64,000 nucleotides of DNA from an uncultured delta proteobacterium (GTDB lineage: Bacteria; Desulfobacterota; Desulfuromonadia; Desulfuromonadales; BM103), in contig CAVQRZ010000014.1 in NCBI GenBank assembly GCA_963715335.1, positions 128,001 to 192,000 of the forward strand, written 5' to 3'. A model generated the notes under the pieces. That model was not told the DNA's origin. It made no database searches and saw only the letters and a list, made by a program, of their open reading frames with translations. Position 1 is the first letter of the stretch, and every line of letters begins with the position of its first letter. This document shows, in pieces, positions 1 through 64,000 of this stretch. The position numbers and the translations under genes were made by a program.

Positions 1-1
1 T

Positions 2-142
2 ATCTGCGGGGCGTTTGTGCTGGTGCTCTTTCCGGAAATCTTCCGGTTTGTCGGTGATATGCGCCTGCTGGCGTTTGCCGGCATCATGCTGATACTGATG
101 CTGAAGAGGCCACAGGGAATCTGGCCCGAGCGGCTCGGCTAA
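2..142 (+). CDS. livM: Branched-chain amino acid ABC transporter permease, C-terminal part (truncated by the window edge)
   Basis: Manual translation ICGAFVLVLFPEIFRF...LMLKRPQGIWPERLG* has the typical LivM C-terminal RPxG motif and lies directly upstream of livG/livF. Confidence 0.85.
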   Translation: MCGAFVLVLFPEIFRFVGDMRLLAFAGIMLILMLKRPQGIWPERLG

Positions 143-170
143 AGATCCATAGGTTTGTAACAGGAGATAA

Positions 171-941
171 ATGATGTCCCTGCTGGAAGTTAAGGATATT
201 GTGCTGCAGTTTGGTGGTCTCAAGGTCATCGACGCGATGAATATGGTGATTGAGGAAGGCTCGATCATGAGTCTGATTGGCCCAAACGGCGCCGGCAAAA
301 CATCGATATTCAACTCGATCACCGGCTTCTACCAGCCCAATTCCGGCGAAATAAACTTTCGCGGCAAACCGATCCTGCGCAAGAAACCACATTCGATCAC
401 CCAGGCAGGTATGGCCAGAACTTTCCAGAACCTGAGGTTGTTCAAGAACATGTCGGTGATCGATAATGTGAAAGCCGGCATGCATTGCCGTTCCCATGCC
501 GGTTTTTTTGGTTCGGTCCTGCGTTCGCCGTGGCAACAAAAGGAAGAACGGGAGATCACCGAGCACTGCGAAAAGTGTCTCGATTTCGTCGGTATTCTGG
601 GACAGAAAGATCGTAACGCCTCCAATCTCGCCTACGGTGACCAGAGGCGTGTCGAATGGGCCCGCGCCCTGGCCACAAAACCAAGCTTCCTGCTGCTGGA
701 CGAGCCGGCCGCGGGACTCAATTACGATGAAAAGCAGAAGCTGATCGAACTCATCCGGCGTATCCGTGACGAACTCGACATTACCGTTCTGCTGATCGAA
801 CACGATATGGGCCTGGTCATGAAGGTGTCCGAATATATTTACGTCATAGACTACGGTCGGAATATTGCGCAGGGCCTCCCGGAAGAAGTGAAGAATGATC
901 CGAAGGTGATCGAGGCTTACCTCGGAAAGGAAGACGACTAG
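171..941 (+). CDS. livG: HAAT-family ABC transporter ATP-binding protein
   Basis: Walker A GPNGAGKT, RTFQNLRLF, LLLDEPAAG, IEHDM and C-terminal VIEAYLG; GGAG RBS. Confidence 0.93.
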   Translation: MMSLLEVKDIVLQFGGLKVIDAMNMVIEEGSIMSLIGPNGAGKTSIFNSITGFYQPNSGEINFRGKPILRKKPHSITQAGMARTFQNLRLFKNMSVIDNVKAGMHCRSHAGFFGSVLRSPWQQKEEREITEHCEKCLDFVGILGQKDRNASNLAYGDQRRVEWARALATKPSFLLLDEPAAGLNYDEKQKLIELIRRIRDELDITVLLIEHDMGLVMKVSEYIYVIDYGRNIAQGLPEEVKNDPKVIEAYLGKEDD

Positions 942-943
942 AG

Positions 944-1660
944 ATGTCAGACGTGCTCCTGAAAATAACGGACCTGAATGCGCATTACGGCCGTATTCAT
1001 GCGTTGCGAGGGATCAGCCTGGAAGTCAAGGCCGGCCAGATAGTCACTCTGCTCGGCGCCAACGGCGCCGGCAAGAGCACCACCATGAAGTGCATCTCCG
1101 GGCTGCTCAAACCGAGTGGCGGCAAGATCGAATTCATGGGTGAGAACATCTTCGGCAAGCCTGCTCACGATATCGTCAAACGCGGCCTGATCCACGTGCC
1201 CGAGGGGCGGCGGATTTTCAAAGGGATGACAATCCAGGAGAATCTTGAGCTGGGCTCATTCACCCTCAGGGACGATGCCGAACGCAAAAAGCGCATGGAC
1301 CACGTCTACACCCTCTTCCCGGTCCTCGGCGAAAGACGCCACCGCGACGCGGGGCTTTTGTCCGGAGGCGAGCAGCAGATGCTGGCCATGGGGCGCGCCT
1401 TGATGGTCGGACAGAAGCTGGTGCTGCTCGATGAGCCGTCGATGGGGTTGGCGCCTTTCCTGGTCAAGGATATCATGAAGGTTGTCAAGAGACTTAACGA
1501 AGAGGGGATCACTATCCTGCTCGTCGAGCAGAACGCCAAGATGGCCTTAGGGGTCGCTGACTATGGCTATGTCGTCGAGACCGGTGAGATTGTCATGCAC
1601 GATGATGCCGAAGTGCTCAAAAACGACGAGCGGATTATCAACGCATACCTCGGTGAATAA
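944..1660 (+). CDS. livF: HAAT-family ABC transporter ATP-binding protein
   Basis: GANGAGKST, VPEGRRIF, LSGGEQQML, LLDEPSMGL, LLVEQN. Confidence 0.93.
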   Translation: MSDVLLKITDLNAHYGRIHALRGISLEVKAGQIVTLLGANGAGKSTTMKCISGLLKPSGGKIEFMGENIFGKPAHDIVKRGLIHVPEGRRIFKGMTIQENLELGSFTLRDDAERKKRMDHVYTLFPVLGERRHRDAGLLSGGEQQMLAMGRALMVGQKLVLLDEPSMGLAPFLVKDIMKVVKRLNEEGITILLVEQNAKMALGVADYGYVVETGEIVMHDDAEVLKNDERIINAYLGE

Positions 1661-1703
1661 AGTTGTATGACCTGGTTTTGCTATAAAGTTAAAGAGGGAC
1701 GAA

Positions 1704-2453
1704 ATGATGGGTTTTGTAGATAAGGTTGTCATCGTCACAGGAGCCGCATCAGGCATGGGCGCAGCGACGGCACGAGAATTCAACGCTGCCGGTGCCAGGG
1801 TCCTGATTGTCGATCGCAACGCTGAACTGGCTGCGCAAGTTGCTTCGGAGATCTCTAGCGATCCGCCTCTGGTCGGGGATGTCAGTGACTCCGCATTCTG
1901 CAAACAGGCCGTCGCTACGGCCGTGGAACGCCACGGCCGCCTCGATATCCTGGTTAACGCCGCCGGCATCATCGTGCGTGCTGATGGCCCCGGGACCACA
2001 GATGAACAATGGCAACGGATCATGAACGTCAATGTCAACGGCGTCTTCTACATGAGCCGCGCCGCTGTCGAGATCATGCGAGGCCAGGGCTCCGGGGCGA
2101 TCGTCAATTTCGGTTCGATCTGGGGCGAAGTCGGTGCCGCAGGGGTTATGGCTTATTGTGCTTCAAAGGGTGCCGTGCACCAGATCACCCGCGCCATGGC
2201 CCTCGACCACGTCAAGGACGGCATCCGCATCAACGCGGTCTGCCCCGGGGAGGTCGACACACCGATGCTGACTTCGGAGCGTTCTGCTCCGGTGACTGCG
2301 GAGATGATGAAGGCCCTTGCCGAGAGTGTACCGATGGGACGCCTGGCCGCTCCGGTCGAGATTGCCCGGGTTGTGCTTTTTCTCTCCTCTGATGCCGCCA
2401 GCTACATGACCGGTGCGATGGTCAATGTTGATGCCGGTTTCACCGCCAGGTAG
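1704..2453 (+). CDS. Classical SDR-family NAD(P)-dependent oxidoreductase
   Basis: [12 protein letters not shown], catalytic [23 protein letters not shown]. Confidence 0.92.
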
Positions 2454-2460
2454 GTGCCCT

Positions 2461-3462
2461 GTGGAATATCGCCTGCTCGGCAGGACCGGCGTCAAGGTCG
2501 CCCCTCTTTGTCTCGGTTCCGACAACTTCGCAAATCCTACCCCTGAAGCAGAATCGGTCGCGATCATCGAGCGGGCTATCGATGCCGGCATCAACCTGAT
2601 CGATACCAGCAACAGTTATGCAAAAGGTGAAAGTGAACGCATTATCGGCCGGGCCCTGGCTGCCAGCGGTCGTCGCGACCAGGTGCTGGTGGCCACCAAG
2701 GCCCACTACCCGACCGGCCCCGGACCGAATGATCGCGGCAACTCACGGCTGCACCTGATGAAGGCCTGTGAAGATTCCCTGAAACGCCTGCAGGTTGATT
2801 GCATCGACCTGTTTCAGCTGCATCGGCCTTCCTTCGAGTTGCCGATCGAGGAAACGATGAGTGCACTCACTGACCTGGTTCGCCAGGGCAAGGTGCGTTA
2901 TGTCGGCTGCTCGACCACCCCGGCCTGGAAGGCGATGGAGTCGATCATGGTCAGCGAATTAAAGGGGTACGTGCGTTTTGCCTCGGAACAGCCGCCCTAC
3001 AACCTGCTGGATCGCCGGATAGAGAACGAAATGGTGCCGTTTTGCCGGGAGTACCAGCTGGCAATCTTCCCCTGGTCGCCGCTCGCCATGGGAATCCTGG
3101 CCGGACGCTATGCCGATGCAGACAAAACCCCGCAAGAATCCAGGGCTGCACTGCGAGGCGGAATCTACGCGGAGCGGGTCACCGCAAGAGGCATCGAGGT
3201 CGGCAACCGGTTCGTTCAGCTGGCCAGGGACCGCGGCATCTCCCCGGCGCAACTGGCGGTCCTCTGGGTCAAAGACCAGCCGGGCATCACCGCGCCGCTG
3301 ATCGGCCCGCGCACGTCGGAGCAACTGGAGCATTTTCTGCCGGTTATGGAGATGCAGCTTGACGATCAGGCCCGTGCAGCGTGCGACGCACTGGTTCCAC
3401 CGGGCAGCGCCGTTGCGGATTTTCACAATTCCGCGCCATGGATGAAGATGCAGATTCTCTGA
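2461..3462 (+). CDS. Aldo/keto reductase
   Basis: [55 protein letters not shown] start chosen just after the SDR stop. Confidence 0.9.
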
Positions 3463-3593
3463 CCTGCATCCTCTCCTGACTGACCCGCCCGAGCGCGAGC
3501 CCTCTTTGCGCCGCTTTACCTTTGCAACCGGTTTTCATCACCTGGCAGGATATCTGCCGTGACCTGAAGGAACCTCCTCGTGGAGTGTTGAAT

Positions 3594-5159
3594 ATGAGCA
3601 GTCTTTCCCCCAGTATCTTCAATGACGTGATCGGACCCGTGATGAGAGGCCCATCGAGTTCGCACTGTGCGGCTGCTCTGCGAATCGGCCTGATTGCCAG
3701 GGACCTGATGCAGGGTGTTGTCGATGATGTCCTGGTTGAATGTGATGCGCAAGGATCACTGGCGCGGACATTTGACAGCCAGGGCAGCGACATCGGTCTG
3801 TGGGGCGGCCTGTTGGGTTGGGATGCGACCAATGATCGTCTCGCCCAGTCAGGGCAGGTTCTGCGCGCCGCGGGCGTGACCACCAAGGTGCGAATCGGTG
3901 AGTTCGGTGACATCCACCCGAATACCTACCGGCTGACTCTGAAAAACAGCAAGGAAACGCGCAAGCTGGTGGCGATCTCCACCGGTGGTGGCATGATTGA
4001 GGTCCTCTCGATTGATGATGTGCCGATCACCATCCTTGGCGACCAGTATGAAACCCTGATCTTGCTCGACCAGGCAGGTATGGGAGTACTGACTCTGCTG
4101 GAACGTCACCTGGCCGAAGACAAGATCAAACTCAACAGTCATGCCGGGGTCACTATCGTGCAAATAAGGGGCGAGGTCGATACCGAAAAACTGTTGGCGC
4201 TATTGAAAGGGCAGGCCGGGCCGCCGGTCGTCAGGACGATTGGGCCGGTGATGCCGGTCCTTGCCATGGAACAGGAGCTGCTGCCGTTTTTGACTTGCCA
4301 GGAGATGCTGGAATATAACGCGCAGGCTTGCCTGTCGCTCTGGCAGCTGGCGGTAAAATACGAGAGTGCCCGTGGCGGAATGGCTGAGGCCGAAGTCTTT
4401 GAGAGGATGCGCGAGATTGCCGGGGTTATGCGTCGCGCCATAGATGTCGGGCTCGCCGGGACTGAATATGATGACCGCATTCTCGGTTGGCAGTCCGGCA
4501 GGTACAAGGATTTGATGGAACGGGGAGCGCTGCTTGATGCAGGGGTCCTGAATGCCGTGATCCTGGCTGTGACGGCCACTATGGAATGCAAGAGCGCCAT
4601 GGGCCTGGTGGTTGCCGCGCCGACCGCAGGTTCCTGCGGGGTTTTGCCGGGGACCTGCCTGGCAACGGCTGAGTTTCTCGGGCTTGACGAAGATGACGCG
4701 GTCAAAGCCTTGCTTGCGGCAGGGATGATTGGTGTTTTTATTGCGAGGGGCGCCACTTTCTCGGCTGAAATAGGCGGTTGTCAGGCTGAGTGTGGCTCCG
4801 CTTCCGGCATGTCTGCGGCAGGGCTGGTAACCCTGGCGGGAGGCAGCCTGGAACAGGCCATTGCGGCGGCTTCCATGGCTTTGCAGTCCAGCCTCGGCAT
4901 GATCTGCGACCCGATTGCCAATCGGGTCGAGGCTCCCTGCCTCGGCAAAAACACCATGGCCGCGGCCAACGCACTCACCTCGGCGAATATGGCGCTGGCC
5001 GGATTCGACCCTCTGATTCCATTTGAAGAGGTCCTGGTTGCCATGGACCAGGTCGGCAGGAGCCTGCCCCATGCCTTGCGTTGTACCGGCCTGGGTGGGC
5101 TGTCGGTCACCAAGGCTTCCCGGGAGATTGAGGAGAGGTTGAAGCAAGCGAGAAAATAA
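3594..5159 (+). CDS. Fe-S L-serine dehydratase-family protein, fused beta and alpha subunits
   Basis: Beta domain GPVMRGPSSSH and STGGG; alpha domain VAAPTAGSCG, GGCQAECG, GMICDP, EAPC, LRCTGLGGL; GGAG RBS before ATG 3594. Confidence 0.88.
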   Translation: MSSLSPSIFNDVIGPVMRGPSSSHCAAALRIGLIARDLMQGVVDDVLVECDAQGSLARTFDSQGSDIGLWGGLLGWDATNDRLAQSGQVLRAAGVTTKVRIGEFGDIHPNTYRLTLKNSKETRKLVAISTGGGMIEVLSIDDVPITILGDQYETLILLDQAGMGVLTLLERHLAEDKIKLNSHAGVTIVQIRGEVDTEKLLALLKGQAGPPVVRTIGPVMPVLAMEQELLPFLTCQEMLEYNAQACLSLWQLAVKYESARGGMAEAEVFERMREIAGVMRRAIDVGLAGTEYDDRILGWQSGRYKDLMERGALLDAGVLNAVILAVTATMECKSAMGLVVAAPTAGSCGVLPGTCLATAEFLGLDEDDAVKALLAAGMIGVFIARGATFSAEIGGCQAECGSASGMSAAGLVTLAGGSLEQAIAAASMALQSSLGMICDPIANRVEAPCLGKNTMAAANALTSANMALAGFDPLIPFEEVLVAMDQVGRSLPHALRCTGLGGLSVTKASREIEERLKQARK

Positions 5160-5277
5160 TCAAGGCCATATGCTTTACCGCAAGGGCGCCATGGCTCTCA
5201 ACCGTTCTTTACGGCGGTTGATCAGGTCCTCTCGTCTTTGCGCTTAATATTCCTGCCCGGGTTTAAGGAGAGAGACA

Positions 5278-6240
5278 ATGAAAATAAGAATGCTCGCCGC
5301 CGCCGATGTTAAGGCGGCTTTGCCGATGCCGAAGGCGATTGAGGCGATGAAGCAGGCCTATGTGCAATTTTCCACCGGTCGGTCAACGGTCCCCCTGCGG
5401 ACCCATGTGCAGACGGAAAAGGGTGTAAGCCTGCTGATGCCGGCCTACCTGCATGACAGCCGGAACCTCGGCGTCAAGATTATTTCCATCTACGCAGACA
5501 ACCCGAAACGGAACCTGCCGACAATCTCTGCGACGGTCATGGTCCTCGACCCCGAGACCGGTTTCCCGCTGGCACTGATGGATGGCGGCAGCCTGACTGC
5601 GATTCGTACCGGCGCCGGTGGTGGCGCTGCGGCCGACGTCCTGGCCCGCAAGGACGCCCGGAACGTCGCTCTGTTCGGTGCCGGGGTACAGGCGCGCACG
5701 CAATTGCAGGCAGTGCTCGCGGTTCGGGGCATTACCGAGGTCAGTATCCTTGATCATTTTGAGGCGGCCGCGAAACGTCTGGCCGATGAGGTTGCCACCT
5801 GGCCAAACGCGCCGAAAGTGATCCTTGGCCGAACCCCGGCTGAAGCCGTGCAGGTCGCTGATATTGTCCTCACAGCAACCACCTCGCCAGTGCCCCTTTT
5901 TGACGGCAACGATCTCAGGCCGGGCACGCATATTACCGGTATCGGGACCTTCACCCCCGACAAACGTGAGATCGATGAGGTCGCCGTAGGCCGCGCCAGG
6001 ATAATCGTTGATTCTTATGAAGCCTGCCTTGAAGAGGCCGGTGATATCATTATCCCGAACGCTGTGATCGACGCGGAACTCGGTGAAGTCCTCAATGGCG
6101 ACAAGCCCGGGCGTGAAAACGATGAGCAAATCACCTTCTTCAAGTCGGTCGGGATTGCCGTGCAGGACACCATGGCCGCGGCCCTGGTGTTCGCCGCCGC
6201 CAAAGCACAGGGGTTGGGCACTGAGGTTGATTTCTCCTGA
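5278..6240 (+). CDS. Ornithine cyclodeaminase/mu-crystallin family protein; probable Delta1-pyrroline-2-carboxylate reductase
   Basis: LTAIRTGA, FGAGVQA, EAGD, FKSVGIAVQD. The specific function is inferred from the adjacent Cys/Thr proline-racemase-family gene. Confidence 0.85.
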   Translation: MKIRMLAAADVKAALPMPKAIEAMKQAYVQFSTGRSTVPLRTHVQTEKGVSLLMPAYLHDSRNLGVKIISIYADNPKRNLPTISATVMVLDPETGFPLALMDGGSLTAIRTGAGGGAAADVLARKDARNVALFGAGVQARTQLQAVLAVRGITEVSILDHFEAAAKRLADEVATWPNAPKVILGRTPAEAVQVADIVLTATTSPVPLFDGNDLRPGTHITGIGTFTPDKREIDEVAVGRARIIVDSYEACLEEAGDIIIPNAVIDAELGEVLNGDKPGRENDEQITFFKSVGIAVQDTMAAALVFAAAKAQGLGTEVDFS

Positions 6241-6278
6241 TTTGATCTACACAGGGTTCGGCGGTGGAGGTACTGGCA

Positions 6279-7304
6279 ATGAAAAACTGGAGAGCGCCTG
6301 GTGACTGGCAGAAAATAACCACGATTGATGCACACACGGCAGGCGAACCCTTTCGTGTGGTCACCTCGGGGTTTCCGCCCCTGGCTGGCGAAACGATTTT
6401 GGCGAAGCGCCGCTTCGTCAAGGAGAAGTACGACCACCTGCGCACGGCCCTGATGCTGGAACCGCGCGGCCATGCCGATATGTACGGTTGTCTCATCACC
6501 CCGCCGGTCACTGAAAGTGCCGATTTTGGTGTCCTGTTCATGCACAACGAAGGCTTCAGTCCCATGTGCGGACACGGTATTATTGCCATGACCACGGTCG
6601 CCCTCGAGTGCGGTATGGTCGCCATGCAGGCTCCGCAGACGATTCTGCGCATCGATACGCCGGCCGGACTGGTGACTGCCTGTGCACACGTTGAGCAAGA
6701 CCGCGTCCACAGCGTCTCGTTTCAGAATGTCCCCTCTTTCGTGATCGGCCTTGACCAGGTCGTGGCTGTGCCAGGGCGTGGCCAGGTTCGTTACGACCTG
6801 GCTTTCGGTGGCGGCTTTTATGCCTATGTCAATGCCGCCGATGTCGGCCTGAAAGTTTCTCCGGATAACCTGCATGCCCTGATCGACACGGGGATGGAGA
6901 TCAAGCGTGCAGTTATGGCAAGCCGGACGATTCCACATCCCTTCGAGCAGGACTTGAGCTTTCTCTATGGCACAATCTTTGTCGATGAGCCGAAGGGTGA
7001 GGGCGCGCATTCGAGGAATGTCTGTATCTTCGCCGAGGGCGAGGTCGATCGTAGCCCGACCGGAACCGGGGTCAGCGGCCGACTGGCGATCCACCATGCG
7101 CGTGGTGAAATCGGGATTGGCGACGCGATCACCATAGAGAGCATTATCGGCAGCTCTTTTCGCTGCGTTGTCGCCGGGGAGACGACGTTTGGTCCGCACC
7201 GGGCGATTCTCCCCGAGGTCGAAGGCAGCGCCTATATCACCGGTCGACATGAGTTCCTGATCGATCCGAACGATCCCTTGAAGGACGGTTTTGTGATGCG
7301 TTAG
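6279..7304 (+). CDS. Proline racemase superfamily protein, Cys/Thr type; probable trans-3-hydroxy-L-proline dehydratase
   Basis: DAHTAGEP, EPRGHADMYG, SPMCGH, and DRSPTGTG with Thr in place of the second catalytic Cys (DRSPCGTG in racemases/epimerases). Confidence 0.88.
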   Translation: MKNWRAPGDWQKITTIDAHTAGEPFRVVTSGFPPLAGETILAKRRFVKEKYDHLRTALMLEPRGHADMYGCLITPPVTESADFGVLFMHNEGFSPMCGHGIIAMTTVALECGMVAMQAPQTILRIDTPAGLVTACAHVEQDRVHSVSFQNVPSFVIGLDQVVAVPGRGQVRYDLAFGGGFYAYVNAADVGLKVSPDNLHALIDTGMEIKRAVMASRTIPHPFEQDLSFLYGTIFVDEPKGEGAHSRNVCIFAEGEVDRSPTGTGVSGRLAIHHARGEIGIGDAITIESIIGSSFRCVVAGETTFGPHRAILPEVEGSAYITGRHEFLIDPNDPLKDGFVMR

Positions 7305-7330
7305 CAGGAATGCTTGCGAGGGGCCACAGA

Positions 7331-8782
7331 ATGACGCAAGAAGAGATTTCGTCACATGACAAAACCCTGAAACTGGAGCTCCTGGCCCGTGAGCTCGACG
7401 CCATCATCGAGTCATCGTCAGACGGTCTGTTTGTCTGTGACGGTTTCGGGCGTATCATCCACATGAACCCTGCCTCGGCCAGGATTAACCATGCCTCTCC
7501 GGAGCAGGTCATCGGTCGTGATTACCTGGATGTGGCCAGGGATGGCTATGTCATCCTGCCGTCCGCCGCCCTCGAAGCGATCAAGAAACGCGAAATTGTC
7601 AGTCTGTTGCAGGAAAATCGTTACGGCTTGAAGCTGATCTCCACGGCGACCCCGGTTTTCGATGATCACGGCAACGTCATCCGGGTCGTGGTCAGCGAGC
7701 GCGATATCACCGAAATTGATCGCCTGCAAAGAGAACTGGAAGTGCAGCAGGCGATCGGCGACCAATTCCGTCACCAGGTCCTGGAACTTCAGCAGGAGTA
7801 TCTTGATTCTCATCCGGTGGTCGCTAAAAGTCCCGGCATGATCAAGGCGCTAACCCAGGCGCTAAAGCTGAGCGGAGTTGATTCAACGGTGCTGCTGCTC
7901 GGTGAGTCCGGGGTGGGCAAGGGGTTGATTGCCGACCTGATTCACAGCCATTCGCGCCGATCGGACCATCTTCTGATCAAGATCAATTGTGGTGCCATCC
8001 CGGAGACCCTGATTGAGGCTGAACTGTTTGGCTATGAGAAAGGGGCCTTCACCGGCGCCGTGACCAGCAAGCCGGGACAGCTGGAACTGGCCGATGGCGG
8101 GACCCTGTTCCTTGATGAGGTTGCCGAACTGCCGCTTGCCTCACAAGTCAAGCTGCTGCGCTTTATGGAGGACGGCCAGGTGACGCGTCTGGGCGGGACA
8201 GACAGCAGAAAGATGGATGTAAGAATTATTGCCGCAACCAATCGTGATCTGGAAAAGCGGGTCGAAGAAAAGCTTTTCCGGCTGGACCTGTACTACCGTC
8301 TCAGCGTTATCCCCCTGACGATCCCGGCCCTGCGTGAGCGCAAGGAGTGTCTCCTGCCACTGATCCGGGCCTTTGTCGACCGTTTTGCCGAACGCTCCGC
8401 AAAGCCAAAACGTTTGACCCGTGCAGCCATTGATCGCCTGGCAAGCTATCCCTTCCCGGGCAATGTCCGTGAACTTATGAATATCTGTGAGAGGTTGGTA
8501 GTGATGACGGATACGGAGATGATCGATGTCAGTGATCTGCCGCGAGCCGTTGTGATGGGCAGTGTGGACGGGTGTTCTGCCGCCGCAGCAAGCTGGCCTG
8601 AGATCATGTCGATGGGACAGATTCTCGAAAGTGTGGAACGTGCTGTGCTTATCGAGGCCAGCAGGAGTTGTCGCAGTCAGCATGAGATCGCGGCGTCGCT
8701 TGACATGAGCCAGCCGACGGTTGCCCGCAAACTACGGAAGTACGGCATGACCATCGGTCAACAGGTGAAGGTCTCTAAGTAA
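7331..8782 (+). CDS. PAS-domain sigma-54 enhancer-binding transcriptional activator (PrdR/RocR-like architecture)
   Basis: N-terminal PAS, GESGVGK, intact GAFTGA, FLDEV, PGNVREL and a C-terminal HTH. Alternative start at 7310. Confidence 0.92.
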
Positions 8783-8790
8783 GGGAGAGC

Positions 8791-9132
8791 GTGATGAAAG
8801 AAATCTCCTGGGATGAATTTGCGGTCGTAGAGTTGCGGGTCGGTACGATTGTCGGGGTCGAGGACTTTCCGGAAGCGCGTAACCCTGCCTACAAGGTCAA
8901 AGTTGACTTCGGCCCCGAGCTGGGAGTTAAGAAGGCGAGCGCCCAGATAACCGCGCACTATTCGAAAGAAGAATTGCTGGGCAGACAGATTGTCGGCGTG
9001 GTGAATCTCCCGTCGAAGCGGATTGGGCCGATGTCCTCCGATTTTTTGCTCACAGGTTTTTATCGCGAAGATAAATCAGTTGTCATTGCAATCCCGGAGC
9101 GTGCAGTGCCGAATGGTGCCAAACTGGGGTAA
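8791..9132 (+). CDS. csaA: CsaA/Trbp111-type tRNA-binding protein and export chaperone
   Basis: [34 protein letters not shown]. Confidence 0.88.
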
Positions 9133-9208
9133 ACCTTTGTGCTTTTGAGGTAGACTATAGAAGGCATCCCCAGGCTCGGGGTGTTCCTTAGCGTATTCCG
9201 GGGGATAC

Positions 9209-10096
9209 ATGTCGAAACCTCATGATGTTGCCGCAAAGCGGCCCTCGCCGATTCTCTGGCTGGTTTTGGGCGCTGTCTGCATCAGCTTTGCGCCGATTTT
9301 TATCAGGCTGGCTAATGTCTCCCCCGACATTGCCGGCTTTTACAGGCTGTTTTTCGCCGGCCTGTCTTTGTTTGTCATTCTCTGTCTGCGTGGTGCCCTG
9401 CAGCGGTTGCCGCGTGGTCCGGCATTACTCCTGGTGGCGAGCGGGTCCTTCCTGGCGATAGATTTCATGTGCTGGCATCGCAGTATCCATCTGGTCGGCC
9501 CGGGGTTTTCGACCCTCCTGGCGAACTTCCAGGTTTTTTTTACCGCACTCTTCGCCTGGCTGCTTTTCCGCGAAAAAGTCACCCGGATGTTCGTTGTGGC
9601 CATCTTCATGGCGTTCATCGGCCTGACCTTTATAACCGGACTGGATTGGCAGGGGTTGTCCTCCGAGGTCAGGTCCGGAATCGTTTTCGGGCTGCTCGCG
9701 GCGATTTGCTATTCCGGCTACCTGCTGTTTCTGAAGGAGTCGATGAAGGAGAATGTTGTCAGCGGCATGTCTGTCATGCTCGTGGTCTCGGTTTCCGGGT
9801 CCATCGTGCTCGGTGTGGTCAGCCTGGCGACGGGCGCATCCTTCGCGATACCAGATGGCGGCTCCCTGCTGGCCCTGCTTGGTGTCGGCGTACTGAGTAC
9901 GACGGTCGGCTGGTCGATTATCTCTGCCGCTGTCAGGCATGTGCCGGCAACGGTCGCCGGACTGGTCCTGTTGCTGCAACCCGCGCTGGCTTTTGTCTGG
10001 GATGTCATGATTTTTGACCGCCCGACCGGCGGCTCCGAAATCTTTGGCATCCTGTTGATCCTGTTGGCGATATATTTAGGCTCTTACCGGAAATAA
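9209..10096 (+). CDS. DMT/EamA family transporter
   Basis: About 10 hydrophobic segments in two EamA repeats (LFAWLLFREK; LLLQPALA). Confidence 0.88.
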   Translation: MSKPHDVAAKRPSPILWLVLGAVCISFAPIFIRLANVSPDIAGFYRLFFAGLSLFVILCLRGALQRLPRGPALLLVASGSFLAIDFMCWHRSIHLVGPGFSTLLANFQVFFTALFAWLLFREKVTRMFVVAIFMAFIGLTFITGLDWQGLSSEVRSGIVFGLLAAICYSGYLLFLKESMKENVVSGMSVMLVVSVSGSIVLGVVSLATGASFAIPDGGSLLALLGVGVLSTTVGWSIISAAVRHVPATVAGLVLLLQPALAFVWDVMIFDRPTGGSEIFGILLILLAIYLGSYRK

Positions 10097-10116
10097 GAGG
10101 GTTTCATGCGACATTT

Positions 10117-10151
10117 TATTCGTTTCAGAATATTTTATTCATTATTGAATA
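10117..10151. promoter_or_regulatory. Tandem palindromic operators TATTC-N6-GAATA (putative activator UAS for hypD)
   Basis: TATTCgtttcaGAATA at 10117-10132 and TATTCattattGAATA at 10136-10151, about 95 bp upstream of a sigma-54 promoter. Confidence 0.65.
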
Positions 10152-10245
10152 ATAAACGCTTGCTGGTTGTCGTTTCCTCTGCCTCATCCTTCTAATAAAC
10201 CTTTTTATTTCAGGTGCTTACAAAATTCACCCGACCGCTCCTGCT

Positions 10246-10261
10246 TGGTACCCTTTTTGCT
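10246..10261 (+). promoter_or_regulatory. Sigma-54 (-24/-12) promoter of hypD
   Basis: TGGTAC-CCTTT-TTGCT with exact GG-N10-GC spacing. Confidence 0.75.
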
Positions 10262-10426
10262 CTGTATCTAATCAGTGTTGTTTGTCTTTTGACTGTCTTT
10301 GTTGGGTTGTCAGCTATGGGTCGCTTGTCTTTGGTCCGCTGCCCGCAGTACAATCAAGAGTGAGAATTCAAAAGCTCCACGGATTAGCCGGGTTGTTGGG
10401 CCAGAAGGTAAGGATTGGTCTTGATC

Positions 10427-12877
10427 ATGGAAAGTGAACTGAAAGTTGTGCCGCAAAGGAAAGCTGCTGCCGAGGGTAACTTTTACCCGGAGCATAAAGC
10501 GGCTATCGGCCCGGGAATGAACGCGCGCGTCCAGCGCCTGCGCAAGCTGAGCGTGGAGGCGGAACCGAGCCTGTCGATCGAACGCGCCCTTCACGAAACG
10601 GCCTTCTACAAGGAAAATTACGGCAAGCACTCGGTTCCGATGTTGAGGGCGCTGAACTTTCTCGATCACTGCCAGAAAAAAACTCTGTACATCGGAGATG
10701 ATGAGCTGATTGTCGCCGAGCGCGGCCCAAGGCCGAAGGCTGTGCCGACTTTCCCCGAGCTGACCTGCCACAGTGTCGAAGATTTCCAAGTCCTCAATAC
10801 CCGCGACCAGCAGCGCTACACCATCAGTGATGAGGATATTGCGACCTACGCGCGCGAAGTGATCCCTTACTGGCAGGGCAAGACCATTCGCGAACGAATC
10901 TTCAGCCATGTCCCCGATGAATGGCGGGCTGCCTACGAGGCCGGGCTCTTTACCGAGTTCATGGAGCAGCGTGCACCGGGGCACACCGCCCTGGATGGCC
11001 AGATCTATCGTAAAGGGATGCTCGATTTCAAAAAGCAGATTGCTGATGAACTGGCCGCGCTGGACTTCCTCAATGACCCGGAGGCCACCGACAAGGCAGA
11101 AGAACTCAAGGCAATGGGTGTCTCTTGCGATGCCGTGATCGTTTTCGCCGAGCGTCACGCCGATCTGGCTGAAGAGCTGATGGCCGCTGCAAGTGACCCG
11201 CAGCGGATTGCCGAGTTGCGCTCCATTGCCGAAGTCTGCCGCTGGGTTCCCGCCAACGCGCCGCGCACTTTTCACGAAGCGATCCAGATGTACTGGTTCG
11301 TGCATCTCGGCACGATCACCGAACTGAATGGCTGGGACGCCATGAACCCCGGGCATTTCGATCAGCATCTTGCTCCCTTCTACGAAGCAGAGCTTGCCGC
11401 AGGGACCTTGACCCGCGAACGGGCCAAGGAGTTGCTCAGCTGTTTCTGGATCAAGGTCAACAACCATCCGGCGCCGCCCAAGGTGGGGATCACGGCCCGT
11501 GAGAGCGGCACCTACAACGACTTCACCAATATCAACATTGGTGGCGTAACGAGTGACGGCAGGGACGGCGTCAGCGAGGTGTCCTACCTCATGCTCGAGG
11601 TGATTGAAGAGCTGCATGTCCTGCAGCCCGGCAACTCGGTACACATCAGCAGCAAGACTCCCGACCGTTTCTTGAAGGCCGCTTGCAAGGTGATTCGCCA
11701 GGGGCATGGCTACCCCTCGGTGTTCAATCCCGACGTCTATATCGTTGAGATGCTGCGCCAGGGTAAGTCGCTCAAGGACGCCCGTGAGGGCGGCTGCAGC
11801 GGCTGTATCGAGGTGGGCGCTTTTGGCAAGGAAGCATTCATCCTGACCGGTTACCTCAACGTGCCGAAAATTCTCGAAGTCACCCTGAACAACGGCGTCG
11901 ACCCGGTGACGGGCAAGGTTGCCGGTATTGCAACCGGGGACCCGAGAGGGTTTGAAAGCTACGATGAACTCTACGAGGCGTTTAAACGACAGCTCAACTT
12001 CATCGTCGACACCAAGGTGCGGGTGAGCAATTACATCGACCGGATGTTTGCCAAGTATGCGCCGGCGCCTTTCCTGTCGGTGGTCATAGAAGATTGCATC
12101 AGCAAGGGCCGGGATTATTACGACGGTGGCCCACGTTACAATACCAACTACATTCAGTGCACCGGTCTGGCGACCACGACAGACAGCCTTGCCGTGCTCA
12201 AGAAGCACGTTTTCGAGGGGAAGTCTTTCAGTATGGAGCGGGTCCTCGAAGCTGTGGGCAAGAACTTCGAAGGTGAGGAATTCATACGCCAGACGGTGCT
12301 CAACAAGACACCCTTTTTCGGTAATGATGACGACTATGCCGACGACATCGCCCTTAAGGTTTACCATGATCTGCTGGCCGCCATCGACGGCAAGCCGAAC
12401 GTCAAGGGCGAGACCTTCCACCTCAACATGCTCTCCACGACCTGCCATATCTACTTCGGCAAGGTGATGGGGGCGACGCCCAATGGACGCCTGGCAGGCA
12501 AGTCGATTTCCGATGGCACGTCTCCCTCGCACGGCGCCGACACCCATGGCCCTTCGGCGGTCATCCGTTCGCTGAGCAAGCTTGACCACACCATGTCCGG
12601 CGGCACTCTGCTCAACCAGCGCTTCCTGCCCAGCCTGCTCAAGCGCGATGAGGATGTTGCCCGGCTTGGCCACTTGATCCGCAGCTACTTTACCCTCGGC
12701 GGCCATCACATCCAGTTCAATATCGTTGACACCGCGACGTTGCAGGCTGCCCAGGAGACCCCCGAAGACTACAAGGACCTGCTGGTGCGCATGGCTGGCT
12801 ACAGTGACTACTTCAACGATATGAATGCAGACCTGCAACAGGAAGTTATCGAGCGGACCGAGAACGAGTCGTTCTGA
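10427..12877 (+). CDS. hypD: Glycyl radical enzyme, trans-4-hydroxy-L-proline dehydratase
   Basis: Motifs matching C. difficile HypD as recalled: FTEFMEQRAPGH, ELNGWDA, PAPPKVGIT..ESGTYNDF, SGCIE (catalytic Cys), LTGY, MLSTTCH, and the glycyl radical loop RMAGYS. Confidence 0.93.
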   Translation: MESELKVVPQRKAAAEGNFYPEHKAAIGPGMNARVQRLRKLSVEAEPSLSIERALHETAFYKENYGKHSVPMLRALNFLDHCQKKTLYIGDDELIVAERGPRPKAVPTFPELTCHSVEDFQVLNTRDQQRYTISDEDIATYAREVIPYWQGKTIRERIFSHVPDEWRAAYEAGLFTEFMEQRAPGHTALDGQIYRKGMLDFKKQIADELAALDFLNDPEATDKAEELKAMGVSCDAVIVFAERHADLAEELMAAASDPQRIAELRSIAEVCRWVPANAPRTFHEAIQMYWFVHLGTITELNGWDAMNPGHFDQHLAPFYEAELAAGTLTRERAKELLSCFWIKVNNHPAPPKVGITARESGTYNDFTNINIGGVTSDGRDGVSEVSYLMLEVIEELHVLQPGNSVHISSKTPDRFLKAACKVIRQGHGYPSVFNPDVYIVEMLRQGKSLKDAREGGCSGCIEVGAFGKEAFILTGYLNVPKILEVTLNNGVDPVTGKVAGIATGDPRGFESYDELYEAFKRQLNFIVDTKVRVSNYIDRMFAKYAPAPFLSVVIEDCISKGRDYYDGGPRYNTNYIQCTGLATTTDSLAVLKKHVFEGKSFSMERVLEAVGKNFEGEEFIRQTVLNKTPFFGNDDDYADDIALKVYHDLLAAIDGKPNVKGETFHLNMLSTTCHIYFGKVMGATPNGRLAGKSISDGTSPSHGADTHGPSAVIRSLSKLDHTMSGGTLLNQRFLPSLLKRDEDVARLGHLIRSYFTLGGHHIQFNIVDTATLQAAQETPEDYKDLLVRMAGYSDYFNDMNADLQQEVIERTENESF

Positions 12878-12878
12878 A

Positions 12879-13787
12879 ATGCAGCAACCGCTCGTATTCG
12901 ATATCAAGCGTTATTCGATCAATGACGGTCCCGGAATCCGTGTCACGATTTTCCTCAAGGGGTGTCCGCTGAATTGCCAGTGGTGCCACAACCCTGAAAG
13001 CATCTCGCCCAGAATTCAAAAGCTCTTTACCGCCAGCAAATGCATCGGCTGCGGAGAATGTTGCCGTGTTTGCCCGGTGCAGGCCTGTACCCTGACCCCC
13101 GGGGGGATCGAGACGGATGAGAAGCTCTGCACCCTCTGCGGCAAGTGCGCGGAGGTCTGTCCGACCCTGGCGACGGAGATGTCCGGGCAGTACCGCTCTA
13201 TTGCAGAACTCATTGAGATCATCGAAAAGGAACGGCCTTTTTTTGAACAGTCGGGTGGCGGGGTGACTTTTTCCGGTGGTGAACCTCTCCTTTACCCTGA
13301 GTTCCTGATTGAGCTTCTCGATGCCTGCGGCAAGAAGAATATTCACAGCGCGATAGATACTTCGGGGTATGTCAAGGGCGAAACCCTGCTCAGGGTCGCC
13401 GGACACACCGACCTTTTCCTTTACGATTTGAAGATAATTGATGCCGAACGGCACAGGCATTTCACCGGCGTTGATAACCGGCTGATCCTGGATAACCTGA
13501 AGATGCTGGCAGAGACGGGCGCGACGATCCAGATACGCATCCCGCTGATCGGCGGTGTGAACGATGATGTGCAAAGCGTCAAGGCCTTCGCCGCCCATGT
13601 CGCCGGTTTGGCCGGCGCAAGCAAAGAGGTCAACCTGCTGCCGTTCCATGATGTTGCCAGGGGGAAGGATCTGAAGCTCGGCCGGAATCGTGATTTGAGC
13701 GCCCTGAAAGAGCCCGGACCGGAGAGCGTTGCCCGCGCCCTGGAAATCTTTGCCGGGTATGGCCTGGCGGCCAGTGTCGGGGGGTAA
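12879..13787 (+). CDS. Glycyl-radical activating enzyme (radical SAM with a 2x[4Fe-4S] ferredoxin insert)
   Basis: DGPGIR, GCPLNCQWCHNPE, CIGCGECCRVCP, CTLCGKCAEVCP, SGGEP; adjacent to hypD. Confidence 0.93.
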   Translation: MQQPLVFDIKRYSINDGPGIRVTIFLKGCPLNCQWCHNPESISPRIQKLFTASKCIGCGECCRVCPVQACTLTPGGIETDEKLCTLCGKCAEVCPTLATEMSGQYRSIAELIEIIEKERPFFEQSGGGVTFSGGEPLLYPEFLIELLDACGKKNIHSAIDTSGYVKGETLLRVAGHTDLFLYDLKIIDAERHRHFTGVDNRLILDNLKMLAETGATIQIRIPLIGGVNDDVQSVKAFAAHVAGLAGASKEVNLLPFHDVARGKDLKLGRNRDLSALKEPGPESVARALEIFAGYGLAASVGG

Positions 13788-13790
13788 GCT

Positions 13791-13843
13791 TATGCATAAT
13801 TGCATACGACTATATCACAAAGAACTCAATGCATATTTGCATA
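13791..13843. promoter_or_regulatory. Paired palindromes (T/A)ATGC-N6-GCATA upstream of pruA
   Basis: TATGCataattGCATA at 13791-13806 and AATGCatatttGCATA at 13828-13843. Confidence 0.55.
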
Positions 13844-14134
13844 TAACCAAATCTTCTCCATAAAAAACAGCAATATATATAGCATTGCCGGCCTTTTTTT
13901 AATGCTCTGTTGCATAATATTTTTTCTGTTAATCGTCTCTGGATCCTCCCGCAACTCCTGTTCAAGAAAAAAACCGTCATCACCCGCTTTCCGGATGTTT
14001 CTCCTCTGAAATATCTTCTCGGCAAAAATCTTTTTAAAAACAGTCTGTTATAATTCTCTTGCGATTTTCAATGAGGTCTTTTTGTCAGGAGCTGCGCGAC
14101 GCATGCACCACTGGTGCAGGTAAACGGGATGGCT

Positions 14135-14150
14135 TGGCATCCTGCTTGCT
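14135..14150 (+). promoter_or_regulatory. Sigma-54 promoter of the pruA-proline dehydrogenase operon
   Basis: TGGCAT-CCTGC-TTGCT with exact spacing, about 70 bp before the ATG. Confidence 0.75.
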
Positions 14151-14222
14151 CTTACAGACGATGAGAATATCTCGGATGCGAATCCTTAAACGGTAAATAA
14201 CCCGGTACGAAAGGTGATCGTC

Positions 14223-15866
14223 ATGAATCTGCTGAATAACGCCATACTCAAGGTTCCGACCCCTGTCAACGAGCCGATCAACAGCTATGCTCCGGGCACG
14301 CCGGAGCGCGCTCTGCTTAAGGCTGCAATCGCTGATATTGCCGCAAAAAAAGTAGAAATTCCCCTGATTATCGGTGGCAAGGATGTCCGCACCGGCAATC
14401 TTGGCAAGGTGGTCATGCCGCATGACCATCAGCATGTCCTCGGCGAATATCACATTGCCGGGGAAAAAGAGATCAGCATGGCGATCGAGGCAGCAATGGC
14501 CGCCAAGCCGGCCTGGGCAGCCCTGCGCTGGGAAGAACGTGCGGCGATCTTTCTCAAGGCGGCTGAGTTGTTGGCCGGCAGGTATCGCCACGTCATGAAT
14601 GCGATCAGCATGCTCTCGACCGGCAAGACGGCCTACCAGGCAGAGATTGATGCGGCCTGCGAGTTGATCGATTTCCTGCGTTTCAATGTCTACTACGCAC
14701 AACAGGTCTATAGCGACCAGCCACTCTATTCACCGACCGGCGTATGGAACTTTGTCCAGCAGCGTCCTCTGGAAGGCTTCATCTTCGCCGTTGCACCGTT
14801 CAACTTCACTGCGATTGCCGGCAACCTGGCAACGTCCCCTGCGATCATGGGCAATACCGTATTCCTCAAGCCGGCATCTTCCTGTGTGTACACGCCGTAC
14901 CTCTTCATGCAGATTCTCAGGGAAGCCGGTCTGCCGGACGGCGTCATCAACTTCGTGCCCGGGCCCGGTTCGATGGTCGGCAAAATGTGTCTCGATCATG
15001 CCGATCTCGGCGGCATTCACTTTACCGGTTCGACCGGAGTCTTTCACCAGATGTGGGCGACGGTCGGCAAGAATATCGCCAGGTACAAGTCGTATCCGCG
15101 GATTGTCGGAGAGACCGGTGGCAAGGACTTCATCGTTGCTCACAAGAGTGCTGATGTCCGCAGGCTGGTTACCGGTATCGTCCGCGGTGCATTCGAATTC
15201 CAGGGGCAGAAGTGCTCGGCGGCTTCGCGTGCTTATATCCCCAAATCGATCTGGGGCGAGGTCCGCAGAGAGCTCGAAGCCGATGTCGCCCGAATCAAGA
15301 TGGGCCCGACCAACGATTTCACAAACTTCTTCAGTGCGGTGATCGACAGCTCGGCCTATGCCACGATCACCGAATATATTGATTACGCCAGGGCTGCCGA
15401 GGATGCCGAAATTATTGCCGGTGGCGGTTACGACGACAGCAAGGGCTACTTCATCGAGCCGACGGTCATCCTGACCAGCAACCCGCACTTCCGTACCCTG
15501 GAGGAGGAGATCTTCGGTCCGGTCATGACCATTTATGTGTACGAGGATGAAAAGTACGAAGAGACGCTCAAGCTCTGCGACGAGACGTCGATCTACGCCC
15601 TGACCGGCGCTGTATTCGCGACCGACAGGAGCGCGGTCAGTCTTGCATTGAGCAGGCTGGAAAACGCCGCCGGCAACTTCTATATCAATGACAAGCCGAC
15701 CGGCGCAGTCGTCGGGCAGCAGCCGTTTGGTGGGGCCCGCGCGTCCGGTACCAATGACAAGGCCGGCTCGTACCTGAACCTGCTCCGCTGGGTCTCGCCG
15801 CGCACGATCAAGGAAACCTTCGATGCGCCTGCAGACTTTGCTTACCCCTTCATGGACGCTGAATAA
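14223..15866 (+). CDS. pruA: Delta1-pyrroline-5-carboxylate (glutamate semialdehyde) dehydrogenase, ALDH4 type
   Basis: PVNEP, EIDAACELIDF, PFNFTAI, FTGST, GETGGKDF, FEFQGQKCSA, YINDKPTGAVVGQQPFGG. Confidence 0.95.
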   Translation: MNLLNNAILKVPTPVNEPINSYAPGTPERALLKAAIADIAAKKVEIPLIIGGKDVRTGNLGKVVMPHDHQHVLGEYHIAGEKEISMAIEAAMAAKPAWAALRWEERAAIFLKAAELLAGRYRHVMNAISMLSTGKTAYQAEIDAACELIDFLRFNVYYAQQVYSDQPLYSPTGVWNFVQQRPLEGFIFAVAPFNFTAIAGNLATSPAIMGNTVFLKPASSCVYTPYLFMQILREAGLPDGVINFVPGPGSMVGKMCLDHADLGGIHFTGSTGVFHQMWATVGKNIARYKSYPRIVGETGGKDFIVAHKSADVRRLVTGIVRGAFEFQGQKCSAASRAYIPKSIWGEVRRELEADVARIKMGPTNDFTNFFSAVIDSSAYATITEYIDYARAAEDAEIIAGGGYDDSKGYFIEPTVILTSNPHFRTLEEEIFGPVMTIYVYEDEKYEETLKLCDETSIYALTGAVFATDRSAVSLALSRLENAAGNFYINDKPTGAVVGQQPFGGARASGTNDKAGSYLNLLRWVSPRTIKETFDAPADFAYPFMDAE

Positions 15867-15924
15867 GGGTGCTTGTGGGTGGCTTGGCCGCCGACATCAA
15901 AGTTGTTCATACATGGAGGAGTGA

Positions 15925-16839
15925 ATGTCAATTTTCAATTTCCTGGTATCAAAAACGATCATGCACGTGCCAGGACCGATTGTTGGGCTCTTTGCCAGAG
16001 GTTATATAGCCGGTGAAGAACTCAAGCATGCGATCGCGGTCACCAGAGACCTGAACAGCAAAGGCATGATGGCGACTATCGATATCCTTGGTGAGTTCAT
16101 TAAAACCAGGGAGGAAGCGACCTATTTCAAGGAGCAGTGCCTGGAAATCCTGAAAGGCATCGACAGGGAAAAGCTGGACGCCAACCTGTCGCTGAAACCG
16201 ACCCAGATGGGTCTGGAACTCGACAAGGAATTCGCTTTTGCCAACATCCGCGAGATCGTGGAACTGGCCGCCGGGTTGAATAATTTCGTGCGCATCGATA
16301 TGGAAGACCATTCATGCACTGACCACACGATCGAGTTCTTCAGGCGCCTGCGCGAGGAGTTCCCCGGGCATGTCGGCGTGGTACTGCAGTCTTACCTGCG
16401 CCGCACTCTCGATGATATTGAAGCCATGAGTGACGGCTTGTTGCACTTCCGCCTGTGCAAAGGGATTTATAACGAGCCGCGCACAGTCGCCTACAAAGAC
16501 ATGACGATCATCAACCGTAGCTTTGTCTGTTGTCTGGACAAGATGTTTGCAAAAGGCGCATACGTTGGTATTGCCACTCACGATGAAAAGCTGATCTTCG
16601 AATCATTGCAGTTGATCAGAAAATATGCATTGAAAAGTGACGATTATGAATTCCAGATGCTGCTCGGAGTTGATCCGGAGTTGCGTGACATGCTGGTTGC
16701 ACAGAAGCACAGGCTTCGTATATACGTGCCGTTCGGCAAGTCCTGGTTGCCGTATTCAAAGCGGCGCCTCAAGGAGAACCCCAGTATCGCCCAGCATGCC
16801 CTGCGACAGATCCTCGGCATGAAATCCAAATCGGTCTGA
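15925..16839 (+). CDS. putB: Monofunctional proline dehydrogenase
   Basis: YIAGE, SLKPTQMG, RIDMED, LQSYLRRT, RLCKGIY, IATHD, EFQMLLG, RIYVPFG, RRLKENP. Confidence 0.93.
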   Translation: MSIFNFLVSKTIMHVPGPIVGLFARGYIAGEELKHAIAVTRDLNSKGMMATIDILGEFIKTREEATYFKEQCLEILKGIDREKLDANLSLKPTQMGLELDKEFAFANIREIVELAAGLNNFVRIDMEDHSCTDHTIEFFRRLREEFPGHVGVVLQSYLRRTLDDIEAMSDGLLHFRLCKGIYNEPRTVAYKDMTIINRSFVCCLDKMFAKGAYVGIATHDEKLIFESLQLIRKYALKSDDYEFQMLLGVDPELRDMLVAQKHRLRIYVPFGKSWLPYSKRRLKENPSIAQHALRQILGMKSKSV

Positions 16840-16861
16840 CCGAAAGGGTAAACTCTGTTGC

Positions 16862-16895
16862 AAAGGAGGATGTCACTTGTTGGCATCCTCCTTTT
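16862..16895 (+). terminator. Intrinsic terminator-like hairpin
   Basis: AAAGGAGGATGTCA-loop-TGGCATCCTCCTTTT after the proline dehydrogenase gene. Confidence 0.7.
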
Positions 16896-16934
16896 CGTGT
16901 CTGTGAGGGGCTGAACTTGGGAACCTGATTGACT

Positions 16935-18278
16935 ATGACTCGGCAAGCAACTCTGAAGAGTATATATCGTCTCTGGTGGCCGTTGGCCGCAACCTGGTTG
17001 ATGATGGCCATCGAAGGCCCCTTCCTGGCTGCGGTGATTGCCCGAATGGGGGAGAGTGCCGTCAACCTGGCTGCTTACGGGGTGGCCTATGCGTTCGGCC
17101 TGATCACCGAAGCCCCGGTGATCATGCTTCTGAGCGCTGCGACCCGCCTGGGGCGATCACGCACTGATTACCTGCGTCTGCGGGCCTTCTCCATCATCCT
17201 TTGCGGTGCAGTCACCTTGCTGCTCGTATCCCTGCTGTTGCCGCCGGTTTTTAACCCGTTGACATCCACACTCCTGGGCTTGACAGACGATGTTGCCGGC
17301 CATGTGCGGCAGGCTATGTGGCTGCTGCTGCCGTGGCCGGCGGCAATCGGTATGCGGCGCTTCTACCAGGGGGTGCTGATCGCTCACCATCAGCCGGGCA
17401 GGGTGGCCGTCGGCACGACCACGCGACTGTTTGGCATGTCGATAACGGCCGGCCTGCTCTGGTCCTTCAGTAATTTCCCGGGAGCGAGCCTGGGGGCGTG
17501 CGCCCTGAGCGCCGGCGTGGTCCTCGAGGCCTTGTCAACCCGCTGGCTGGCCAGGCAGGCAATCGCAAAATTGCTGCGGGAGCAAGAGGCTCACGCCACC
17601 ATGGCATCTTATACTGCCCTGGGCCGTTTCTATCTGCCCTTGGCCATGACACCGCTGATCGGCCTGAGCGTTCATCCCGTGGTGACCTTCTTTCTTGGCC
17701 ATGGCAACAGACCGCTTGAGTCTCTGGCGATCATGCCGGTCCTCTATTCTCTCACATTCGTCTTTCGTGCTCTGGGCCTTTCCTTTCCGGAGGTAGCCAT
17801 CGCCACATTGAAGGATGGCGGGGAGAATCGTGCGGTCGTCCGACGTTTCGCCCTGTATCTGGCTATCGCTCTGGGGGGTGGTCTGTCCCTGATTGCTTTT
17901 ACCCCCTTGAATATCTTCTGGTATGCGACAGTTTCCGGCCTGCCTGCCGAACTTGTGCGGCTGGCGATTCCGCCACTGCAGATCATGGCGCTCTTCCCGG
18001 CTTTGACGGTCGCAATCGGATACCAGAGGGCGATATTGATCAACAGCGGGAAGACGCTGCCTGTTACTGTCGCAACGGCCATTGAAGCCTGCGGAATTTT
18101 TGTTGTTCTGGCCCTGCTGGTAAGATACTCTCCACTGCCGGGGGTGACGGCCGCAGCAATTGCTTACCTGCTGGGCCGACTCCTGGCGTTGCTGTATCTC
18201 TGCTGGCCATGTGCTGCAGAAAGCAGCGCCGGAAAGAAGGCACTGTGCAAAGCTCAACGAGGAGTGATGGATGAGTAA
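16935..18278 (+). CDS. MOP/MATE-superfamily membrane transporter, ANKH-like
   Basis: About 12 TM segments in two halves (WWPLA... / YLPLA...); the N-terminal ESAVNLAAYGVAYAF resembles the ANKH N-terminus. Confidence 0.65.
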   Translation: MTRQATLKSIYRLWWPLAATWLMMAIEGPFLAAVIARMGESAVNLAAYGVAYAFGLITEAPVIMLLSAATRLGRSRTDYLRLRAFSIILCGAVTLLLVSLLLPPVFNPLTSTLLGLTDDVAGHVRQAMWLLLPWPAAIGMRRFYQGVLIAHHQPGRVAVGTTTRLFGMSITAGLLWSFSNFPGASLGACALSAGVVLEALSTRWLARQAIAKLLREQEAHATMASYTALGRFYLPLAMTPLIGLSVHPVVTFFLGHGNRPLESLAIMPVLYSLTFVFRALGLSFPEVAIATLKDGGENRAVVRRFALYLAIALGGGLSLIAFTPLNIFWYATVSGLPAELVRLAIPPLQIMALFPALTVAIGYQRAILINSGKTLPVTVATAIEACGIFVVLALLVRYSPLPGVTAAAIAYLLGRLLALLYLCWPCAAESSAGKKALCKAQRGVMDE

Positions 18279-19174
18279 GGAGGGCTCGATGCAGGCGTCT
18301 GGTTTGTCCTGGGAGCGGCACTGCTCTGGGGGACCACCGGGACCGCCCAGGCATTTGCGCCCAAGGGGTTTCGACCCCGGGGTGATCGGCGCCTTGCGTC
18401 TCCTGGTCGGTGGTGGCGCAATGTTGATTTTAGTTATGCTGCAAAGTGGATTCATGCAGCTGAAAGGCTGGCCGCTAAAGACCACACTGCCGCCGCAGTT
18501 TTTACCGCACGTTACCAGCCTGCTTTTTTTCCGCTGTCGCCAGAACCGGGGTGGCCGTCGGCACGATCGTTGGTATCGGCAGCGCTCCGGTGATCGGCGG
18601 GATTCTTGGTTAGCTGTTTCGCGACGAACCTCCGAGAAGGGCTTGGTTTGTTGCTACCTCTCTGGCCATGATCGGCTGTATTGCCCTGACTTCAGCGAGC
18701 GGTGGCGATGTCGCGATTGACCTGGTCGGCGTCATCCTGGCGATTTGCGCGGGTGTTGCGTATGCAGCCTATACCTTGATCATGAAGGGACTGCTTGGAA
18801 GGACATGCGCCGAATGCCGTGATGGCTGTCGTTTTCAGTCTCGGTGCTCTGATGCTTGCTCCTCTGCTGATTGGTCGCGAAATGGCCTGGTTGGCAACGC
18901 CGCGCGCATCGCTGTTGTTTTTCACCTCGGGCTGGTGACGATGGCGCTGGCTTATTGGCTTTTCACTCGCGGGCTACAACGAATTCAGGTGGCTACTGCG
19001 GTGACTTTGACCCTGGCTGAACCGATGACTGCCGGCTTGTTGGGATTGTTTGTCCTGGGAGAGCATTTGAATTCCCTCTCTTTTGTTGGCATCTCCCTGA
19101 TTGTCTCCGGATTGGCAGTTCTTGCTTTCGGCGGTCGGAGTAAACTGGAAATCCCTGCAGATTTTGCAGGTTGA
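18271..19174 (+). CDS. DMT/EamA family transporter, frameshifted in this assembly
   Basis: LWGTTGTAQAFAP in an alternative frame, plus ORF 18668-19174 (AYWLFTRGL, TLTLAEPMTA, FVLGE); several indels. Confidence 0.75.
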
Positions 19175-19444
19175 CCGATAGTCGAGCAGCCGGTTTTTTA
19201 CGTATGTGAGTAAGGGCTTCAACATCTTCACTATGTGGTGGCCTTTAATGTTTTGCCCAGGTTGCTGTGCAAAATTCTGATTCAGAGCCGCTGATAAATA
19301 CTGTTGATTGATCTATTGTCCTCGATTAGGAGGATATCCGTTCCCTTGATTGTCCTGCATTGGGTTATGCTTTGGTTTCACGCAGTATTATGCCAAAGTT
19401 ATTGCTGATCTTTTGTCATAATAATTCTCAGGAGTGGAGAGCGC

Positions 19445-21089
19445 ATGAGTTTAAAAACCAAAAACACCCTGATTACTATGGCAGTTTTGTCGGCGTTGAT
19501 CCTGACGGTGGTCGGTATCACCTATCGCAGTACCCAGGTGATTATCGAGGAAACCATTGTCGAACATCAGTTGGCGATCACGACAGATGTCAGCAAGACA
19601 ACAGAGTTGTGGTTGAATCAGCAAATGAGAATTCTTGACGCTACGGCAGCGTCGGTTTCTCTGCATGGTCTTGGTAACAATCCAGAGACGTTGAGCCTAT
19701 TGAAAATGGCCATGAAGGCAGGGCATTTCAGCGATGTCTATATTGGTCTGACGAACGGTGAATTGATTGATGGTGCAGACTGGCCGCCACCAGACGGGTA
19801 TGATCCCAGGAAACGCCCTTGGTACGAGCGTGCCGTGGAGATGGGTCACACTGCGTTCACGACACCCTACATCGACTTTGTCACCATGGAACTGGTGATT
19901 GCTCTGGTGACGCCATTGTCTGTGGAGGGTCGTTTTGTCGGTGTGATGGGCGCTGATACTGTTCTCGACACATTGGTTGATAACCTCATGAGCGTCAAGG
20001 TCGGCGAAACAGGCTATGCGTTCATTGTTGAGAGCGATGGCACCATTCTGGTTCATCCGAACCAGGAGTTCGTCATGAAAATGAAATTACAGGAAACAGA
20101 GCCGAACCTTGCTGGTGGCCTTGACCTGTTGCAACAATCTTCTTCCGGGGCTATTACCTATCAGGACCAACAGAGCGGGCTGGACAACATTCTCGCCTAT
20201 AAAAAAATCACCAATACGGATTGGTTCCTCTGTAGGGACTGAGTTTGCCGCTGAAGTTGGCTTAAAGATTCTTCGCCTTGACAATCAGGAATTGACACTA
20301 TCGAGTATTCGGGACATATCGAAACGCGTCAATGCAGAAAAACAACTCAGGCAGGCTCAAAAAATGGCGGCCATGGGAGAGATGCTTGGCGCTATCGCTC
20401 ATCAGTGGCGTCAACCCCTGAATACCCTGTCGACCTATATTGCTAGCCTGCAGGCGGCTTATTTCAATAACAAGATCAATGAAACCTTTGTGCAGAAGCT
20501 GACCTCTGAAGCTGATTCACAGATTCAGTTTATGTCAAAGACCATCGATGACTTCCGGCTTTTTTTCCGGCCGAGTAAAAGCAAGGTTCCCTTCGACATC
20601 GTTGATGCTATCGACAGTGCCGTTAAGTTGATGCAAGCCCAGTTAAAGCAGAGCGAAGTCGACCTGAAGATCAACTTCGCAGAGGTTAAAGAACCACTCG
20701 TTGTGTACGGCTATCAAAGTGAATTTGTGCATGTACTTGTGAATATCCTCGCTAATGCCAGAGATGCTATTGACGAAAGGGCTTCGCAGGAGACAAATGG
20801 TTTACCTCGCCTGATTGAAATTGATATCATCAGTAACCATGCTGAGGTTGTTATTTGTGTCAAAGATTACGGTTGTGGCATCCCTGAACCTTTGCTGGCC
20901 AAAGTGTTTGACCCTTACTTTACAACGAAGGCCACTTTGTCCGGGGCAGGAATCGGTCTCTATATGGCAAAAATTATTGTCGAAAAAGAGATGAGTGGGG
21001 TTTTGTCAGTCAAGAACACTGAAATAGGTGCCGAATTTACTCTTCGGTTGCCAAAGGCTGAGTTAAAAAAGAAAGATGAAGGTGTGTAA
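19445..21089 (+). pseudogene. dCache sensor histidine kinase with an internal deletion/frameshift near 20235
   Basis: TM-dCache (YDPRKRPWY, TTPYID, GYAFIV) stops at TDWFLC and jumps to a PAS tail and kinase core (IAHQWRQPL, NARDA, DYGCG, FDPYFTTK, GIGL); TM2 and HAMP are missing. Confidence 0.75.
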
Positions 21090-22498
21090 TGTTGGATTTA
21101 AGCAGGCAAAATCCTCATGTCGTTTTGGTGGATGATGAACAATCTGAATTGGATGCGTACAGTTTCCTTCTAGAGTCGATGGGAGTCAGGAAGGTTACGG
21201 CACTCTCCGATAGCCGCCAGGTCCTGAAAGCTTTGCAGCACATCCCCGGTCCGATTGTCTTTCTGGATCTTAATATGCCGCATATGACCGGCCAGGAAGT
21301 GCTGCGTGCGATCAAGGAGAAGCACCCTCATGTCCCGGTGATCATTCTGACCGCAAACTCGGAAATCGAATCTGCCGTGGAATGCCTGAAATTGGGTGCG
21401 CACGATTATCTGATCAAACCCATCAGCATGTCTACGTTTGGCTCAGCTTTACGCAATGCCCTGGAAATAGGCTCGTTACGCAATGAAGTGATGTCACTCA
21501 AGGGCATCCCTTTCGGTGGTAGGCCGACGCACTCGGCATTTTCCGGAATCGTGACACAAAATGCCGTGATGGTGGAAATTTTCCAATACGTCGAGGCCAT
21601 TGCCGAAAGTAGCCAGCCGACTCTTATTCTGGGGGAAACAGGCTCCGGAAAGGAGTTGTTGGCGAAGGCCGTCCATGAGGTGAGTGGTGTGCATGGAGAA
21701 TTTGTTGCGGTGGATGTTTCTGGATTGGATGATACGCTTTTTTCGGACACGCTCTTTGGACATTCGAAAGGTGCTTATACCGGTGCGGACAAACCTCGCT
21801 CAGGCCTGCTCGAAATGGCTCAGGGAGGAACAATCTTTCTCGATGAGATCGGCGACTTGAGTGAAGTTTCACAGGTAAAGTTGTTGCGGTTGTTGCAGGA
21901 AGGTCTCTACTATCCGCTAGGGGCGGACCAACCGAAGAAAAGTCGGGCACGTATCATTGCCGCCGCCAATAAGGATCTGCAGAAGTTGGCTGGTCAGTCG
22001 GGCGGTTTCCGTATGGACCTGTATTACAGGCTCAGTACGCACTTGATCAAAATCCCCCCTCTTCGGGATCGACGTGAGGACATTCCTTTACTGGTCAGGA
22101 AATTGGTTGCGGATGCAGCCGACAGCATGAATAGAAAAACGCCTTTGGTCAGCAAGGAGGCGATGCACCTCCTCTTACGACACCCTTTTTATGGCAATAT
22201 CAGAGAGCTTAAGACTTACTTGTATGATGCCGTGGCTCGTTGTGGCAATGTCGAAATTCCGCGAGAGCTGATCGCTGAACGACTTGGGGGCAGTATCCCT
22301 GACTCCGCCGCCGCTCTCCCTGGGTCCAACCCTCTGGGAAAGTTGTTCGGACAGTTCCCTTCACTTGAGGAGTTGGTGAACTTTGCCATTGCTGAGGCCC
22401 TGGCTATAACCTCAGACAACCAGGCTCAGGCTGCCAGGCTACTTGGCATCTCTAAACAGGCCTTGCACAAACGCTTGAAGAAGCGGGCTCAGAAATAG
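21089..22498 (+). CDS. NtrC-family sigma-54 response regulator
   Basis: REC domain (VDDE, LDLNMP, KP), GETGSGKE, GAYTGA, FLDEIG, GNIREL and a Fis-type HTH. Confidence 0.93.
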   Translation: MLDLSRQNPHVVLVDDEQSELDAYSFLLESMGVRKVTALSDSRQVLKALQHIPGPIVFLDLNMPHMTGQEVLRAIKEKHPHVPVIILTANSEIESAVECLKLGAHDYLIKPISMSTFGSALRNALEIGSLRNEVMSLKGIPFGGRPTHSAFSGIVTQNAVMVEIFQYVEAIAESSQPTLILGETGSGKELLAKAVHEVSGVHGEFVAVDVSGLDDTLFSDTLFGHSKGAYTGADKPRSGLLEMAQGGTIFLDEIGDLSEVSQVKLLRLLQEGLYYPLGADQPKKSRARIIAAANKDLQKLAGQSGGFRMDLYYRLSTHLIKIPPLRDRREDIPLLVRKLVADAADSMNRKTPLVSKEAMHLLLRHPFYGNIRELKTYLYDAVARCGNVEIPRELIAERLGGSIPDSAAALPGSNPLGKLFGQFPSLEELVNFAIAEALAITSDNQAQAARLLGISKQALHKRLKKRAQK

Positions 22499-22517
22499 CC
22501 TGTACCGGAAGCCATGC

Positions 22518-22565
22518 GTCAACCATGGTTTCCCTCGTCAACCATGGTTGACGTCAATGGTTTAC
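22518..22565. promoter_or_regulatory. Repeated palindrome GTCAACCATGGTTGAC (putative UAS)
   Basis: Perfect 16-bp palindrome at 22537-22552, near copy at 22518-22533, partial copy at 22553-22565. Confidence 0.7.
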
Positions 22566-22649
22566 TTTTTCACCCGTTTGCAACCCCATATCTTCTTCAC
22601 GTCTTGTGAAAATCAATTAAATCAGTATGTTGTTTTATTCTTCTGCGTC

Positions 22650-22665
22650 TGGCACACGTGTTGCT
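22650..22665 (+). promoter_or_regulatory. Sigma-54 promoter
   Basis: TGGCAC-ACGTG-TTGCT, a consensus match. Confidence 0.85.
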
Positions 22666-22811
22666 CTATACCCTTGCTCTATAACGTATTGAGTCAGTCT
22701 GTCGAGTAAATTTTTACGTGATCGATGCTTAATTCATTATGTGAGTCATCGATAAGACCGATGGCGTTATTTAACTCTCCGCTGATGCGGACACAGAGGA
22801 AGGAGTCAGGT

Positions 22812-24044
22812 ATGAAGATGTTGAAACATTTGGTTGTTCCCGTTTTAGCCCTTGCAATGGTTGCGGGCACTTGCGGTGTAACCCAGGCAGAAACGAAAAC
22901 CGTGAAGATCGGTAACATCATCCCCTTGTCAGGGCCCTCGGCATCAGTTGGCATCCAGGGCAAGCAGGCCCGTGAGATGGCCCTGGAGGAAATCAACAGC
23001 TCGGGCGGGATCAAATCTCTCGGTGGCGCCAAACTGGAATTGCTCTTTGCCGATAGCAAAAGTGATCCGACCACCGGTGTTACAGAAGCCGAGCGTATGA
23101 TCAACTCCGAAAAAGTTCATCTGTTAACCGGATGCTGGAATTCAGCCGTTACCTATCCGACCACTCAGGTTGCTGAGCGCTATGGGATTCCCTTCATAGT
23201 GCCTGTATCGGTTCGCGACACCATTACAGAGCGCGGCTTCAAGTATGTTTTCCGCATTGCTGCAAAAGATGGCTGGTGGGCGAAAGACCAGTTCCTGTTT
23301 CTGGACGACATGAAGAAAGAGTTCAATGTTGATGTAAAAAAAGTTGCATTTGTTTATGAAAATGGCACTGTGTAGTCGGTTTTGCTGAGAAGTGGGTGGC
23401 GCTTGCAAAGAGCGTGGATACGAGGTTGTTCTTAACGAGCTTATTTCAGCACCGCCAGCGATCTGACTTCTGTTGTCATCAAGTTGAAGCGTGCAACTCT
23501 GATGTAGTCTTTATGACGTTCAATGCAGCAGATGCGATTCTGCTGATCAACACTATGGACGAAATGCGCGTCAACGTAAAGGCGATCATTTTCAGCGGTG
23601 GCGGTCATGCTGATTTGTTCTTTCTGAAAGCGGACGGGAAAAATGCGATTATCTGTTCGATATCGTAGAGTGGGAAACTGATCTTAATCGTCTCGGTCTC
23701 AAAAGATCAACGATAAGTACAAGAAGCTCTACGGCAGCAACATGAATGGTGAGTCGGTCGATGCATATGCTGCCATGTATGTCATCAAGGAAGCTCTGGA
23801 GAAGGTCGCTTCGATCGATCCGGCTGTATTGCGCAAGATTCTTGCAGAGATCAAGGTCTGTGGTGGCAAAACGGGTATTCTGGCTTACGATTGTGTAGAA
23901 TTTGACGAAACAGGGCAGAATAAAAACGCCAGTCTGGTTATAGTTCAGACTCGTGCTAACGGAGACGAGATGGATCGTATTACCGTCTGGCGAATAATGT
24001 CGTGGGCAGGATACACTTATGTATTAACACAATCAGAGAAGTAG
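22812..24044 (+). CDS. LivJ/K-type ABC substrate-binding protein, broken into several frames in its 3' half
   Basis: Signal peptide, KIGNIIPLSG, EEINSSGGI, YVFRI; homology continues through ORF pieces 23396-23668 and 23742-24044 (FDETGQN). Confidence 0.8.
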
Positions 24045-24165
24045 AAAGCATGATTGTCGCGGGACGGAAAACTTTTTTCGTTCCGCTTCTTTGGTTTCTG
24101 ATGCGGAAATCGAACAGCGGTCATCTCTCTTTTCGGCTGGTTGTTTTGGTATTTAAGGAGTCTGA

Positions 24166-24210
24166 ATGTTAGGCATTATCGAGGCATTGATTAACGGTAT
24201 GTTGATGTTT
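24166..24210 (+). pseudogene. 5' stub of a LivH-type permease
   Basis: AAGGAG RBS, then MLGIIEALINGMLM, after which the sequence degrades into C-free DNA. Confidence 0.55.
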
Positions 24211-24785
24211 TATTTATTTTTAATTAGTTTATGATATTATATTGTATAATTGATAATTTAGTATTATAATTATGATTGATTTTTGAGATTAATGTTGTTA
24301 AATAATTAATTATTATATGAATTATATGTTGATTTATGTTTTTATTAGTTAATTAATGAATTGGATATTAATGATTTTTGAATAAATATTAGGAGTATAT
24401 TTATTATAGTAAAATTGAATATATAGTAATGAAATTAGATAATGTTTTTAAAGAATATATTGTAAAAATAATAATAAATTTTTGATTATTATTTTTAACC
24501 CTGGGCATCTTGGTGCTTGGTGAACAGCTCAACGGACAGGCTCTAACCGGGATCAGCCTGATTTTTTTATTTATAATATTATTTTTTATATATAATAAAA
24601 TTATTTAAAATATAAAATATTAATTTTATTTTAATTAATAATAATATTATAAATAAATTATAAAATTTTAAAAATTATAATAATATAATATATATAATAT
24701 TTTTTTTAAAATATATTTAAATTAAAGATGTAAAAAAAAAAAGAATTTGATTAATAAAATGAAAGAAATTGAAAATAAAATTAAA
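24196..24785. other. C-free / AT-only low-complexity stretch containing a 62-bp normal-composition island
   Basis: No C at 24196-24498; only A/T at 24561-24726; no C until 24786. The island 24499-24560 encodes TLGILVLGEQLNGQALTGISLI (an EamA C-terminus). Confidence 0.9.
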
Positions 24786-24992
24786 CTTGTTGGCGTATTT
24801 TGTATGAAAGATTCAAAAAAAATATTCTGGAATATGCTTCCGGTATTAAGTTGTGGAGGTTATTGATAATCTCACAGTTGCCTAAAGATGTTCTTGGTAT
24901 TATTCTCATCAATGGTGTGCATGCCGGTGAACAAGATCATTCTCAAAGATGGTGATACGCTGTCGATACTTCCTTTGCTGGATGGTGGTTGA
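24759..24992 (+). CDS. MoaD/ThiS-family sulfur carrier, frameshifted
   Basis: Pieces LPKDVLGIILINGVHA and LKDGDTLSILPLLDGG* with a C-terminal di-glycine; lies upstream of AOR. Confidence 0.7.
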
Positions 24993-25060
24993 GAAAGCTT
25001 CGTTTGATTGTAGCCTGATGATGCATTAAGTATCTTATGTTCAGAATAAGGAGAGACCTG

Positions 25061-26466
25061 ATGAAGTTTTTGACAAACGATCCTGCAGCGAAACCCTCCG
25101 ACATTCTGTATAAGCGTTGTACCATTGATCTACGTACACGGTGAAAGAGCTTTGTCGACGCCCCATGTCGTAACCTTGAAGATGTGCTTGGCGGTTTTGG
25201 TCGTTCATTTCAAGACCTTGCTGAACGGAAGATTGAAAACGCCTACTGCGACGAGAACCCATTGATCGTCAACACCGGTCTGCTGACTGGAAGTAGTGTC
25301 ATGACGGGTATGCGTACCTACTTCTCCGGTTACAGTCCGATCAAAGGCTCTAAGGTGGGGCTTGCCTGCTGCAATGTGGTCGACCGGCAGCGGCAAGTTC
25401 GGCGCAAAGTTCAAATGGACCGGTCTGGATGAATTGATTTTCGAGAACCGTTCGGAACAGCCGGTCTATGTTGTGATCAAGGAAACCGAGTCCGGACCGC
25501 AGGTCGCGTTAAAGCCTGCCGAACATTTGCTCGGCCTCTCGACTCATGCCAAGATCATGGCTCTACAGAAAGAGTATGCTGACGCCCACTTTGCCGCTAT
25601 TGGTCAAGCCGGGGAGAATTGGCAGAACAACTATCATGGGCGCCGTGGCTCTTTCCACAGAGAACCAGCTCAAAGAGCATGAGGACAAGAGTCGATTCGC
25701 CGGGCGTGGCGGCATGGGCAGTCTGATGGGCTATAAGAACATCCTTGCTCTGGTGGCGCAAAGCAGCGACAAGCTGAAACCCTTATCCGAAGCGGTGAAG
25801 AAAGTTAATGTCAACGTCATCAAGGGGGGAGGTTCGGCTCGCATTCAGCCGATGAGTCGTGGCGGCGGCGGCGGAACCTGGGCCGCCTACGATGTTCTGC
25901 AGGAATTTCACGCGGTGCCGGTCAATAATTTCCGCCCGCAAGGAAATGCATCTGCCGGAGAAGCTGTTTCGCGAAAATGTTGAAAAAGAGTACGACATCA
26001 AGTCGCAGGCCTGCTATCGCTGCGGCATCACCTGTCACAACAATATCTCCGAGAAGAATGCCGACGGCAGCAAGGGCGAGTTTCTGGCCAAGTTTGACTA
26101 CGAGCCGCTCAACCTGCTCAGCACCAATATCGGCATTCACGATGCCGGTCAGGCTGCACGACTGATTCAGCTAGGTGACAACTACGGCATGGATGCTATT
26201 TCTCTGGGTGTACCATCTCTTATGCCTTGTCGTACAACGAACGGCATCCGCAGGCAACGATTCTCAACGGCGCGACCTTTGGTGATTACGAAAAGATTCG
26301 CGAACTGATCATTCAGGCCGGAGAGGGGACACTGCCGGAGATCGGCATGGCTCCATGCGCCTGTCGCAAAGTCTCAACGAAACCAGCTACGCTTACCATG
26401 TCAAAGGGCCTTGAGATCGCTGCGTACCAGCCGGAAACTCCTGTCCTGCCGGGCTGGTCGTGCTGA
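25061..26466 (+). pseudogene. Aldehyde:ferredoxin oxidoreductase (W/Mo-pterin) family, frameshifted and 3'-truncated
   Basis: NPLIVNTGLLTG, AAIGQAGEN, RFAGRGGMGSLMGYKN, ACYRCGITC, YGMDAISLG, KGLEIAAYQPE, then an abrupt loss of homology near 26440. Confidence 0.8.
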
Positions 26467-26555
26467 TTGTCAGGCGCCCGACTGGCGGGTAGCAACCGTC
26501 TCCAGGAGTGTCCACAAACCCGTGAGACCTTCAGGATATGGTTTTTCGCCAGGCG

Positions 26556-28568
26556 TTATTCGAGTCCGCTTTGGTTTTCATGCAAGGCATACAGAGCGGT
26601 TTCAATATAACTTAATAATTCTTTGGTCATACGCTCTTTTAATTGAACGTCGTCAATCGCCTGATACGCCGGTTCCGGTTTTAGCGTGTAACGACCCAAC
26701 CTCGCTTGAACATCAGGCTGTTTGACCAGGATCGTATCCCCTCTCAACATGGCAACGGTCTGGTCGCTCCCTGACGGTTTTATAATTCCAAACCCTTCAT
26801 CAGATGGGTCCAGCGCGAGGATATCCCTACCCCAGGACTGGTGGGTAAACGGTTTGCCAAGTAAACCGAGTATCGTGGGGATAACATCCACCTGGGTTGC
26901 AACAGTTGTTATGCTTTGACCAAATTCCTGCGTCAGTCCGGGGGCAATTAAAAGCAAGGGGACGTGAAACCTCAGCAGGTCGATATCAGAGATCTGCGGC
27001 TTTACGCCAAAGCCATGGTCCCCGAGAATTACGAAGAGCGTTTCATCGTAAAAAGGTTTGTGTCTGATGGCTTTAAAAAACTCTCCCAATGCCCAGTCTG
27101 AATATCTCATTGCGGTTAAATGTTCTGAATATTCACCCATGTCAGTCACTGCTGGAACGGGCAGGCTCTCCGGCAATGCATAGGGTGTATGATTGGACAA
27201 TGTCTGCACCATGGCAAAGAAGGGTTGCGCGGAGTCTATTTTGTCCAGTTCCTCAACGGCCCTGGAGAACATGTCTTCGTCGGAAACCCCCCAGGTTCGG
27301 TCCTGGAACTTGGGGTTGACATAATCGTGACGGCCGACAAAATTGGTTAGGCCCTGGTTGCGGAAAAACCCCTCCTGGTTATCCCAGGTAAAATCCCCGT
27401 TGTAGATATAAACGTCGTTGAACTTTTCCCTTTTCAATAAGGCCGGCAAGCCTGAGAAGGCGTTCCCCCCTTGCGGTTGTTGCATCAGGTATTCAAATCC
27501 GGGGAGATTGGGGAAGCTTGCGAAAGTCGCAAAGACACCCTGGTGGGTATGGGTGCCATTGGAGAAAAATTTCTCGAACAGCAACCCCTCTTTGGCAATT
27601 TTGTCAAATTCTGGAGTTATGCCGTAGTCATGGCCCAGGGCACCAACAAATTTGCCACTGAAGCTTTCCATTAAAATAACGACGACATTCTTTATGTTGT
27701 TGTTAACAGGAGACGTTTGCGGCTGGGATCTGCGTAAGATTTTGCGTGTCTCTGGTCTAAGTAAAACATCTCTTTCGGTTAAGATCATTTGCCTGGTTGT
27801 CTCCAGGGCTTCTCCTGCGGGGTACGAGCTTAACCATTTCTCCCCCTTGGCTTCATTGGATGCGTTCTCTGCCGCTTTTATAATGGTAAAGGTCCCGTTT
27901 AAAGCCAGATGGTTGGCAAACAGATGAGGGCTGTGAAAAGCATCTCCCCAACGCAGGGGGGGACCCGACCGGATTGTTGCACCCCTGGAACCGATGACCA
28001 ACAGCGCCAAGACCAAAACCGTTGTGGACATTCTTAGCAGGAATGGAGTGGGTTTCACGACATCGGGGGTGGTCAGTTTCGCAATGAATTTTAGGGCATA
28101 AATATAGATTCCTACCAGGACGGCCCACAGGAGCAGGTAGCGAACGACAGGAAAACCATTCCAGATCATGCTGCTTACCGTGGCGGCGTCTTCTTGTAAA
28201 TAATGAAAGGCGATACTGTTCAGGCGATTGTGAAATTCGTGGTAAAAGTCCAGTTCGACAACGCCCAGGAATATGGTTATTGCAAAGGCTGGCATCAACC
28301 ACAGAAAGGCCATCGTTCTTTTTCCCAGGCCATTTGGTAACGCCAGTGCGATGGCGAGCGGGAAGAGAATATAACAGATGATAATCAGGTCAAATCTTGC
28401 TCCGATCAGGAAGGAAACGGCAAGGTCTGAACCGGGAACGCCTTCAAGCAGTTCATTGTTTCTGATCAGCAACAAACAACGCAAAGCAGCAAACATTAAT
28501 AGTGAAAATAACGTGACGCAAAACAAGTAGCAAACATCGTAGGCCGTTTTTCCCATCTTTAGCTTCAT
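26556..28568 (-). CDS. LtaS-family (lipoteichoic acid synthase/phosphoglycerol transferase) membrane sulfatase-fold enzyme
   Basis: Five N-terminal TMs, NVVVILMESF, TPEFD, NGTHTH, TLSNHTPY, GDHG, VPLLL, QVDVIPT. Confidence 0.88.
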   Translation of the reverse strand: MKLKMGKTAYDVCYLFCVTLFSLLMFAALRCLLLIRNNELLEGVPGSDLAVSFLIGARFDLIIICYILFPLAIALALPNGLGKRTMAFLWLMPAFAITIFLGVVELDFYHEFHNRLNSIAFHYLQEDAATVSSMIWNGFPVVRYLLLWAVLVGIYIYALKFIAKLTTPDVVKPTPFLLRMSTTVLVLALLVIGSRGATIRSGPPLRWGDAFHSPHLFANHLALNGTFTIIKAAENASNEAKGEKWLSSYPAGEALETTRQMILTERDVLLRPETRKILRRSQPQTSPVNNNIKNVVVILMESFSGKFVGALGHDYGITPEFDKIAKEGLLFEKFFSNGTHTHQGVFATFASFPNLPGFEYLMQQPQGGNAFSGLPALLKREKFNDVYIYNGDFTWDNQEGFFRNQGLTNFVGRHDYVNPKFQDRTWGVSDEDMFSRAVEELDKIDSAQPFFAMVQTLSNHTPYALPESLPVPAVTDMGEYSEHLTAMRYSDWALGEFFKAIRHKPFYDETLFVILGDHGFGVKPQISDIDLLRFHVPLLLIAPGLTQEFGQSITTVATQVDVIPTILGLLGKPFTHQSWGRDILALDPSDEGFGIIKPSGSDQTVAMLRGDTILVKQPDVQARLGRYTLKPEPAYQAIDDVQLKERMTKELLSYIETALYALHENQSGLE

Positions 28569-29045
28569 TGCTGTCCCTTTTAATTCTCTATGGTTCTTTT
28601 GTAAAATTTATAACGGTTAGATCCATTGCGGCCACAGGGTCTCTTTATGAGGGCGGATGGAGACAATCCCTGTTCTGCCCCTGAAAGTGCCGCTTCGATA
28701 GCGCATCATGAACATCAGTGGCGGCGACTATTAAGTAAACCTTCTCAACAGCATGTCAAGATATTTGCATCTCCCGTGGGTTATTCTGCATGTCTTTGGT
28801 GAGCATTACGATCTCAACGCGCAGACCTTGCAGAACCTGGGGCGAAAAATTCATCTCTGGAAGTTATTTCCCAAGGGTCATGCGGGTTCTGCTGGCCGTC
28901 ATTCTCAACGATGGATTACGAAACCCCGTTAGTTTGTCACTCCGGTCGAAATTGTAAACTGTTGTTCCCTGATCAATCTATTTTTGAAATTTTCCCTTCG
29001 CGGTGTAAAAAAAGTTGGCGTCCTGCCAGCCCTTCCCGAATGTGA

Positions 29046-29251
29046 CGTACAGATATTTGTACAATTTTTCGGCGTGGATTTTTGAAAAACAATAAATCCG
29101 GCCAGTTACGCGCATGGCATGATGTCCGACTGATTCGGAAATGTGGCAATTGCAGCCTATCGTGTCCGACTGATGCAGAAATTTTCAATTGCAGTCTATC
29201 GCCGGGGGATTGTCACTTGACACTGTACCTGAATGTACCGCTTTTTGTACA
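29046..29251. promoter_or_regulatory. Two TGTACA-N6-TGTACA-like boxes in the divergent ltaS/eptA intergenic region
   Basis: CGTACAgatattTGTACA at 29046-29063 and TGTACCgcttttTGTACA at 29234-29251. Confidence 0.6.
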
Positions 29252-29254
29252 AAT
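29114..29254 (+). repeat. Copy of block 33938-34018, with an internal tandem duplication
   Basis: ATGGCATGATGTCCGACTGAT...CAATTGCAG(C/T)CTATCG unit present twice (29114-29162, 29163-29207), followed by the TGTAC box. Confidence 0.9.
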
Positions 29255-29516
29255 TACCCAAGATGATAGCTGATGGGATGCGATTGGAGCAGCAGCGATG
29301 AAGATTGTGGAACAGGCAGGATACAAGGTTGCCTGGTTGACTGGAAAAGATGAGGCGTCGCTGACGTTCAGCAGGCCAGTCTGCATGACATCAATCAATT
29401 TTCGCGCCACCAGGCTTGCTGGGAGCAGATGCATTGGCAACAGTTCCTGGATGAGTATCAAACCGCTTTGTCCGCAGCCAGGGTCGGCGCAAGTTGTCGC
29501 CGAGGTAAGGGAACCA

Positions 29517-31162
29517 ATGCGCAACAGAAGTCTTTTTCAGGAGAACACAAAGAAGTGATTGCTCAAGACAGTCTCAATAAATTCCGGCCACAGGTCAGTC
29601 TGCCCATCGTGACCTTCCTGGCGGCTTGTTTTTTCGTCAATTTGACAATCACGTTAATGATTTCCTGGCTGCCAGCCTCGGTCTTGACAAAGGCGATCAC
29701 TGGCTTTTCATGGGGCTCCTTTGGCTGTTGCTGGTCCTGGCCTTTAATCTTCTCTTTATGTTGTTGGCGTTCCGTCCGGTTTTGAAGCCCTTCCTCTGCC
29801 TGATGTTCCTGGTCGCGGCAAGCGCGAGTTATTTCACCGACAGCTTTGGCACGATCATCGACAAGACGATGATTACAATGCACTGGAAACGTATCAATGT
29901 TGACTTGTGCTGGCCCGTCAGGCTTGATGCTCTATGGCTTTGCACCGATGACCCTGCTACTGCTGACGCGCATCCGCTATCGTCCGCTGCGGCAAGAGAT
30001 GTTGACCAGAGCCGCAGTGATTGTGGGCAGCCTCGTTTTGATCGTCGGCCTAGGGTATGTAAATTTCAAGAACCTGGTCCTGTTCGGTCGTGAGCACCGG
30101 GACCTGCGCATGCTCGTCAACCCGGTCTATCCGCTCAGCTCCGTTCAGAGGGTTATCAAGAAAGAATTCTTTGCCCGGGCCAAGCAGCCCTTGCAGCCGA
30201 TGGCGAGCGACGCCACCAGGGATGCCGTCGGCAGATCAGTATTCGTGCTGGTCGTCGGTGAAACCGCGCGCTCCCAGGAGTTCGCCTTCAATGGCTATCC
30301 TCGCGATACGAATCCCTATCTGAGCCAGCGTGATGTGGTCAATTTCACGGATGTTGCTGCCTGCGGCACTTCGACCATTGAATCAGTCCCCTGCATTTTT
30401 TCGCACCTGGCGCATAGCGGTTTCAGCCGCGATAAAGCGGGGAATTTCGAGAACCTTCTGGATGTTCTGCAGCGGCTTGGCGTCAAGGTCGTCTGGCTTG
30501 ACAACAATTCCAGCAGCAAGGGGGTTGCAGATCGTGTCCAGTATAAAAATTTCCTCGAGCAGGACGCTTCGGAAGTCTGCCCGGACGGGGAATGTTACGA
30601 CGAGATCCTCCTGCAGGGCCTGGCCGCTGAAATCTCCGCATCAGATAAGACCTCCTGTTGTCTTGCATATGATCGGCAGCACGAACAGGCGTATTACAAG
30701 CGCACACCGGCTGCTTTCAAGGTCTTCCTGCCGGAATGCTCGGTTGACAATGTCCAGGATTGTTCTCAGCAGGAGATCGTGAATGCCTACGACAATACTA
30801 TTGTCTATACTGATTATGTGCTCTCAAAGGCGATAGACTTGCTCTCCGCACAGGATATCCCGGGCGCGATGCTCTATGTCTCTGACCATGGCGAATCGCT
30901 AGGCGAGAACGGGATCTACCTGCACGGGCTCCCCTATGCCCTGGCCCCCGTCGAACAGACCCGTGTCCCCATGTTGTTCTGGGCTTCCGATGACTACCTC
31001 ACCCAGAAGGAGATCGATCTGCCGATACTGCAAGGCAACAGGTCCTTATCTTACAGTCACGATAATATCTTCCACAGTATGTTAGGACTGTTCGGAGTCA
31101 AAACCGGTGCTTACCACCCTGATCTGGACCTGTTTGCCGGTTCTCACCAAAAGCGTGGCTGA
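29517..31162 (+). CDS. eptA: Lipid A phosphoethanolamine transferase, frameshifted and with a small internal deletion
   Basis: N-terminal TMs, VLVVGETAR, GYPRDTNP, CGTST..SVPCIFS, WLDNNS, NAYDNTIVYTD, YVSDHGESLGENGIYLHG, SHDNIFHS. Confidence 0.88.
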
Positions 31163-31308
31163 GATACCGACTTCGTGCAGCTGATCGGGTCGGTTAAGGC
31201 CGGCCGAAGCACCTTGTCGAGGTCCGTCATCAGAAAAGTTGGCGATACTCCCGTATTTCGGTTATCGTTGGCCAATCTGTTAAATTTCATGCCTGGACAG
31301 GGTGCCTG

Positions 31309-32587
31309 ATGGAAGAAACCACACAGACCAAGGTCTTCGCCTTCATTCAGAGCGGGCTGTTCCTGCTCCTGCTTCTTTTGCTCCTCGCTTTCAACAAAGG
31401 CCCGACTCTCATCTACGGGAGCCTTTCGCTGGTCCTGCTGATCGCTTACCACCTGATAATCGATTACCGTTTCACCCCATCCAGGCTCATGAGCTCCAAA
31501 CTGCTCAACGCCTACGTTGCCATGTCCCTGTTTTTGTGCACCCTGGTTATCTGGAGTACCAGGGTGCCAGGCCATGATGAAAGTAACTTCTGGATCGTCT
31601 ACTTCCTGCCGATAACTATCGCCGCAGCTCATCTGAAATTGAGAGGCACTCTCGTCACATGCACGGTTGCCTTCGCACTGTTTATTGCCCACCTGCCTCC
31701 GCATATGTATCTCGATCCCAGGGAGCGGGTAGAGGAATTGCCTGAACTCATCGGTTTTGGCATCATGTTCTTCTTTTTGGGGGTTCTGGTGCAGGCCTTT
31801 GCCCGGCAGAATCGTCACGAGTTGGCTATGAAACAGCAGCTTAACGATAAACTTCTGGAAAACCAGCAACGCCTCAGGGATTCCCTGGAACGGCTTGACA
31901 CCGCGGAGGAAAGTCATGAGGACCAGGGAGCGGCTTGCTTCCCTCGGTGAAATGTCGGCTGGCATAGCCCACGAAATCCGCAACCCTCTCGGGATTATCT
32001 CTTCTTCGGCACAGCTGCTTGAGCGTGAGGTCGCCAATGCGGAGGCCCGGCAACTGCTTGAAATTATCCAGGAGGAGTCAACCCGCCTGAATGGGTTGAT
32101 CACGGAGTTTCTGACCTTCGGTCGGCAGCTCGAGCCACAGCGCCAACCGTGCGACCTGGCGGCATTGACTGCGCGTATCCTTGACTCCCTGCAGAATGTG
32201 GCGCAGCAGAAGAGGGTTGCCCTTGCCCTCGATCGCGAATGCTCAACCTGCATCGCTTCCGTCGATGCCGATATGATGCAGCAGGTCCTGCTCAACCTGC
32301 TCTTGAATGCGCTGGAGGCAACCGCTCCGGGCGGCCGGGTTCGTGTTGTTTTGGAACAGTATCCGGAGCGGCTCGATATTGTGATCGACGACTCAGGTCA
32401 TGGTATCCCCGCAGAGAACCTGGCCAAGGTCTTCGACCCGTTTTTTACCACGAAGAGTGAGGGCACCGGCCTCGGCCTTGCCAATGCCTACAAGATCATG
32501 GAGAGTCATGGCGGCTCATTGAAAGTGGCCAGCCACGTCGGCCAAGGCAGTAGATTCACCGCTTCACTTCCACTGGAGGTCAGTTGA
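31309..32587 (+). CDS. Membrane-embedded sensor histidine kinase, one frameshift near 31910
   Basis: About 6-TM N-terminus followed by IAHEIRNPL, NLLLNA, DSGHG, FDPFFTTK, GTGLGL. Confidence 0.88.
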
Positions 32588-33957
32588 ATGGCTCACATCC
32601 TGGTTGATGATGATGAAAAAATTACCGGTTTGTCCTGGCGAAACTTCTGACTGACGATGGCCACCGGGTCTCAGTTGCCGAGAACCCGTTTGCAGCCCTC
32701 GAACTGCTGGGCCGTGAAGATGTTTCGCTGATCCTTTCCGACCTGAGGATGCCGAACATGGACGGCATGGTGTTTCATCAGCGCGTTGTGGAAGATTACG
32801 GTGATATACCGTTTATTATCATGACCGCCTTCGCGACCGTGGAAACTGCCCTGCAGTCGATGAAGGCCGGAGTCTTTGATTACCTGATGAAACCTTTCAA
32901 GAATGAGGAGATTCTGGTAGTGGTCGAAAAGGCTCTCGGTTTTGCCAGGCTTCGGACTGAAAACACCCTGTTGAGACGACAGCTAGATGCGGGTAACGGC
33001 AGCGAAATCATCGGCCAGAGCGCGGCCGTTCGGCAGCTCCTCCAGGAGATCAAACAGGTCGCGCCTGCGCCGACGTCTGTTCTGATCACTGGTGAGAGCG
33101 GCACCGGCAAAGAACTGGTTGCCAGGGCGTTGCATCACTCCAGCCCCAGGCAGAGTGCTGCACTGGTGGCGGTCAATTGCGCCACCTTCGCCGAGAACCT
33201 GCTCGAGAGCGAGTTGTTCGGTCATGAACGCGGGGCCTTCACAGGGGCCACTGAGCGCAAGCGTGGTCTGCTCGAGATGGCCGACGGCGGCACCTTGTTT
33301 TTAGATGAAATAGGCGAGATGCCTTTGCCCCTTCAGCCCAAGCTGCTGCGCCTGCTGCAGGAGAAACGCTTCAGGAGAGTCGGCGGTACTGCGGAAATCG
33401 AATGTGATGTACGCGTGGTGGCTGCGACCAACCGGGATCTGAAGACCCTGATCGCGGCAGGGCAGTTTCGAGATGATCTCTATTACCGTCTCAACGTGGT
33501 AACCTTGAATATCCCGCCGCTGCGGGAAAGAGCAGAAGACATACCGTTGTTGGCCCTGTTCTTTGTGCGACGTTATGCCCGGGAGTTGGGCCGGCCGGTT
33601 AGCGGATTTGCCGCCGAGACGCTGCAACTGCTGCAGCAGTATGCATGGCCCGGCAACGTTCGCGAACTGCAGAACATCATTGAACGGGGCGTACTGTTCT
33701 GCAGCGGCGATCAATTTACGCCGCAGGAGCTGCCGTTGTCCCTGCAAGGAGCTGTTGCCGATTCAACTGAAACCAGATTGAAAACACCGGAACTCGGTAA
33801 GCCATTACCCGAGCTCCTCGATAAAGTTGAATCAGACCTGATCCAGCGGGCCATGATTCAGGCCCGCGGGGTCCAGGCCCGGGCTGCGAGGTTGCTGGGC
33901 ATCAGTCGCAGTAACCTGCAGTACAAGTTGCGCAAATATGGCATGATGTCCGACTGA
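32588..33957 (+). CDS. NtrC/AtoC-family sigma-54 response regulator, frameshift near the 5' end
   Basis: MAHILV-DDE start, SDLRMP, GESGTGKE, GAFTGA, WPGNVREL and a Fis-type HTH. Confidence 0.92.
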
Positions 33958-34018
33958 TGCAGAAATTTTGCAATTGCAGTCTATCGCCGGGGCATTATGT
34001 ACAGCTTTTTGTACAAAA
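33938..34018 (+). repeat. Regulator 3' end plus palindromic box TGTACAgcttttTGTACA (33998-34015); second copy at 29114-29254
   Basis: Direct sequence comparison of the two blocks. Confidence 0.88.
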
Positions 34019-34067
34019 TGCCCCGGGTTTTTATTTAAAACGTAATGATTCAAGCGTCTTAACCTGT

Positions 34068-34083
34068 TGGCACAGCTGCTGCA
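34068..34083 (+). promoter_or_regulatory. Sigma-54 promoter of the YceI-PKS operon
   Basis: TGGCAC-AGCTG-CTGCA with exact GG-N10-GC spacing, about 50 bp downstream of the TGTACA palindrome. Confidence 0.7.
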
Positions 34084-34275
34084 TCGTAACAGCTGACGAG
34101 ATGTTCCGTGCCGGTGTTCTGAGCTGCCTGGACAAGCCATTCGACAATCAGGCATATTGACTCTGGTCGCCGATATTTTGTTGCAGCGACCCGAGACCTT
34201 GTGTGTGGCACGGAACGGTCTTGAAGATCAACCATTTATCAATAAAGATGTTTTCCAGAAGGAGCCTGTGACCTC

Positions 34276-34896
34276 ATGAAGCTGCGTATTTGGATCATCA
34301 GTATTGCCGCCGTTCTTAGCCTTGCCATCTATGCAGAGGCAATACCCCTGGATGGAGAGTGCTCCATCCGGTTTTTTGGTAAATCGACCCTGCATGATTT
34401 CGCAGGTCAGGCTGTCTGCCAACCCTTTGTGCTGCAGACCGAAGATCAGGAATCGGGCCGTCAGGTGGTTCGGCAGCAAGTGGTGACTGTTCTGGTCAGT
34501 GAGATGGACACTGACAATGAAGGGCGTGACAAGAAGATGCGGGGCATGTTTGACAGCACAAACTTCCCCGAGATCAAGGGCCACTTCGCTGACCTTGAAC
34601 CGGAAGTGGTTCTCGAACAACTCAAGGCGGCCGAAAACGGGCAGGGGAATCTTGAGTTCGATTTGCAGATCCGGAAGATCACACAACACATCAAGGCCAA
34701 AACCAGTCGGTTGACGATCACCCCGGAACAGATAGTATTCACCATGGAGTTCCCACTGTCGTTGGCCAGTTTCGAACTCAAGCCGCCAAGCGTGATGGGT
34801 ATAATCCGCGTGGCTGACGACGTGCAGGTTGAGGTTCAAACCACCCTGTATCGCCAGCCCTCCGCTAAAGGATCGGCGGCCGAGAAGGAGCAATGA
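34276..34896 (+). CDS. YceI-like exported lipid/polyisoprenoid-binding protein
   Basis: Signal peptide; F.GKSTLHDFAG, MDTDNEGRDKKMR, FPEI, FELKPPS...RVADDV. Confidence 0.8.
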   Translation: MKLRIWIISIAAVLSLAIYAEAIPLDGECSIRFFGKSTLHDFAGQAVCQPFVLQTEDQESGRQVVRQQVVTVLVSEMDTDNEGRDKKMRGMFDSTNFPEIKGHFADLEPEVVLEQLKAAENGQGNLEFDLQIRKITQHIKAKTSRLTITPEQIVFTMEFPLSLASFELKPPSVMGIIRVADDVQVEVQTTLYRQPSAKGSAAEKEQ

Positions 34897-34897
34897 T

Positions 34898-36058
34898 ATG
34901 TCTGTCTGGATCCAGCACATCGAAACCATGAATCCTGGAGTGGCCTATTCGCAGGAATATGCCAGCAGGAAGATGCAGGAATGGACTGAGGATGACCGCC
35001 TCAAGCGCATGACCAGGATTCTTTACAAGAAATCCGGTATCGATCGTCGATATAGCGTGATCACATCTTTCGACCAGAATCTGCCCGGAGATTTTTTCCC
35101 TCTCGACGATGGTGGCAAAAGGCGTGAACTCTCCACTGCCGAACGCAATGCCATCTATACCCGGGAAGCCCACGGACTGTCCGTCGATCTGGCGCGCAAG
35201 ACGATTGAAGGCTGCCCCGGTGTCGAGGCAGAGGATATAACCCATGTGATTACAGTCTCCTGTACCGGTTTCTGCAATCCCGGGCCCGATTACCATATCG
35301 TCAACGATCTTGGCCTGTCCCATGCGACGCAACGTTATAACCTCGGCTTCATGGGTTGCTATGCGGCTTTCCCCGGGTTGAGAATGGCCCGGCAGTTCTG
35401 CGAGGCCAACCCGGAAGCTGTTGTGCTGGTGCTGTGCCTTGAACTCTGCAGCCTGCATCTGCAACTCAACGATCGCGAAGATTCGATGCTGGCCAATTCG
35501 CTCTTCTCCGATGGCGCCGCGGCTGTGATTGTCAGCGCCCGCCCGCCTGAGCCGACCCAGTCAGCTTATCGATTCGGTCATTTTCATTCGTCCCTGGTCC
35601 CCAGCGGCAGGGCCGACATGGCCTGGACCATAGGCGATCTCGGTTTCGACATCGCCCTGTCAAGCTACGTGCCGAAGATCATCGGCGCCAATATCCGCGA
35701 AGCGATCAAGCCGGTCCTCGCTTCGCGCAGTCTTGGCCTTGAAGATATCGGAACCTGGGCGGTCCATCCCGGCGGTAAGGCGATTGTCGACAAGGTGGCT
35801 GAAAGTCTTGACCTCAGTGACCCGCAAGTCGCCGCCTCGCGTAAGGTTTTGCGCGAGTACGGCAACATGAGCAGTGTCACGATCCTGTTCGTCCTGCGCG
35901 AAATATTGCACCGCAAAGATGCCCCGCTCACAGAGGATATCTGTGCCATGGCATTCGGCCCGGGGTTGACTGTCGAGATGGGACTGTTGGAGGCACAACG
36001 TTATCGTCAGGGAATAAACGTGGTCAGACCGCATGAGGTCGAACCGGTCCTGGCGTGA
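34898..36058 (+). CDS. Type III polyketide synthase (chalcone synthase-like)
   Basis: Catalytic Cys-His-Asn triad: FMGCYAA, WAVHPGG, YGNMSS; also VSCTG, ELCSLH, LFSDGAAA, AFGPGLT. Confidence 0.95.
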   Translation: MSVWIQHIETMNPGVAYSQEYASRKMQEWTEDDRLKRMTRILYKKSGIDRRYSVITSFDQNLPGDFFPLDDGGKRRELSTAERNAIYTREAHGLSVDLARKTIEGCPGVEAEDITHVITVSCTGFCNPGPDYHIVNDLGLSHATQRYNLGFMGCYAAFPGLRMARQFCEANPEAVVLVLCLELCSLHLQLNDREDSMLANSLFSDGAAAVIVSARPPEPTQSAYRFGHFHSSLVPSGRADMAWTIGDLGFDIALSSYVPKIIGANIREAIKPVLASRSLGLEDIGTWAVHPGGKAIVDKVAESLDLSDPQVAASRKVLREYGNMSSVTILFVLREILHRKDAPLTEDICAMAFGPGLTVEMGLLEAQRYRQGINVVRPHEVEPVLA

Positions 36059-36082
36059 TATTGACTGAGACGGAATAAACCC

Positions 36083-38362
36083 TTGTCAGGATTGCCAAAG
36101 ATAATGCCATGGCTGTTGACCCGCGGCCGGACTCCGGCCCTGCTGGTACTGGTCTGCCTGACCTTGTTTATGTCGGTGTTTGCCAGTCAGCTCCGTGTCG
36201 AGCAGGAGCCACACTCGATGGTTTCAAGTCAATCCGGGCAATTGGCCACTTATGACAGGTTCCGTGATCTGTTCGGCAATGACGAAGACCTGCTCTTGAG
36301 TGTCACGCATCCGCAATTACTTGAACCGGTCGGTCTGGCGATCATTGCCGGTCTGACTGAACGGCTTGCGGGTTTCGCAGGCGTACGACATGTCTTGAGC
36401 CTGAGCAACGCCCGACAACTGGTTTCAGGTCGATATGGTGCCGAGGATGTTCCCCTTCTGCCCGACCGGGCCAGCACCGAAGATTTGACAGCTGCGGTCG
36501 GGACCGCACTTGAGAGGAACCCCCAATATGAAGGATTGCTGATTTCGCGGGACCGGCGCACAGCGGGGCTGCTTGTCGAACTGGATGATCACCGCGGCGA
36601 TGTTGCGCAAAGGCACCGTCTGATCAGTCAGATCCGGGCCATGATGAACGACCTGGAAGGGCAGGCGGAGCTTCATCTGACCGGGGTCGGGGTACAGAAG
36701 ATCGATGTGGCTGATTACGTGCAACGCGATCAGCAGATCGTCCTGCCTCTGGTCGTGGTGGTCCTGGCTTTCATGCTGGCCATAATCTTTCGTCGTCCCT
36801 CCGGAATCCTGCTGCCTTTGCTGGCGACCATGGTCAGCCTGGTCTGGACGATGGGCTTCTATGCCTTGTGCGGATTCGAACTGAACATTATAACCTCACT
36901 GCTGCCACCGGTGGTTATGGTGCTCGCGATCTCGAACAGCATCCACCTTTATAACGGCTGGTTGCACCTGGAAGATGATGACAGCCAACGGGTCGAAAAA
37001 ATCGTCGCCAAGGTCGGAGAGCTCTTTCTGCCCTGTCTTTTTACCGCGTTAACGACCGCTCTTGGCCTGATTTCGTTGACCATAAGTGCGGTGCCGGCCG
37101 TTCGTCAATTTGCCCTGTTCGCTGCCGTCGGGGTGCTTGTTTCCCTGCTGGTCAGCCTGACCCTGGTTCCGATCGGCATGAGTTTCCTGCCTTTGCCAGG
37201 GCGACATTTCCGAACCGGGACCGGTCTGTTGAGGGTGGTCCTGGAGAGGATCGCGAATCTTACCGTGAATTCCCCTCGCGCTATCATGCTGGTTGCGCTG
37301 CTGTTGCTGGCCGTGACCATGTTCGGCCTGCCCCGGCTGCAAAACAACACCGATATGGTCGGTTTCCTGCGCTCTGATGCACCCCTGGCCATTGACACCA
37401 GGTACATCGATCGGCAACTGGCCGGTGTGAATACCATAGAGTACATGCTCGACAGGAAAGACGGCCGGGCCCTGGAATCCCCTGGCGATTTTTCCCGGTT
37501 GGCACAATTCGAGGCTTACGCCAGGTCTCGAGAACCGGTGGCCAACGTCTATTCGATCCTGACTTTATTGCGCCAGGTCCACCGTGCCGAGACCGATGGT
37601 GCGCTGTCGCAACTGCCTGCTGACCCTGATCAGCTGCGTTATGAATTCGACCTGATGGCCATGGCACCGGACCAGTCCATGCAGAGGCGATTTTTGGCTC
37701 CTGATCGGGCAACGGCCCGGGTCAGTGTCTGGCTGCACGACATCGGCAGTCGAAAAACCGCCGACGTCGTTGATGACCTCGATGCGTACGGCAGCACGCT
37801 CTTCGGCGACGGTTACCGGTTGACTCCAACCGGCAGCTTTTACCAGTTGACCCAGGATTCAAACCGCCTGGTCGCAGACATGCTCAAGAGTTTCGCTCTC
37901 TCACTCTCATTGGTCATGCTGGCAATCCTGGTGTTGCTCCGTTCACCCAGGCTGACTCTGCTGGCAATGATCCCGAACCTTATCCCGATCCTCTGGACCT
38001 TTGGTCTCATGGGCCATTTCGGTATTGACCTGAGCACCGGGACCGCGATGATCGGAGCGGTCGTCATCGGCCTGGCCGTTGATGACACCATCCATTACCT
38101 GGTGCACTACCGACGTGTCTACGCCGGGGTCGTCAGCAAGGCGGTGACCGAGACCACCACCCGGATCGGTCGGGCTCTGATGATTGCAACGCTGGTTTTA
38201 GCTTGCGGTTTCTGGGTCGGCTGTCTTGGCAGTTTCAAGCCGACGATCTACTTTTCATTTCTGGTCGGGGGAACGCTGTTCGGGGCTTTGATCTGTGATC
38301 TTCTGGTACTGCCTGCCTGCCTGATGCTCGGCTGCCCGACCCGCCGCGAGGCCGCCTCATGA
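36083..38362 (+). CDS. MMPL/RND-family lipid exporter
   Basis: Two repeats of TM - periplasmic loop - 5 TM; LAISNSIH, TALTTALG, IGLAVDDTIHY. Confidence 0.9.
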   Translation: MSGLPKIMPWLLTRGRTPALLVLVCLTLFMSVFASQLRVEQEPHSMVSSQSGQLATYDRFRDLFGNDEDLLLSVTHPQLLEPVGLAIIAGLTERLAGFAGVRHVLSLSNARQLVSGRYGAEDVPLLPDRASTEDLTAAVGTALERNPQYEGLLISRDRRTAGLLVELDDHRGDVAQRHRLISQIRAMMNDLEGQAELHLTGVGVQKIDVADYVQRDQQIVLPLVVVVLAFMLAIIFRRPSGILLPLLATMVSLVWTMGFYALCGFELNIITSLLPPVVMVLAISNSIHLYNGWLHLEDDDSQRVEKIVAKVGELFLPCLFTALTTALGLISLTISAVPAVRQFALFAAVGVLVSLLVSLTLVPIGMSFLPLPGRHFRTGTGLLRVVLERIANLTVNSPRAIMLVALLLLAVTMFGLPRLQNNTDMVGFLRSDAPLAIDTRYIDRQLAGVNTIEYMLDRKDGRALESPGDFSRLAQFEAYARSREPVANVYSILTLLRQVHRAETDGALSQLPADPDQLRYEFDLMAMAPDQSMQRRFLAPDRATARVSVWLHDIGSRKTADVVDDLDAYGSTLFGDGYRLTPTGSFYQLTQDSNRLVADMLKSFALSLSLVMLAILVLLRSPRLTLLAMIPNLIPILWTFGLMGHFGIDLSTGTAMIGAVVIGLAVDDTIHYLVHYRRVYAGVVSKAVTETTTRIGRALMIATLVLACGFWVGCLGSFKPTIYFSFLVGGTLFGALICDLLVLPACLMLGCPTRREAAS

Positions 38363-38994
38363 CGCGGTCGTTTTTGACGTTACTGTTGACCTTCGCAGTG
38401 ATCTCATCCTCCTGGGCCGGAGAACCTCGACAGGGCCGCTTGGCGGCCCTGCTCGAAACGGCCAATGACCAGGTCGTTCATCGTGTCGTAGTTCCATCGA
38501 CCGAACAGCCGCAGGGCGAGGTCCAGTTGCTCCGACGTAACAACCTGCTGGTTGTCCGTACTCTCCTGGCCAGCCGGGTCCTGAAACGTGTCGGCGCAAC
38601 CATCGATGCAAGGGAACGCCGCAACTGGCCTGAATCCCGGGATGGCCACGCGGCATCGGTTCGTTACCGGGACGAGCTGTTCCGGGCCGTCGAACAGGCC
38701 TGGGAAAGGTTTCGCCAACGCACTGATCCGGGCGAAACCCGCCAGTTTCTGTCTATAGAATTCATTCTTGCAGGCGACAGTGCAGCCATCGCACTGTCGC
38801 TGCCAAGCCTTGAGGGTGATTATGGCCGTCTGACATTACTTAGCCAGGAGAATATCCAGGCATGGAAGGTTTCACGGAGTTATGTGCGGGGCAATATTCT
38901 TGAAATTGTGCAGGACAGTTTTCACCTCGATGAGTCGGCGGCCTCTGCATTGCTTGCTCCGCTTTGGCCCGACGGCGACCGTGCCGAACGCTAA
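38359..38994 (+). CDS. Exported hypothetical protein
   Basis: Signal peptide MTRSFLTLLLTFAVISSSWA; ATGA overlap with the MMPL stop (translational coupling). Confidence 0.75.
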   Translation: MTRSFLTLLLTFAVISSSWAGEPRQGRLAALLETANDQVVHRVVVPSTEQPQGEVQLLRRNNLLVVRTLLASRVLKRVGATIDARERRNWPESRDGHAASVRYRDELFRAVEQAWERFRQRTDPGETRQFLSIEFILAGDSAAIALSLPSLEGDYGRLTLLSQENIQAWKVSRSYVRGNILEIVQDSFHLDESAASALLAPLWPDGDRAER

Positions 38995-39054
38995 CAGGAT
39001 CTGACCTGTCCGGGGGATTACAGCTGTAGCATCAACCTGAGAATTGAGGGCCAT

Positions 39055-39801
39055 GTGGCAACAAACAGTAAGTTTTCCCTGAAGATCAGGGATTATATAA
39101 ATACTCCGGAGCGCAAGCGAGAATACAACGAACAGCATTTCGGTGAGGCGGCCCGGCACTATGATCTTGCCACTCGAGCCATGTCGCTGGGACGAGATAT
39201 GGCCTGGAAACGGAAGCTCGTTGCCGCTCTACCGAGGTTCCCGGCACCGGTCTGTGTCGATCTTGCCTGTGGTACCGGTGACGTCACCCTGCTTTTGGCC
39301 GACAAGTATCCTGCCGGCCGTGTTATCGGCATAGATCTGACCGAGTCGATGCTGAAGCTGGCCAGGCAGCGCAGCCAGGCAGGCAATGTCGAGTTCCTTC
39401 ATCAGGATATGGGTGCGACCGGTCTGCCGGATGAACTGGCGGACATTGTTACAGGCAGCTATGCCGTACGCAATGCCCCGGAATTTCACCAGGCTTTTGT
39501 TGAAATCCATAGAATTCTCAGGCCGGGTGGATTTGTCGCCTTGCTCGATTTTTCGAAATCTCCGAAGCCCTGGTTGCAAAAGCTGCAGCTCTTCGTCCTG
39601 AAATACTGGTGCGGTCTGTGGGGGTTGATCCTGCACCGCAACCCCGAAGTGCATTCCTACATCGCTGCCAGTCTGAAAAGTTTTCCGGATCGCATCCGGT
39701 TGCACGACCAGCTGCAGGAATGCGGTTTTGCAATCAGTTATTCGAAACGCTTTTACCTGGGGACAGTGGAGCTGCTTGTGCTGCAGAAACCGGGGATATA
39801 G
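39055..39801 (+). CDS. UbiE/MenG-like class I SAM methyltransferase
   Basis: F...ARHYD, MSLGRD..WK, VDLACGTGD, RILRPGG, LDFSK. Confidence 0.85.
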   Translation: MATNSKFSLKIRDYINTPERKREYNEQHFGEAARHYDLATRAMSLGRDMAWKRKLVAALPRFPAPVCVDLACGTGDVTLLLADKYPAGRVIGIDLTESMLKLARQRSQAGNVEFLHQDMGATGLPDELADIVTGSYAVRNAPEFHQAFVEIHRILRPGGFVALLDFSKSPKPWLQKLQLFVLKYWCGLWGLILHRNPEVHSYIAASLKSFPDRIRLHDQLQECGFAISYSKRFYLGTVELLVLQKPGI

Positions 39802-39931
39802 CCTGTGGCGTAACCGGGGAGCGCAGATGGATTGCAGGTCGTCTGAAAAACGATAGTTTCTCGGAACAGTCAGGCGCGCCTCACTGACATATGTCGAAAA
39901 TCAGTAAAATTCATGAAGCTTAGGTACCCTT

Positions 39932-41479
39932 TTGTCAAAACAACCCGTGAAGCATGACGTAATCATCGTTGGCGCCGGGCCGGTCGGTTTGACAATCGCC
40001 AACCTCCTGGGCCTCTACGGTGTCCGGACTCTTGTCCTGGAGAAAGAACTCCTGGCCCCGGACGCGCCCCGCGCGGTGTCTCTCGATGACGAGAGCCTGC
40101 GTATCTGGCAGCAGTGCGGGTTGCTCAAGGAGATGACCCCCTTTATCGCTGAGGGCGAGGAAGGGGATTTGGTCTTCACCTATCGCACCCGGTCCGGGCG
40201 GGCGATCTTCAGCATGGCCCAGCGCGGCCGTCCCTATGGCTATGCCCGGGGCAACGTGTTCCTGTTCCATCGCGTTCTGGAAGTGTTGAGGGCAGGAATC
40301 GAGCGCTTTGCCCATGTCGAACTTCGCACCGGCTGGTCTGCCCGAAGCTGCAGCCAGGATGAAGGGTGTGTCCAACTGGCTGCGCGTGATCAGGACGGGG
40401 CGTTGCAGAACCTCACCGCAAGCTACCTGGTCGGCTGCGATGGTGGCCGCAGCACGGTTCGGAACGCCCTGAACATACCGATGCAGGGCTCCGCCTATGC
40501 CGAGGCCTGGCTGATCGTCGACACCTTCACCCCCGATCTCGCTGAACAGCCGGTTCGGCAAGGTGTCGAAGTCTGGTGCGACAAACGATGCCCGACGGCA
40601 AGTATCCCGTTGCCCGGCGGCTATCGGCGCTGGGAATTCCTGTTACGCGAAGATTTGAGTGCTGCGGGTTGCCTAGATGATGACCGGATCCGGTCGCTTA
40701 TAGAGCAGCGCACACCTCTCGGTCATGCCAGGATCGTGCGCCACCTGGTGCACACCTACAAAGGGAGCGTGGCGGAACGTTACGGCGTGGGCCGTGTCTT
40801 CCTGGCTGGCGACGCTGCCCATCTTTCCCCGCCATTTGCCGGACAGGGTCTGGCCACAGGTTTGCGGGATGCGGTTAATCTATGCTGGAAGCTTGCGTAT
40901 GTGCTGCGCGGCGTGGCGTCCCCTGATCTGCTGCACAGTTATCAACGGGAACGTCGGCCACATCAGCTCACGATGCTCCGGTTGGCCAGGCGGATGGGGA
41001 AGATGATGATGCCAAGAACCCGTCTCCAGGAAGTTATGGTCGTTGCCCTGTTTGCCTTGGCCGGTCGTTTCAGATGGTTAAGGCAATCGATGGAGATTCG
41101 GGGGGCGAATGTCACCCCGGTCTACGCCGAACGGGGAAAGGTGAAAAGCGGAAAGACCGGGCACTACCTGATTCAGCCAGGGGTTGGAAACCATGGGTTG
41201 CTCGATGATCTGCTCGGCCTGAATTACGCTGTGGTCAGCTTTGACAGGCCAGCGCAAGAGGCCTTAAGTGCCCAGGAGTTGCAGTCCTGGCAGCGTTGCG
41301 GAGCCACATTCGTTTGGCTGCGGCCCGAGGGTCAAACCGCTGAGGCTTTCCTGGCCTTCCAAGACTGGCTTGGCGATTGTCGATGCCGCCTGCTGATCGT
41401 CAGGCCGGACCGCTTTGTCAGTGATGATCGTGTCCTGCCCGAGCTGGCAGCTGATACAAGTCTGGAGCTGTCGGCCTGA
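39932..41479 (+). CDS. Group A FAD-dependent aromatic monooxygenase (MhpA-like)
   Basis: GAGPVG, PRAVSLDDE, VGCDGGRS, RWEF, LAGDAAH..PFAGQG, SYQRER, IVRPDRFV. Confidence 0.9.
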   Translation: MSKQPVKHDVIIVGAGPVGLTIANLLGLYGVRTLVLEKELLAPDAPRAVSLDDESLRIWQQCGLLKEMTPFIAEGEEGDLVFTYRTRSGRAIFSMAQRGRPYGYARGNVFLFHRVLEVLRAGIERFAHVELRTGWSARSCSQDEGCVQLAARDQDGALQNLTASYLVGCDGGRSTVRNALNIPMQGSAYAEAWLIVDTFTPDLAEQPVRQGVEVWCDKRCPTASIPLPGGYRRWEFLLREDLSAAGCLDDDRIRSLIEQRTPLGHARIVRHLVHTYKGSVAERYGVGRVFLAGDAAHLSPPFAGQGLATGLRDAVNLCWKLAYVLRGVASPDLLHSYQRERRPHQLTMLRLARRMGKMMMPRTRLQEVMVVALFALAGRFRWLRQSMEIRGANVTPVYAERGKVKSGKTGHYLIQPGVGNHGLLDDLLGLNYAVVSFDRPAQEALSAQELQSWQRCGATFVWLRPEGQTAEAFLAFQDWLGDCRCRLLIVRPDRFVSDDRVLPELAADTSLELSA

Positions 41480-41488
41480 CTGTTGAGG

Positions 41489-42112
41489 TCAGGGTTTGTC
41501 CGCTGCGCGTGGCAGCCGCTCACTTTTGTGGGTTAAAACCCTGCCCAGCCCGAGCAGACCGACCACGGTGAAAAAGACTCCTCGCCATTTCACCGGTTGT
41601 TTCCCTTCACTCAGAAAGATCACATCTTCGGCTACGTCGAGGCCTGTCTGCTGGGCCAGTTTCAGAAGTTTCTGCTGGTTCCCTCTGACGATGAGGCCAG
41701 CAACCAGCATACCGGTGATCTCGCGCTGCCCTTTGAATGTCCCCGCATGCTTTTGACGGAAGGCCTGTTTCTCCGGGATCGTATCGGTGAAGAAATGGTA
41801 GTCCTTGAAGAGTTGCAGAAGTTCGGGGTCGCGGGTTTCCACCATGACCCGGATCCGTTCCTGGTCGGGATGGGGCACGAGGGGGACCAGGAGGGCTTCC
41901 ATTGCTACGGAGCCGGAAGTCGAGATCGCCCGGTCCAGGTCCAGGTAGCCGGCTGCTACGCTCAGCCATTCCTGCGGCGCGCCGCTGTCCTCCAGTTGGC
42001 TGATCGTGACTGGTTGTGGCGACTGGTTGTTGAACCAGAGCAGCAGGTCGTTGCCACCGAGATAGAGCAGGACCAGGCAGATGGCGATCAGGGTGAATCG
42101 AAAACGTTTCAT
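41489..42112 (-). CDS. Hypothetical membrane protein (N- and C-terminal TM segments)
   Basis: 207-aa ORF with hydrophobic ends, co-oriented with and downstream of actP. Confidence 0.7.
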   Translation of the reverse strand: MKRFRFTLIAICLVLLYLGGNDLLLWFNNQSPQPVTISQLEDSGAPQEWLSVAAGYLDLDRAISTSGSVAMEALLVPLVPHPDQERIRVMVETRDPELLQLFKDYHFFTDTIPEKQAFRQKHAGTFKGQREITGMLVAGLIVRGNQQKLLKLAQQTGLDVAEDVIFLSEGKQPVKWRGVFFTVVGLLGLGRVLTHKSERLPRAADKP

Positions 42113-42149
42113 ATGTTAGTTCCGAAGTTGGGATGTCCCCGCCAAACAC

Positions 42150-42186
42150 AAAGAGAGGGGCTGCCGGAGCAGCCCCTCCACTCTTT
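42150..42186 (-). terminator. Terminator hairpin downstream of actP
   Basis: GAGGGGCTGC-CGGA-GCAGCCCCTC, a perfect 10-bp stem. Confidence 0.75.
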
Positions 42187-42213
42187 ACAATGTTTCTATC
42201 AATGATGCAAGGA

Positions 42214-44145
42214 TCAGGCTTCTGCGCCTTCCTCGATCATGGCCCCCTTCTTCTGGGTAACCAGGGAAACGAGAACCAGGGCGATGAAGCTGGCCGGGAT
42301 CGAGATGGCGGCCGGACTGTTGAAGGCAACCGGTGCGTCCTGCGGCAGCAGACCGTATCGGACCCACATGTCCGGCGAGACCAGGATCAGGCCGAGAGAA
42401 GATGTCAGACCGATCAGAATTGACGCAGCGACGCCCTGGGCCGTGGTCTTCTTCCAGAACAGGATCATCAGGATCGCCGGCAGGTTCGCCGATGCGGCGA
42501 CTGCGAAGGCCCATCCGACCAGGAAGGAAACATTCATCCCTTCGAAGATGATGCCGAGGTAGATAGCGATAGCACCGATGACCATGGCCGAAATCTTTCC
42601 GGCCCTGACTTTGCCTTGCTCGGTCATGTTCATGCCGAAGAAGTTGTCCATCAGGTCGTGTGCTACCGCGCCGGCCGATGCGACAATCAGTCCGGATACG
42701 GTGCCGAGCACCGTAGCGAAGGCCAGTGACGAAATGACTGCGAAAAGGACGACCCCGAAGGAGAGGGCCAGCAACGGTGCCGACATGTTGTTGTCGGTGA
42801 TGTTGATGACGCCGTTGGTCATCGCGCCGAGACCGAGGTACAGGGTCAGGATGTAGAAGAAACCGATTGCGGCGATGCCGACGATGGTCGATTTACGCGC
42901 AGCCGCCTGGCTCGGAACCGTGTAGTAGCGGATCAGGATGTGAGGCAGCGCTGCAGTCCCGCAGAACAGGGCGAGCATCAGCGAGATGAAGTTGAATTTT
43001 TCCAGGCCGGTTGCGTTGTCGACCTTGAACTTCAGGCCGGGGCGCAGGATGCGGCTGCCGGGAGTTGGCTTCTGATAGTAGATGGTGGTCGTGGCATCAC
43101 CAACCTTGACGTACTTTTTGCCCCAGAGCACCACGGTGCTCTCCTTGAAGCGATTCAGAAACTCCAGCGGGCCGACCGCACCGGTCTGGGCAATTTCCTT
43201 GCCGTCGACTTTGATTTCCTTGATGTGACCGACCGCATAAAACTTGCCGTCCTCTTTGGGTGCACCGTTGAACAGCTTGGTGCCATCGGCCAGTTCGGTC
43301 GTGTAAAGGGCCTCGGCCAGTTCGAAGCCGCCAGCCGGGTTTTCCTTGAGGTGCCAGACGGTTTCGTTGCCGTCCTTGGCCAGCTTGACGAAGCCGGCTT
43401 TACCGAATTCGGAGTCAAGCCCGTCAACCACAGCATAGCCTGGCACTTGCAGCTCACCGTTGGCGACAACGGCCTGCAGGTCCTGGAACTTGTGGTACTC
43501 CTTGGTGCCGCCCTGATTGGGCTCGGTGCCCAGGCCACGGAACAGCACCAGGCCGACGACGATGGTTGAGCAGATCAGGAGCAGTGCGCCCTTGAAGAAC
43601 TGCACGTAGGTGGTTGAGGCCATGCCGGCCGTCGCAACGATGATCGTTACCACCACACCGACAATGCAGACGCCGACCCAGTGCGGCATGCCGAGCAGAG
43701 GCTGAACCAGGACGCCGGCGCCGACCATCTGCGGGATCAGGTAGAAGACCGAGATGGCCAGAGTTGAAATCGCAGCCATGAGCTGGATCGCTTTGGAGTT
43801 GAACTTGGAGTCGAGAGCGTCGGTGAAGGTGTACTTGCCAAGGCGCTTCATCGGTTCGGCGACCAGGAAGAGGGCGACCATCCAGCCGGCCAGGTAGCCG
43901 ATCGAATACATCCAGCCGTCGAAACCGGCGGTTGCGATCATGCCGCAAATACCGAGGAAGGATGCTGCCGAGAGGTAGTCGCCAGCGAAGGCAATGCCGT
44001 TGGTGAACCAGTGGATGTTGCCGCCGGCGGCGTAGTAGCCGGCAGCCGAGGTGGTTCGGCGTGCCAGGTAGAACGACAGGCCGAGGACAAACAGGACAAA
44101 CATGACGAACAGGCCGATGGCCAGAGGTGATTGTGTGTATATCAT
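42214..44145 (-). CDS. actP: Cation/acetate symporter (SSS family) with a large soluble loop
   Basis: YYAAGG, AGDYLSAASFLG, YLIPQMVGAG, GTAALPHILIRYYTVP, AFAVAASAN. Confidence 0.92.
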   Translation of the reverse strand: MIYTQSPLAIGLFVMFVLFVLGLSFYLARRTTSAAGYYAAGGNIHWFTNGIAFAGDYLSAASFLGICGMIATAGFDGWMYSIGYLAGWMVALFLVAEPMKRLGKYTFTDALDSKFNSKAIQLMAAISTLAISVFYLIPQMVGAGVLVQPLLGMPHWVGVCIVGVVVTIIVATAGMASTTYVQFFKGALLLICSTIVVGLVLFRGLGTEPNQGGTKEYHKFQDLQAVVANGELQVPGYAVVDGLDSEFGKAGFVKLAKDGNETVWHLKENPAGGFELAEALYTTELADGTKLFNGAPKEDGKFYAVGHIKEIKVDGKEIAQTGAVGPLEFLNRFKESTVVLWGKKYVKVGDATTTIYYQKPTPGSRILRPGLKFKVDNATGLEKFNFISLMLALFCGTAALPHILIRYYTVPSQAAARKSTIVGIAAIGFFYILTLYLGLGAMTNGVINITDNNMSAPLLALSFGVVLFAVISSLAFATVLGTVSGLIVASAGAVAHDLMDNFFGMNMTEQGKVRAGKISAMVIGAIAIYLGIIFEGMNVSFLVGWAFAVAASANLPAILMILFWKKTTAQGVAASILIGLTSSLGLILVSPDMWVRYGLLPQDAPVAFNSPAAISIPASFIALVLVSLVTQKKGAMIEEGAEA

Positions 44146-44160
44146 GGTGGTTTCCCCCTA

Positions 44161-44424
44161 TCAGTTCAGGCGCGCTTCAGCGGCGGTACAGAAGTGGTTG
44201 TAGATGATCGCCAGCACGAATGCAAAGATGATCAGGAAGAAGCCGTAGAGCACGGCGAGGGTCTGGCCGAAATAGACTTTTTCCATCAATGCCGGGTAGG
44301 CGGCGTTGATGACGACAAAGCCGAAGTAGGTCAGAGTGTAGACGATGAACATCGTAACGCCGAGTCTGGTCTTGTACCCGGCGGCGTTGTCCTTGCCGAG
44401 TTTTGCTGCTGGTCCGTGTCCCAT
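44161..44424 (-). CDS. DUF485 small membrane partner of ActP
   Basis: Two TMs, 87 aa, immediately upstream of actP. Confidence 0.85.
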   Translation of the reverse strand: MGHGPAAKLGKDNAAGYKTRLGVTMFIVYTLTYFGFVVINAAYPALMEKVYFGQTLAVLYGFFLIIFAFVLAIIYNHFCTAAEARLN

Positions 44425-44945
44425 GGGTAATGACTCCTTTTCCTGTGTGATTTACCTGATTTGTCTCCGAAATAACTACATCTGGCAATCATATGGCAAT
44501 AAGTTTTCGCAGCCATACAAGCTGCTCAGCATATCATAAAGCTAGGGATTCCAACTGCTTGGTCCAGGTTGAAGCTTCCAGATAAGGCCTTGGGATTGCA
44601 CAATTGTAAGAGAGAGCTAAGGGTACGTATGCGCGATAAATAACCAAATCATGGTGGTATTTTTTGCGACATGATACGTCGTTCTAAAAAGAAGTCAATA
44701 AAAAATTTCACATAAACAGGCCACTTATTGAGGGGGTTAGGATAAAGTGTGCGGAATTTCAGGAGATTTAACTTCTGTAAAAAAATAACTGATCGTGGGG
44801 ATAAAAAGACGTTTTATCTTATAGGTTAAAAGTTTATCAATATGGTTTTCGAGATAAAAAACGCTCTGTACTTTACCTAGCTTGACGGGTCAAGTTATAA
44901 GGTCAAGTCAGGGTAGCGATGTGGCTTACAGGGAAAGGTCTGCTC

Positions 44946-45131
44946 ATGATCAAATACAAAGTGGTCGAACTCTCCGTGGTGACCGATGAGTCATTGGAAG
45001 AGGTGTTGAACCAGTTGAGTGTGAAGGGATGGCATTTCGACGGTATCCAGTTTGTTGTACGCGAGGCAAGCAAAAGACCATCGATGGCCTTCGTGCTTTT
45101 TACCCGTGATATTTCAGATGAGCAGGTCTAA
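44946..45131 (+). CDS. DUF4177-like small protein
   Basis: YKVVEL...LEEVLNQL..KGW pattern. Confidence 0.7.
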   Translation: MIKYKVVELSVVTDESLEEVLNQLSVKGWHFDGIQFVVREASKRPSMAFVLFTRDISDEQV

Positions 45132-45304
45132 TCTGACCAGTTCTCTACATCTTCGTATGTGATCGTATGACGCGGGTCCGAAGACGGGGAGGCGCCGCAG
45201 CGCTGGCAGGTCGGTTCCACAGGTTCGTCTTCAACAATTTCGACGACGCTCAGTTCCAGCCGTTTACCACGACAACTGCAATACCATTTGCGATGTTGTG
45301 ACAT
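45128..45304 (-). CDS. 58-aa CxC...CxxC putative zinc-ribbon protein (not in the ORF track)
   Basis: Manual translation MSQHRKWYCSCRGKRLELSVVEIVEDEPVEPTCQRCGASPSSDPRHTITYEDVENWSD*; GGAGG RBS 5 nt upstream; the stop overlaps that of the convergent gene. Confidence 0.7.
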   Translation of the reverse strand: MSQHRKWYCSCRGKRLELSVVEIVEDEPVEPTCQRCGASPSSDPRHTITYEDVENWSD

Positions 45305-45444
45305 GGGCTCCTCCCGTTTCGATGTATGTTCCAGTTAGCAGTATGGCAGGGAATGGTGAGGATGCAATTAAATCACTGGTCAGGGCAACAGGATGGTTCA
45401 TCTGTTGCCTTTTTCTTTGTACTCTGGAATTCAAAGATAAAACA

Positions 45445-45866
45445 AAAAGCAAAACCCGGGGGTTGCGCCCCCCGACTGCGCCTTACTCTTTTGCTGGCCC
45501 AAAAGAGTAAGCAGAAAAGGGCCTGCGCTGCGCTGGGCATGTCTGGCTCGAAAAGGCGGCAACCTCAATCCGGATCGTTCTAAACGATCAAGAGCCTACG
45601 CTTCCCCCGCAGGAGCCGAGGCTCTTGAGAGCCTCTCCTGCTGTGGAGGCTTGCGTCGGTAGGGGATGTTTTGGCTTTTCCCTGTAAATCACACGGAAAG
45701 GTCAGGCCCTTTGACACAGGGCCGGATCCCCATCAGCAAAGGTTGTTGAAGTCACAGAAATCCGGCAAAGGAGATGCCCTCCGCAAGGAGAAGGCACTTT
45801 TGCATACTTTTGTTGCCGGACAAAAGTATGGCGTCGGGCGGGACGCGACCCGCCGGTTTTGCTTTT
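45445..45866. mobile_element. Non-coding MITE/REPIN-like element with about 75-80 bp imperfect terminal inverted repeats
   Basis: Ends AAAAGCAAAACCCGG and CCGGTTTTGCTTTT; each arm carries a GC hairpin and a TACT(C)TTTTG..CAAAA(GA)GTA hairpin. Confidence 0.7.
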
Positions 45867-45952
45867 AAGCATTTCAAGAACAAAGAACAAGGGCAACAGA
45901 TGAAACCCTCTGTTGCCCCTAATTTTTCTTCACTGAACCCTACGGTCAAAAA

Positions 45953-46918
45953 TCAGTAGACAAGTCCGGTTTTCTTCCGCACCTTGCGCAACGTCTTGCT
46001 CGCCGCCCAGCGGGCCTTCTCGGCGCCCCTGGCAAGAGTCGCCCGGAGACTGTCGGGGTTGGCGAGCAGTTCCTTGCGAGATTCAGCCTGCGGTGCAAAG
46101 TAATCCCGGACCGTTTCAAAGAGCTCCTGCTTGACATCGCCGAACGCCAGGCCACCGGCCTCGTATCTTTGCCTCAGGGCAGCATCACCAGCCTTGTCGA
46201 GAAAGAGACGGAAGATCTTGTAGACATTGCAGGCGTCAGGGTCTTTCGGGTCTTCGACCGGGATCGGTCCGGTGACAATGCGCATAATCTGTTTGCGCAG
46301 CGCCTTGTCCTCGGCGAACAGGTCGATGGTGTTGCCGTAGCTCTTGCTCATCTTCTGACCGTCGAGCCCGGGGACCGTGGCGACGTCGTCGTCAATTTCG
46401 GGCTCAGGCAGGGTGAAAATCTCGCCGTATTCGTTGTTGAACTTGATAGCGATGTCCCGTGCGACTTCGACGTGCTGCTTCTGGTCCTTGCCGACGGGGA
46501 CTTTTTCGCTCTGGAACAGCAGTATGTCGGCGGTCATCAGAACCGGGTAGGCGAACAGGCCATGATTGGCGGCGATCCCTTTGCCGACCTTGTCCTTGTA
46601 GCTGTGGCAGCGCTCCAGCAGGCCCATCGGCGTAAAGTTGGAAAGAATCCAGGTCAGTTCCTGGACCTCCGGCACGTCGGATTGCACCCAGAAGGTGCTC
46701 TTCTCAGGGTCCATGCCGAGCGCCAGGAAGTTGGCTGCCGCCTCGATGGTGCCGCGGGCGAGGGCCTTGCCGTCGCTGAGCGAGGTCTGGGCATGGTAGT
46801 TGGCGATGAAACAGAAAAGCTCGGACTCTTCCTGGTAGGCAATCATCTTCGACATCATGCCGAAGTAGTTGCCAAGGTGTAAAGAGCCGGAAGGTTGTAT
46901 GCCGGACAGAACGCGCAT
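45953..46918 (-). CDS. trpS: Tryptophanyl-tRNA synthetase
   Basis: SGIQPSG.LHLGNY, YPVLMTADI, VPVGKDQKQH, KMSKS. Confidence 0.97.
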   Translation of the reverse strand: MRVLSGIQPSGSLHLGNYFGMMSKMIAYQEESELFCFIANYHAQTSLSDGKALARGTIEAAANFLALGMDPEKSTFWVQSDVPEVQELTWILSNFTPMGLLERCHSYKDKVGKGIAANHGLFAYPVLMTADILLFQSEKVPVGKDQKQHVEVARDIAIKFNNEYGEIFTLPEPEIDDDVATVPGLDGQKMSKSYGNTIDLFAEDKALRKQIMRIVTGPIPVEDPKDPDACNVYKIFRLFLDKAGDAALRQRYEAGGLAFGDVKQELFETVRDYFAPQAESRKELLANPDSLRATLARGAEKARWAASKTLRKVRKKTGLVY

Positions 46919-47255
46919 GTCGATACCTCTTGAACAGTTGGTTTCTCTTTGTCCGAGGGAAACTATCAGAAATGGGAACAGAATTCAATTGGAGAGAATG
47001 CAGGTGTAACTGCTGTAAAACCGCGAGCCCCGAGGTGAAGGTCAGCAAGCGCGCCGCGGCGAGAAGGTCGGATCATTGCGTCGAGGGTCCGGTCTGGATG
47101 TCAGTTATGTCTGGGCCGGTGTGCAAACGCACATGGGAATCTCAGCGTGATTGCCCGAACAGTAAAGCGTTGCTTCGCTGAGCAGTTTGCATCATGGCCG
47201 CGTGGGTCCGCCTTGTCAGGCAGAGTTCCGCGGCCATGATGCAAACCGGTCGTGT

Positions 47256-48125
47256 CTAAAAACTGAAGGTGGTGCGGATCGTGCCGGTCTGCGTCGAGCC
47301 TTCACCATCGCTGTGGCCGAAAGCGTAGCCGGCCTTGATCTCCATCCTGTCCCACAGGGGGATGATCAGTTGCGGGACGGCCTGGACAATCTGCCGGTCG
47401 TTGAAGTCGGTGCTGTAGAGGACCTCGAAGGCGGGTTTTATGAATCCTTCCGCATTATAGACCGCCCCCCCGCTCAGGTTCAGCAGGTAGAATTCGGTCC
47501 CGTTATCACTCGGGTTGATGTCGTCAGAGTCAAAATAATAGCGACTATCCACGCTTGCCTGCAGGCGGATGTTCCGATCTGCTCTGGCATTGTCAACATT
47601 GAGACCGAGACGGGCGACACGCCCGGTGTGGTTATACACATCGTCGACGCTGGTTTCCAGCCGTGCAGACCGTGTGCCGCCACCGAAATAGATGGAAGAG
47701 TTGACAGGGTATTCGTCAGTCCTGGTGAGTTCTCTCTGCAGCACCAGGGTTGCGAAATCGTAGACGCCGCCATCGCCGTCGATGTCAACGGATTCGCCGG
47801 TCTCTATGACCTCAGCGTCACCGTCGGTATAGAAAGGATATTCGAAACGTACTTCCCAGCGCTTCTCCTGGCCGAAGGGCACGATGATTTCAGCTTTGGT
47901 CGAGTAGCCATCAAACTCGTTAGCTTCTTCCAGGGCGACATTCCTGAAGTTGTCGTAAGTGAGGTTCACCGTGATCCGTTGTACGTTGCGGGCATTCCGG
48001 GTATATATCGGCTCCAGTTCAAAAAGATTCTGCCGGGCCTTTCTCTCCCCACTGTCGGCGAGTGCGGAGGTGGCTAACAACAAGAGAATACCGATAACCA
48101 GAGAAGACACGTATTTCATTTTCAT
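47256..48125 (-). CDS. Putative outer-membrane beta-barrel protein
   Basis: Signal peptide from ATG 48125 (GGAG RBS), alternating beta-strand pattern and a C-terminal Phe (RTTFSF). Confidence 0.7.
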   Translation of the reverse strand: MKMKYVSSLVIGILLLLATSALADSGERKARQNLFELEPIYTRNARNVQRITVNLTYDNFRNVALEEANEFDGYSTKAEIIVPFGQEKRWEVRFEYPFYTDGDAEVIETGESVDIDGDGGVYDFATLVLQRELTRTDEYPVNSSIYFGGGTRSARLETSVDDVYNHTGRVARLGLNVDNARADRNIRLQASVDSRYYFDSDDINPSDNGTEFYLLNLSGGAVYNAEGFIKPAFEVLYSTDFNDRQIVQAVPQLIIPLWDRMEIKAGYAFGHSDGEGSTQTGTIRTTFSF

Positions 48126-48325
48126 AACTCCATTCCCGGGGGTTGATTTGTTTAAGTACTGAAGATGGATGAAACCAGTCAAATATCGTACAGCGTATGT
48201 CATCGGATCGACCTAGCCATCAAGCTGAACTTCTATCCGAAGTCCTCTCTATTGTCAAATTCATAAGTTTAGACGATTTCCTGCATAGACCTCGACGTGA
48301 CATCGAGCGGGCGATCGCCTGCCAC

Positions 48326-49270
48326 TCACGGATGCTTGGCGCCCTCTGGCGCATATACCGCGTCAGGGCGAGTTCCAGGCTTGCCCTCTGTCTCGTTGTT
48401 GTAGAAACGCTGAGTCGGGTAGGCGAAGTCGATGTCATCATGGGCTGCAAAGGCATCCAGGATATCTTCCCAGATTTCCTGTTCGGAGCCACGACGCCTG
48501 CGTGGTTCACAGAGATAGCGGATTGTCAGCATCACGCCGCAATCCTTGACCGTAGTGTAGACCACCGGGGTCAGTTTGGAATAAAAGATCATGAACTTCT
48601 TGGCGGCCTCCCTGAGCTTGCTGGCCGCAGAATCGCTCAGAGATGTGCCGTGCCTACGGGCAATTTCGGAAAGCAGTTGCTTCGCCTTGCGCCAGTCACT
48701 TTCGAAGGTTACCAGGACCGGGATTTCGTTCCAGATGTACTGAAACCCTTGGCTGTAGTTGGCCAGGACCTCATTGAATATCTTGCCGTTCGGGATATGG
48801 ATTACACGCCCCGTGCTCTGGTCGGAGTCAACCCAGTTGCCGATTTCCATCAGACTGAACATGAAGATTCTCTGGTCGATGACGTCGCCCCGGTCGGCAC
48901 CCAGTTGGATGCGGTCGCCGACCTTGAACGGTTGACGCCAGAGGATAAAAGCCCAACCAGCCAGGTTGACCAGAGGGGTCTGCAGGGCAATGGCCAGACC
49001 TGCGGAGAGCAGACCGAGATAAGTCGAAACGGCCTGGAAACCGGCAAACCATATCCGGCCTATGACGAGGAAGGCCAGCGGGTAGATGATGTAGGCGACG
49101 GTTTTGCGAATGCGGTACTGGACCTGGACCTCACGGTCACGCAGCAAAACGCTCATGATCAGTTTTTTGACCAACCAGAAGAAGACGATTGCAAGGATTG
49201 TGTAGAACACCCTGCTTTCGAAAAACTGTCCGCTTAAAAGATGATCTTTCAGTGAATTCAAGGTGTTCAT
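48326..49270 (-). CDS. mscS: Small-conductance mechanosensitive channel family protein
   Basis: GLAIALQ, PFKVGDRI, IHIPNG, IDFAYPT. Confidence 0.88.
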   Translation of the reverse strand: MNTLNSLKDHLLSGQFFESRVFYTILAIVFFWLVKKLIMSVLLRDREVQVQYRIRKTVAYIIYPLAFLVIGRIWFAGFQAVSTYLGLLSAGLAIALQTPLVNLAGWAFILWRQPFKVGDRIQLGADRGDVIDQRIFMFSLMEIGNWVDSDQSTGRVIHIPNGKIFNEVLANYSQGFQYIWNEIPVLVTFESDWRKAKQLLSEIARRHGTSLSDSAASKLREAAKKFMIFYSKLTPVVYTTVKDCGVMLTIRYLCEPRRRRGSEQEIWEDILDAFAAHDDIDFAYPTQRFYNNETEGKPGTRPDAVYAPEGAKHP

Positions 49271-49520
49271 GCTTTATCTGTTCCTCCAATAACCCCTTAA
49301 TACTAACGAAAAGTCAGCAGGGTGCAATGGTCAGGTGAGAAGATAATGGGGCTCTCCGTGTGAAGAGTCCTTTTATGGGCTGTGGTCGGTGGCGTTTGTC
49401 GTGAAAGTAGATATCGCGTTTGATCCATTGATGCCTAAAACCAAAACCCGCTTAACTCGGTCCATTTGCTGCAGAGGGCCCGGCCGTTGTTCATTCGTGC
49501 AATTCAAATCACGGCTGCGC

Positions 49521-49655
49521 TGCTAACAGTCTTCTTGCTGTGGCATTATATGGGAATAACCGAAAAAGTGGGTTTGGCGGTTTTCAGTTTGAGGTATATA
49601 CTTCAAGACTAATCTGTAGACTGCACCTGAGTCGCTCAGATCAAGGCCGTTAGGC
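49521..49655 (+). mobile_element. attC-like site 1 (degenerate)
   Basis: TGCTAAC-AGTCT-TCTTGCTG ... CAGATCAAGGCC-GTTAGGC. Confidence 0.5.
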
Positions 49656-49883
49656 TGCCGCGGAGGACTGTTCCCGATGTTTCACGTGTTACCGGACTAA
49701 GGTTAGCCAGTTCAACTTGCGGCCGGAAAGTGAAGAGTCGGAAGTGTCGTAGCGAGACCCAGGCACTTCGCGTTTCTGCAGATCGTCAGATGCATAAAGC
49801 TACGAAGGAAATAATCCAGCGGAGAGGCAATCTCGCACGGCATCACCTTCCCTTGTTGCGGAGGAAACTGTTTAAGGAGGCGT

Positions 49884-50900
49884 ATGACTAAATTTGCCGA
49901 ACATCTTCACGGAGGCCCAGTCACCGATGAAGAAATCAACAGGATTCGCAATGCTCTGCTGTTCGAACAGCCAGAAAGGAAACGCAAACTCACGCGGTTT
50001 TTCTGCCTCCTGGTTCTCGCCGCGTCTATCTCGACATTCGGGCTGATGGCGGACTCTGTCGCGACCGTTATCGGAGCGATGATCGTCGCCCCACTCATGC
50101 TTCCCATCATGGGCATGGCCTTTGGCGTAAGCCTTGCGGACCGCGGGATCATTCTAAATTCGCTAACTGTGTCGATCTTGGGTATAGCCACCGCAATTGC
50201 AGTCGGTTTCCTGCTCACATGGGGATTCCGCAACCTGGTCAACGTAGAGTCGATCACGCAGGTCATGATCCGCACCGAACCAAGGCTTGTCGATCTGTTC
50301 GCGGCACTGGCCACAGGCCTCGCTGGCGCCTTCGCCACCGGGCGGAAAGACGTTTCCGACACGCTTCCCGGGGTTGCTATCGCAATTTCCCTAGTCCCTC
50401 CGTTGACAAATGTGGGAATACTGCTCGCCGCCGGGCTACCGGATCTGGCAATGGGTAGCTTGCTCCTCTTTGTCACAAACTACTTGGCGATCCTTTTGAC
50501 TGGCTCATTGGTGTTCACAATGATGGGGTACCCCCGTGCGTACAACACGCTCCATTCGCGTTCCGCCCGGCGCACCACTGTCGCAATTACCATTGCGCTC
50601 CTCGCGGTTGTAACCATTCCGCTGTCGATGACAAGCTACAAAACCGTCCAGAACATTGTCGCCCAACAGCGTGTGGCAAACATCACCAAGGGCTGGTTGT
50701 CGGGTAGCGACTACCGGCTAGTCTCTGTAAATTCCGGGAATGGTGTGGTAAGGCTCGTCCTCGTTGGCCAGGGAGATCTCCCACCACAACATGACCTGGA
50801 AGATGCACTCCGAGGCAAACTCTTCCATTTGCCGGTCATCCTGGAAGTTCTACCCGGGACACGGAGCAGGTTCGAAACGATTGAGGTTGGCAGCCAGTAG
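49884..50900 (+). CDS. DUF389 (TIGR00341-like) membrane protein, putative gene cassette
   Basis: SVATVIGAMIVAPLM, LPGVAIAISLVPPL; lies between attC-like sites. Confidence 0.88.
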   Translation: MTKFAEHLHGGPVTDEEINRIRNALLFEQPERKRKLTRFFCLLVLAASISTFGLMADSVATVIGAMIVAPLMLPIMGMAFGVSLADRGIILNSLTVSILGIATAIAVGFLLTWGFRNLVNVESITQVMIRTEPRLVDLFAALATGLAGAFATGRKDVSDTLPGVAIAISLVPPLTNVGILLAAGLPDLAMGSLLLFVTNYLAILLTGSLVFTMMGYPRAYNTLHSRSARRTTVAITIALLAVVTIPLSMTSYKTVQNIVAQQRVANITKGWLSGSDYRLVSVNSGNGVVRLVLVGQGDLPPQHDLEDALRGKLFHLPVILEVLPGTRSRFETIEVGSQ

Positions 50901-50918
50901 GTGTCTCATCAAAGTCAC

Positions 50919-50959
50919 GTCCAACAGAGTTCTTGATACTGAGAGCTTGGTCGTTGGAC
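50919..50959 (+). mobile_element. attC-like site 2 (short, probably internally deleted)
   Basis: Perfectly complementary cores GTCCAAC and GTTGGAC; arms resemble site 1 (AAC-AGnnT-TCTTG ... GGyC-GTT). Confidence 0.55.
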
Positions 50960-50982
50960 CGCAAGAAGATTTCCGCTACAAG

Positions 50983-51705
50983 ATGAGTAATCGCAAAACT
51001 AAACGCCCGATTTCGGAGGCAGAGCAGGAATTCCTCAAAGAGGTCCTGAAAAACGCTAAAACCAGTGCCCGCTGCTGGAAAATAGCTAGCGTAAACTCAG
51101 TGCTGTATTATTCCTTATCCGTGCTTGCTTTTGTCGTTGTCTGGAGAGTCATTGCATGGGTGGCGCAAGCGACATTAGGTATTGAGATTGGCTGGCACAG
51201 CCCTGGGGCAGTCTGGATCGCCGCGTTGGGTGCGGTCGCCTGTGTTCCGCCCGCAATCATTTCCAGCGTACGTTGGCTTAAGTCACAGGACGATCTCCGC
51301 CCAGGCCTGCGTGTTGATCTCGAAAAGGGACTGGTAATCGAAGAGGCTTATGAGTTCACTGCGACAAAAAGGTTCCAGGAGCCGGAACATGGCGGTTTGA
51401 TCTATTTTCTGCGAACGACCGAGGACAAGGTTTTGGTATTATTCGACCATGAAAGTCAGGAGCTGGGGGCACAGGGGGGAAACCCCCTGAACAGCAAATT
51501 TCAGCCACGCAAAGAACTTTTGATAGTCCGGGCTCCACAGACCGGAGTTGTTATCAGCCGACTTTTTTCTGGGGCCGCACTCGACGCTGGCGAGCCTCTG
51601 GAGATATCAGTTGAACCACAGACCTGGCCCGAGCCGGGAACTTACTGCAAATACCGATGGGACGAATTGGAAGAATGTCTCAGTAAAAAAACATCGCAAA
51701 GATGA
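50983..51705 (+). CDS. Hypothetical two-TM protein, putative gene cassette
   Basis: ATG about 23 bp after GTTGGAC, and the stop lies 1 bp before the next RYYYAAC: classic cassette geometry. Confidence 0.72.
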   Translation: MSNRKTKRPISEAEQEFLKEVLKNAKTSARCWKIASVNSVLYYSLSVLAFVVVWRVIAWVAQATLGIEIGWHSPGAVWIAALGAVACVPPAIISSVRWLKSQDDLRPGLRVDLEKGLVIEEAYEFTATKRFQEPEHGGLIYFLRTTEDKVLVLFDHESQELGAQGGNPLNSKFQPRKELLIVRAPQTGVVISRLFSGAALDAGEPLEISVEPQTWPEPGTYCKYRWDELEECLSKKTSQR

Positions 51706-51706
51706 T

Positions 51707-51816
51707 GCCCAACCATGTACTCAAGCGGATGGGTAGATACGTTGACGGTTCACGTCGAGGCTGCTGTTCAATGATTAGTGACCAGGCACAGCCAGCTTAG
51801 CCCGGCCCGTCAGGGC
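51707..51816 (+). mobile_element. attC site 3
   Basis: GCCCAAC-CATGT-ACTCAAGC ... GCTTAGC-CCGGCCC-GTCAGGGC; the L boxes pair with one extra base; the core GTT reads GTC. Confidence 0.7.
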
Positions 51817-51874
51817 GATCCCCTCCGATAACTCACTCATTAACAGTTTGTAGCCACGGGGATACGTTCTTGCC

Positions 51875-52182
51875 ATGATCGAAATCCGCAAAACAGACAT
51901 TTTCGTCACATAATTGGACGATTTGCGCGACATTTGTGCAAGGGCCCGCGTTCTGGCCAGAATAGAGCGGCTTGCTGCCGGAAACCCTGGCGACGACAAG
52001 CCTCTCTTTCCGAGGGAGTCCTGGAGTTGCTGATCGATTACGGATACCGTGTGTATCACAAAAAGCGTGGCCAGAAGTTGATTATGCTTCTGGCAGGAGG
52101 CGACATCGCTCGCGCCAAAGGAATGTCACAAGTCGCATGCGCCGCCGGTCTCTCCTGCGAGCCTTTAAGCGCTCTCAGGTGA
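51875..52182 (+). pseudogene. Collapsed type II toxin-antitoxin pair (RelE/HigB-like killer fused to an HTH antidote fragment)
   Basis: MIEIRKTDIFVT*LDDLRD..ARARVLARIERLAAGNPGD..EGVLELLIDYGYRVY..LLAGGD joined directly to IARAKGMSQVA..AGLS. Confidence 0.82.
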
Positions 52183-52206
52183 ACTTCGCTCAATATCACT
52201 GTTGAC

Positions 52207-52238
52207 AGGCCCGACAAGTGTTCCTGGCGGGCCTTTTT
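52207..52238. terminator. Terminator-like hairpin between the TA remnant and the convergent lon
   Basis: AGGCCCG...CGGGCCT followed by T residues. Confidence 0.5.
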
Positions 52239-52262
52239 AAATGTGAGATAGGCTCGCAGCTA

Positions 52263-54695
52263 TCAGAACACGATCTTGTAGACATCGTTAAAGGTCCTGA
52301 CAAAGTGAACCTCCAGCCCTTCCTTAAGGTAGTCCGGCAGTTCTTCGTAATCTCTGCGGTTGTCCTCCGGGAAGACCAGGATCTTGAGCCTTGACCGGCG
52401 CGCCGCGATGGTCTTTTCCTTGAGCCCGCCGATCGCCAGGACGCGCCCGGTCAAGGTCAGTTCGCCGGTCATGCCGAGGCGTTTTTTCACGGTTTTCCCA
52501 CTGATCATCGAAACCAGGGCGGTGGCCATGGTAATGCCTGCCGAAGGACCGTCTTTCGGGGTGGCCCCCGCCGGAACGTGCAAGTGAATAAAATGCTCGT
52601 CGAAGAATTCCGGATCGCCGCCGAAGTCGGTAATGTGGGCCATGACGTAGGAATAGGCGATCTCCGAGCTCTCGATCATCACATTGCCGAGCTGGCCGGT
52701 CTGCTTGAACCCCTTGCTCTTGGCAATCATGGCGGTTGCCTCGATCTGCAGGGTTACGCCGCCGAGGCTGGTCCAGGCCAGACCGGTGACCACTCCGGGG
52801 ACTCCCTCGAAAATCTCGTCGGCGGCAAAGACCGGCTTCTGGAGATAATTCTCCAGTTCATGTGTGCCGATGGTCAACTTCTCCAGGCTGTCATTTTCGG
52901 CAAACTGCATGGCTGCGCGGCGCATTATTTTCTTGATCTGCTTCTCCAGATTGCGGACACCGGCTTCCCGGGCGTAACCATCAATGATTTGTTTGAGCGC
53001 GGCTTTACGAATCGAAATATGGTTGCGTACCAGTCCGTGTGTGCCAAGGGCTTTAGGAATCAGGTAGCGCTTGGCAATTTCAAGTTTCTCCTCGAGGATA
53101 TAGCCTGAAAGACGGATCATCTCCATCCGGTCGAGGAGGGGCCGGGGGATGGTGTCCAGCTGGTTGGCCGTGGCAATGAAGAGTACGTTGGAGAGATCGA
53201 AAGGGACGTCGAGGTAGTGATCACGGAAGCTGCCATTCTGTTCCGGGTCCAGGACCTCAAGCAGCGCCGAGGCAGGGTCGCCCTGGAAGGAAGCACCGAT
53301 CTTGTCAATCTCGTCGAGCATGATGACCGGATTGGCGGTGCCGACAGTTTTCATGGCCTGGATGAACTTGCCCGGCATAGCACCGATGTAAGTGCGGCGG
53401 TGCCCTTTAATCTCAGCCTCGTCACGCATGCCGCCCAACGAGAAACGAAAGAACTCCCGACCGAGGGCATTGGCGATGCTGTGGCCGATTGAGGTTTTGC
53501 CGACCCCGGGGGGGCCGACCAGGCAGAGAATCGACCCGGAAATGTCGCCTTTCATCTTGCCGACGGCGATGAACTCGAGAATCCGCTCCTTGACGTCCTT
53601 GAGACCGTAATGGTCGCGGTCGAGTATCCTCCTCGCCCGGGCGATATTGTACGAATCCTTGCTGAAGAGGCCCCAGGGCAGGATCGTTAGCCAGTCGAGG
53701 TAGCTGCGGCTGACATTGTACTCGGGTGATGATGGTTCAATCAGCTGCAGCTTCTCCAGCTCGTCTTCAACGGCCCGCTCTGCTTCCTCGTTCAACCGAA
53801 GCTTTTTAAGCCGTTTACGGAATTTCTCGATTTCCGTGACTTTGCCCTCTTTTTCCAGCCCCAGCTCCTGCTTGATTGCCTTGAACTGCTCGCGCAGGAA
53901 GAATTCGCGCTGCTGGGCGGAAATCTTCTCTTCGATCTGCTTGGAGATCTTGGTTTGCAGGCGCGACACCTCCAGCTCCTTCTTGAGCAGGACGAGCACC
54001 TTGTCGATGCGTTTGCGGACATCAAAAGTGGCCAGGATGTCCTGCAGCTGCTGACCATCTGAATTGGTCAGGTTTGCAGCGAAATCGGCCAGGCGACCCG
54101 GGTCGTCGAGACTGGAACGGTTCAGAAAGAGCTTGATCTCCTCGCTGTAGAGCGGGTTGATCTGGACAAGTTCCTTGAGCGTGGAAAGGATCGCCATCGA
54201 ATAGGCGCGCAGCTCCGGGTTGACCGAAAGCTCGGTGGCGAAGTGGTAGCGTACCCGCGCATATATCGTCAGCCCGCGCGCCTGGATCTCTTCGATCTCA
54301 AAACGTTCCATGCTGTTGACCAGGATATGTGCTGCGTTCTTCTCGGTGTGGAGGACCTTGATGATTTTTGCGGCGACGCCGACCTTGTGCAGGTTCTCAA
54401 TGCCGTCATCACCATCAAGCTCTCTGACCATGACCAGGCCGATCGACTGGGCCTGGTGCTCCATGGCCTGATGCATTGCCGCCACCTGCGCCTGGCCGTT
54501 GAGAACCAGGGGGATCATGATGCCGGGGAAGGCCGGTCGCGGGCGCAGCGGTATGATCGGCAATCCGGTCGGCAGGACCTCCGAGGCCACCACCAAGCCC
54601 CCCTCGCTGGCGTGCTCCTCGATAATTTCATTCATTTTGTCGTGATCGATTTCAAAATCTGACATCATATCCTCAAATTCATTCTCATCGTGCAT
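52263..54695 (-). CDS. lon: ATP-dependent Lon protease
   Basis: GPPGVGKTS, RRTYIGAMPG, LDEIDK, PKDGPSAG, IGGLKEK; start placed at ATG 54695 after GGAG. Confidence 0.96.
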   Translation of the reverse strand: MHDENEFEDMMSDFEIDHDKMNEIIEEHASEGGLVVASEVLPTGLPIIPLRPRPAFPGIMIPLVLNGQAQVAAMHQAMEHQAQSIGLVMVRELDGDDGIENLHKVGVAAKIIKVLHTEKNAAHILVNSMERFEIEEIQARGLTIYARVRYHFATELSVNPELRAYSMAILSTLKELVQINPLYSEEIKLFLNRSSLDDPGRLADFAANLTNSDGQQLQDILATFDVRKRIDKVLVLLKKELEVSRLQTKISKQIEEKISAQQREFFLREQFKAIKQELGLEKEGKVTEIEKFRKRLKKLRLNEEAERAVEDELEKLQLIEPSSPEYNVSRSYLDWLTILPWGLFSKDSYNIARARRILDRDHYGLKDVKERILEFIAVGKMKGDISGSILCLVGPPGVGKTSIGHSIANALGREFFRFSLGGMRDEAEIKGHRRTYIGAMPGKFIQAMKTVGTANPVIMLDEIDKIGASFQGDPASALLEVLDPEQNGSFRDHYLDVPFDLSNVLFIATANQLDTIPRPLLDRMEMIRLSGYILEEKLEIAKRYLIPKALGTHGLVRNHISIRKAALKQIIDGYAREAGVRNLEKQIKKIMRRAAMQFAENDSLEKLTIGTHELENYLQKPVFAADEIFEGVPGVVTGLAWTSLGGVTLQIEATAMIAKSKGFKQTGQLGNVMIESSEIAYSYVMAHITDFGGDPEFFDEHFIHLHVPAGATPKDGPSAGITMATALVSMISGKTVKKRLGMTGELTLTGRVLAIGGLKEKTIAARRSRLKILVFPEDNRRDYEELPDYLKEGLEVHFVRTFNDVYKIVF

Positions 54696-54877
54696 GGATG
54701 CAGCTCCCCATCGCAAAGATAAATCCTTAGAAAAGCTAATCATTTCAGGTCGTATTGTCAACCACGTCTTGGCGAGTTAATGGTCATATTTAGTTTGGCC
54801 GGGATTTTCTTCTCCTTTGCCTCCAGGTCATCTTGTGAAATAATGCCCGCCACCTGACCCTGAAGGAGCATCGCCAT

Positions 54878-57553
54878 ATGCCTGCCCAGCCCCACAGGAT
54901 TTTCCTGATCGACGGCTCGAGTTATATCTACCGCGCCTACTATGCCATTCGTCATCTGAGTAATTCGCAGGGGATGGCCACCAACGCCATCTACGGCTTC
55001 ACCAATATGCTGCTCAAAGTGATGCGCGACCTGAAACCGGATCAACTGGCGGTGATTTTCGACAGCAAGGGGCCGACCTTCCGTAAAGACCTCTATCCCG
55101 ACTACAAGGCCAACCGGTCGGCGATGCCTGAAGACCTGGTGACACAGATCCCTTATATCAAGAGGGTGGTGGAGGCCTTCGGCCTGCCGGGTATCGAAAT
55201 GCCCGGTTACGAAGCAGATGATATTATCGCCACCCTGGCGAAGAAGTTCGCCGCCCAGGGGATGGAAGTCACCGTGGTGACCGGAGACAAAGACCTGATG
55301 CAGATCGTCAGCGATCGCGTTCACCTGCTCGACACCATGAAGGACAAGATCTACGGTCCCGCTGAAGTCACCGAGCGTTTTGGCGGCGCGGACAAGGTGG
55401 TTGAGGTCCAGGCCCTGTCGGGGGACAGCTCCGATAATATCCCCGGCGTCCCCGGGATCGGCGAGAAAACCGCAAAAATGCTGATCGACGAGTACGGTGA
55501 TGTCGAGACGCTGCTCGCCAACCTTGATCAACTCAAGGGCAAGCGTCGTGAGAACCTGGAGAACTTTGCCGATCTGGCGAGGCTGTCCAAGAAACTGGTG
55601 ACGCTGGTTGATAATCTTGACCTGGCGGTTGATGATCATGACTTTACCCTGACCGAGCCAGACCGTGAAGCCTTGACGAATCTTTTCAAGGAGTGTGAGT
55701 TTTACAAGCTTCTCCAGGAGTTTGCCGTTGACACAAAGGATCGCGCTGAAAGCGCAGGCTACCGGGCGGTCTTATCGGAATCCGGACTTGCAGAACTGGT
55801 CACAGCGCTTGAAGGCTCGCAGCGGTTCGCTTTTGACACGGAAACCACCAGCCTGGATGCCATGCGTGCCGAACTGGTGGGGTTTTCCTTTGCCGTGACC
55901 GCGGGTGAGGCCTGGTACGTCCCGGTCGGGCACCACTACCTCGGGATGCCTGAGCAGCTGCCGCTCGCCAGGGTCCTCGATGCAGTCAGACCGCTGCTCG
56001 CTTCGCCCCACCACCTGAAGATCGGACAGAACCTCAAATACGATATCCTGGTCCTGGCGCGCGCCGGCGTCGAAGTCAGCGGCCCGATCTATGACACTAT
56101 GCTGGCCAGCTACCTGGCCAATCCGGCCGCCCGATCACACGGCATGGACAACCTCGCCGCCGAGCTGCTCAACTACCATACCATCAGCTACAGTGAGGTC
56201 GCCGGCAGCGGCAAGAAGCAGATCAGGTTCGACGAGGTCGAGGTTGAAAAGGCGACCAATTATGCCGCCGAGGACGCCGACATTACTCTGCGCCTTTACG
56301 AAAAACTTGTGCCGATGGTGACCGCGCAAGAGCAGGACCGCCTGTTCAACGACGTGGAGATGCCTCTGCTGCAGATCCTGGTCGAAATGGAGCAGGCCGG
56401 CATTCGCATTAACCCGGAGTTCCTCGGTGGGCTTTCCGCCGAAATGGAGAAGAAACTTGCCGTCCTCGAGGCTGATATCCACCAGCTGGCCGGCGGCCCT
56501 TTCAATATCGGTTCGCCGAAACAGCTCGGCGAAGTGCTCTTTGAGGATCTTGGCCTGCCCAAGGGCAAGAAGACCAAGACCGGCTGGTCGACCGACGTGG
56601 AGGTGCTGAATAATCTCGCCGAGGAACACGAGATAGCCGCGAAGATCCTCGATTATCGTTCGCTGATGAAATTGAAAGGGACATACACCGACGCGCTGCC
56701 GAAACTGATCCATCCCGAAACAGGCCGTATCCACACCAGCTTCAACCAGGCGGTGACGGCCACCGGCAGGCTCTCATCGAGTGATCCCAACCTGCAGAAC
56801 ATCCCGATCCGCACCGAGGAAGGCCGGCGTATCCGCGAGGGGTTCATCCCGTCCGATGGCTGTGTCCTGCTGTCGGCCGATTACTCGCAGGTTGAATTGC
56901 GCATCCTCGCCCATATGGCCGATGAACCGGCGCTCAAGGAGGCCTTTGCCCGTGGCGAGGATATCCATCGCAGCACGGCCAGCGAGGTCCTTGGCCTTTT
57001 CCCCGAGATGGTGACCGACGAACAGCGGCGCGCGGCCAAGGCGATCAATTTCGGTGTTGTCTACGGGATCAGCGCCTTCGGTCTGGCCAAGCAGCTTGGC
57101 ATCAACCGGCGCGAAGCGCAGCAGTTCATCGATACCTACTTTGAACGCTATCCCGGTATCCGCACTTTCATGGACGCCTGTATCGCCCAAGCCCGCGAAA
57201 GGCTGTACGTCACGACCCTGCTCGGCAGACGCTGTGCGATCCCGGAAATCAACAGCAAAAACGGTGCGGTGAGAGGCTACGCGGAACGCAACGCCATCAA
57301 CTACCCGGTACAGGGCTCGGCTGCCGACATCATCAAGCTTGCCATGGTCAAGATTGCTGCCAGTCTTGCCGGTGAAGGGCTGCAAACCCGTATGCTTCTG
57401 CAGGTGCATGATGAACTGGTCTTCGACGTCCCGCAGGCCGAACTCGCAAGGGTCTCGGCGCTTGTCAAAACAGAGATGGAAGGGGCTGTCGACCTGACCG
57501 TGCCGCTTCTCGTCGAAGTTGGCAGCGGTCGCAATTGGCGCGAGGCGCATTAA
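54878..57553 (+). CDS. polA: DNA polymerase I
   Basis: LIDGSSY, EADD, FDTET, TATGRLSSSDPNLQNIP, ADYSQVELR, KAINFGVVYG, QVHDEL. Confidence 0.98.
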   Translation: MPAQPHRIFLIDGSSYIYRAYYAIRHLSNSQGMATNAIYGFTNMLLKVMRDLKPDQLAVIFDSKGPTFRKDLYPDYKANRSAMPEDLVTQIPYIKRVVEAFGLPGIEMPGYEADDIIATLAKKFAAQGMEVTVVTGDKDLMQIVSDRVHLLDTMKDKIYGPAEVTERFGGADKVVEVQALSGDSSDNIPGVPGIGEKTAKMLIDEYGDVETLLANLDQLKGKRRENLENFADLARLSKKLVTLVDNLDLAVDDHDFTLTEPDREALTNLFKECEFYKLLQEFAVDTKDRAESAGYRAVLSESGLAELVTALEGSQRFAFDTETTSLDAMRAELVGFSFAVTAGEAWYVPVGHHYLGMPEQLPLARVLDAVRPLLASPHHLKIGQNLKYDILVLARAGVEVSGPIYDTMLASYLANPAARSHGMDNLAAELLNYHTISYSEVAGSGKKQIRFDEVEVEKATNYAAEDADITLRLYEKLVPMVTAQEQDRLFNDVEMPLLQILVEMEQAGIRINPEFLGGLSAEMEKKLAVLEADIHQLAGGPFNIGSPKQLGEVLFEDLGLPKGKKTKTGWSTDVEVLNNLAEEHEIAAKILDYRSLMKLKGTYTDALPKLIHPETGRIHTSFNQAVTATGRLSSSDPNLQNIPIRTEEGRRIREGFIPSDGCVLLSADYSQVELRILAHMADEPALKEAFARGEDIHRSTASEVLGLFPEMVTDEQRRAAKAINFGVVYGISAFGLAKQLGINRREAQQFIDTYFERYPGIRTFMDACIAQARERLYVTTLLGRRCAIPEINSKNGAVRGYAERNAINYPVQGSAADIIKLAMVKIAASLAGEGLQTRMLLQVHDELVFDVPQAELARVSALVKTEMEGAVDLTVPLLVEVGSGRNWREAH

Positions 57554-57656
57554 GCTGCTGCGGAAACTTGACAAAAATGCCAATAACGGTGATGCTTGCC
57601 AACATCTGTCAGATGAATGGTCTGGCTAATAATTAGGGTTCTAGGGAGGTAAAACA

Positions 57657-58579
57657 ATGAAACATTTGCGTTTGCTACTGTGTGTCTTGGTTGCTCTGCT
57701 GTTATTTTCCGGCTCGGTTTTTGCCTATTTGCAACCGAACGTCAATCTCGGTTTTACGAGTTTCCTTGATGGTGGGCCACCTGCCGGTCCCGGACATTAT
57801 CTCTCTGAATACCTGCAGTTCTATACTGCGGACAATCTGAAGGATTGGCCCTCCAGGTTGATGTTGATGTGGATGTCTGGATTCTGATGAACCAGTATGA
57901 TCTATCAGTCTGATCAGGCCGCTTCTGTTCGGTGGCAAATGGGGTATGAATGTTATGCTGCCGATTGTTGTCCTTGATATGGGAAGTAATCTCGCTTGTC
58001 TTGAAGATAATGGTACCGGACTTGGTGACCTTCTCGATTGGCCCTTACCTTCAGTGGGACCCGATCATGGGAGCCAACGGACCTTTGATGCTCAACCGTA
58101 TCGAATTGCAGACCATTTTTCCGACCGGTAAGTATGATAATGAAAAAGCTCTCAACCCGGGGAGCAATCACTTCTCCTTTAACCCTTACTGGGCTGCGAC
58201 TGTTTTCCTTGGCCCAAAGGCAACAGTCTCTTGGCGTCTACACTATCTTTGGAATGATAAGAATGATGATTACGGACCCGCTAGTGTTGATCTTGAGCCA
58301 GGCGAAGCTGTACACGCAAATTTCTCCGCTGCCTACGAAGTTCTGCCTAAGCAATTACGTCTAGGTATCAACGGCTATTGGTTTGACCAGATTTCAGATA
58401 CCGAGGTTGCCGGAGACAAAGAGAAGGGCATGGAAGAGAAGGTCTTTGCCATCGGGCCCGGCGCCGTCTGGCACTTTTCCCAGGATACACATCTGTTTGT
58501 CAACGCCTACTTCGAAAGTGACGCGGAGAGTCGCCCCGAAGGTGAGCGTTACAACCTGAGGTTCGTGCATCACTTCTAG
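57657..58579 (+). CDS. SphA/phenol-MetA-pathway-type outer membrane channel, frameshifted
   Basis: Signal peptide, [24 protein letters not shown]...[20 protein letters not shown]-terminal RFVHHF. Confidence 0.8.
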
Positions 58580-58606
58580 GCATCATCTGGGTTACAAATG
58601 TTTCCC

Positions 58607-58640
58607 CAAGGCCACCCGATCTCGGGTGGCCTTGTTTTTT
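58607..58640 (+). terminator. Intrinsic terminator
   Basis: CAAGGCCACCCGA-TC-TCGGGTGGCCTTG followed by T6. Confidence 0.88.
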
Positions 58641-58656
58641 GACAAGAAAGACTGGT

Positions 58657-58769
58657 TTAACACAGAGACGCAAAGAACGCAGAGAACTTAATTATATGCT
58701 TAACACCTTGCAAGGACAGAGCGAGCAGGTTTTATGGGAGCCTTCTGCTCTTTGCGCTCTTTGCGTTGA
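58657..58769. repeat. REP-like inverted repeat built from short (A)CGCAAAGA units
   Basis: Left arm TTAACACAGAGACGCAAAGAACGCAGAGAA; right arm TTCTGCTCTTTGCGCTCTTTGCGTTGA. Confidence 0.65.
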
Positions 58770-58869
58770 CATTGCTATGCCTGTTTTCTCCGGCTGTGAC
58801 GCAAATCTTGCCACGGTCAGCCAATCGTGGCATGATGCCCGCCGCTGAAAACTTATACAGGATGTGTTG

Positions 58870-59130
58870 ATGGTTAAAGAGAACGACTTCGTCGCTATAT
58901 TCCATTCGATCCACCGGGTTCTCAAGGCCGAGAAAATTCTCAAGTCTGCGAAGGTCGATTTTCTGTTGATTCCGGTTCCCCGGCAGCTGAACTCAGACTG
59001 CGGCCTTGCCTTGCGTTTCTCGCCTGAAGTCAGAGATGAACTGCTGGCGGTGCTTGCCGACGAAAACCTCCCGCCGGTTGAATTGCACCAACGCAAAGCA
59101 GGGGCCTACCTGGCGGTTGAACCCGGTTGA
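58870..59130 (+). CDS. DUF3343 family protein
   Basis: FHSIHRVLKAEKILK, LIPVPRQLNSDCGLAL. Confidence 0.85.
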   Translation: MVKENDFVAIFHSIHRVLKAEKILKSAKVDFLLIPVPRQLNSDCGLALRFSPEVRDELLAVLADENLPPVELHQRKAGAYLAVEPG

Positions 59131-59245
59131 GTGATGCAGCGGCGGAGCCGCAAGGTACCCGGTTTTCGCTTGACAAAGTCATTACGGGTTCACTAAAGTG
59201 CAACATTTGTCCATACTGGAATCCGGGCAATAGAGTGACGGGCAG

Positions 59246-60595
59246 ATGTTTGACACCTTAACCGAGAAATTTGACAAAGTTTTCAAGCAGTTGCGCGGAC
59301 GTGGGCGCCTCTCCGAAGAGAACATCCAGCAGGCCCTGCGCGAAGTGCGATTGGCACTTCTGGAAGCGGATGTCAATTTCAAGGTTGTCAAGGATTTCGT
59401 GGCTGCGGTTCGTGACCGTGCGGTCGGTCATGATGTCCTGGAGAGTTTGACCCCGGGTCAACAGGTCATCCAGATCGTGCGTGACGAACTGGGCCGGTTG
59501 ATGGGCGGGTCGGAAAATAACCAGCTTGATTTGGACGCCCGTCCGCCGGTGCCGATCATGCTCTGCGGCCTGCAGGGCGCGGGCAAGACCACAACCTGCG
59601 GCAAACTGGCCCTCAAGCTGCGCCGGGAAAAGCGTAATCCGCTACTGGTCCCGGCCGACGTCTATCGGCCTGCTGCGATAGAACAGCTGAAAACCCTCGG
59701 TCGTCAGATCGATGTCCCGGTGTTCGACAGCCGGGCCGATCAGGACCCGGTTGAGATTTGCCGTCAGGCCCTCGCGTTTGCCGACCGGCAGGGTTACGAT
59801 ACACTGATACTTGATACCGCCGGCCGCCTGCATATCGATGATACGCTGATGCAGGAGCTGGAGAGGATTTGCTCCAGCGTGGAGCCGCGAGAAATCCTGC
59901 TGGTGGCAGATGCCATGACCGGCCAGGACGCGGTCAACGTGGCCAGCTCTTTCAACGAGCGACTTGGCCTGACCGGGGTCATTTTGACCAAGCTGGATGG
60001 CGATGCCCGCGGTGGTGCCGCCCTGTCGATACGGGCAGTCACGGGCAAGCCGATCAAGCTGGTCGGCATGGGAGAAAAGCTGGAGGCCCTGGAGTCCTTC
60101 CATCCCGAAAGGATGGCCCAGCGGATTCTGGGTATGGGAGATGTCCTCTCCCTGATCGAGAAGGCCGAAGCCGCTTTTGATGAAAAGGAAGCCGCCAACC
60201 TGGAGCAGCGTCTCCGTGATGACGGTTTCACCCTGGAGACCTTCAAGGAACAGCTCAAGACGATCAAGAAGATGGGATCGATGGAGTCGATGCTGTCACT
60301 GATTCCGGGGGCGGGCAAAGCGCTCAAGAAGATGAATGGGATGCAGCTCCCCGACGATGAGCTGAAAAAGATCGAGGCGATCATCAACTCGATGACGCTC
60401 AAGGAACGACGCAATCACAAGATCATCAACGGTTCGAGGCGGTTGCGTATCGCCAATGGCAGCGGCACGAGGGTGCAGGACGTCAATCAGCTGCTGAAAA
60501 GATTCACCGAAGCCCAGAAAATGATGAAAAAAATGCAGAAGATGGGTCCCAAAGGTATCCGCAGCATGATGGGTCCCGGGGGCTTTCCGATGTAA
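59246..60595 (+). CDS. ffh: Signal recognition particle protein
   Basis: LLEADVN, GLQGAGKTT, DTAGR, TKLDGDARGG and a Met-rich M domain. Confidence 0.98.
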   Translation: MFDTLTEKFDKVFKQLRGRGRLSEENIQQALREVRLALLEADVNFKVVKDFVAAVRDRAVGHDVLESLTPGQQVIQIVRDELGRLMGGSENNQLDLDARPPVPIMLCGLQGAGKTTTCGKLALKLRREKRNPLLVPADVYRPAAIEQLKTLGRQIDVPVFDSRADQDPVEICRQALAFADRQGYDTLILDTAGRLHIDDTLMQELERICSSVEPREILLVADAMTGQDAVNVASSFNERLGLTGVILTKLDGDARGGAALSIRAVTGKPIKLVGMGEKLEALESFHPERMAQRILGMGDVLSLIEKAEAAFDEKEAANLEQRLRDDGFTLETFKEQLKTIKKMGSMESMLSLIPGAGKALKKMNGMQLPDDELKKIEAIINSMTLKERRNHKIINGSRRLRIANGSGTRVQDVNQLLKRFTEAQKMMKKMQKMGPKGIRSMMGPGGFPM

Positions 60596-60702
60596 GCAAC
60601 TGCCCGATCCGGTGTCGGATCGGCATGACACGTAAATAAACAATCACACAGGGGTTCCCCTCTAAATTAACAAGAGTCACAAGCTCAGGAGGAAAGAAGT
60701 CA

Positions 60703-60963
60703 ATGGCAGTAAAAATCAGGCTGGCCCGCGGTGGCGCCAAGAAGAAAGCTTTTTACCAGGTTGTTGTTGCGGACGAGCGGTTCCCCCGTGACGGCCGTTT
60801 TATTGAAAAACTGGGGCAATACGATCCGAAGCAGGATCCCCCAATATTCAACGTTGTTGAAGAGCGGACCCTTGAGTGGCTGAACAAAGGTGCTCAGCCG
60901 ACCGACACGGTTCGTCAGTTGCTGCGCAAGCAGGGGATCTGGGCCAAGTTCAAGCAGGCTTAA
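60703..60963 (+). CDS. rpsP: 30S ribosomal protein S16
   Basis: [27 protein letters not shown]. Confidence 0.98.
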
Positions 60964-61022
60964 ATCCCTGAGCTTTTGCGGCGCCCGAGGAAGTTGACTC
61001 CTGTCAACAAAGGAAGGACGCC

Positions 61023-61256
61023 ATGAAAGAGCTCATCGAATTCATCGCCAAAGCTCTGGTGGACAATCCGGACGCGATCACCGTCACTGAAGAGGTGGAC
61101 GTCGGCGGTACGGTTCTCGTCAAGCTGGCTGCTGCCCAGGAGGACATGGGACGCATCATCGGCAAGCAGGGGCGAACGGCCAAGGCCATGCGTACCCTGC
61201 TGAACGCCAAGGCGACACGCGAGAACAAGAGAGCTGTGCTGCAGATCCTGGAATGA
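61023..61256 (+). CDS. khpA: KH-domain RNA-binding protein
   Basis: LVDNPD, DMGRIIGKQGRTAKAMRT; conserved position between rpsP and rimM. Confidence 0.93.
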   Translation: MKELIEFIAKALVDNPDAITVTEEVDVGGTVLVKLAAAQEDMGRIIGKQGRTAKAMRTLLNAKATRENKRAVLQILE

Positions 61257-61795
61257 TGAAAGACAAGTCGGAAGATTTGCTGGAAGTGGGTGTCGTCGTC
61301 GGCACTCACGGTCTCAAGGGCGACCTGAAAATTCGACCATTGCCGACCGGGGGCTTGGCTTTGCCGGGTGCCCGAACGGTTTATCTCAGAGACAGCGAGG
61401 GCCTCCTGGTCCGACACGAAGCTGTCCGCTCCTCTCCCCATAAGCAGAATATCCTGTTGAGGCTCTCCGGATTGGAGAACCTCATCGCAGTGCAAGGCCT
61501 GGTCGGGGCATACGTGCTGATGGCTAACGTCGACCTTCCGGAATTGGAGGATGACCAGTTCTACTGGTCCGAACTGGAAGGCATGACCGTGGTCGATCGT
61601 CAGCACGGCGAGATCGGTCAGGTCGTCGGCATGTTCAGCACTCCGGCACACGATATTATTGAAATCGAGGGCCCGGCAGGAGAAATCCTGGTCCCGGCTG
61701 TCGAGCCTTTCCTGGTGGAGCTTGATCGCGACAAGCAGCGTCTGCATGTTGATCTGCCGGAAGGGCTGATCCCGGATGCTGATGACAGTCTCTGA
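61253..61795 (+). CDS. rimM: Ribosome maturation factor RimM
   Basis: GTHGLKG, FYWSELEG, ILVPAV, LPEGL. Confidence 0.95.
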   Translation: MMKDKSEDLLEVGVVVGTHGLKGDLKIRPLPTGGLALPGARTVYLRDSEGLLVRHEAVRSSPHKQNILLRLSGLENLIAVQGLVGAYVLMANVDLPELEDDQFYWSELEGMTVVDRQHGEIGQVVGMFSTPAHDIIEIEGPAGEILVPAVEPFLVELDRDKQRLHVDLPEGLIPDADDSL

Positions 61796-61820
61796 TGTCT
61801 AAGTCGACGAATCGAAAACA

Positions 61821-61939
61821 TGGCCACCAGGTCGCAAAGACACGAAAACCACACATTAAAGTGTTGGCGTTATAAAAATCGAAGTGAGAAAATTTCTGAG
61901 CCGGTCTGGCTGTCTTGGTGTCTCCGTGCCTTGGTGGCT
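61821..61939. repeat. REP-like inverted repeat inserted between rimM and trmD
   Basis: Left arm GGCCACCAGGTCGCAAAGACACGAAAAC; right arm GTCTTGGTGTCTCCGTGCCTTGGTGGCT. Confidence 0.65.
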
Positions 61940-61975
61940 CCAACCACCCTTTAACCCTGTTGCAGTGATAAACTT

Positions 61976-62720
61976 ATGCGTTTCGATATCCTGACTCTTT
62001 TCCCGGCCATGTTTGAAGGCCCTTTCCAGGCGAGTATCCTCGGCAAGGCGGTTGACAAGGGGTTGATCACTGTCAACCTGCACAACTTGCGCGATTGGGC
62101 GGAAGGCCGGCACCAGGTAACGGATGACACCCCTTACGGCGGCGGTGACGGCATGGTCATGAAGGTTGATCCGATCGCCCTTGCCCTGGCCGACCTGAAA
62201 AAGCAGACCCCGCAATCCCGCGTCCTGCTCATGTCGCCGCAGGGACGACCTTTCCGGCAGACCGATGCCGAACGCTATAGCGAGGGAGTCCGGGTTGGTT
62301 TTTGTCTGCGGCCGTTACGAGGGCTACGACGAGAGGGTCCGGTCACTGGTTGATGATGAAGTCTCCCTGGGTGATTTTGTCCTGACCGGCGGCGAATTGG
62401 CGGCGGCGGTGGTTCTCGATGCGACGGCACGCTTGGTGCCGGGAGTTCTCGGCGCTCCGGGCAGTGCCCTGACGGACAGTTTCAGCGATGGACTGCTCGA
62501 GTATCCGCAATACACGCGTCCGGCAGAATTCAACGGCATGTGCGTCCCTGAAGTCCTGCTCTCCGGCAACCACCAGGCGATTGCCCGGTGGCGACGCCGC
62601 GAACAGCTTCGACGCACCCTGGAGCGTCGACCGGAACTGCTTGATAAGGCCCCTTTGACCACCGACGATCGACGTTTTCTCGAAGAGTTGCGGCTCTTGT
62701 CAGGAAAGCAGACCACGTAA
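61976..62720 (+). CDS. trmD: tRNA (guanine37-N1)-methyltransferase; single frameshift near 62280, likely a sequencing error
   Basis: [51 protein letters not shown]. Confidence 0.95.
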
Positions 62721-63292
62721 TGCTCAAGCCGATGGCGATTGCTCTGGTGCACCACCCGGTCCTGGACCGACGCGGTGATGTGGTGACGTCCGCGGTCACC
62801 AACCTGGACATCCATGATCTGGCCCGCCTGGCAACGACTTACGGCCTGTGCCGCTATTATATTGTGACTCCCGCCGTTGAACAGCAACTCCTTACCGCCC
62901 GGATTGTCAAGCATTGGCAGGAAGGGTATGGCGCCAGCTACAACCCTGACCGGCGTCGCGCCCTCGACTGCCTGCAGGTGATGAATAGCCTTGATGCTGC
63001 CTTTGCAGACTGGTACTCCCTGAATGGACAGGAAGGGGTCGTCGTCCTGACCGGTGCCGGCCACGAGAACGGCATCGACTACGCGGACGCGAGAGGGCTG
63101 GCTGCACGACAGCCCGTGTTGCTGGTCTTCGGTACCGGACATGGTTTGGCCAAGGAGCTGTACACGTCTGAACGTCCCTGCCTGGCCCCGGTTCGGGCTG
63201 GTCGTTACAATCATCTCTCTGTGCGCACTGCTGCCGCGGTTGTCATCGACCGGTTGCTCGGCGAACAGGATTCGACCCAGCCCCTGCCATAG
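62720..63292 (+). CDS. SPOUT-class RNA methyltransferase (trmD-associated family)
   Basis: LVHHPV, TSAVTNLDIHDLAR, FGTGHGL, YNHLSVR. Confidence 0.88.
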   Translation: MLKPMAIALVHHPVLDRRGDVVTSAVTNLDIHDLARLATTYGLCRYYIVTPAVEQQLLTARIVKHWQEGYGASYNPDRRRALDCLQVMNSLDAAFADWYSLNGQEGVVVLTGAGHENGIDYADARGLAARQPVLLVFGTGHGLAKELYTSERPCLAPVRAGRYNHLSVRTAAAVVIDRLLGEQDSTQPLP

Positions 63293-63372
63293 CCTCAGCA
63301 GTTTTCAAAGCGCCGTGCATGCCCGTATGGCATGAGGTACAATGCTTACACCTTGAAGGCTGGAGGATGGAT

Positions 63373-64000
63373 ATGTTCAGGAGCCTGTTGCTTGCCGTTC
63401 TGGTGTCGTCCCTGTTTACGGCCTCTTCTGCCGCTGGCGGCATCACTGTTGCCAAGGACCTGGTCTTTACCCTCGATCCTGTCGACGGCTGGACGGTGTA
63501 CCTGGCCGATCCGCCCGAGGCGCTGGTGCAGGAGATGGCTCGTCACGTCGCCCATGAACCTGCAGCAGCCAAAGCGACACCGGAGCAGATTGAGATAGTC
63601 GCCCGCAAGAGGCTGGCGACGAATGAAGCGATCGTCTACCATGCCTCCAGCGGTGCGCACCTCGATATCGACTTCAGCCCGCTTGATGAAGGGGCGTCGG
63701 CTCCGAGCTCCGGGGCGCTGAAAAATTCTGCAGAATACGCCGCCCGCAGCCTGGCAATAGAGAATGATGTGTCAGACGCTGTATGGGACGTCAAGGCAGT
63801 CAAGTTTGATGGTGCAGGGGACACATACCTGCTCTCGGTGAAATTTCTGAAACATGGCGTCCCGATGATTTTCCGGGGCTACGTCGGTACGGTTGAAAGG
63901 TCCTGGTTCTTCCTCTATTTTACGGCTCCCGAAGATGCCCCGCGGGTCCTGCAGGAGATGGAGTCGATGCTCGCAAACGCATCGATTCGTATTGTCGGGC
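63373..64000 (+). CDS. Exported hypothetical protein, running to the window edge
   Basis: GGAGG RBS, signal peptide MFRSLLLAVLVSSLFTASSAAG, open frame to 64000. Confidence 0.75.
   Translation, partial: MFRSLLLAVLVSSLFTASSAAGGITVAKDLVFTLDPVDGWTVYLADPPEALVQEMARHVAHEPAAAKATPEQIEIVARKRLATNEAIVYHASSGAHLDIDFSPLDEGASAPSSGALKNSAEYAARSLAIENDVSDAVWDVKAVKFDGAGDTYLLSVKFLKHGVPMIFRGYVGTVERSWFFLYFTAPEDAPRVLQEMESMLANASIRIVG

Follow-up and report, generated by a model that had tools for sequence, protein, structure and literature searches.

A probable (hydroxy)proline gene cluster

The window analyzed here is a stretch of 64,000 nt from contig CAVQRZ010000014.1 (positions 128,001-192,000, forward strand), in which the cluster under study occupies positions 5278-16839. 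The genes and promoter motifs given by window position lie on the plus strand, and the palindromic boxes are given without strand. Positions upstream of the window refer to L033, the stretch directly preceding it (G000:C14:108001-128000). The host is a Desulfuromonadales-type relative of sediment metal- and sulfur-reducers. Its genome, listed as 100% complete, contains 17 ORFs with at least five CxxCH motifs, two Glu/Leu/Phe/Val dehydrogenase matches, sdhA and proBA. The window opens on the 3′ part of a Liv-type ABC amino-acid importer (1-1660; the end of livM, livG at 171-941 and livF at 944-1660), whose operon begins outside it, with livK at L033:16972; the cluster thus starts further upstream, with a regulator and livKHM. 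The GC content stays at 0.55-0.60 throughout and the gene order is syntenic in relatives, so that the cluster is neither an assembly artifact nor a compositionally foreign island. A horizontally acquired island, for which composition gives no signal, was rejected.

Downstream of livF lie an SDR oxidoreductase (1704-2453) and an aldo-keto reductase (AKR, 2413-3462), which both travel with the genes for trans-3-hydroxyproline (3-Hyp) described below, and a fused beta-alpha Fe-S L-serine dehydratase-like protein (sda-like, 3522-5159; TIGR00718, 232 vs. 243; TIGR00719, 109 vs. 161) with a paralog on contig C1. We considered the SDR as a 4-oxoproline reductase, an idea we take from human BDH2, and rejected it, since no such match was found among five solved structures at E ≤1e-45.

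The next gene (5278-6240) encodes an OCD/mu-crystallin family protein, a predicted LhpI-like Pyr2C reductase. Its best solved match is 6T3E (E 9e-75), which, from matching residue numbers, we take to be TlLhpI. In a hand-read alignment to 6T3E (offset 24), the equivalents of R39, K67, R110, D159 and D303 are kept (numbering from PMC4141209), and the protein thus appears to carry the Arg-Lys-Arg-Asp catalytic set and the NAD-type Asp. It reaches no NCBIfam equivalog cut-off. An ornithine cyclodeaminase was rejected, as L52, F225 and K229 stand in place of the cyclization residues E56, D228 and K232. The family of LhpI is promiscuous, and the Thermococcus litoralis homolog has an alanine dehydrogenase side activity (PMC4141209).

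Only 23 bp further, a proline-racemase-family enzyme (6264-7304) has the fold and the Cys/Thr catalytic pair, Cys102 and Thr266 (classification after PMC4141209). Its closest solved protein is the characterized T. litoralis trans-3-Hyp dehydratase 6R76 (E 1e-141), and its best NCBIfam family is NF045511 (400.7 bits, cut-off 540). Residue 100 is a proline in this enzyme and a threonine in 78 of 80 relatives. The pairing of a Cys/Thr enzyme with an OCD/mu-crystallin protein, noticed in the sequence-only reading, is confirmed by these two best solved matches, which predict a trans-3-Hyp dehydratase and a Pyr2C reductase. Among 60 relatives, the Cys/Thr enzyme is present in nine, in eight of them on the hypD contig.

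We gave a low probability to the alternative that 3-Hyp is not the main substrate of this upstream module. The sda-like protein and the OCD-family protein, the latter acting as an alanine or imine dehydrogenase, would then handle another amino acid together with the SDR and the AKR, and the Cys/Thr gene would be accessory, leaving the cluster only partly dual. Genome G026 indeed keeps SDR-AKR-sda-OCD without the Cys/Thr gene, of 80 Cys/Thr relatives only 11 have an OCD-family gene in the flanking sequence retrieved, and LhpI of T. litoralis, besides its alanine dehydrogenase activity, is not induced by 3-Hyp (PMC4141209). Against this stand the best solved matches, a characterized dehydratase and a characterized reductase, and the spacing of the two genes. 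Moreover, in two relatives a two-subunit AcnX is inserted between them, and the type IIa members of AcnX are cis-3-Hyp dehydratases.

Between these genes and those for trans-4-hydroxyproline (4-Hyp) lie a second regulator, a CsaA/tRNA-binding protein (8791-9132) kept between regulator and hypD in several relatives, and an EamA/DMT-type transporter (9209-10096). The gene at 10415-12877 encodes HypD, trans-4-hydroxy-L-proline dehydratase (NF043068, 1183.3 bits, cut-off 1100), with predicted conversion of trans-4-Hyp to P5C. All ten residues mutated by Backman 2020 are conserved: H160, D278, S334, D339, F340, C434, E436, Y450, T645 and G765 of the Clostridioides difficile active site correspond, with an offset of +30, to H190, D308, S364, D369, F370, C464, E466, Y480, T675 and G795. 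Most of these residues are missing from three other glycyl radical enzymes found in relatives. The adjoining gene (about 12879-13787, probable start ATG at 12879) encodes the HypD activating enzyme, with a radical SAM CxxxCxxC motif and two ferredoxin-type motifs; TIGR02494 is above cut-off, and the best family, NF043069, scores 342.6 bits, below its cut-off of 425. The initial identification of hypD plus activase holds.

As also read initially, pruA and a proline dehydrogenase gene follow 3′ of hypD. PruA, the P5C/glutamate-semialdehyde dehydrogenase (14214-15866), scores 778.3 bits with TIGR01236 (cut-off 613.6). The monofunctional FAD proline dehydrogenase (ProDH, 15925-16839) matches PF01619 (105 vs. 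27), remains below its NCBIfam equivalog cut-off, and has the Thermus-type PRODH 2EKG/2G37 as best solved match. Its Y267, in RIYVPFG, corresponds in the alignment to the tyrosine of YVPYG in 2EKG, and the RRL-E motif is kept; Y267 is presumably equivalent to E. coli Tyr540. According to a second-hand account in PMC3718742, Tyr540 of E. coli PRODH is an active-site tyrosine disfavoring hydroxyproline. Thermus-type PRODH with P5CDH (2EKG/2G37) and bifunctional PutA (4NM9 series) likewise oxidize proline to glutamate in two steps; here the genes are split and stand in the order pruA-proDH. In eight relatives, pruA-like matches lie inside frames of 889-1063 aa, likely fused PutA. A multi-pass membrane protein without Pfam or NCBIfam match, MATE-like by reading (16929-18278), is conserved 3′ of proDH or hypD in relatives.

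Two sigma-54 activators and their predicted boxes

The two regulators are PAS/sigma-54 activators and paralogs (61% identical). The upstream one (L033:14820-16559) has an NQST recognition helix; the second (7310-8782), the predicted hypD activator, has SQPT. A G-type box (L033:16606) and a sigma-54 promoter motif (L033:16819) precede livK. Before hypD we found a T-type palindrome, ATTCA-N4-TGAAT (10137-10150, one of three perfect genome copies), as predicted activator site, and a -24/-12 motif (10246-10260). Before pruA lie G-type palindromes, ATGCA-N4-TGCAT (13792-13915), predicted activator sites for pruA-proDH, of which the copies at 13792 and 13829 are perfect (two of the four perfect in the genome) and that at 13902 has one mismatch; a -24/-12 motif follows (14135-14149).

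Boxes defined from this window were then tested on its kin. G-type boxes precede pruA in 11/16 rows, hypD in 3/15 and livK in 10/17, and T-type boxes precede pruA in 4/16 and hypD in 8/15; none was found before proC (0/27). The sigma-54 motif, which has 45 matches in the whole genome, lies upstream of pruA in 12/16 rows, hypD in 8/15, livK in 9/17 and proC in 0/27. In G026 and G017, hypD is preceded by hybrid boxes; in G017 the second activator is missing at this place. The recognition-helix residue appears to track the box sequence, and we predict a two-activator sigma-54 cascade. The NQST activator would act through the G-type boxes of both the liv/3-Hyp operon and pruA-proDH; the former operon ends with the SQPT activator, which would act on the T-type box before hypD. 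Because the second activator closes the liv/3-Hyp operon, hypD would stand one tier below the activator that turns on pruA.

A scan for sigma-70 promoters and terminators was discarded, being at chance level (7 vs. 8.0; 16 vs. 18.8). In five metatranscriptome assemblies, 8-17% of words were present. In all of the four assemblies compared in detail, parts of livK, hypD and pruA are covered by short, nearly identical contigs, and in X1 and X3 so are parts of the Cys/Thr gene; proC has hardly any or no cover. Such contigs are no proof of transcription and cannot rank genes, and they were left out of the argument.

proC, proline reductase and the fate of P5C

The sequence-only reading had stated that there is no proC. 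This is literally true of the window and nevertheless misleading: a whole-genome search gave a single proC match (TIGR00112, 291 bits vs. 196.75; G000:C14:119040-119822), in a gene at L033:10986-11840 on the same strand as the cluster. As it sits 8.2 kb before the window start, its absence is a window-edge artifact. By ORF reading, 17 genes separate it from hypD, 18.7 kb away, so that the hypD-proC adjacency of clostridia is not found here. Among the 25 hypD genomes, 23 have proC, and in 12 it lies upstream of hypD within 31 kb on the same strand; in G037 and G041, from other families, it stands directly 5′ of regulator-pruA-proDH. The link between proC and the cluster may for these reasons be functional. 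The survey also gave pruA within 15 kb of hypD in 18/25 genomes (present in 24/25, some partial).

These counts bear on a salvage reading, which we consider unlikely. In it, the main task of HypD and the two 3-Hyp enzymes would be to provide proline, by way of ProC and the LhpI-like reductase, together with nitrogen, for use in biosynthesis or osmoprotection; PruA-ProDH would be an older proline-catabolic unit that shares the locus by chance. The proC linkage in 12/25 genomes fits it, as do pruA-proDH-liv without hypD in G041 and G012 and a glycine-betaine-type binding protein in the G012 cluster. However, proBA is intact and proline can therefore be made de novo, hypD lies far from proC in at least G011, G046 and G047, and the sigma-54 motifs and boxes of hypD and pruA have no counterpart in any of 27 proC rows. 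The last point also opposes a ProC-ProDH proline-P5C cycle that would be fed by HypD and carry NAD(P)H electrons into the quinone pool, to which we assign a very small probability. A proline-P5C cycle as such is known, and linkage of proC, proDH and hypD recurs in several families whose upstream neighbors differ. Yet proC is outside the predicted regulon, and pruA, first in the proDH operon, would drain P5C. The nearby proC likely serves proline biosynthesis.

Stickland reduction was rejected. Profile searches of this genome and of 24 hypD relatives gave no match to the PrdA/GrdE family PF09338 (positive control, G208; the TIGR04480 search had no such control), and this genome has no second, Cys/Cys racemase. 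For prdAB, which the sequence-only reading proposed to look for, only an orphan PrdB-like selenoprotein gene was found, on contig C5, with TGA read through as selenocysteine (TIGR04483, 182 bits vs. a cut-off of 300; TIGR01918, 78 vs. 65). This frame, together with a tRNA-Sec gene in the genome, would be the basis for a non-canonical proline reductase forming 5-aminovalerate. We hold this to be the least probable alternative, scarcely credible given the absence of PrdA and PF09338 matches, the lack of a racemase to make D-proline, and the position of the gene among unrelated genes on another contig.

HypD was above cut-off in 22 of 61 sampled relatives but, phylum-wide, in just 4 of 251 genomes, which suggests that it marks a lineage-specific niche. 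Two separate HypD clades adjoin pruA-proDH, G038/G046 (57% identity, activase first) and the main clade (83-96%). The two trees built in this analysis are quick trees without a one-clade test. In G046, an NAD-glutamate dehydrogenase adjoins the cluster.

Taken as a whole, the locus is probably a sigma-54-type (hydroxy)proline utilization cluster leading from trans-4-Hyp, trans-3-Hyp and proline through P5C to glutamate, with a biosynthetic proC nearby. After import by the Liv transporter, HypD would convert trans-4-Hyp to P5C in a redox-neutral step. The Cys/Thr enzyme would form Pyr2C from trans-3-Hyp, the LhpI-like reductase L-proline at the cost of NAD(P)H, and ProDH P5C, with electrons passing to quinone. 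PruA would then yield glutamate and NADH, followed by glutamate dehydrogenase and the TCA cycle, and electrons would enter anaerobic respiration. The enzyme assignments and the proposed convergence of both routes on P5C are supported. An oxidative fate through PruA remains the best reading for P5C, given gene linkage in relatives, the predicted shared sigma-54 regulation with proC outside it, and the lack of a PrdA match in the genomes searched.

Several observations were counted against the oxidative reading: the proC linkage; the sub-cut-off scores of the Cys/Thr enzyme, OCD-family protein, activase and ProDH; Pro100; the G026 OCD gene without Cys/Thr partner; the alanine dehydrogenase side activity of the T. 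litoralis homolog; the hybrid boxes; and the PrdB-like selenoprotein.

Relation to known systems

Neither route is new, and no new chemistry is shown. Huang 2018 (PMC6219649) reported few hypD genomes with a neighboring proC and took a dehydrogenase beside hypD as a sign of P5C oxidation to glutamate. The "reversal" of the redox role of HypD, claimed from the sequence alone, had thus already been proposed; moreover, HypD is redox-neutral and only the fate of P5C differs. Likewise, the 3-Hyp route had been presented as a feature of aerobes, but Watanabe 2014 (PMC4141209) characterized the pair in T. litoralis, clustered with proline dehydrogenase genes.

The C. difficile system of HypD, HypD-AE and P5C reductase (6VXC; PMC7077986, PMC6219649) has the same enzyme family, with the ten residues and an adjacent activase in common. 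Here, in contrast, proC is distant and outside the predicted regulon, prdA and racemase are absent, and pruA-proDH follows instead. Oscillibacter valericigenes has hypD beside a P5C dehydrogenase (PMC6219649), for which the same P5C-to-glutamate fate was inferred; our cluster differs by its Desulfuromonadales-type host rich in multiheme cytochromes and by the added proline dehydrogenase, 3-Hyp module and two sigma-54 activators. The T. litoralis LhpH/LhpI cluster (6R76, 6T3E; PMC4141209) provides the solved structures closest to the OCD-family protein and the Cys/Thr enzyme. Its ProDH is of the archaeal heteromeric type and it includes a Cys/Cys racemase, whereas the window has a monofunctional ProDH, PruA and a HypD verified by sequence. 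The "putative PFL" genes shown next to lhpI in Fig. 1D of that paper are candidates for HypD; if they carry the ten HypD residues, the dual cluster was already drawn, unrecognized, in 2014.

In a literature search that covered subscription journals thinly, we found neither the combined cluster in Desulfuromonadales, nor a two-activator sigma-54 cascade, nor hydroxyproline as a Desulfuromonas electron donor, nor both dehydratases named together. Passages of PMC4641369 do not describe this cluster either.

More tentatively, and with rather less than even confidence, we propose that a Desulfuromonadales family respires both collagen/extensin Hyp isomers as donors for Fe(III), sulfur or fumarate. 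This proposal includes a two-tier sigma-54 cascade in which a helix change (NQST/SQPT/SQAT) would switch the operator (ATGCA-N4-TGCAT/ATTCA-N4-TGAAT/hybrid), and SDR, AKR and Fe-S serine-dehydratase-like enzymes that may feed in further Hyp isomers. The paired activators and their covarying boxes offer a small, naturally occurring system in which to test the specificity of sigma-54 activators. If the oxidative reading is true, the cluster would be a testable case of the HypD route proposed by Huang 2018, tests of which were not found in the literature, and sediment bacteria that reduce metals and sulfur would have hydroxyproline from animal and plant protein as an electron donor.

Gene content and order of the cluster

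All the genes named in the sequence-only reading were found on the forward strand and in place, but its headline claim that proC is lacking did not hold. The sole match above the cut-off in the genome lies outside the window, at 119040-119822 of contig C14, on the same strand as hypD and upstream of both the window start (8.2 kb) and hypD (18.7 kb). The cluster itself begins upstream of the window. Its first part comprises proC, an SH3 protein, a reversed response regulator, a PAS/sigma-54 activator and livKHMGF. An SDR, an AKR, a serine-dehydratase-like gene, the OCD-family gene, the Cys/Thr gene and a second activator follow, and csaA, eamA, hypD, the activase, pruA, proDH and a membrane protein close the order.

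The HypD glycyl radical enzyme (window 10415-12877, + strand) reached 1183 bits with the HypD model, whose cut-off is 1100. Its alignment to the solved C. difficile structure (6VXC) is gap-free, and it keeps 10/10 of the residues mutated by Backman et al. (PMC7077986), most of which are absent from three other glycyl radical enzymes of relatives. In profile searches the pruA product exceeds the TIGR01236 cut-off, and the last gene of the named set encodes a monofunctional proline dehydrogenase. The racemase-family protein carries the catalytic pair Cys102/Thr266, and its nearest solved structure is 6R76, the trans-3-Hyp dehydratase of T. litoralis (PMC9309405). That of the OCD-family protein is 6T3E, a Pyr2C reductase; its assignment as an ornithine cyclodeaminase was rejected on an alignment read by hand, in which two of the three cyclisation residues are absent. 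Two residues before Cys102, the window protein has Pro100 (6561-6563); this position is Thr in 78 of 80 relatives, and one further natural locus among the 80 closest Cys/Thr loci has Pro. A single base accounts for the difference, which may reflect either true variation or an error.

Linkage of hypD and the likely fate of P5C

HypD was above cut-off in 22 of the 61 genomes searched. With three genomes carrying split genes the hypD set numbered 25, a short fragment in G022 and the three other glycyl radical enzymes being left out. The association with pruA was borne out, the gene lying within 15 kb of hypD in 18/25 genomes and mostly at 1.3-1.8 kb, and two separate HypD clades adjoin pruA-proDH with opposite order relative to the activase (quick tree). 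Of the 25 genomes, 23 have proC; in 12/25 it shares contig and strand with hypD at a distance of no more than 31 kb. It is clearly unlinked to hypD in at least three (G011, G046, G047), the remaining genomes being cut by contig ends. The order prfC-asnS-eamA-proC is kept in G006, a genome without the cluster, so in that clade proC occupies a housekeeping position. In two genomes of other families (G037, G041), proC stands immediately upstream of regulator-pruA-proDH, with different genes further upstream, which indicates that the proC link is old.

No PrdA-family match was found in this genome or in the hypD relatives (0/24; G208 served as positive control), and no Cys/Cys racemase was found in this genome. 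The only Prd-like gene is an orphan PrdB-like frame below the PrdB cut-off (L034:7999-8900; G000:C5, about 156000-156900). One TGA in this frame is predicted to be read through as selenocysteine, with a putative stable hairpin behind the codon, and the genome has tRNA-Sec. Because of the pruA-hypD linkage, the two HypD clades beside pruA-proDH and the missing reductive outlet, oxidation of P5C to glutamate still wins over reduction even with proC nearby; the sequence-only interpretation as a whole is partly supported. The genome also contains proBA, two Glu/Leu/Phe/Val dehydrogenase matches and sdhA, with at least two CxxCH motifs in 30 ORFs and at least five in 17; an NAD-glutamate dehydrogenase gene adjoins the G046 cluster. 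We consider a (hydroxy)proline utilisation cluster delivering P5C to glutamate the best and a fairly probable explanation, the nearby proC likely serving proline biosynthesis.

The probable 3-Hyp branch

The Cys/Thr enzyme occurs in 9/60 relatives, all of one family, and in eight it is on the hypD contig. Among GTDB genomes we examined the best 80 of 197 Cys/Thr loci, many on short contigs, and a HypD-type gene lay in the fetched flanks of seven: four close relatives, one Lentisphaeria, one Thermodesulfobacteriota and one Phycisphaerales record. The Lentisphaeria locus reads activase-hypD-(AHSA1 protein)-Cys/Thr gene (L132:5804-11023), and the Phycisphaerales locus has only the C-terminal half of HypD, directly upstream of the Cys/Thr gene (L151:8872-11038).

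In two relatives, two-subunit AcnX genes sit between the reductase and dehydratase genes. Type IIa AcnX proteins are described as cis-3-Hyp dehydratases in PMC8184944. Two-subunit AcnX lies near the Cys/Thr gene in 7/80 loci (small subunit 7, large 6; L055:13766-15450, and L099, L103, L104, L106, L107 and L110), likely as a cis-3-Hyp branch in anaerobic lineages.

The SDR, the AKR and the fused Fe-S serine-dehydratase-like gene (window 1704-5159) travel with the OCD-family gene. This module comes with its own Liv transporter type (G002, G004, G007, G017, G026, L099), with livK identity of 86-97%, against about 30% in clusters lacking the module. G007, G020 and G026 (L035, L036, L037) carry extra genes of the racemase family whose first catalytic position is Ser and whose second is Thr; one of those in G026 lies immediately upstream of pruA. 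The basic cluster of relatives has a universal-stress protein gene after livF (L059:11471-12298 and six homologs), which is absent from the window version.

Predicted sigma-54 promoters and paired activators

Sigma-54 -24/-12 motifs, which number 45 genome-wide, precede livK, hypD and pruA. In relatives they were found upstream of livK in 9/17, hypD in 8/15, pruA in 12/16 and proC in 0/27 rows; rows lacking the motif are mostly genes within an operon, or one split gene. Two kinds of palindrome lie upstream of these motifs: ATGCA-N4-TGCAT (G box) before pruA (two of the genome's four perfect copies) and before livK, and ATTCA-N4-TGAAT (T box) before hypD (one of three perfect copies). With one mismatch allowed, 173 and 67 sites respectively occur genome-wide, so lone imperfect boxes are weak evidence.

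At window 22650, a third sigma-54 motif stands ahead of a second Liv-type binding protein gene, which is in pieces. The region 22650-26308 looks decayed; its GC content is low at 24001-26000 (0.38), and this stretch holds a fragment of an aldehyde ferredoxin oxidoreductase gene. Beyond it lie two membrane proteins with a sulfatase domain, one EptA-like (26556-31162), and a single run of type III polyketide synthase, MMPL transporter, methyltransferase and FAD monooxygenase-like genes (34829-41479).

In a quick tree the PAS/sigma-54 activators fall into two well-supported groups, one with the recognition helix NQST and the other with SQPT. Where a pruA operon has a single activator, helix and box vary together: SQPT occurs with the T box (G037, G041), NQST with the G box (G012, G018, G047) and SQAT with a hybrid box (G046). 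The hybrid boxes ahead of hypD in G026 and G017 are exceptions. In G021 the second activator is absent, and neither promoter motif nor box precedes hypD, which there comes after the liv operon; G028 looks alike. The second activator starts 5 bp downstream of the Cys/Thr gene, so it is probably co-transcribed with the liv/3-Hyp operon. These data suggest a two-activator sigma-54 cascade that would place hypD downstream of the activator switching on pruA-proDH, and would leave proC outside. Since the comparison covers related genomes and uses boxes derived from the window itself, the cascade is a prediction.

The fates listed by Backman et al. (2020; PMC7077986) are energy, amino acids and carbon/nitrogen. 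Neither a combined cluster nor Hyp as donor in Desulfuromonas was found in the literature searched, which was thin in subscription journals. T. litoralis is an anaerobe. The enzymes are known and the route has been proposed before; the host lineage is new and the 3-Hyp branch is added, with the predicted two-activator cascade as a further addition to the known route.

Follow-up and report, generated by a model that had tools for sequence, protein, structure and literature searches.

We asked what a six-gene cluster built around a type III polyketide synthase (PKS) might make, and how firmly its genes belong together, in a 64,000-nucleotide stretch of DNA from a member of the Desulfuromonadales (the window; all positions refer to its full length). 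An earlier note on this DNA had described six co-oriented genes, and this was borne out, as the six open reading frames between 34276 and 41479 are all intact and on the + strand. They encode a YceI-family lipocalin with a signal-peptide-like N-terminus (34276..34896; PF04264, E 2e-10), the type III PKS (34898..36058; PF00195/PF02797), an MMPL/HAE3-like RND transporter with 12 predicted transmembrane segments (36083..38362), an exported protein with a predicted chalcone-isomerase (CHI/FAP) fold (38359..38994), a UbiE/MenG-like class I SAM methyltransferase (39055..39801; PF01209) and an MhpA-like group A flavoprotein (FAD) monooxygenase (39932..41479; PF01494). On balance, we consider it likely that this conserved cluster makes a ring-methylated alkyl-hydroxybenzoquinone lipid, the ring hydroxyl of which would come from the monooxygenase here and from a U32 protein in relatives. 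A phosphoethanolamine transferase gene adjoins the cluster in the window and in one related genome (G002). Rfam gave no match within 28500-42500, and scans for sigma-70 promoters and terminators returned results at chance level.

This PKS was found in 51 of the 233 genomes of the order. The earlier note had made its proposal depend on the genes occurring together elsewhere, which they do widely: at the 51 genome loci, the PKS (51) is accompanied by YceI (48) and the methyltransferase (44), with absences mostly at contig ends. YceI, the type III PKS and the UbiE-like methyltransferase form the conserved unit, together with one presumed hydroxylase, which occupies an exchangeable slot. All six genes were present in 13 of the 51 fetched genome loci and the window's gene order in 5, and the transporter and its exported partner were both absent from 43 of 94 clusters. 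The six-gene architecture singled out before is thus real but is one variant, in which the MMPL and CHI-fold proteins form an optional module. No orthologue was detected in 200 genomes of five sister families outside the order, which probably include the model Geobacter lineages. The host had been called anaerobic, an incomplete description, since 53 of the 56 genomes tested, this one included, encode haem-copper oxidase subunit I (COX1). Genes around the cluster gave no clue to its physiological role. We found no paper describing it in a literature search that covered mostly open-access journals.

The PKS retains the Cys-His-Asn triad reported before, with Cys154, His290 and Asn323, as well as Trp243, each invariant in 85/85 aligned orthologues. 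Trp243 aligns with chalcone synthase Gly256, and the site is tied to ArsB Trp281 indirectly, through Pks18 Leu266 (PMC7064976). Because of the triad, Trp243 and the characterised relatives, we propose that the enzyme would condense three malonyl units onto a long-chain acyl starter, yielding a 5-alkylresorcinol. DquA, which has the same Trp, is described as making pyrones only (PMC9827899), and this counts against a resorcinol product here; myxobacterial clusters are also reported to yield alkylpyrones (PMC12766979).

The second step would fall to the enzyme in the hydroxylase slot. The window monooxygenase carries all of the GxGxxG, DG and GD motifs (PF01494, E 1e-60), and its close orthologues were found in PKS-bearing genomes (17/17) and nowhere else. 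It scores below both MhpA cut-offs of PRK06183 (428 vs 546 and 364 vs 390) and lies outside a catabolic mhp context, so that it is MhpA-like and not a member of MhpA itself. By analogy with the regiochemistry of MhpA, it would hydroxylate, with O2, the ring position flanked by a phenol hydroxyl and the alkyl chain, and so form a para-hydroquinone.

The genomes of relatives, outside the window, revealed an exchange of flavin and U32 enzymes in this slot. Among the 51 PKS genomes, it held the window-type monooxygenase in 16, a 400-aa flavoprotein in 20 (2 partial), a U32 protein in 13 and none of these in 3. Intact U32 and flavoprotein genes occurred together in no genome, against 8.9 expected (kin among these genomes are not independent). 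One locus, L082, holds both a U32 gene and a monooxygenase gene, the latter cut by the contig end. Remnants were found in both directions: G017 has an intact U32 gene and a 462-nt monooxygenase relic, and G066 has a monooxygenase and a 33-codon (99-nt) U32 relic. On the PKS trees (a quick tree and FastTree), the slot changed state at least seven times. The U32 genes of L086-L100 cluster with those of window-like loci, whereas their PKS falls in the clade of the 400-aa flavoprotein; a second PKS clade also contains both states, with U32 in L160-L162 and L211 and a flavoprotein in L233. The reciprocal remnants and the tree discordance establish that the slot has been exchanged repeatedly; a sign test on five phylogenetically independent pairs was weak (p 0.06). 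Six complete clusters had an empty slot, and the genome carried a U32 gene elsewhere in three (G049, G177, G178), a monooxygenase gene elsewhere in one (G015) and neither in two (G007, G104). Oxygen lifestyle was rejected as the driver of slot choice because COX1 content is the same in U32-type and flavin-type hosts.

The U32 protein of the slot belongs to its family (PF01136, 42.2 bits vs a 22.4 cut-off), with the U32 protein 5d88 as best structure match (E 5e-13). C180, C184, C212 and C216, along with C364, C367 and C370, are invariant in 56/56 aligned rows, forming a C-x3-C-x27-C-x3-C pattern and a C-terminal four-Cys group. Neither the CX6CX15-16CXnC motif nor the UbiV motif was found in it, and its cysteine spacing differs from that of UbiU/UbiV. 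Of 80 metagenome loci retrieved through U32, a search blind to any flavoprotein elsewhere in those genomes, 70 contain the PKS or the methyltransferase. In one of the 80 (L152), a gene fusing chorismate mutase and DAHP synthase lies directly beside the U32 gene. These counts exclude more distant U32 paralogues (30-47% identity), most of which occur in LuxC/LuxE, B12 radical SAM and FabF operons. In ubiquinone synthesis, ring hydroxylation is described as the work of flavin enzymes with O2 and of U32 proteins without it (PMC10990095). For RlhA and TrhP, the same paper describes direct hydroxylase activity as undemonstrated, with in vitro assays still lacking, and this, like the divergent cysteine spacing, counts against the proposal. 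We predict that the slot U32 is an iron-sulfur-type protein performing the step of the flavoprotein without O2, and prephenate may be the oxygen donor. The ubiquinone-like pairing of flavin and U32 enzymes would point, by analogy, to a C-methylated alkyl-hydroxybenzoquinone.

This slot also bears on a different product, a non-quinone phenolic lipid (a methylated alkylpyrone or alkylresorcinol) that would make the envelope more rigid; the slot enzymes would then act on another position or have a loose link to the pathway. Such a lipid would agree with the pyrones of DquA (PMC9827899), with a planctomycete co-expression that is reported to have given methylation only (PMC10896814), with the phosphoethanolamine transferase gene beside the window and G002 clusters and with the 3/51 genomes that have no slot gene. 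However, a single slot is almost always filled. The three redox enzymes that fill it are unrelated to one another, and two belong to families known to hydroxylate aromatics; in addition, three U32-UbiE fusions exist. We therefore regard this product as rather improbable and continue with the hydroxybenzoquinone.

In the proposed third step, the UbiE-like enzyme would C-methylate the quinol ring. It scores 155.3 against TIGR01934, just under the cut-off of 158.35, and 172.6 against a further curated cut-off of 216; the nearest solved matches are Coq5 and the CouO and NovO-type C-methyltransferases. It is a paralogue of the housekeeping MenG; the genome holds two further copies that match more strongly, with the true MenG on contig C39, and thus neither its score nor its copy status is that of a housekeeping UbiE/MenG methylase. 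The logic put forward earlier, of a PKS, a ring hydroxylase and a C-methyltransferase acting in one pathway, is supported.

The same chemistry could instead yield an alternative inner-membrane respiratory quinone that, like the actinobacterial polyketide quinones, feeds the haem-copper oxidases. A UbiE-type methylase, a quinone-binding YceI, the COX1 genes of 53/56 genomes, the 43/94 clusters that need no exporter and the precedent of polyketide quinones (PMC9927152, PMC12329547) all fit this role. Yet the genome already carries MenG and the genes of the futalosine route to menaquinone, the cluster is patchy (51/233) and has no respiratory genes as neighbours in the annotated loci, and the near-universal YceI with its signal peptide points outward. 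A respiratory quinone is thus unlikely, and we favor a hydroxybenzoquinone lipid that would be destined for the envelope.

For this lipid, YceI is the predicted periplasmic carrier, as YceI proteins are reported to bind ubiquinone-8 (PMC9113575). It would likely ferry the product across the periplasm, assisted in about half of clusters by the MMPL transporter and the CHI-fold protein. The CHI-fold gene usually accompanies the MMPL gene, which it overlaps at an ATGA in the window, and its product has a signal-peptide-like N-terminus. With its AF2 model (pLDDT 88.8), the top 7 of 48,161 chains were CHI-domain proteins, the best being AtFAP1 (Z 8.1, rmsd 3.7, 136 aligned), and the best unrelated chain reached Z 5.2. 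Across this and a second VIA run, CHI-domain chains took the top 7 and top 23 rows (Z 6.5-8.1, rmsd ~4, identity 4-11%). Foldseek gave no match at E 0.001 and Pfam none in 51 members; no named family emerged from Foldseek, Pfam or Atlas. The predicted complex with the MMPL protein scored weakly (0.43 vs 0.15 for the best control). A role as a CHS-CHIL-like partner of the PKS was set aside because the CHI-fold homologues begin with signal-peptide-like segments.

An exporter in the window, and a genome with 27 open reading frames of at least 3 haem motifs (9 with at least 8), might suggest that the product is exported and shuttles electrons outside the cell, to Fe(III) or electrodes, as the earlier note had offered. 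This found no support. A long-chain product would presumably dissolve poorly, the exporter is absent from about half of the clusters, and the annotated loci show no cytochrome genes next to the cluster. Because the hosts carry haem-copper oxidases and the 200 sister-family genomes hold no orthologue, we consider a shuttle very improbable. The hydroxybenzoquinone might instead buffer redox changes in the envelope, or act there as an antioxidant, where oxic and anoxic zones meet; this is the least supported step of our proposal.

The operon had also been called sigma-54-driven, and here the outcome was mixed. A -24/-12 promoter of the GG-N10-GC type (TGGCAC-N5-CTGCA) lies at 34068..34083 (+). 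The number of such sites in the window is not above chance (5 vs 2.9 expected; 17/100 shuffles reach 5). This site and the palindrome upstream of it are nevertheless kept in place in 13/13 aligned sequences, namely the window and 12 loci, all with an adjacent kinase/activator pair. The predicted enhancer, or activator-binding region (33958..34015), contains a conserved TGCA-N7-TGCA-like site as well as, at 33998-34015, the palindrome TGTAC-N8-GTACA; GTAY...TGTAC is invariant in the 13 sequences, and the pattern has three matches in the genome, one of them palindromic. Upstream on the + strand lie genes for a membrane sensor histidine kinase (31309..32587; 4 predicted transmembrane segments, HisKA, HATPase) and an NtrC-type activator (32588..33957; receiver, AAA+ with GAFTGA, Fis HTH). 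The promoter footprint is real, but the activator is present in only 12 of the 86 loci that have upstream sequence, and the monooxygenase gene sits upstream of the regulators, hence outside their operon, in 9 of these 12. Sigma-54 control is not general, since just 3/74 loci without the regulator pair have a -24/-12 site scoring 9/10 within 450 nt of YceI.

Moreover, the elements of sigma-54 control are all recognizable in this genome, but the kinase and activator are both broken as assembled. The assembly shows a one-base frameshift in the kinase gene near 31915 and another in the activator gene, in an A-run near 32615-32620, such that the open frame starts at 32749. A comparison with G002 by blastn placed the junction of a ~380-bp deletion at 34094..34101, directly behind the promoter, where a single-domain receiver gene, present in 11/12 relatives, has been lost. 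These frameshifts and the deletion were missed in the earlier note. The operon may therefore be silent or mis-regulated in this strain, a lesser possibility compatible with the proposed chemistry. The run of consecutive frameshifts in the kinase, activator and eptA genes and the receiver deletion argue for such decay, as does the low genome-wide count of frame-broken genes (3/129 comparable genes). Against it, the six biosynthetic genes are all intact and an A-run is a typical place for a sequencing error. The kinase frame is intact in two congeneric genomes; related contigs have an intact kinase in 3/4 runs and a restored activator frame in 2/4, but these come from other strains.

Taken together, the cluster could plausibly represent an uncharacterised, widespread polyketide-quinone pathway with interchangeable versions, O2-dependent in the window and O2-independent where a new U32 subfamily would act on the alkylresorcinol ring, probably with prephenate. 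What the window newly contributes is the flavin counterpart of the U32 protein and the evidence of their exchange. Twelve U32 subfamilies are recognized, most of them uncharacterised, and prephenate-dependent hydroxylation is predicted in further pathways (PMC10990095). The mutual replacement of flavin monooxygenases and a single U32 protein within one cluster offers a guess at the substrate of a U32 protein, and the window monooxygenase sets the expected product, hence a positive control for the U32 version. If the proposal is true, the latter would mark the first case of a U32 protein acting on a polyketide and would show bacterial synthesis of quinone-like lipids without oxygen. Polyketide quinones would extend beyond actinobacteria, the Desulfuromonadales would possess a second redox lipid, not of isoprenoid type, with YceI and a bacterial CHI-fold protein as its carriers, and the bacterial chalcone-isomerase-fold family would gain a role.

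Several known systems resemble parts of this cluster. The SrsB and PkqB methyltransferases are of the ICMT type, whereas the window enzyme is a soluble class I UbiE-like protein with no ICMT match. The SrsABC operon of Streptomyces griseus and the PkqABC operons of Mycobacterium smegmatis and Streptomyces sp. MNU77, reported to make alkylbenzoquinones, share with the window a type III PKS with the triad and the resorcinol-type Trp, a methyltransferase and a flavin hydroxylase (PMC9927152); BpsB and DquB are likewise described as ICMT-type (PMC9827899). Here, in contrast, YceI is a core gene, MMPL and the CHI-fold protein are optional, and U32 replaces the hydroxylase in 13/51 genomes. The cepAB genes of 'Entotheonella', whose in vitro products were resorcinols, pyrones and autoxidised quinones, combine a MenG-like methyltransferase and a PKS that has Trp at the equivalent site, but are described as two genes only, without hydroxylase or carrier (PMC7064976). 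The pentacistronic operon of 'Saltatorellus ferox' Poly30, which makes C15/C17 alkylresorcinols and their methyl forms, includes a lipoprotein, a lipid/isoprenoid-binding protein, methyltransferases and a type III PKS; the description on which our comparison relies mentions neither a hydroxylase nor an exporter (PMC10896814).

HidABC of picocyanobacteria, the planctomycetal methyltransferase-oxidoreductase-PKS sets and the Deinococcus PKS-methyltransferase-FAD operon all unite a PKS, a SAM methyltransferase and an FAD oxidoreductase. The HidABC product hierridin B is 4-hydroxylated; gene order and gene set differ from those of the window. Of the named relatives examined, the PKS of Deinococcus radiodurans is closest (49% identity), and the flavoprotein of this species shares 35% identity with the 400-aa enzyme of the slot. 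Its methyltransferase, however, belongs to another subfamily (E 7e-4 over 77 aa against that of the window), the gene order differs, and no YceI, MMPL or U32 gene lies alongside. Unlike UbiU/UbiV, RlhA and TrhP, the U32 of the slot is a single divergent protein with other cysteine spacing and ties to a polyketide. The closest parallel to the slot is the pairing of UbiI/H/F with UbiU/UbiV, O2-dependent flavin and O2-independent U32 proteins described as serving the same hydroxylation step; the ubiquinone enzymes coexist, whereas the alternatives in this slot exclude each other between genomes.

Six intact, co-oriented ORFs were confirmed at 34276-41479, as the earlier note had claimed, and family scans assigned them, in gene order, to YceI, type III PKS, MMPL/RND, no family, UbiE/MenG-like methyltransferase (MT) and group A flavin monooxygenase. 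The YceI and PKS genes are one base apart, and the MMPL gene and the fourth gene share an ATGA overlap. With active-site residues taken from an excerpt of PMC6274091, Cys154, His290, Asn323 and Trp243 of the PKS were each invariant in 85/85 aligned orthologues; Trp243 aligns with Gly256 of chalcone synthase. On the minus strand, 41489-42112 encodes a 207-aa protein with no Pfam match that is convergent on the monooxygenase and lies beside the cluster elsewhere only in the genome G002.

Of 233 genomes in the order, 51 carry the PKS (E <= 1e-60); a sample of 200 genomes from five other families, all outside the order, gave no match at E <= 1e-90. Matches to the fourth protein carried titles of Desulfuromonadales, Geopsychrobacteraceae or deltaproteobacterial MAGs. 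The fixed six-gene architecture proposed previously was not borne out: of the 51 genome loci fetched (G004 and 50 of the 51 PKS genomes), 13 had all six genes and 5 had them in the window's order. The core comprised YceI (48), PKS (51) and MT (44), with most misses at contig ends. Of 94 loci that extend from PKS to MT, counted without removing duplicates, 40 had both MMPL and the fourth protein, 6 only the protein, 5 only MMPL and 43 neither; the export module is thus optional. One cluster (L022:5813-7183) carries a PigE-like class III aminotransferase between MT and monooxygenase, hinting at an aminated product variant, and another (L028:11413-12153) a PEMT/ICMT-like methyltransferase after the UbiE-like gene, a possible O-methylation step. 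Other genomes of the order have a separate, ordinary type III PKS (~33% identity; L168-L175), followed in L172 and L174 by a gene annotated as ICMT-type (BpsAB-like).

The position of the presumed hydroxylase proved to be exchangeable. Its occupant in relatives is either a U32 protein of 426 aa or one of two flavoproteins, the window-type monooxygenase of 500 aa and one of 400 aa that shares ~30% identity with it. Genome-wide searches of the full set of 233 placed the window-type monooxygenase in 16 of the 51 PKS genomes, the 400-aa flavoprotein in 20 (partial in G101 and G103) and U32 in 13; G006 has both flavoproteins, and G007, G104 and G161 have none of the three. Intact U32 and a flavoprotein occurred together in 0 of these 51 genomes versus 8.9 expected (Fisher p 1e-9, overstated because related genomes are not independent). 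The window monooxygenase had close orthologues in PKS genomes only (17/17, one a relic), and the two remaining genomes with close U32, G048 and G139, have contig-cut clusters. The gene lies away from the cluster in G049, G177 and G178 (U32) and in G015 (monooxygenase). In G017 the U32 is intact and the monooxygenase has an internal deletion, in G066 a monooxygenase accompanies a 33-codon U32 relic, and the locus L082 has both genes.

A quick tree of the PKS (85 rows, of which 80 carried labels, with outgroups and stop-bearing rows excluded) gave at least seven changes of occupant, and five independent pairs on starred branches ran nearly all in the same direction (p 0.06). In L086-L100, U32 nests with the U32 of window-like clusters and the PKS lies among 400-aa-flavoprotein clusters, a discordance expected from gene replacement. 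A second PKS clade, ~30% identical to the window's, also shows both states. PKS or MT accompanied U32 in 70/80 metagenome loci retrieved with it; 1 of the 80 (L152) has a chorismate mutase-DAHP synthase fusion after the U32 gene. YceI-PKS-U32-MT was present in all four fetched genomes outside the class with close U32; named sources include Geothermobacter hydrogeniphilus, Deferrimicrobiaceae and Planctomycetota. Three proteins were U32-UbiE domain fusions.

The flavin hydroxylases of ubiquinone synthesis use O2, UbiU/V need none and draw on prephenate, and most U32 subfamilies are uncharacterised, according to the sections consulted of PMC10990095 and PMC5727448. The relatives' U32 scored above the PF01136 cut-off, its model matched the U32 structure 5d88 best, and seven Cys were invariant in 56/56 rows, in a spacing unlike that in the portion of 10.1101/587956 on UbiU and UbiV. 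This subfamily is absent from the window's genome, which carries just two other U32 genes. Haem-copper oxidases are encoded in 53/56 genomes tested, so the anaerobic setting assumed at first does not hold as stated; the finding also implies that hydroxylase choice is not accounted for by oxygen lifestyle. The operon L210 (G258:C39) reads YceI, MMPL, FabF-like ketosynthase, two U32 in tandem (45-47% to the cluster U32) and B12 radical SAM, and may represent a different lipid pathway that shares the carrier set and has a U32 pair resembling UbiU/V. Distant U32 genes, single or tandem, in several genomes outside the class (L213, L215-L217, L221) follow a seemingly shared run of LuxE/LuxC acyl-reductase and aconitase-like genes, for which annotation covers L213.

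The fourth protein had no family match by sequence methods. In its predicted structure (pLDDT 88.8), CHI-domain chains were the top 7 of 48,161 matches, and in another comparison they filled the first 23 places; the best, AtFAP1, gave Z 8.1 (borderline, as Z near 8 is), rmsd 3.7 over 136 residues, and the next unrelated match Z 5.2. Homologues have signal-peptide-like N-terminal segments. A predicted complex with MMPL scored 0.43 against 0.15 for the best control, with at least 96% contact agreement between runs and partner pLDDT of at least 79. Of the solved pairs 116/157 passed the mark, as did 2/215 mismatched pairs; those passing it at 0.60 or under comprised only 18 solved pairs and both mismatched ones. 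The support for the complex is weak. Our reading is that the protein likely binds lipid in the periplasm as a partner of the exporter.

A membrane histidine kinase and an NtrC-type activator lie upstream of the cluster. The number of -24/-12 matches, including that at 34068, is not above chance (5 found versus 2.9 expected). The position of a -24/-12 site, and that of a palindrome ~55 bp upstream, is kept in 13/13 cases (the window and 12 loci with the regulator pair), each relative's score being reached by 1-43 of 500 shuffles. The pair was present in only 12/86 loci with upstream sequence (the monooxygenase lying upstream of the regulators in 9 of these 12), and a strong site near YceI in 3/74 loci without it, so that sigma-54 control is not the fixed property once supposed. 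In the window assembly, a one-base frameshift breaks the kinase gene and another the activator gene, and ~380 bp including a small receiver gene is deleted behind the promoter relative to relatives. Related-strain contigs lacked the kinase lesion in 3/4 runs and the activator lesion in 2/4. Because only 3/129 comparable genes genome-wide were frame-broken, the lesions are read as local, either decay or poor assembly. Elsewhere, parts of the activator-tail/enhancer region 33938-34023 recur in two to three copies at 29045-29560, one slightly nearer G002 (92%) than the window's own region (90%), with a decayed receiver-like ORF behind them; these reflect decayed duplication or mis-assembly. A phosphoethanolamine-lipid A transferase gene (EptA, MCR-related family; 29563-31162) has several frameshifts and is intact in G002; 26556-28568 encodes a sulfatase-fold LTA-synthase-like protein. 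A lower-GC block (18200-28600, 38-53%), largely unmatched in the fetched G002 and G004 regions, contains several genes that are broken: a Cache-domain kinase is split, a periplasmic binding protein truncated and an aldehyde ferredoxin oxidoreductase reduced to a fragment.

Beyond the observed genes, synteny, hydroxylase exchange and promoter footprint, we infer the chemistry: the PKS would form an alkylresorcinol, its ring would be hydroxylated next to the alkyl chain, the UbiE paralogue would C-methylate it, and YceI would carry the lipid. The regiochemistry of MhpA fits this hydroxylation. The MT is distinct from the genome's housekeeping MenG, and its best solved matches are aromatic C-methylases. 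Hierridin B offers a precedent for hydroxylation next to the alkyl chain (PMC10896814, in part), and the YceI family for ubiquinone-8 binding (extract of PMC9113575). Against this, DquA has the same Trp yet makes pyrones, as the accessible text of PMC9827899 describes. On balance we favour the proposed chemistry, roughly two to one, and hold any single physiological role with less confidence. The pathway logic of the earlier note (PKS, methyltransferase and hydroxylase) stands, and its redox shuttle is unlikely; the best fit is a lipid of the envelope with a redox or antioxidant role, given the exported YceI core and the widespread haem-copper oxidases.

No published description of the cluster, or of U32 with a type III PKS, was found in the literature searched, and the passages seen of PMC12766979 mention neither U32 nor YceI in its systems. 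The 'S. ferox' operon, which includes a lipid-binding protein (PMC10896814), and cepAB (PMC7064976) offer partial precedents, as far as the excerpts go. The closest named PKS examined, from Deinococcus (49%), belongs to a PKS-MT-FAD operon whose MT differs from that of the window. From the available parts of their descriptions, the cluster works like SrsABC/PkqABC (PMC9927152, PMC12329547) and HidABC (PMC6836626), but does not share their methyltransferase and gene-order features. The cluster is real, and it is the flavin/U32 exchange that carries the weight of the finding.
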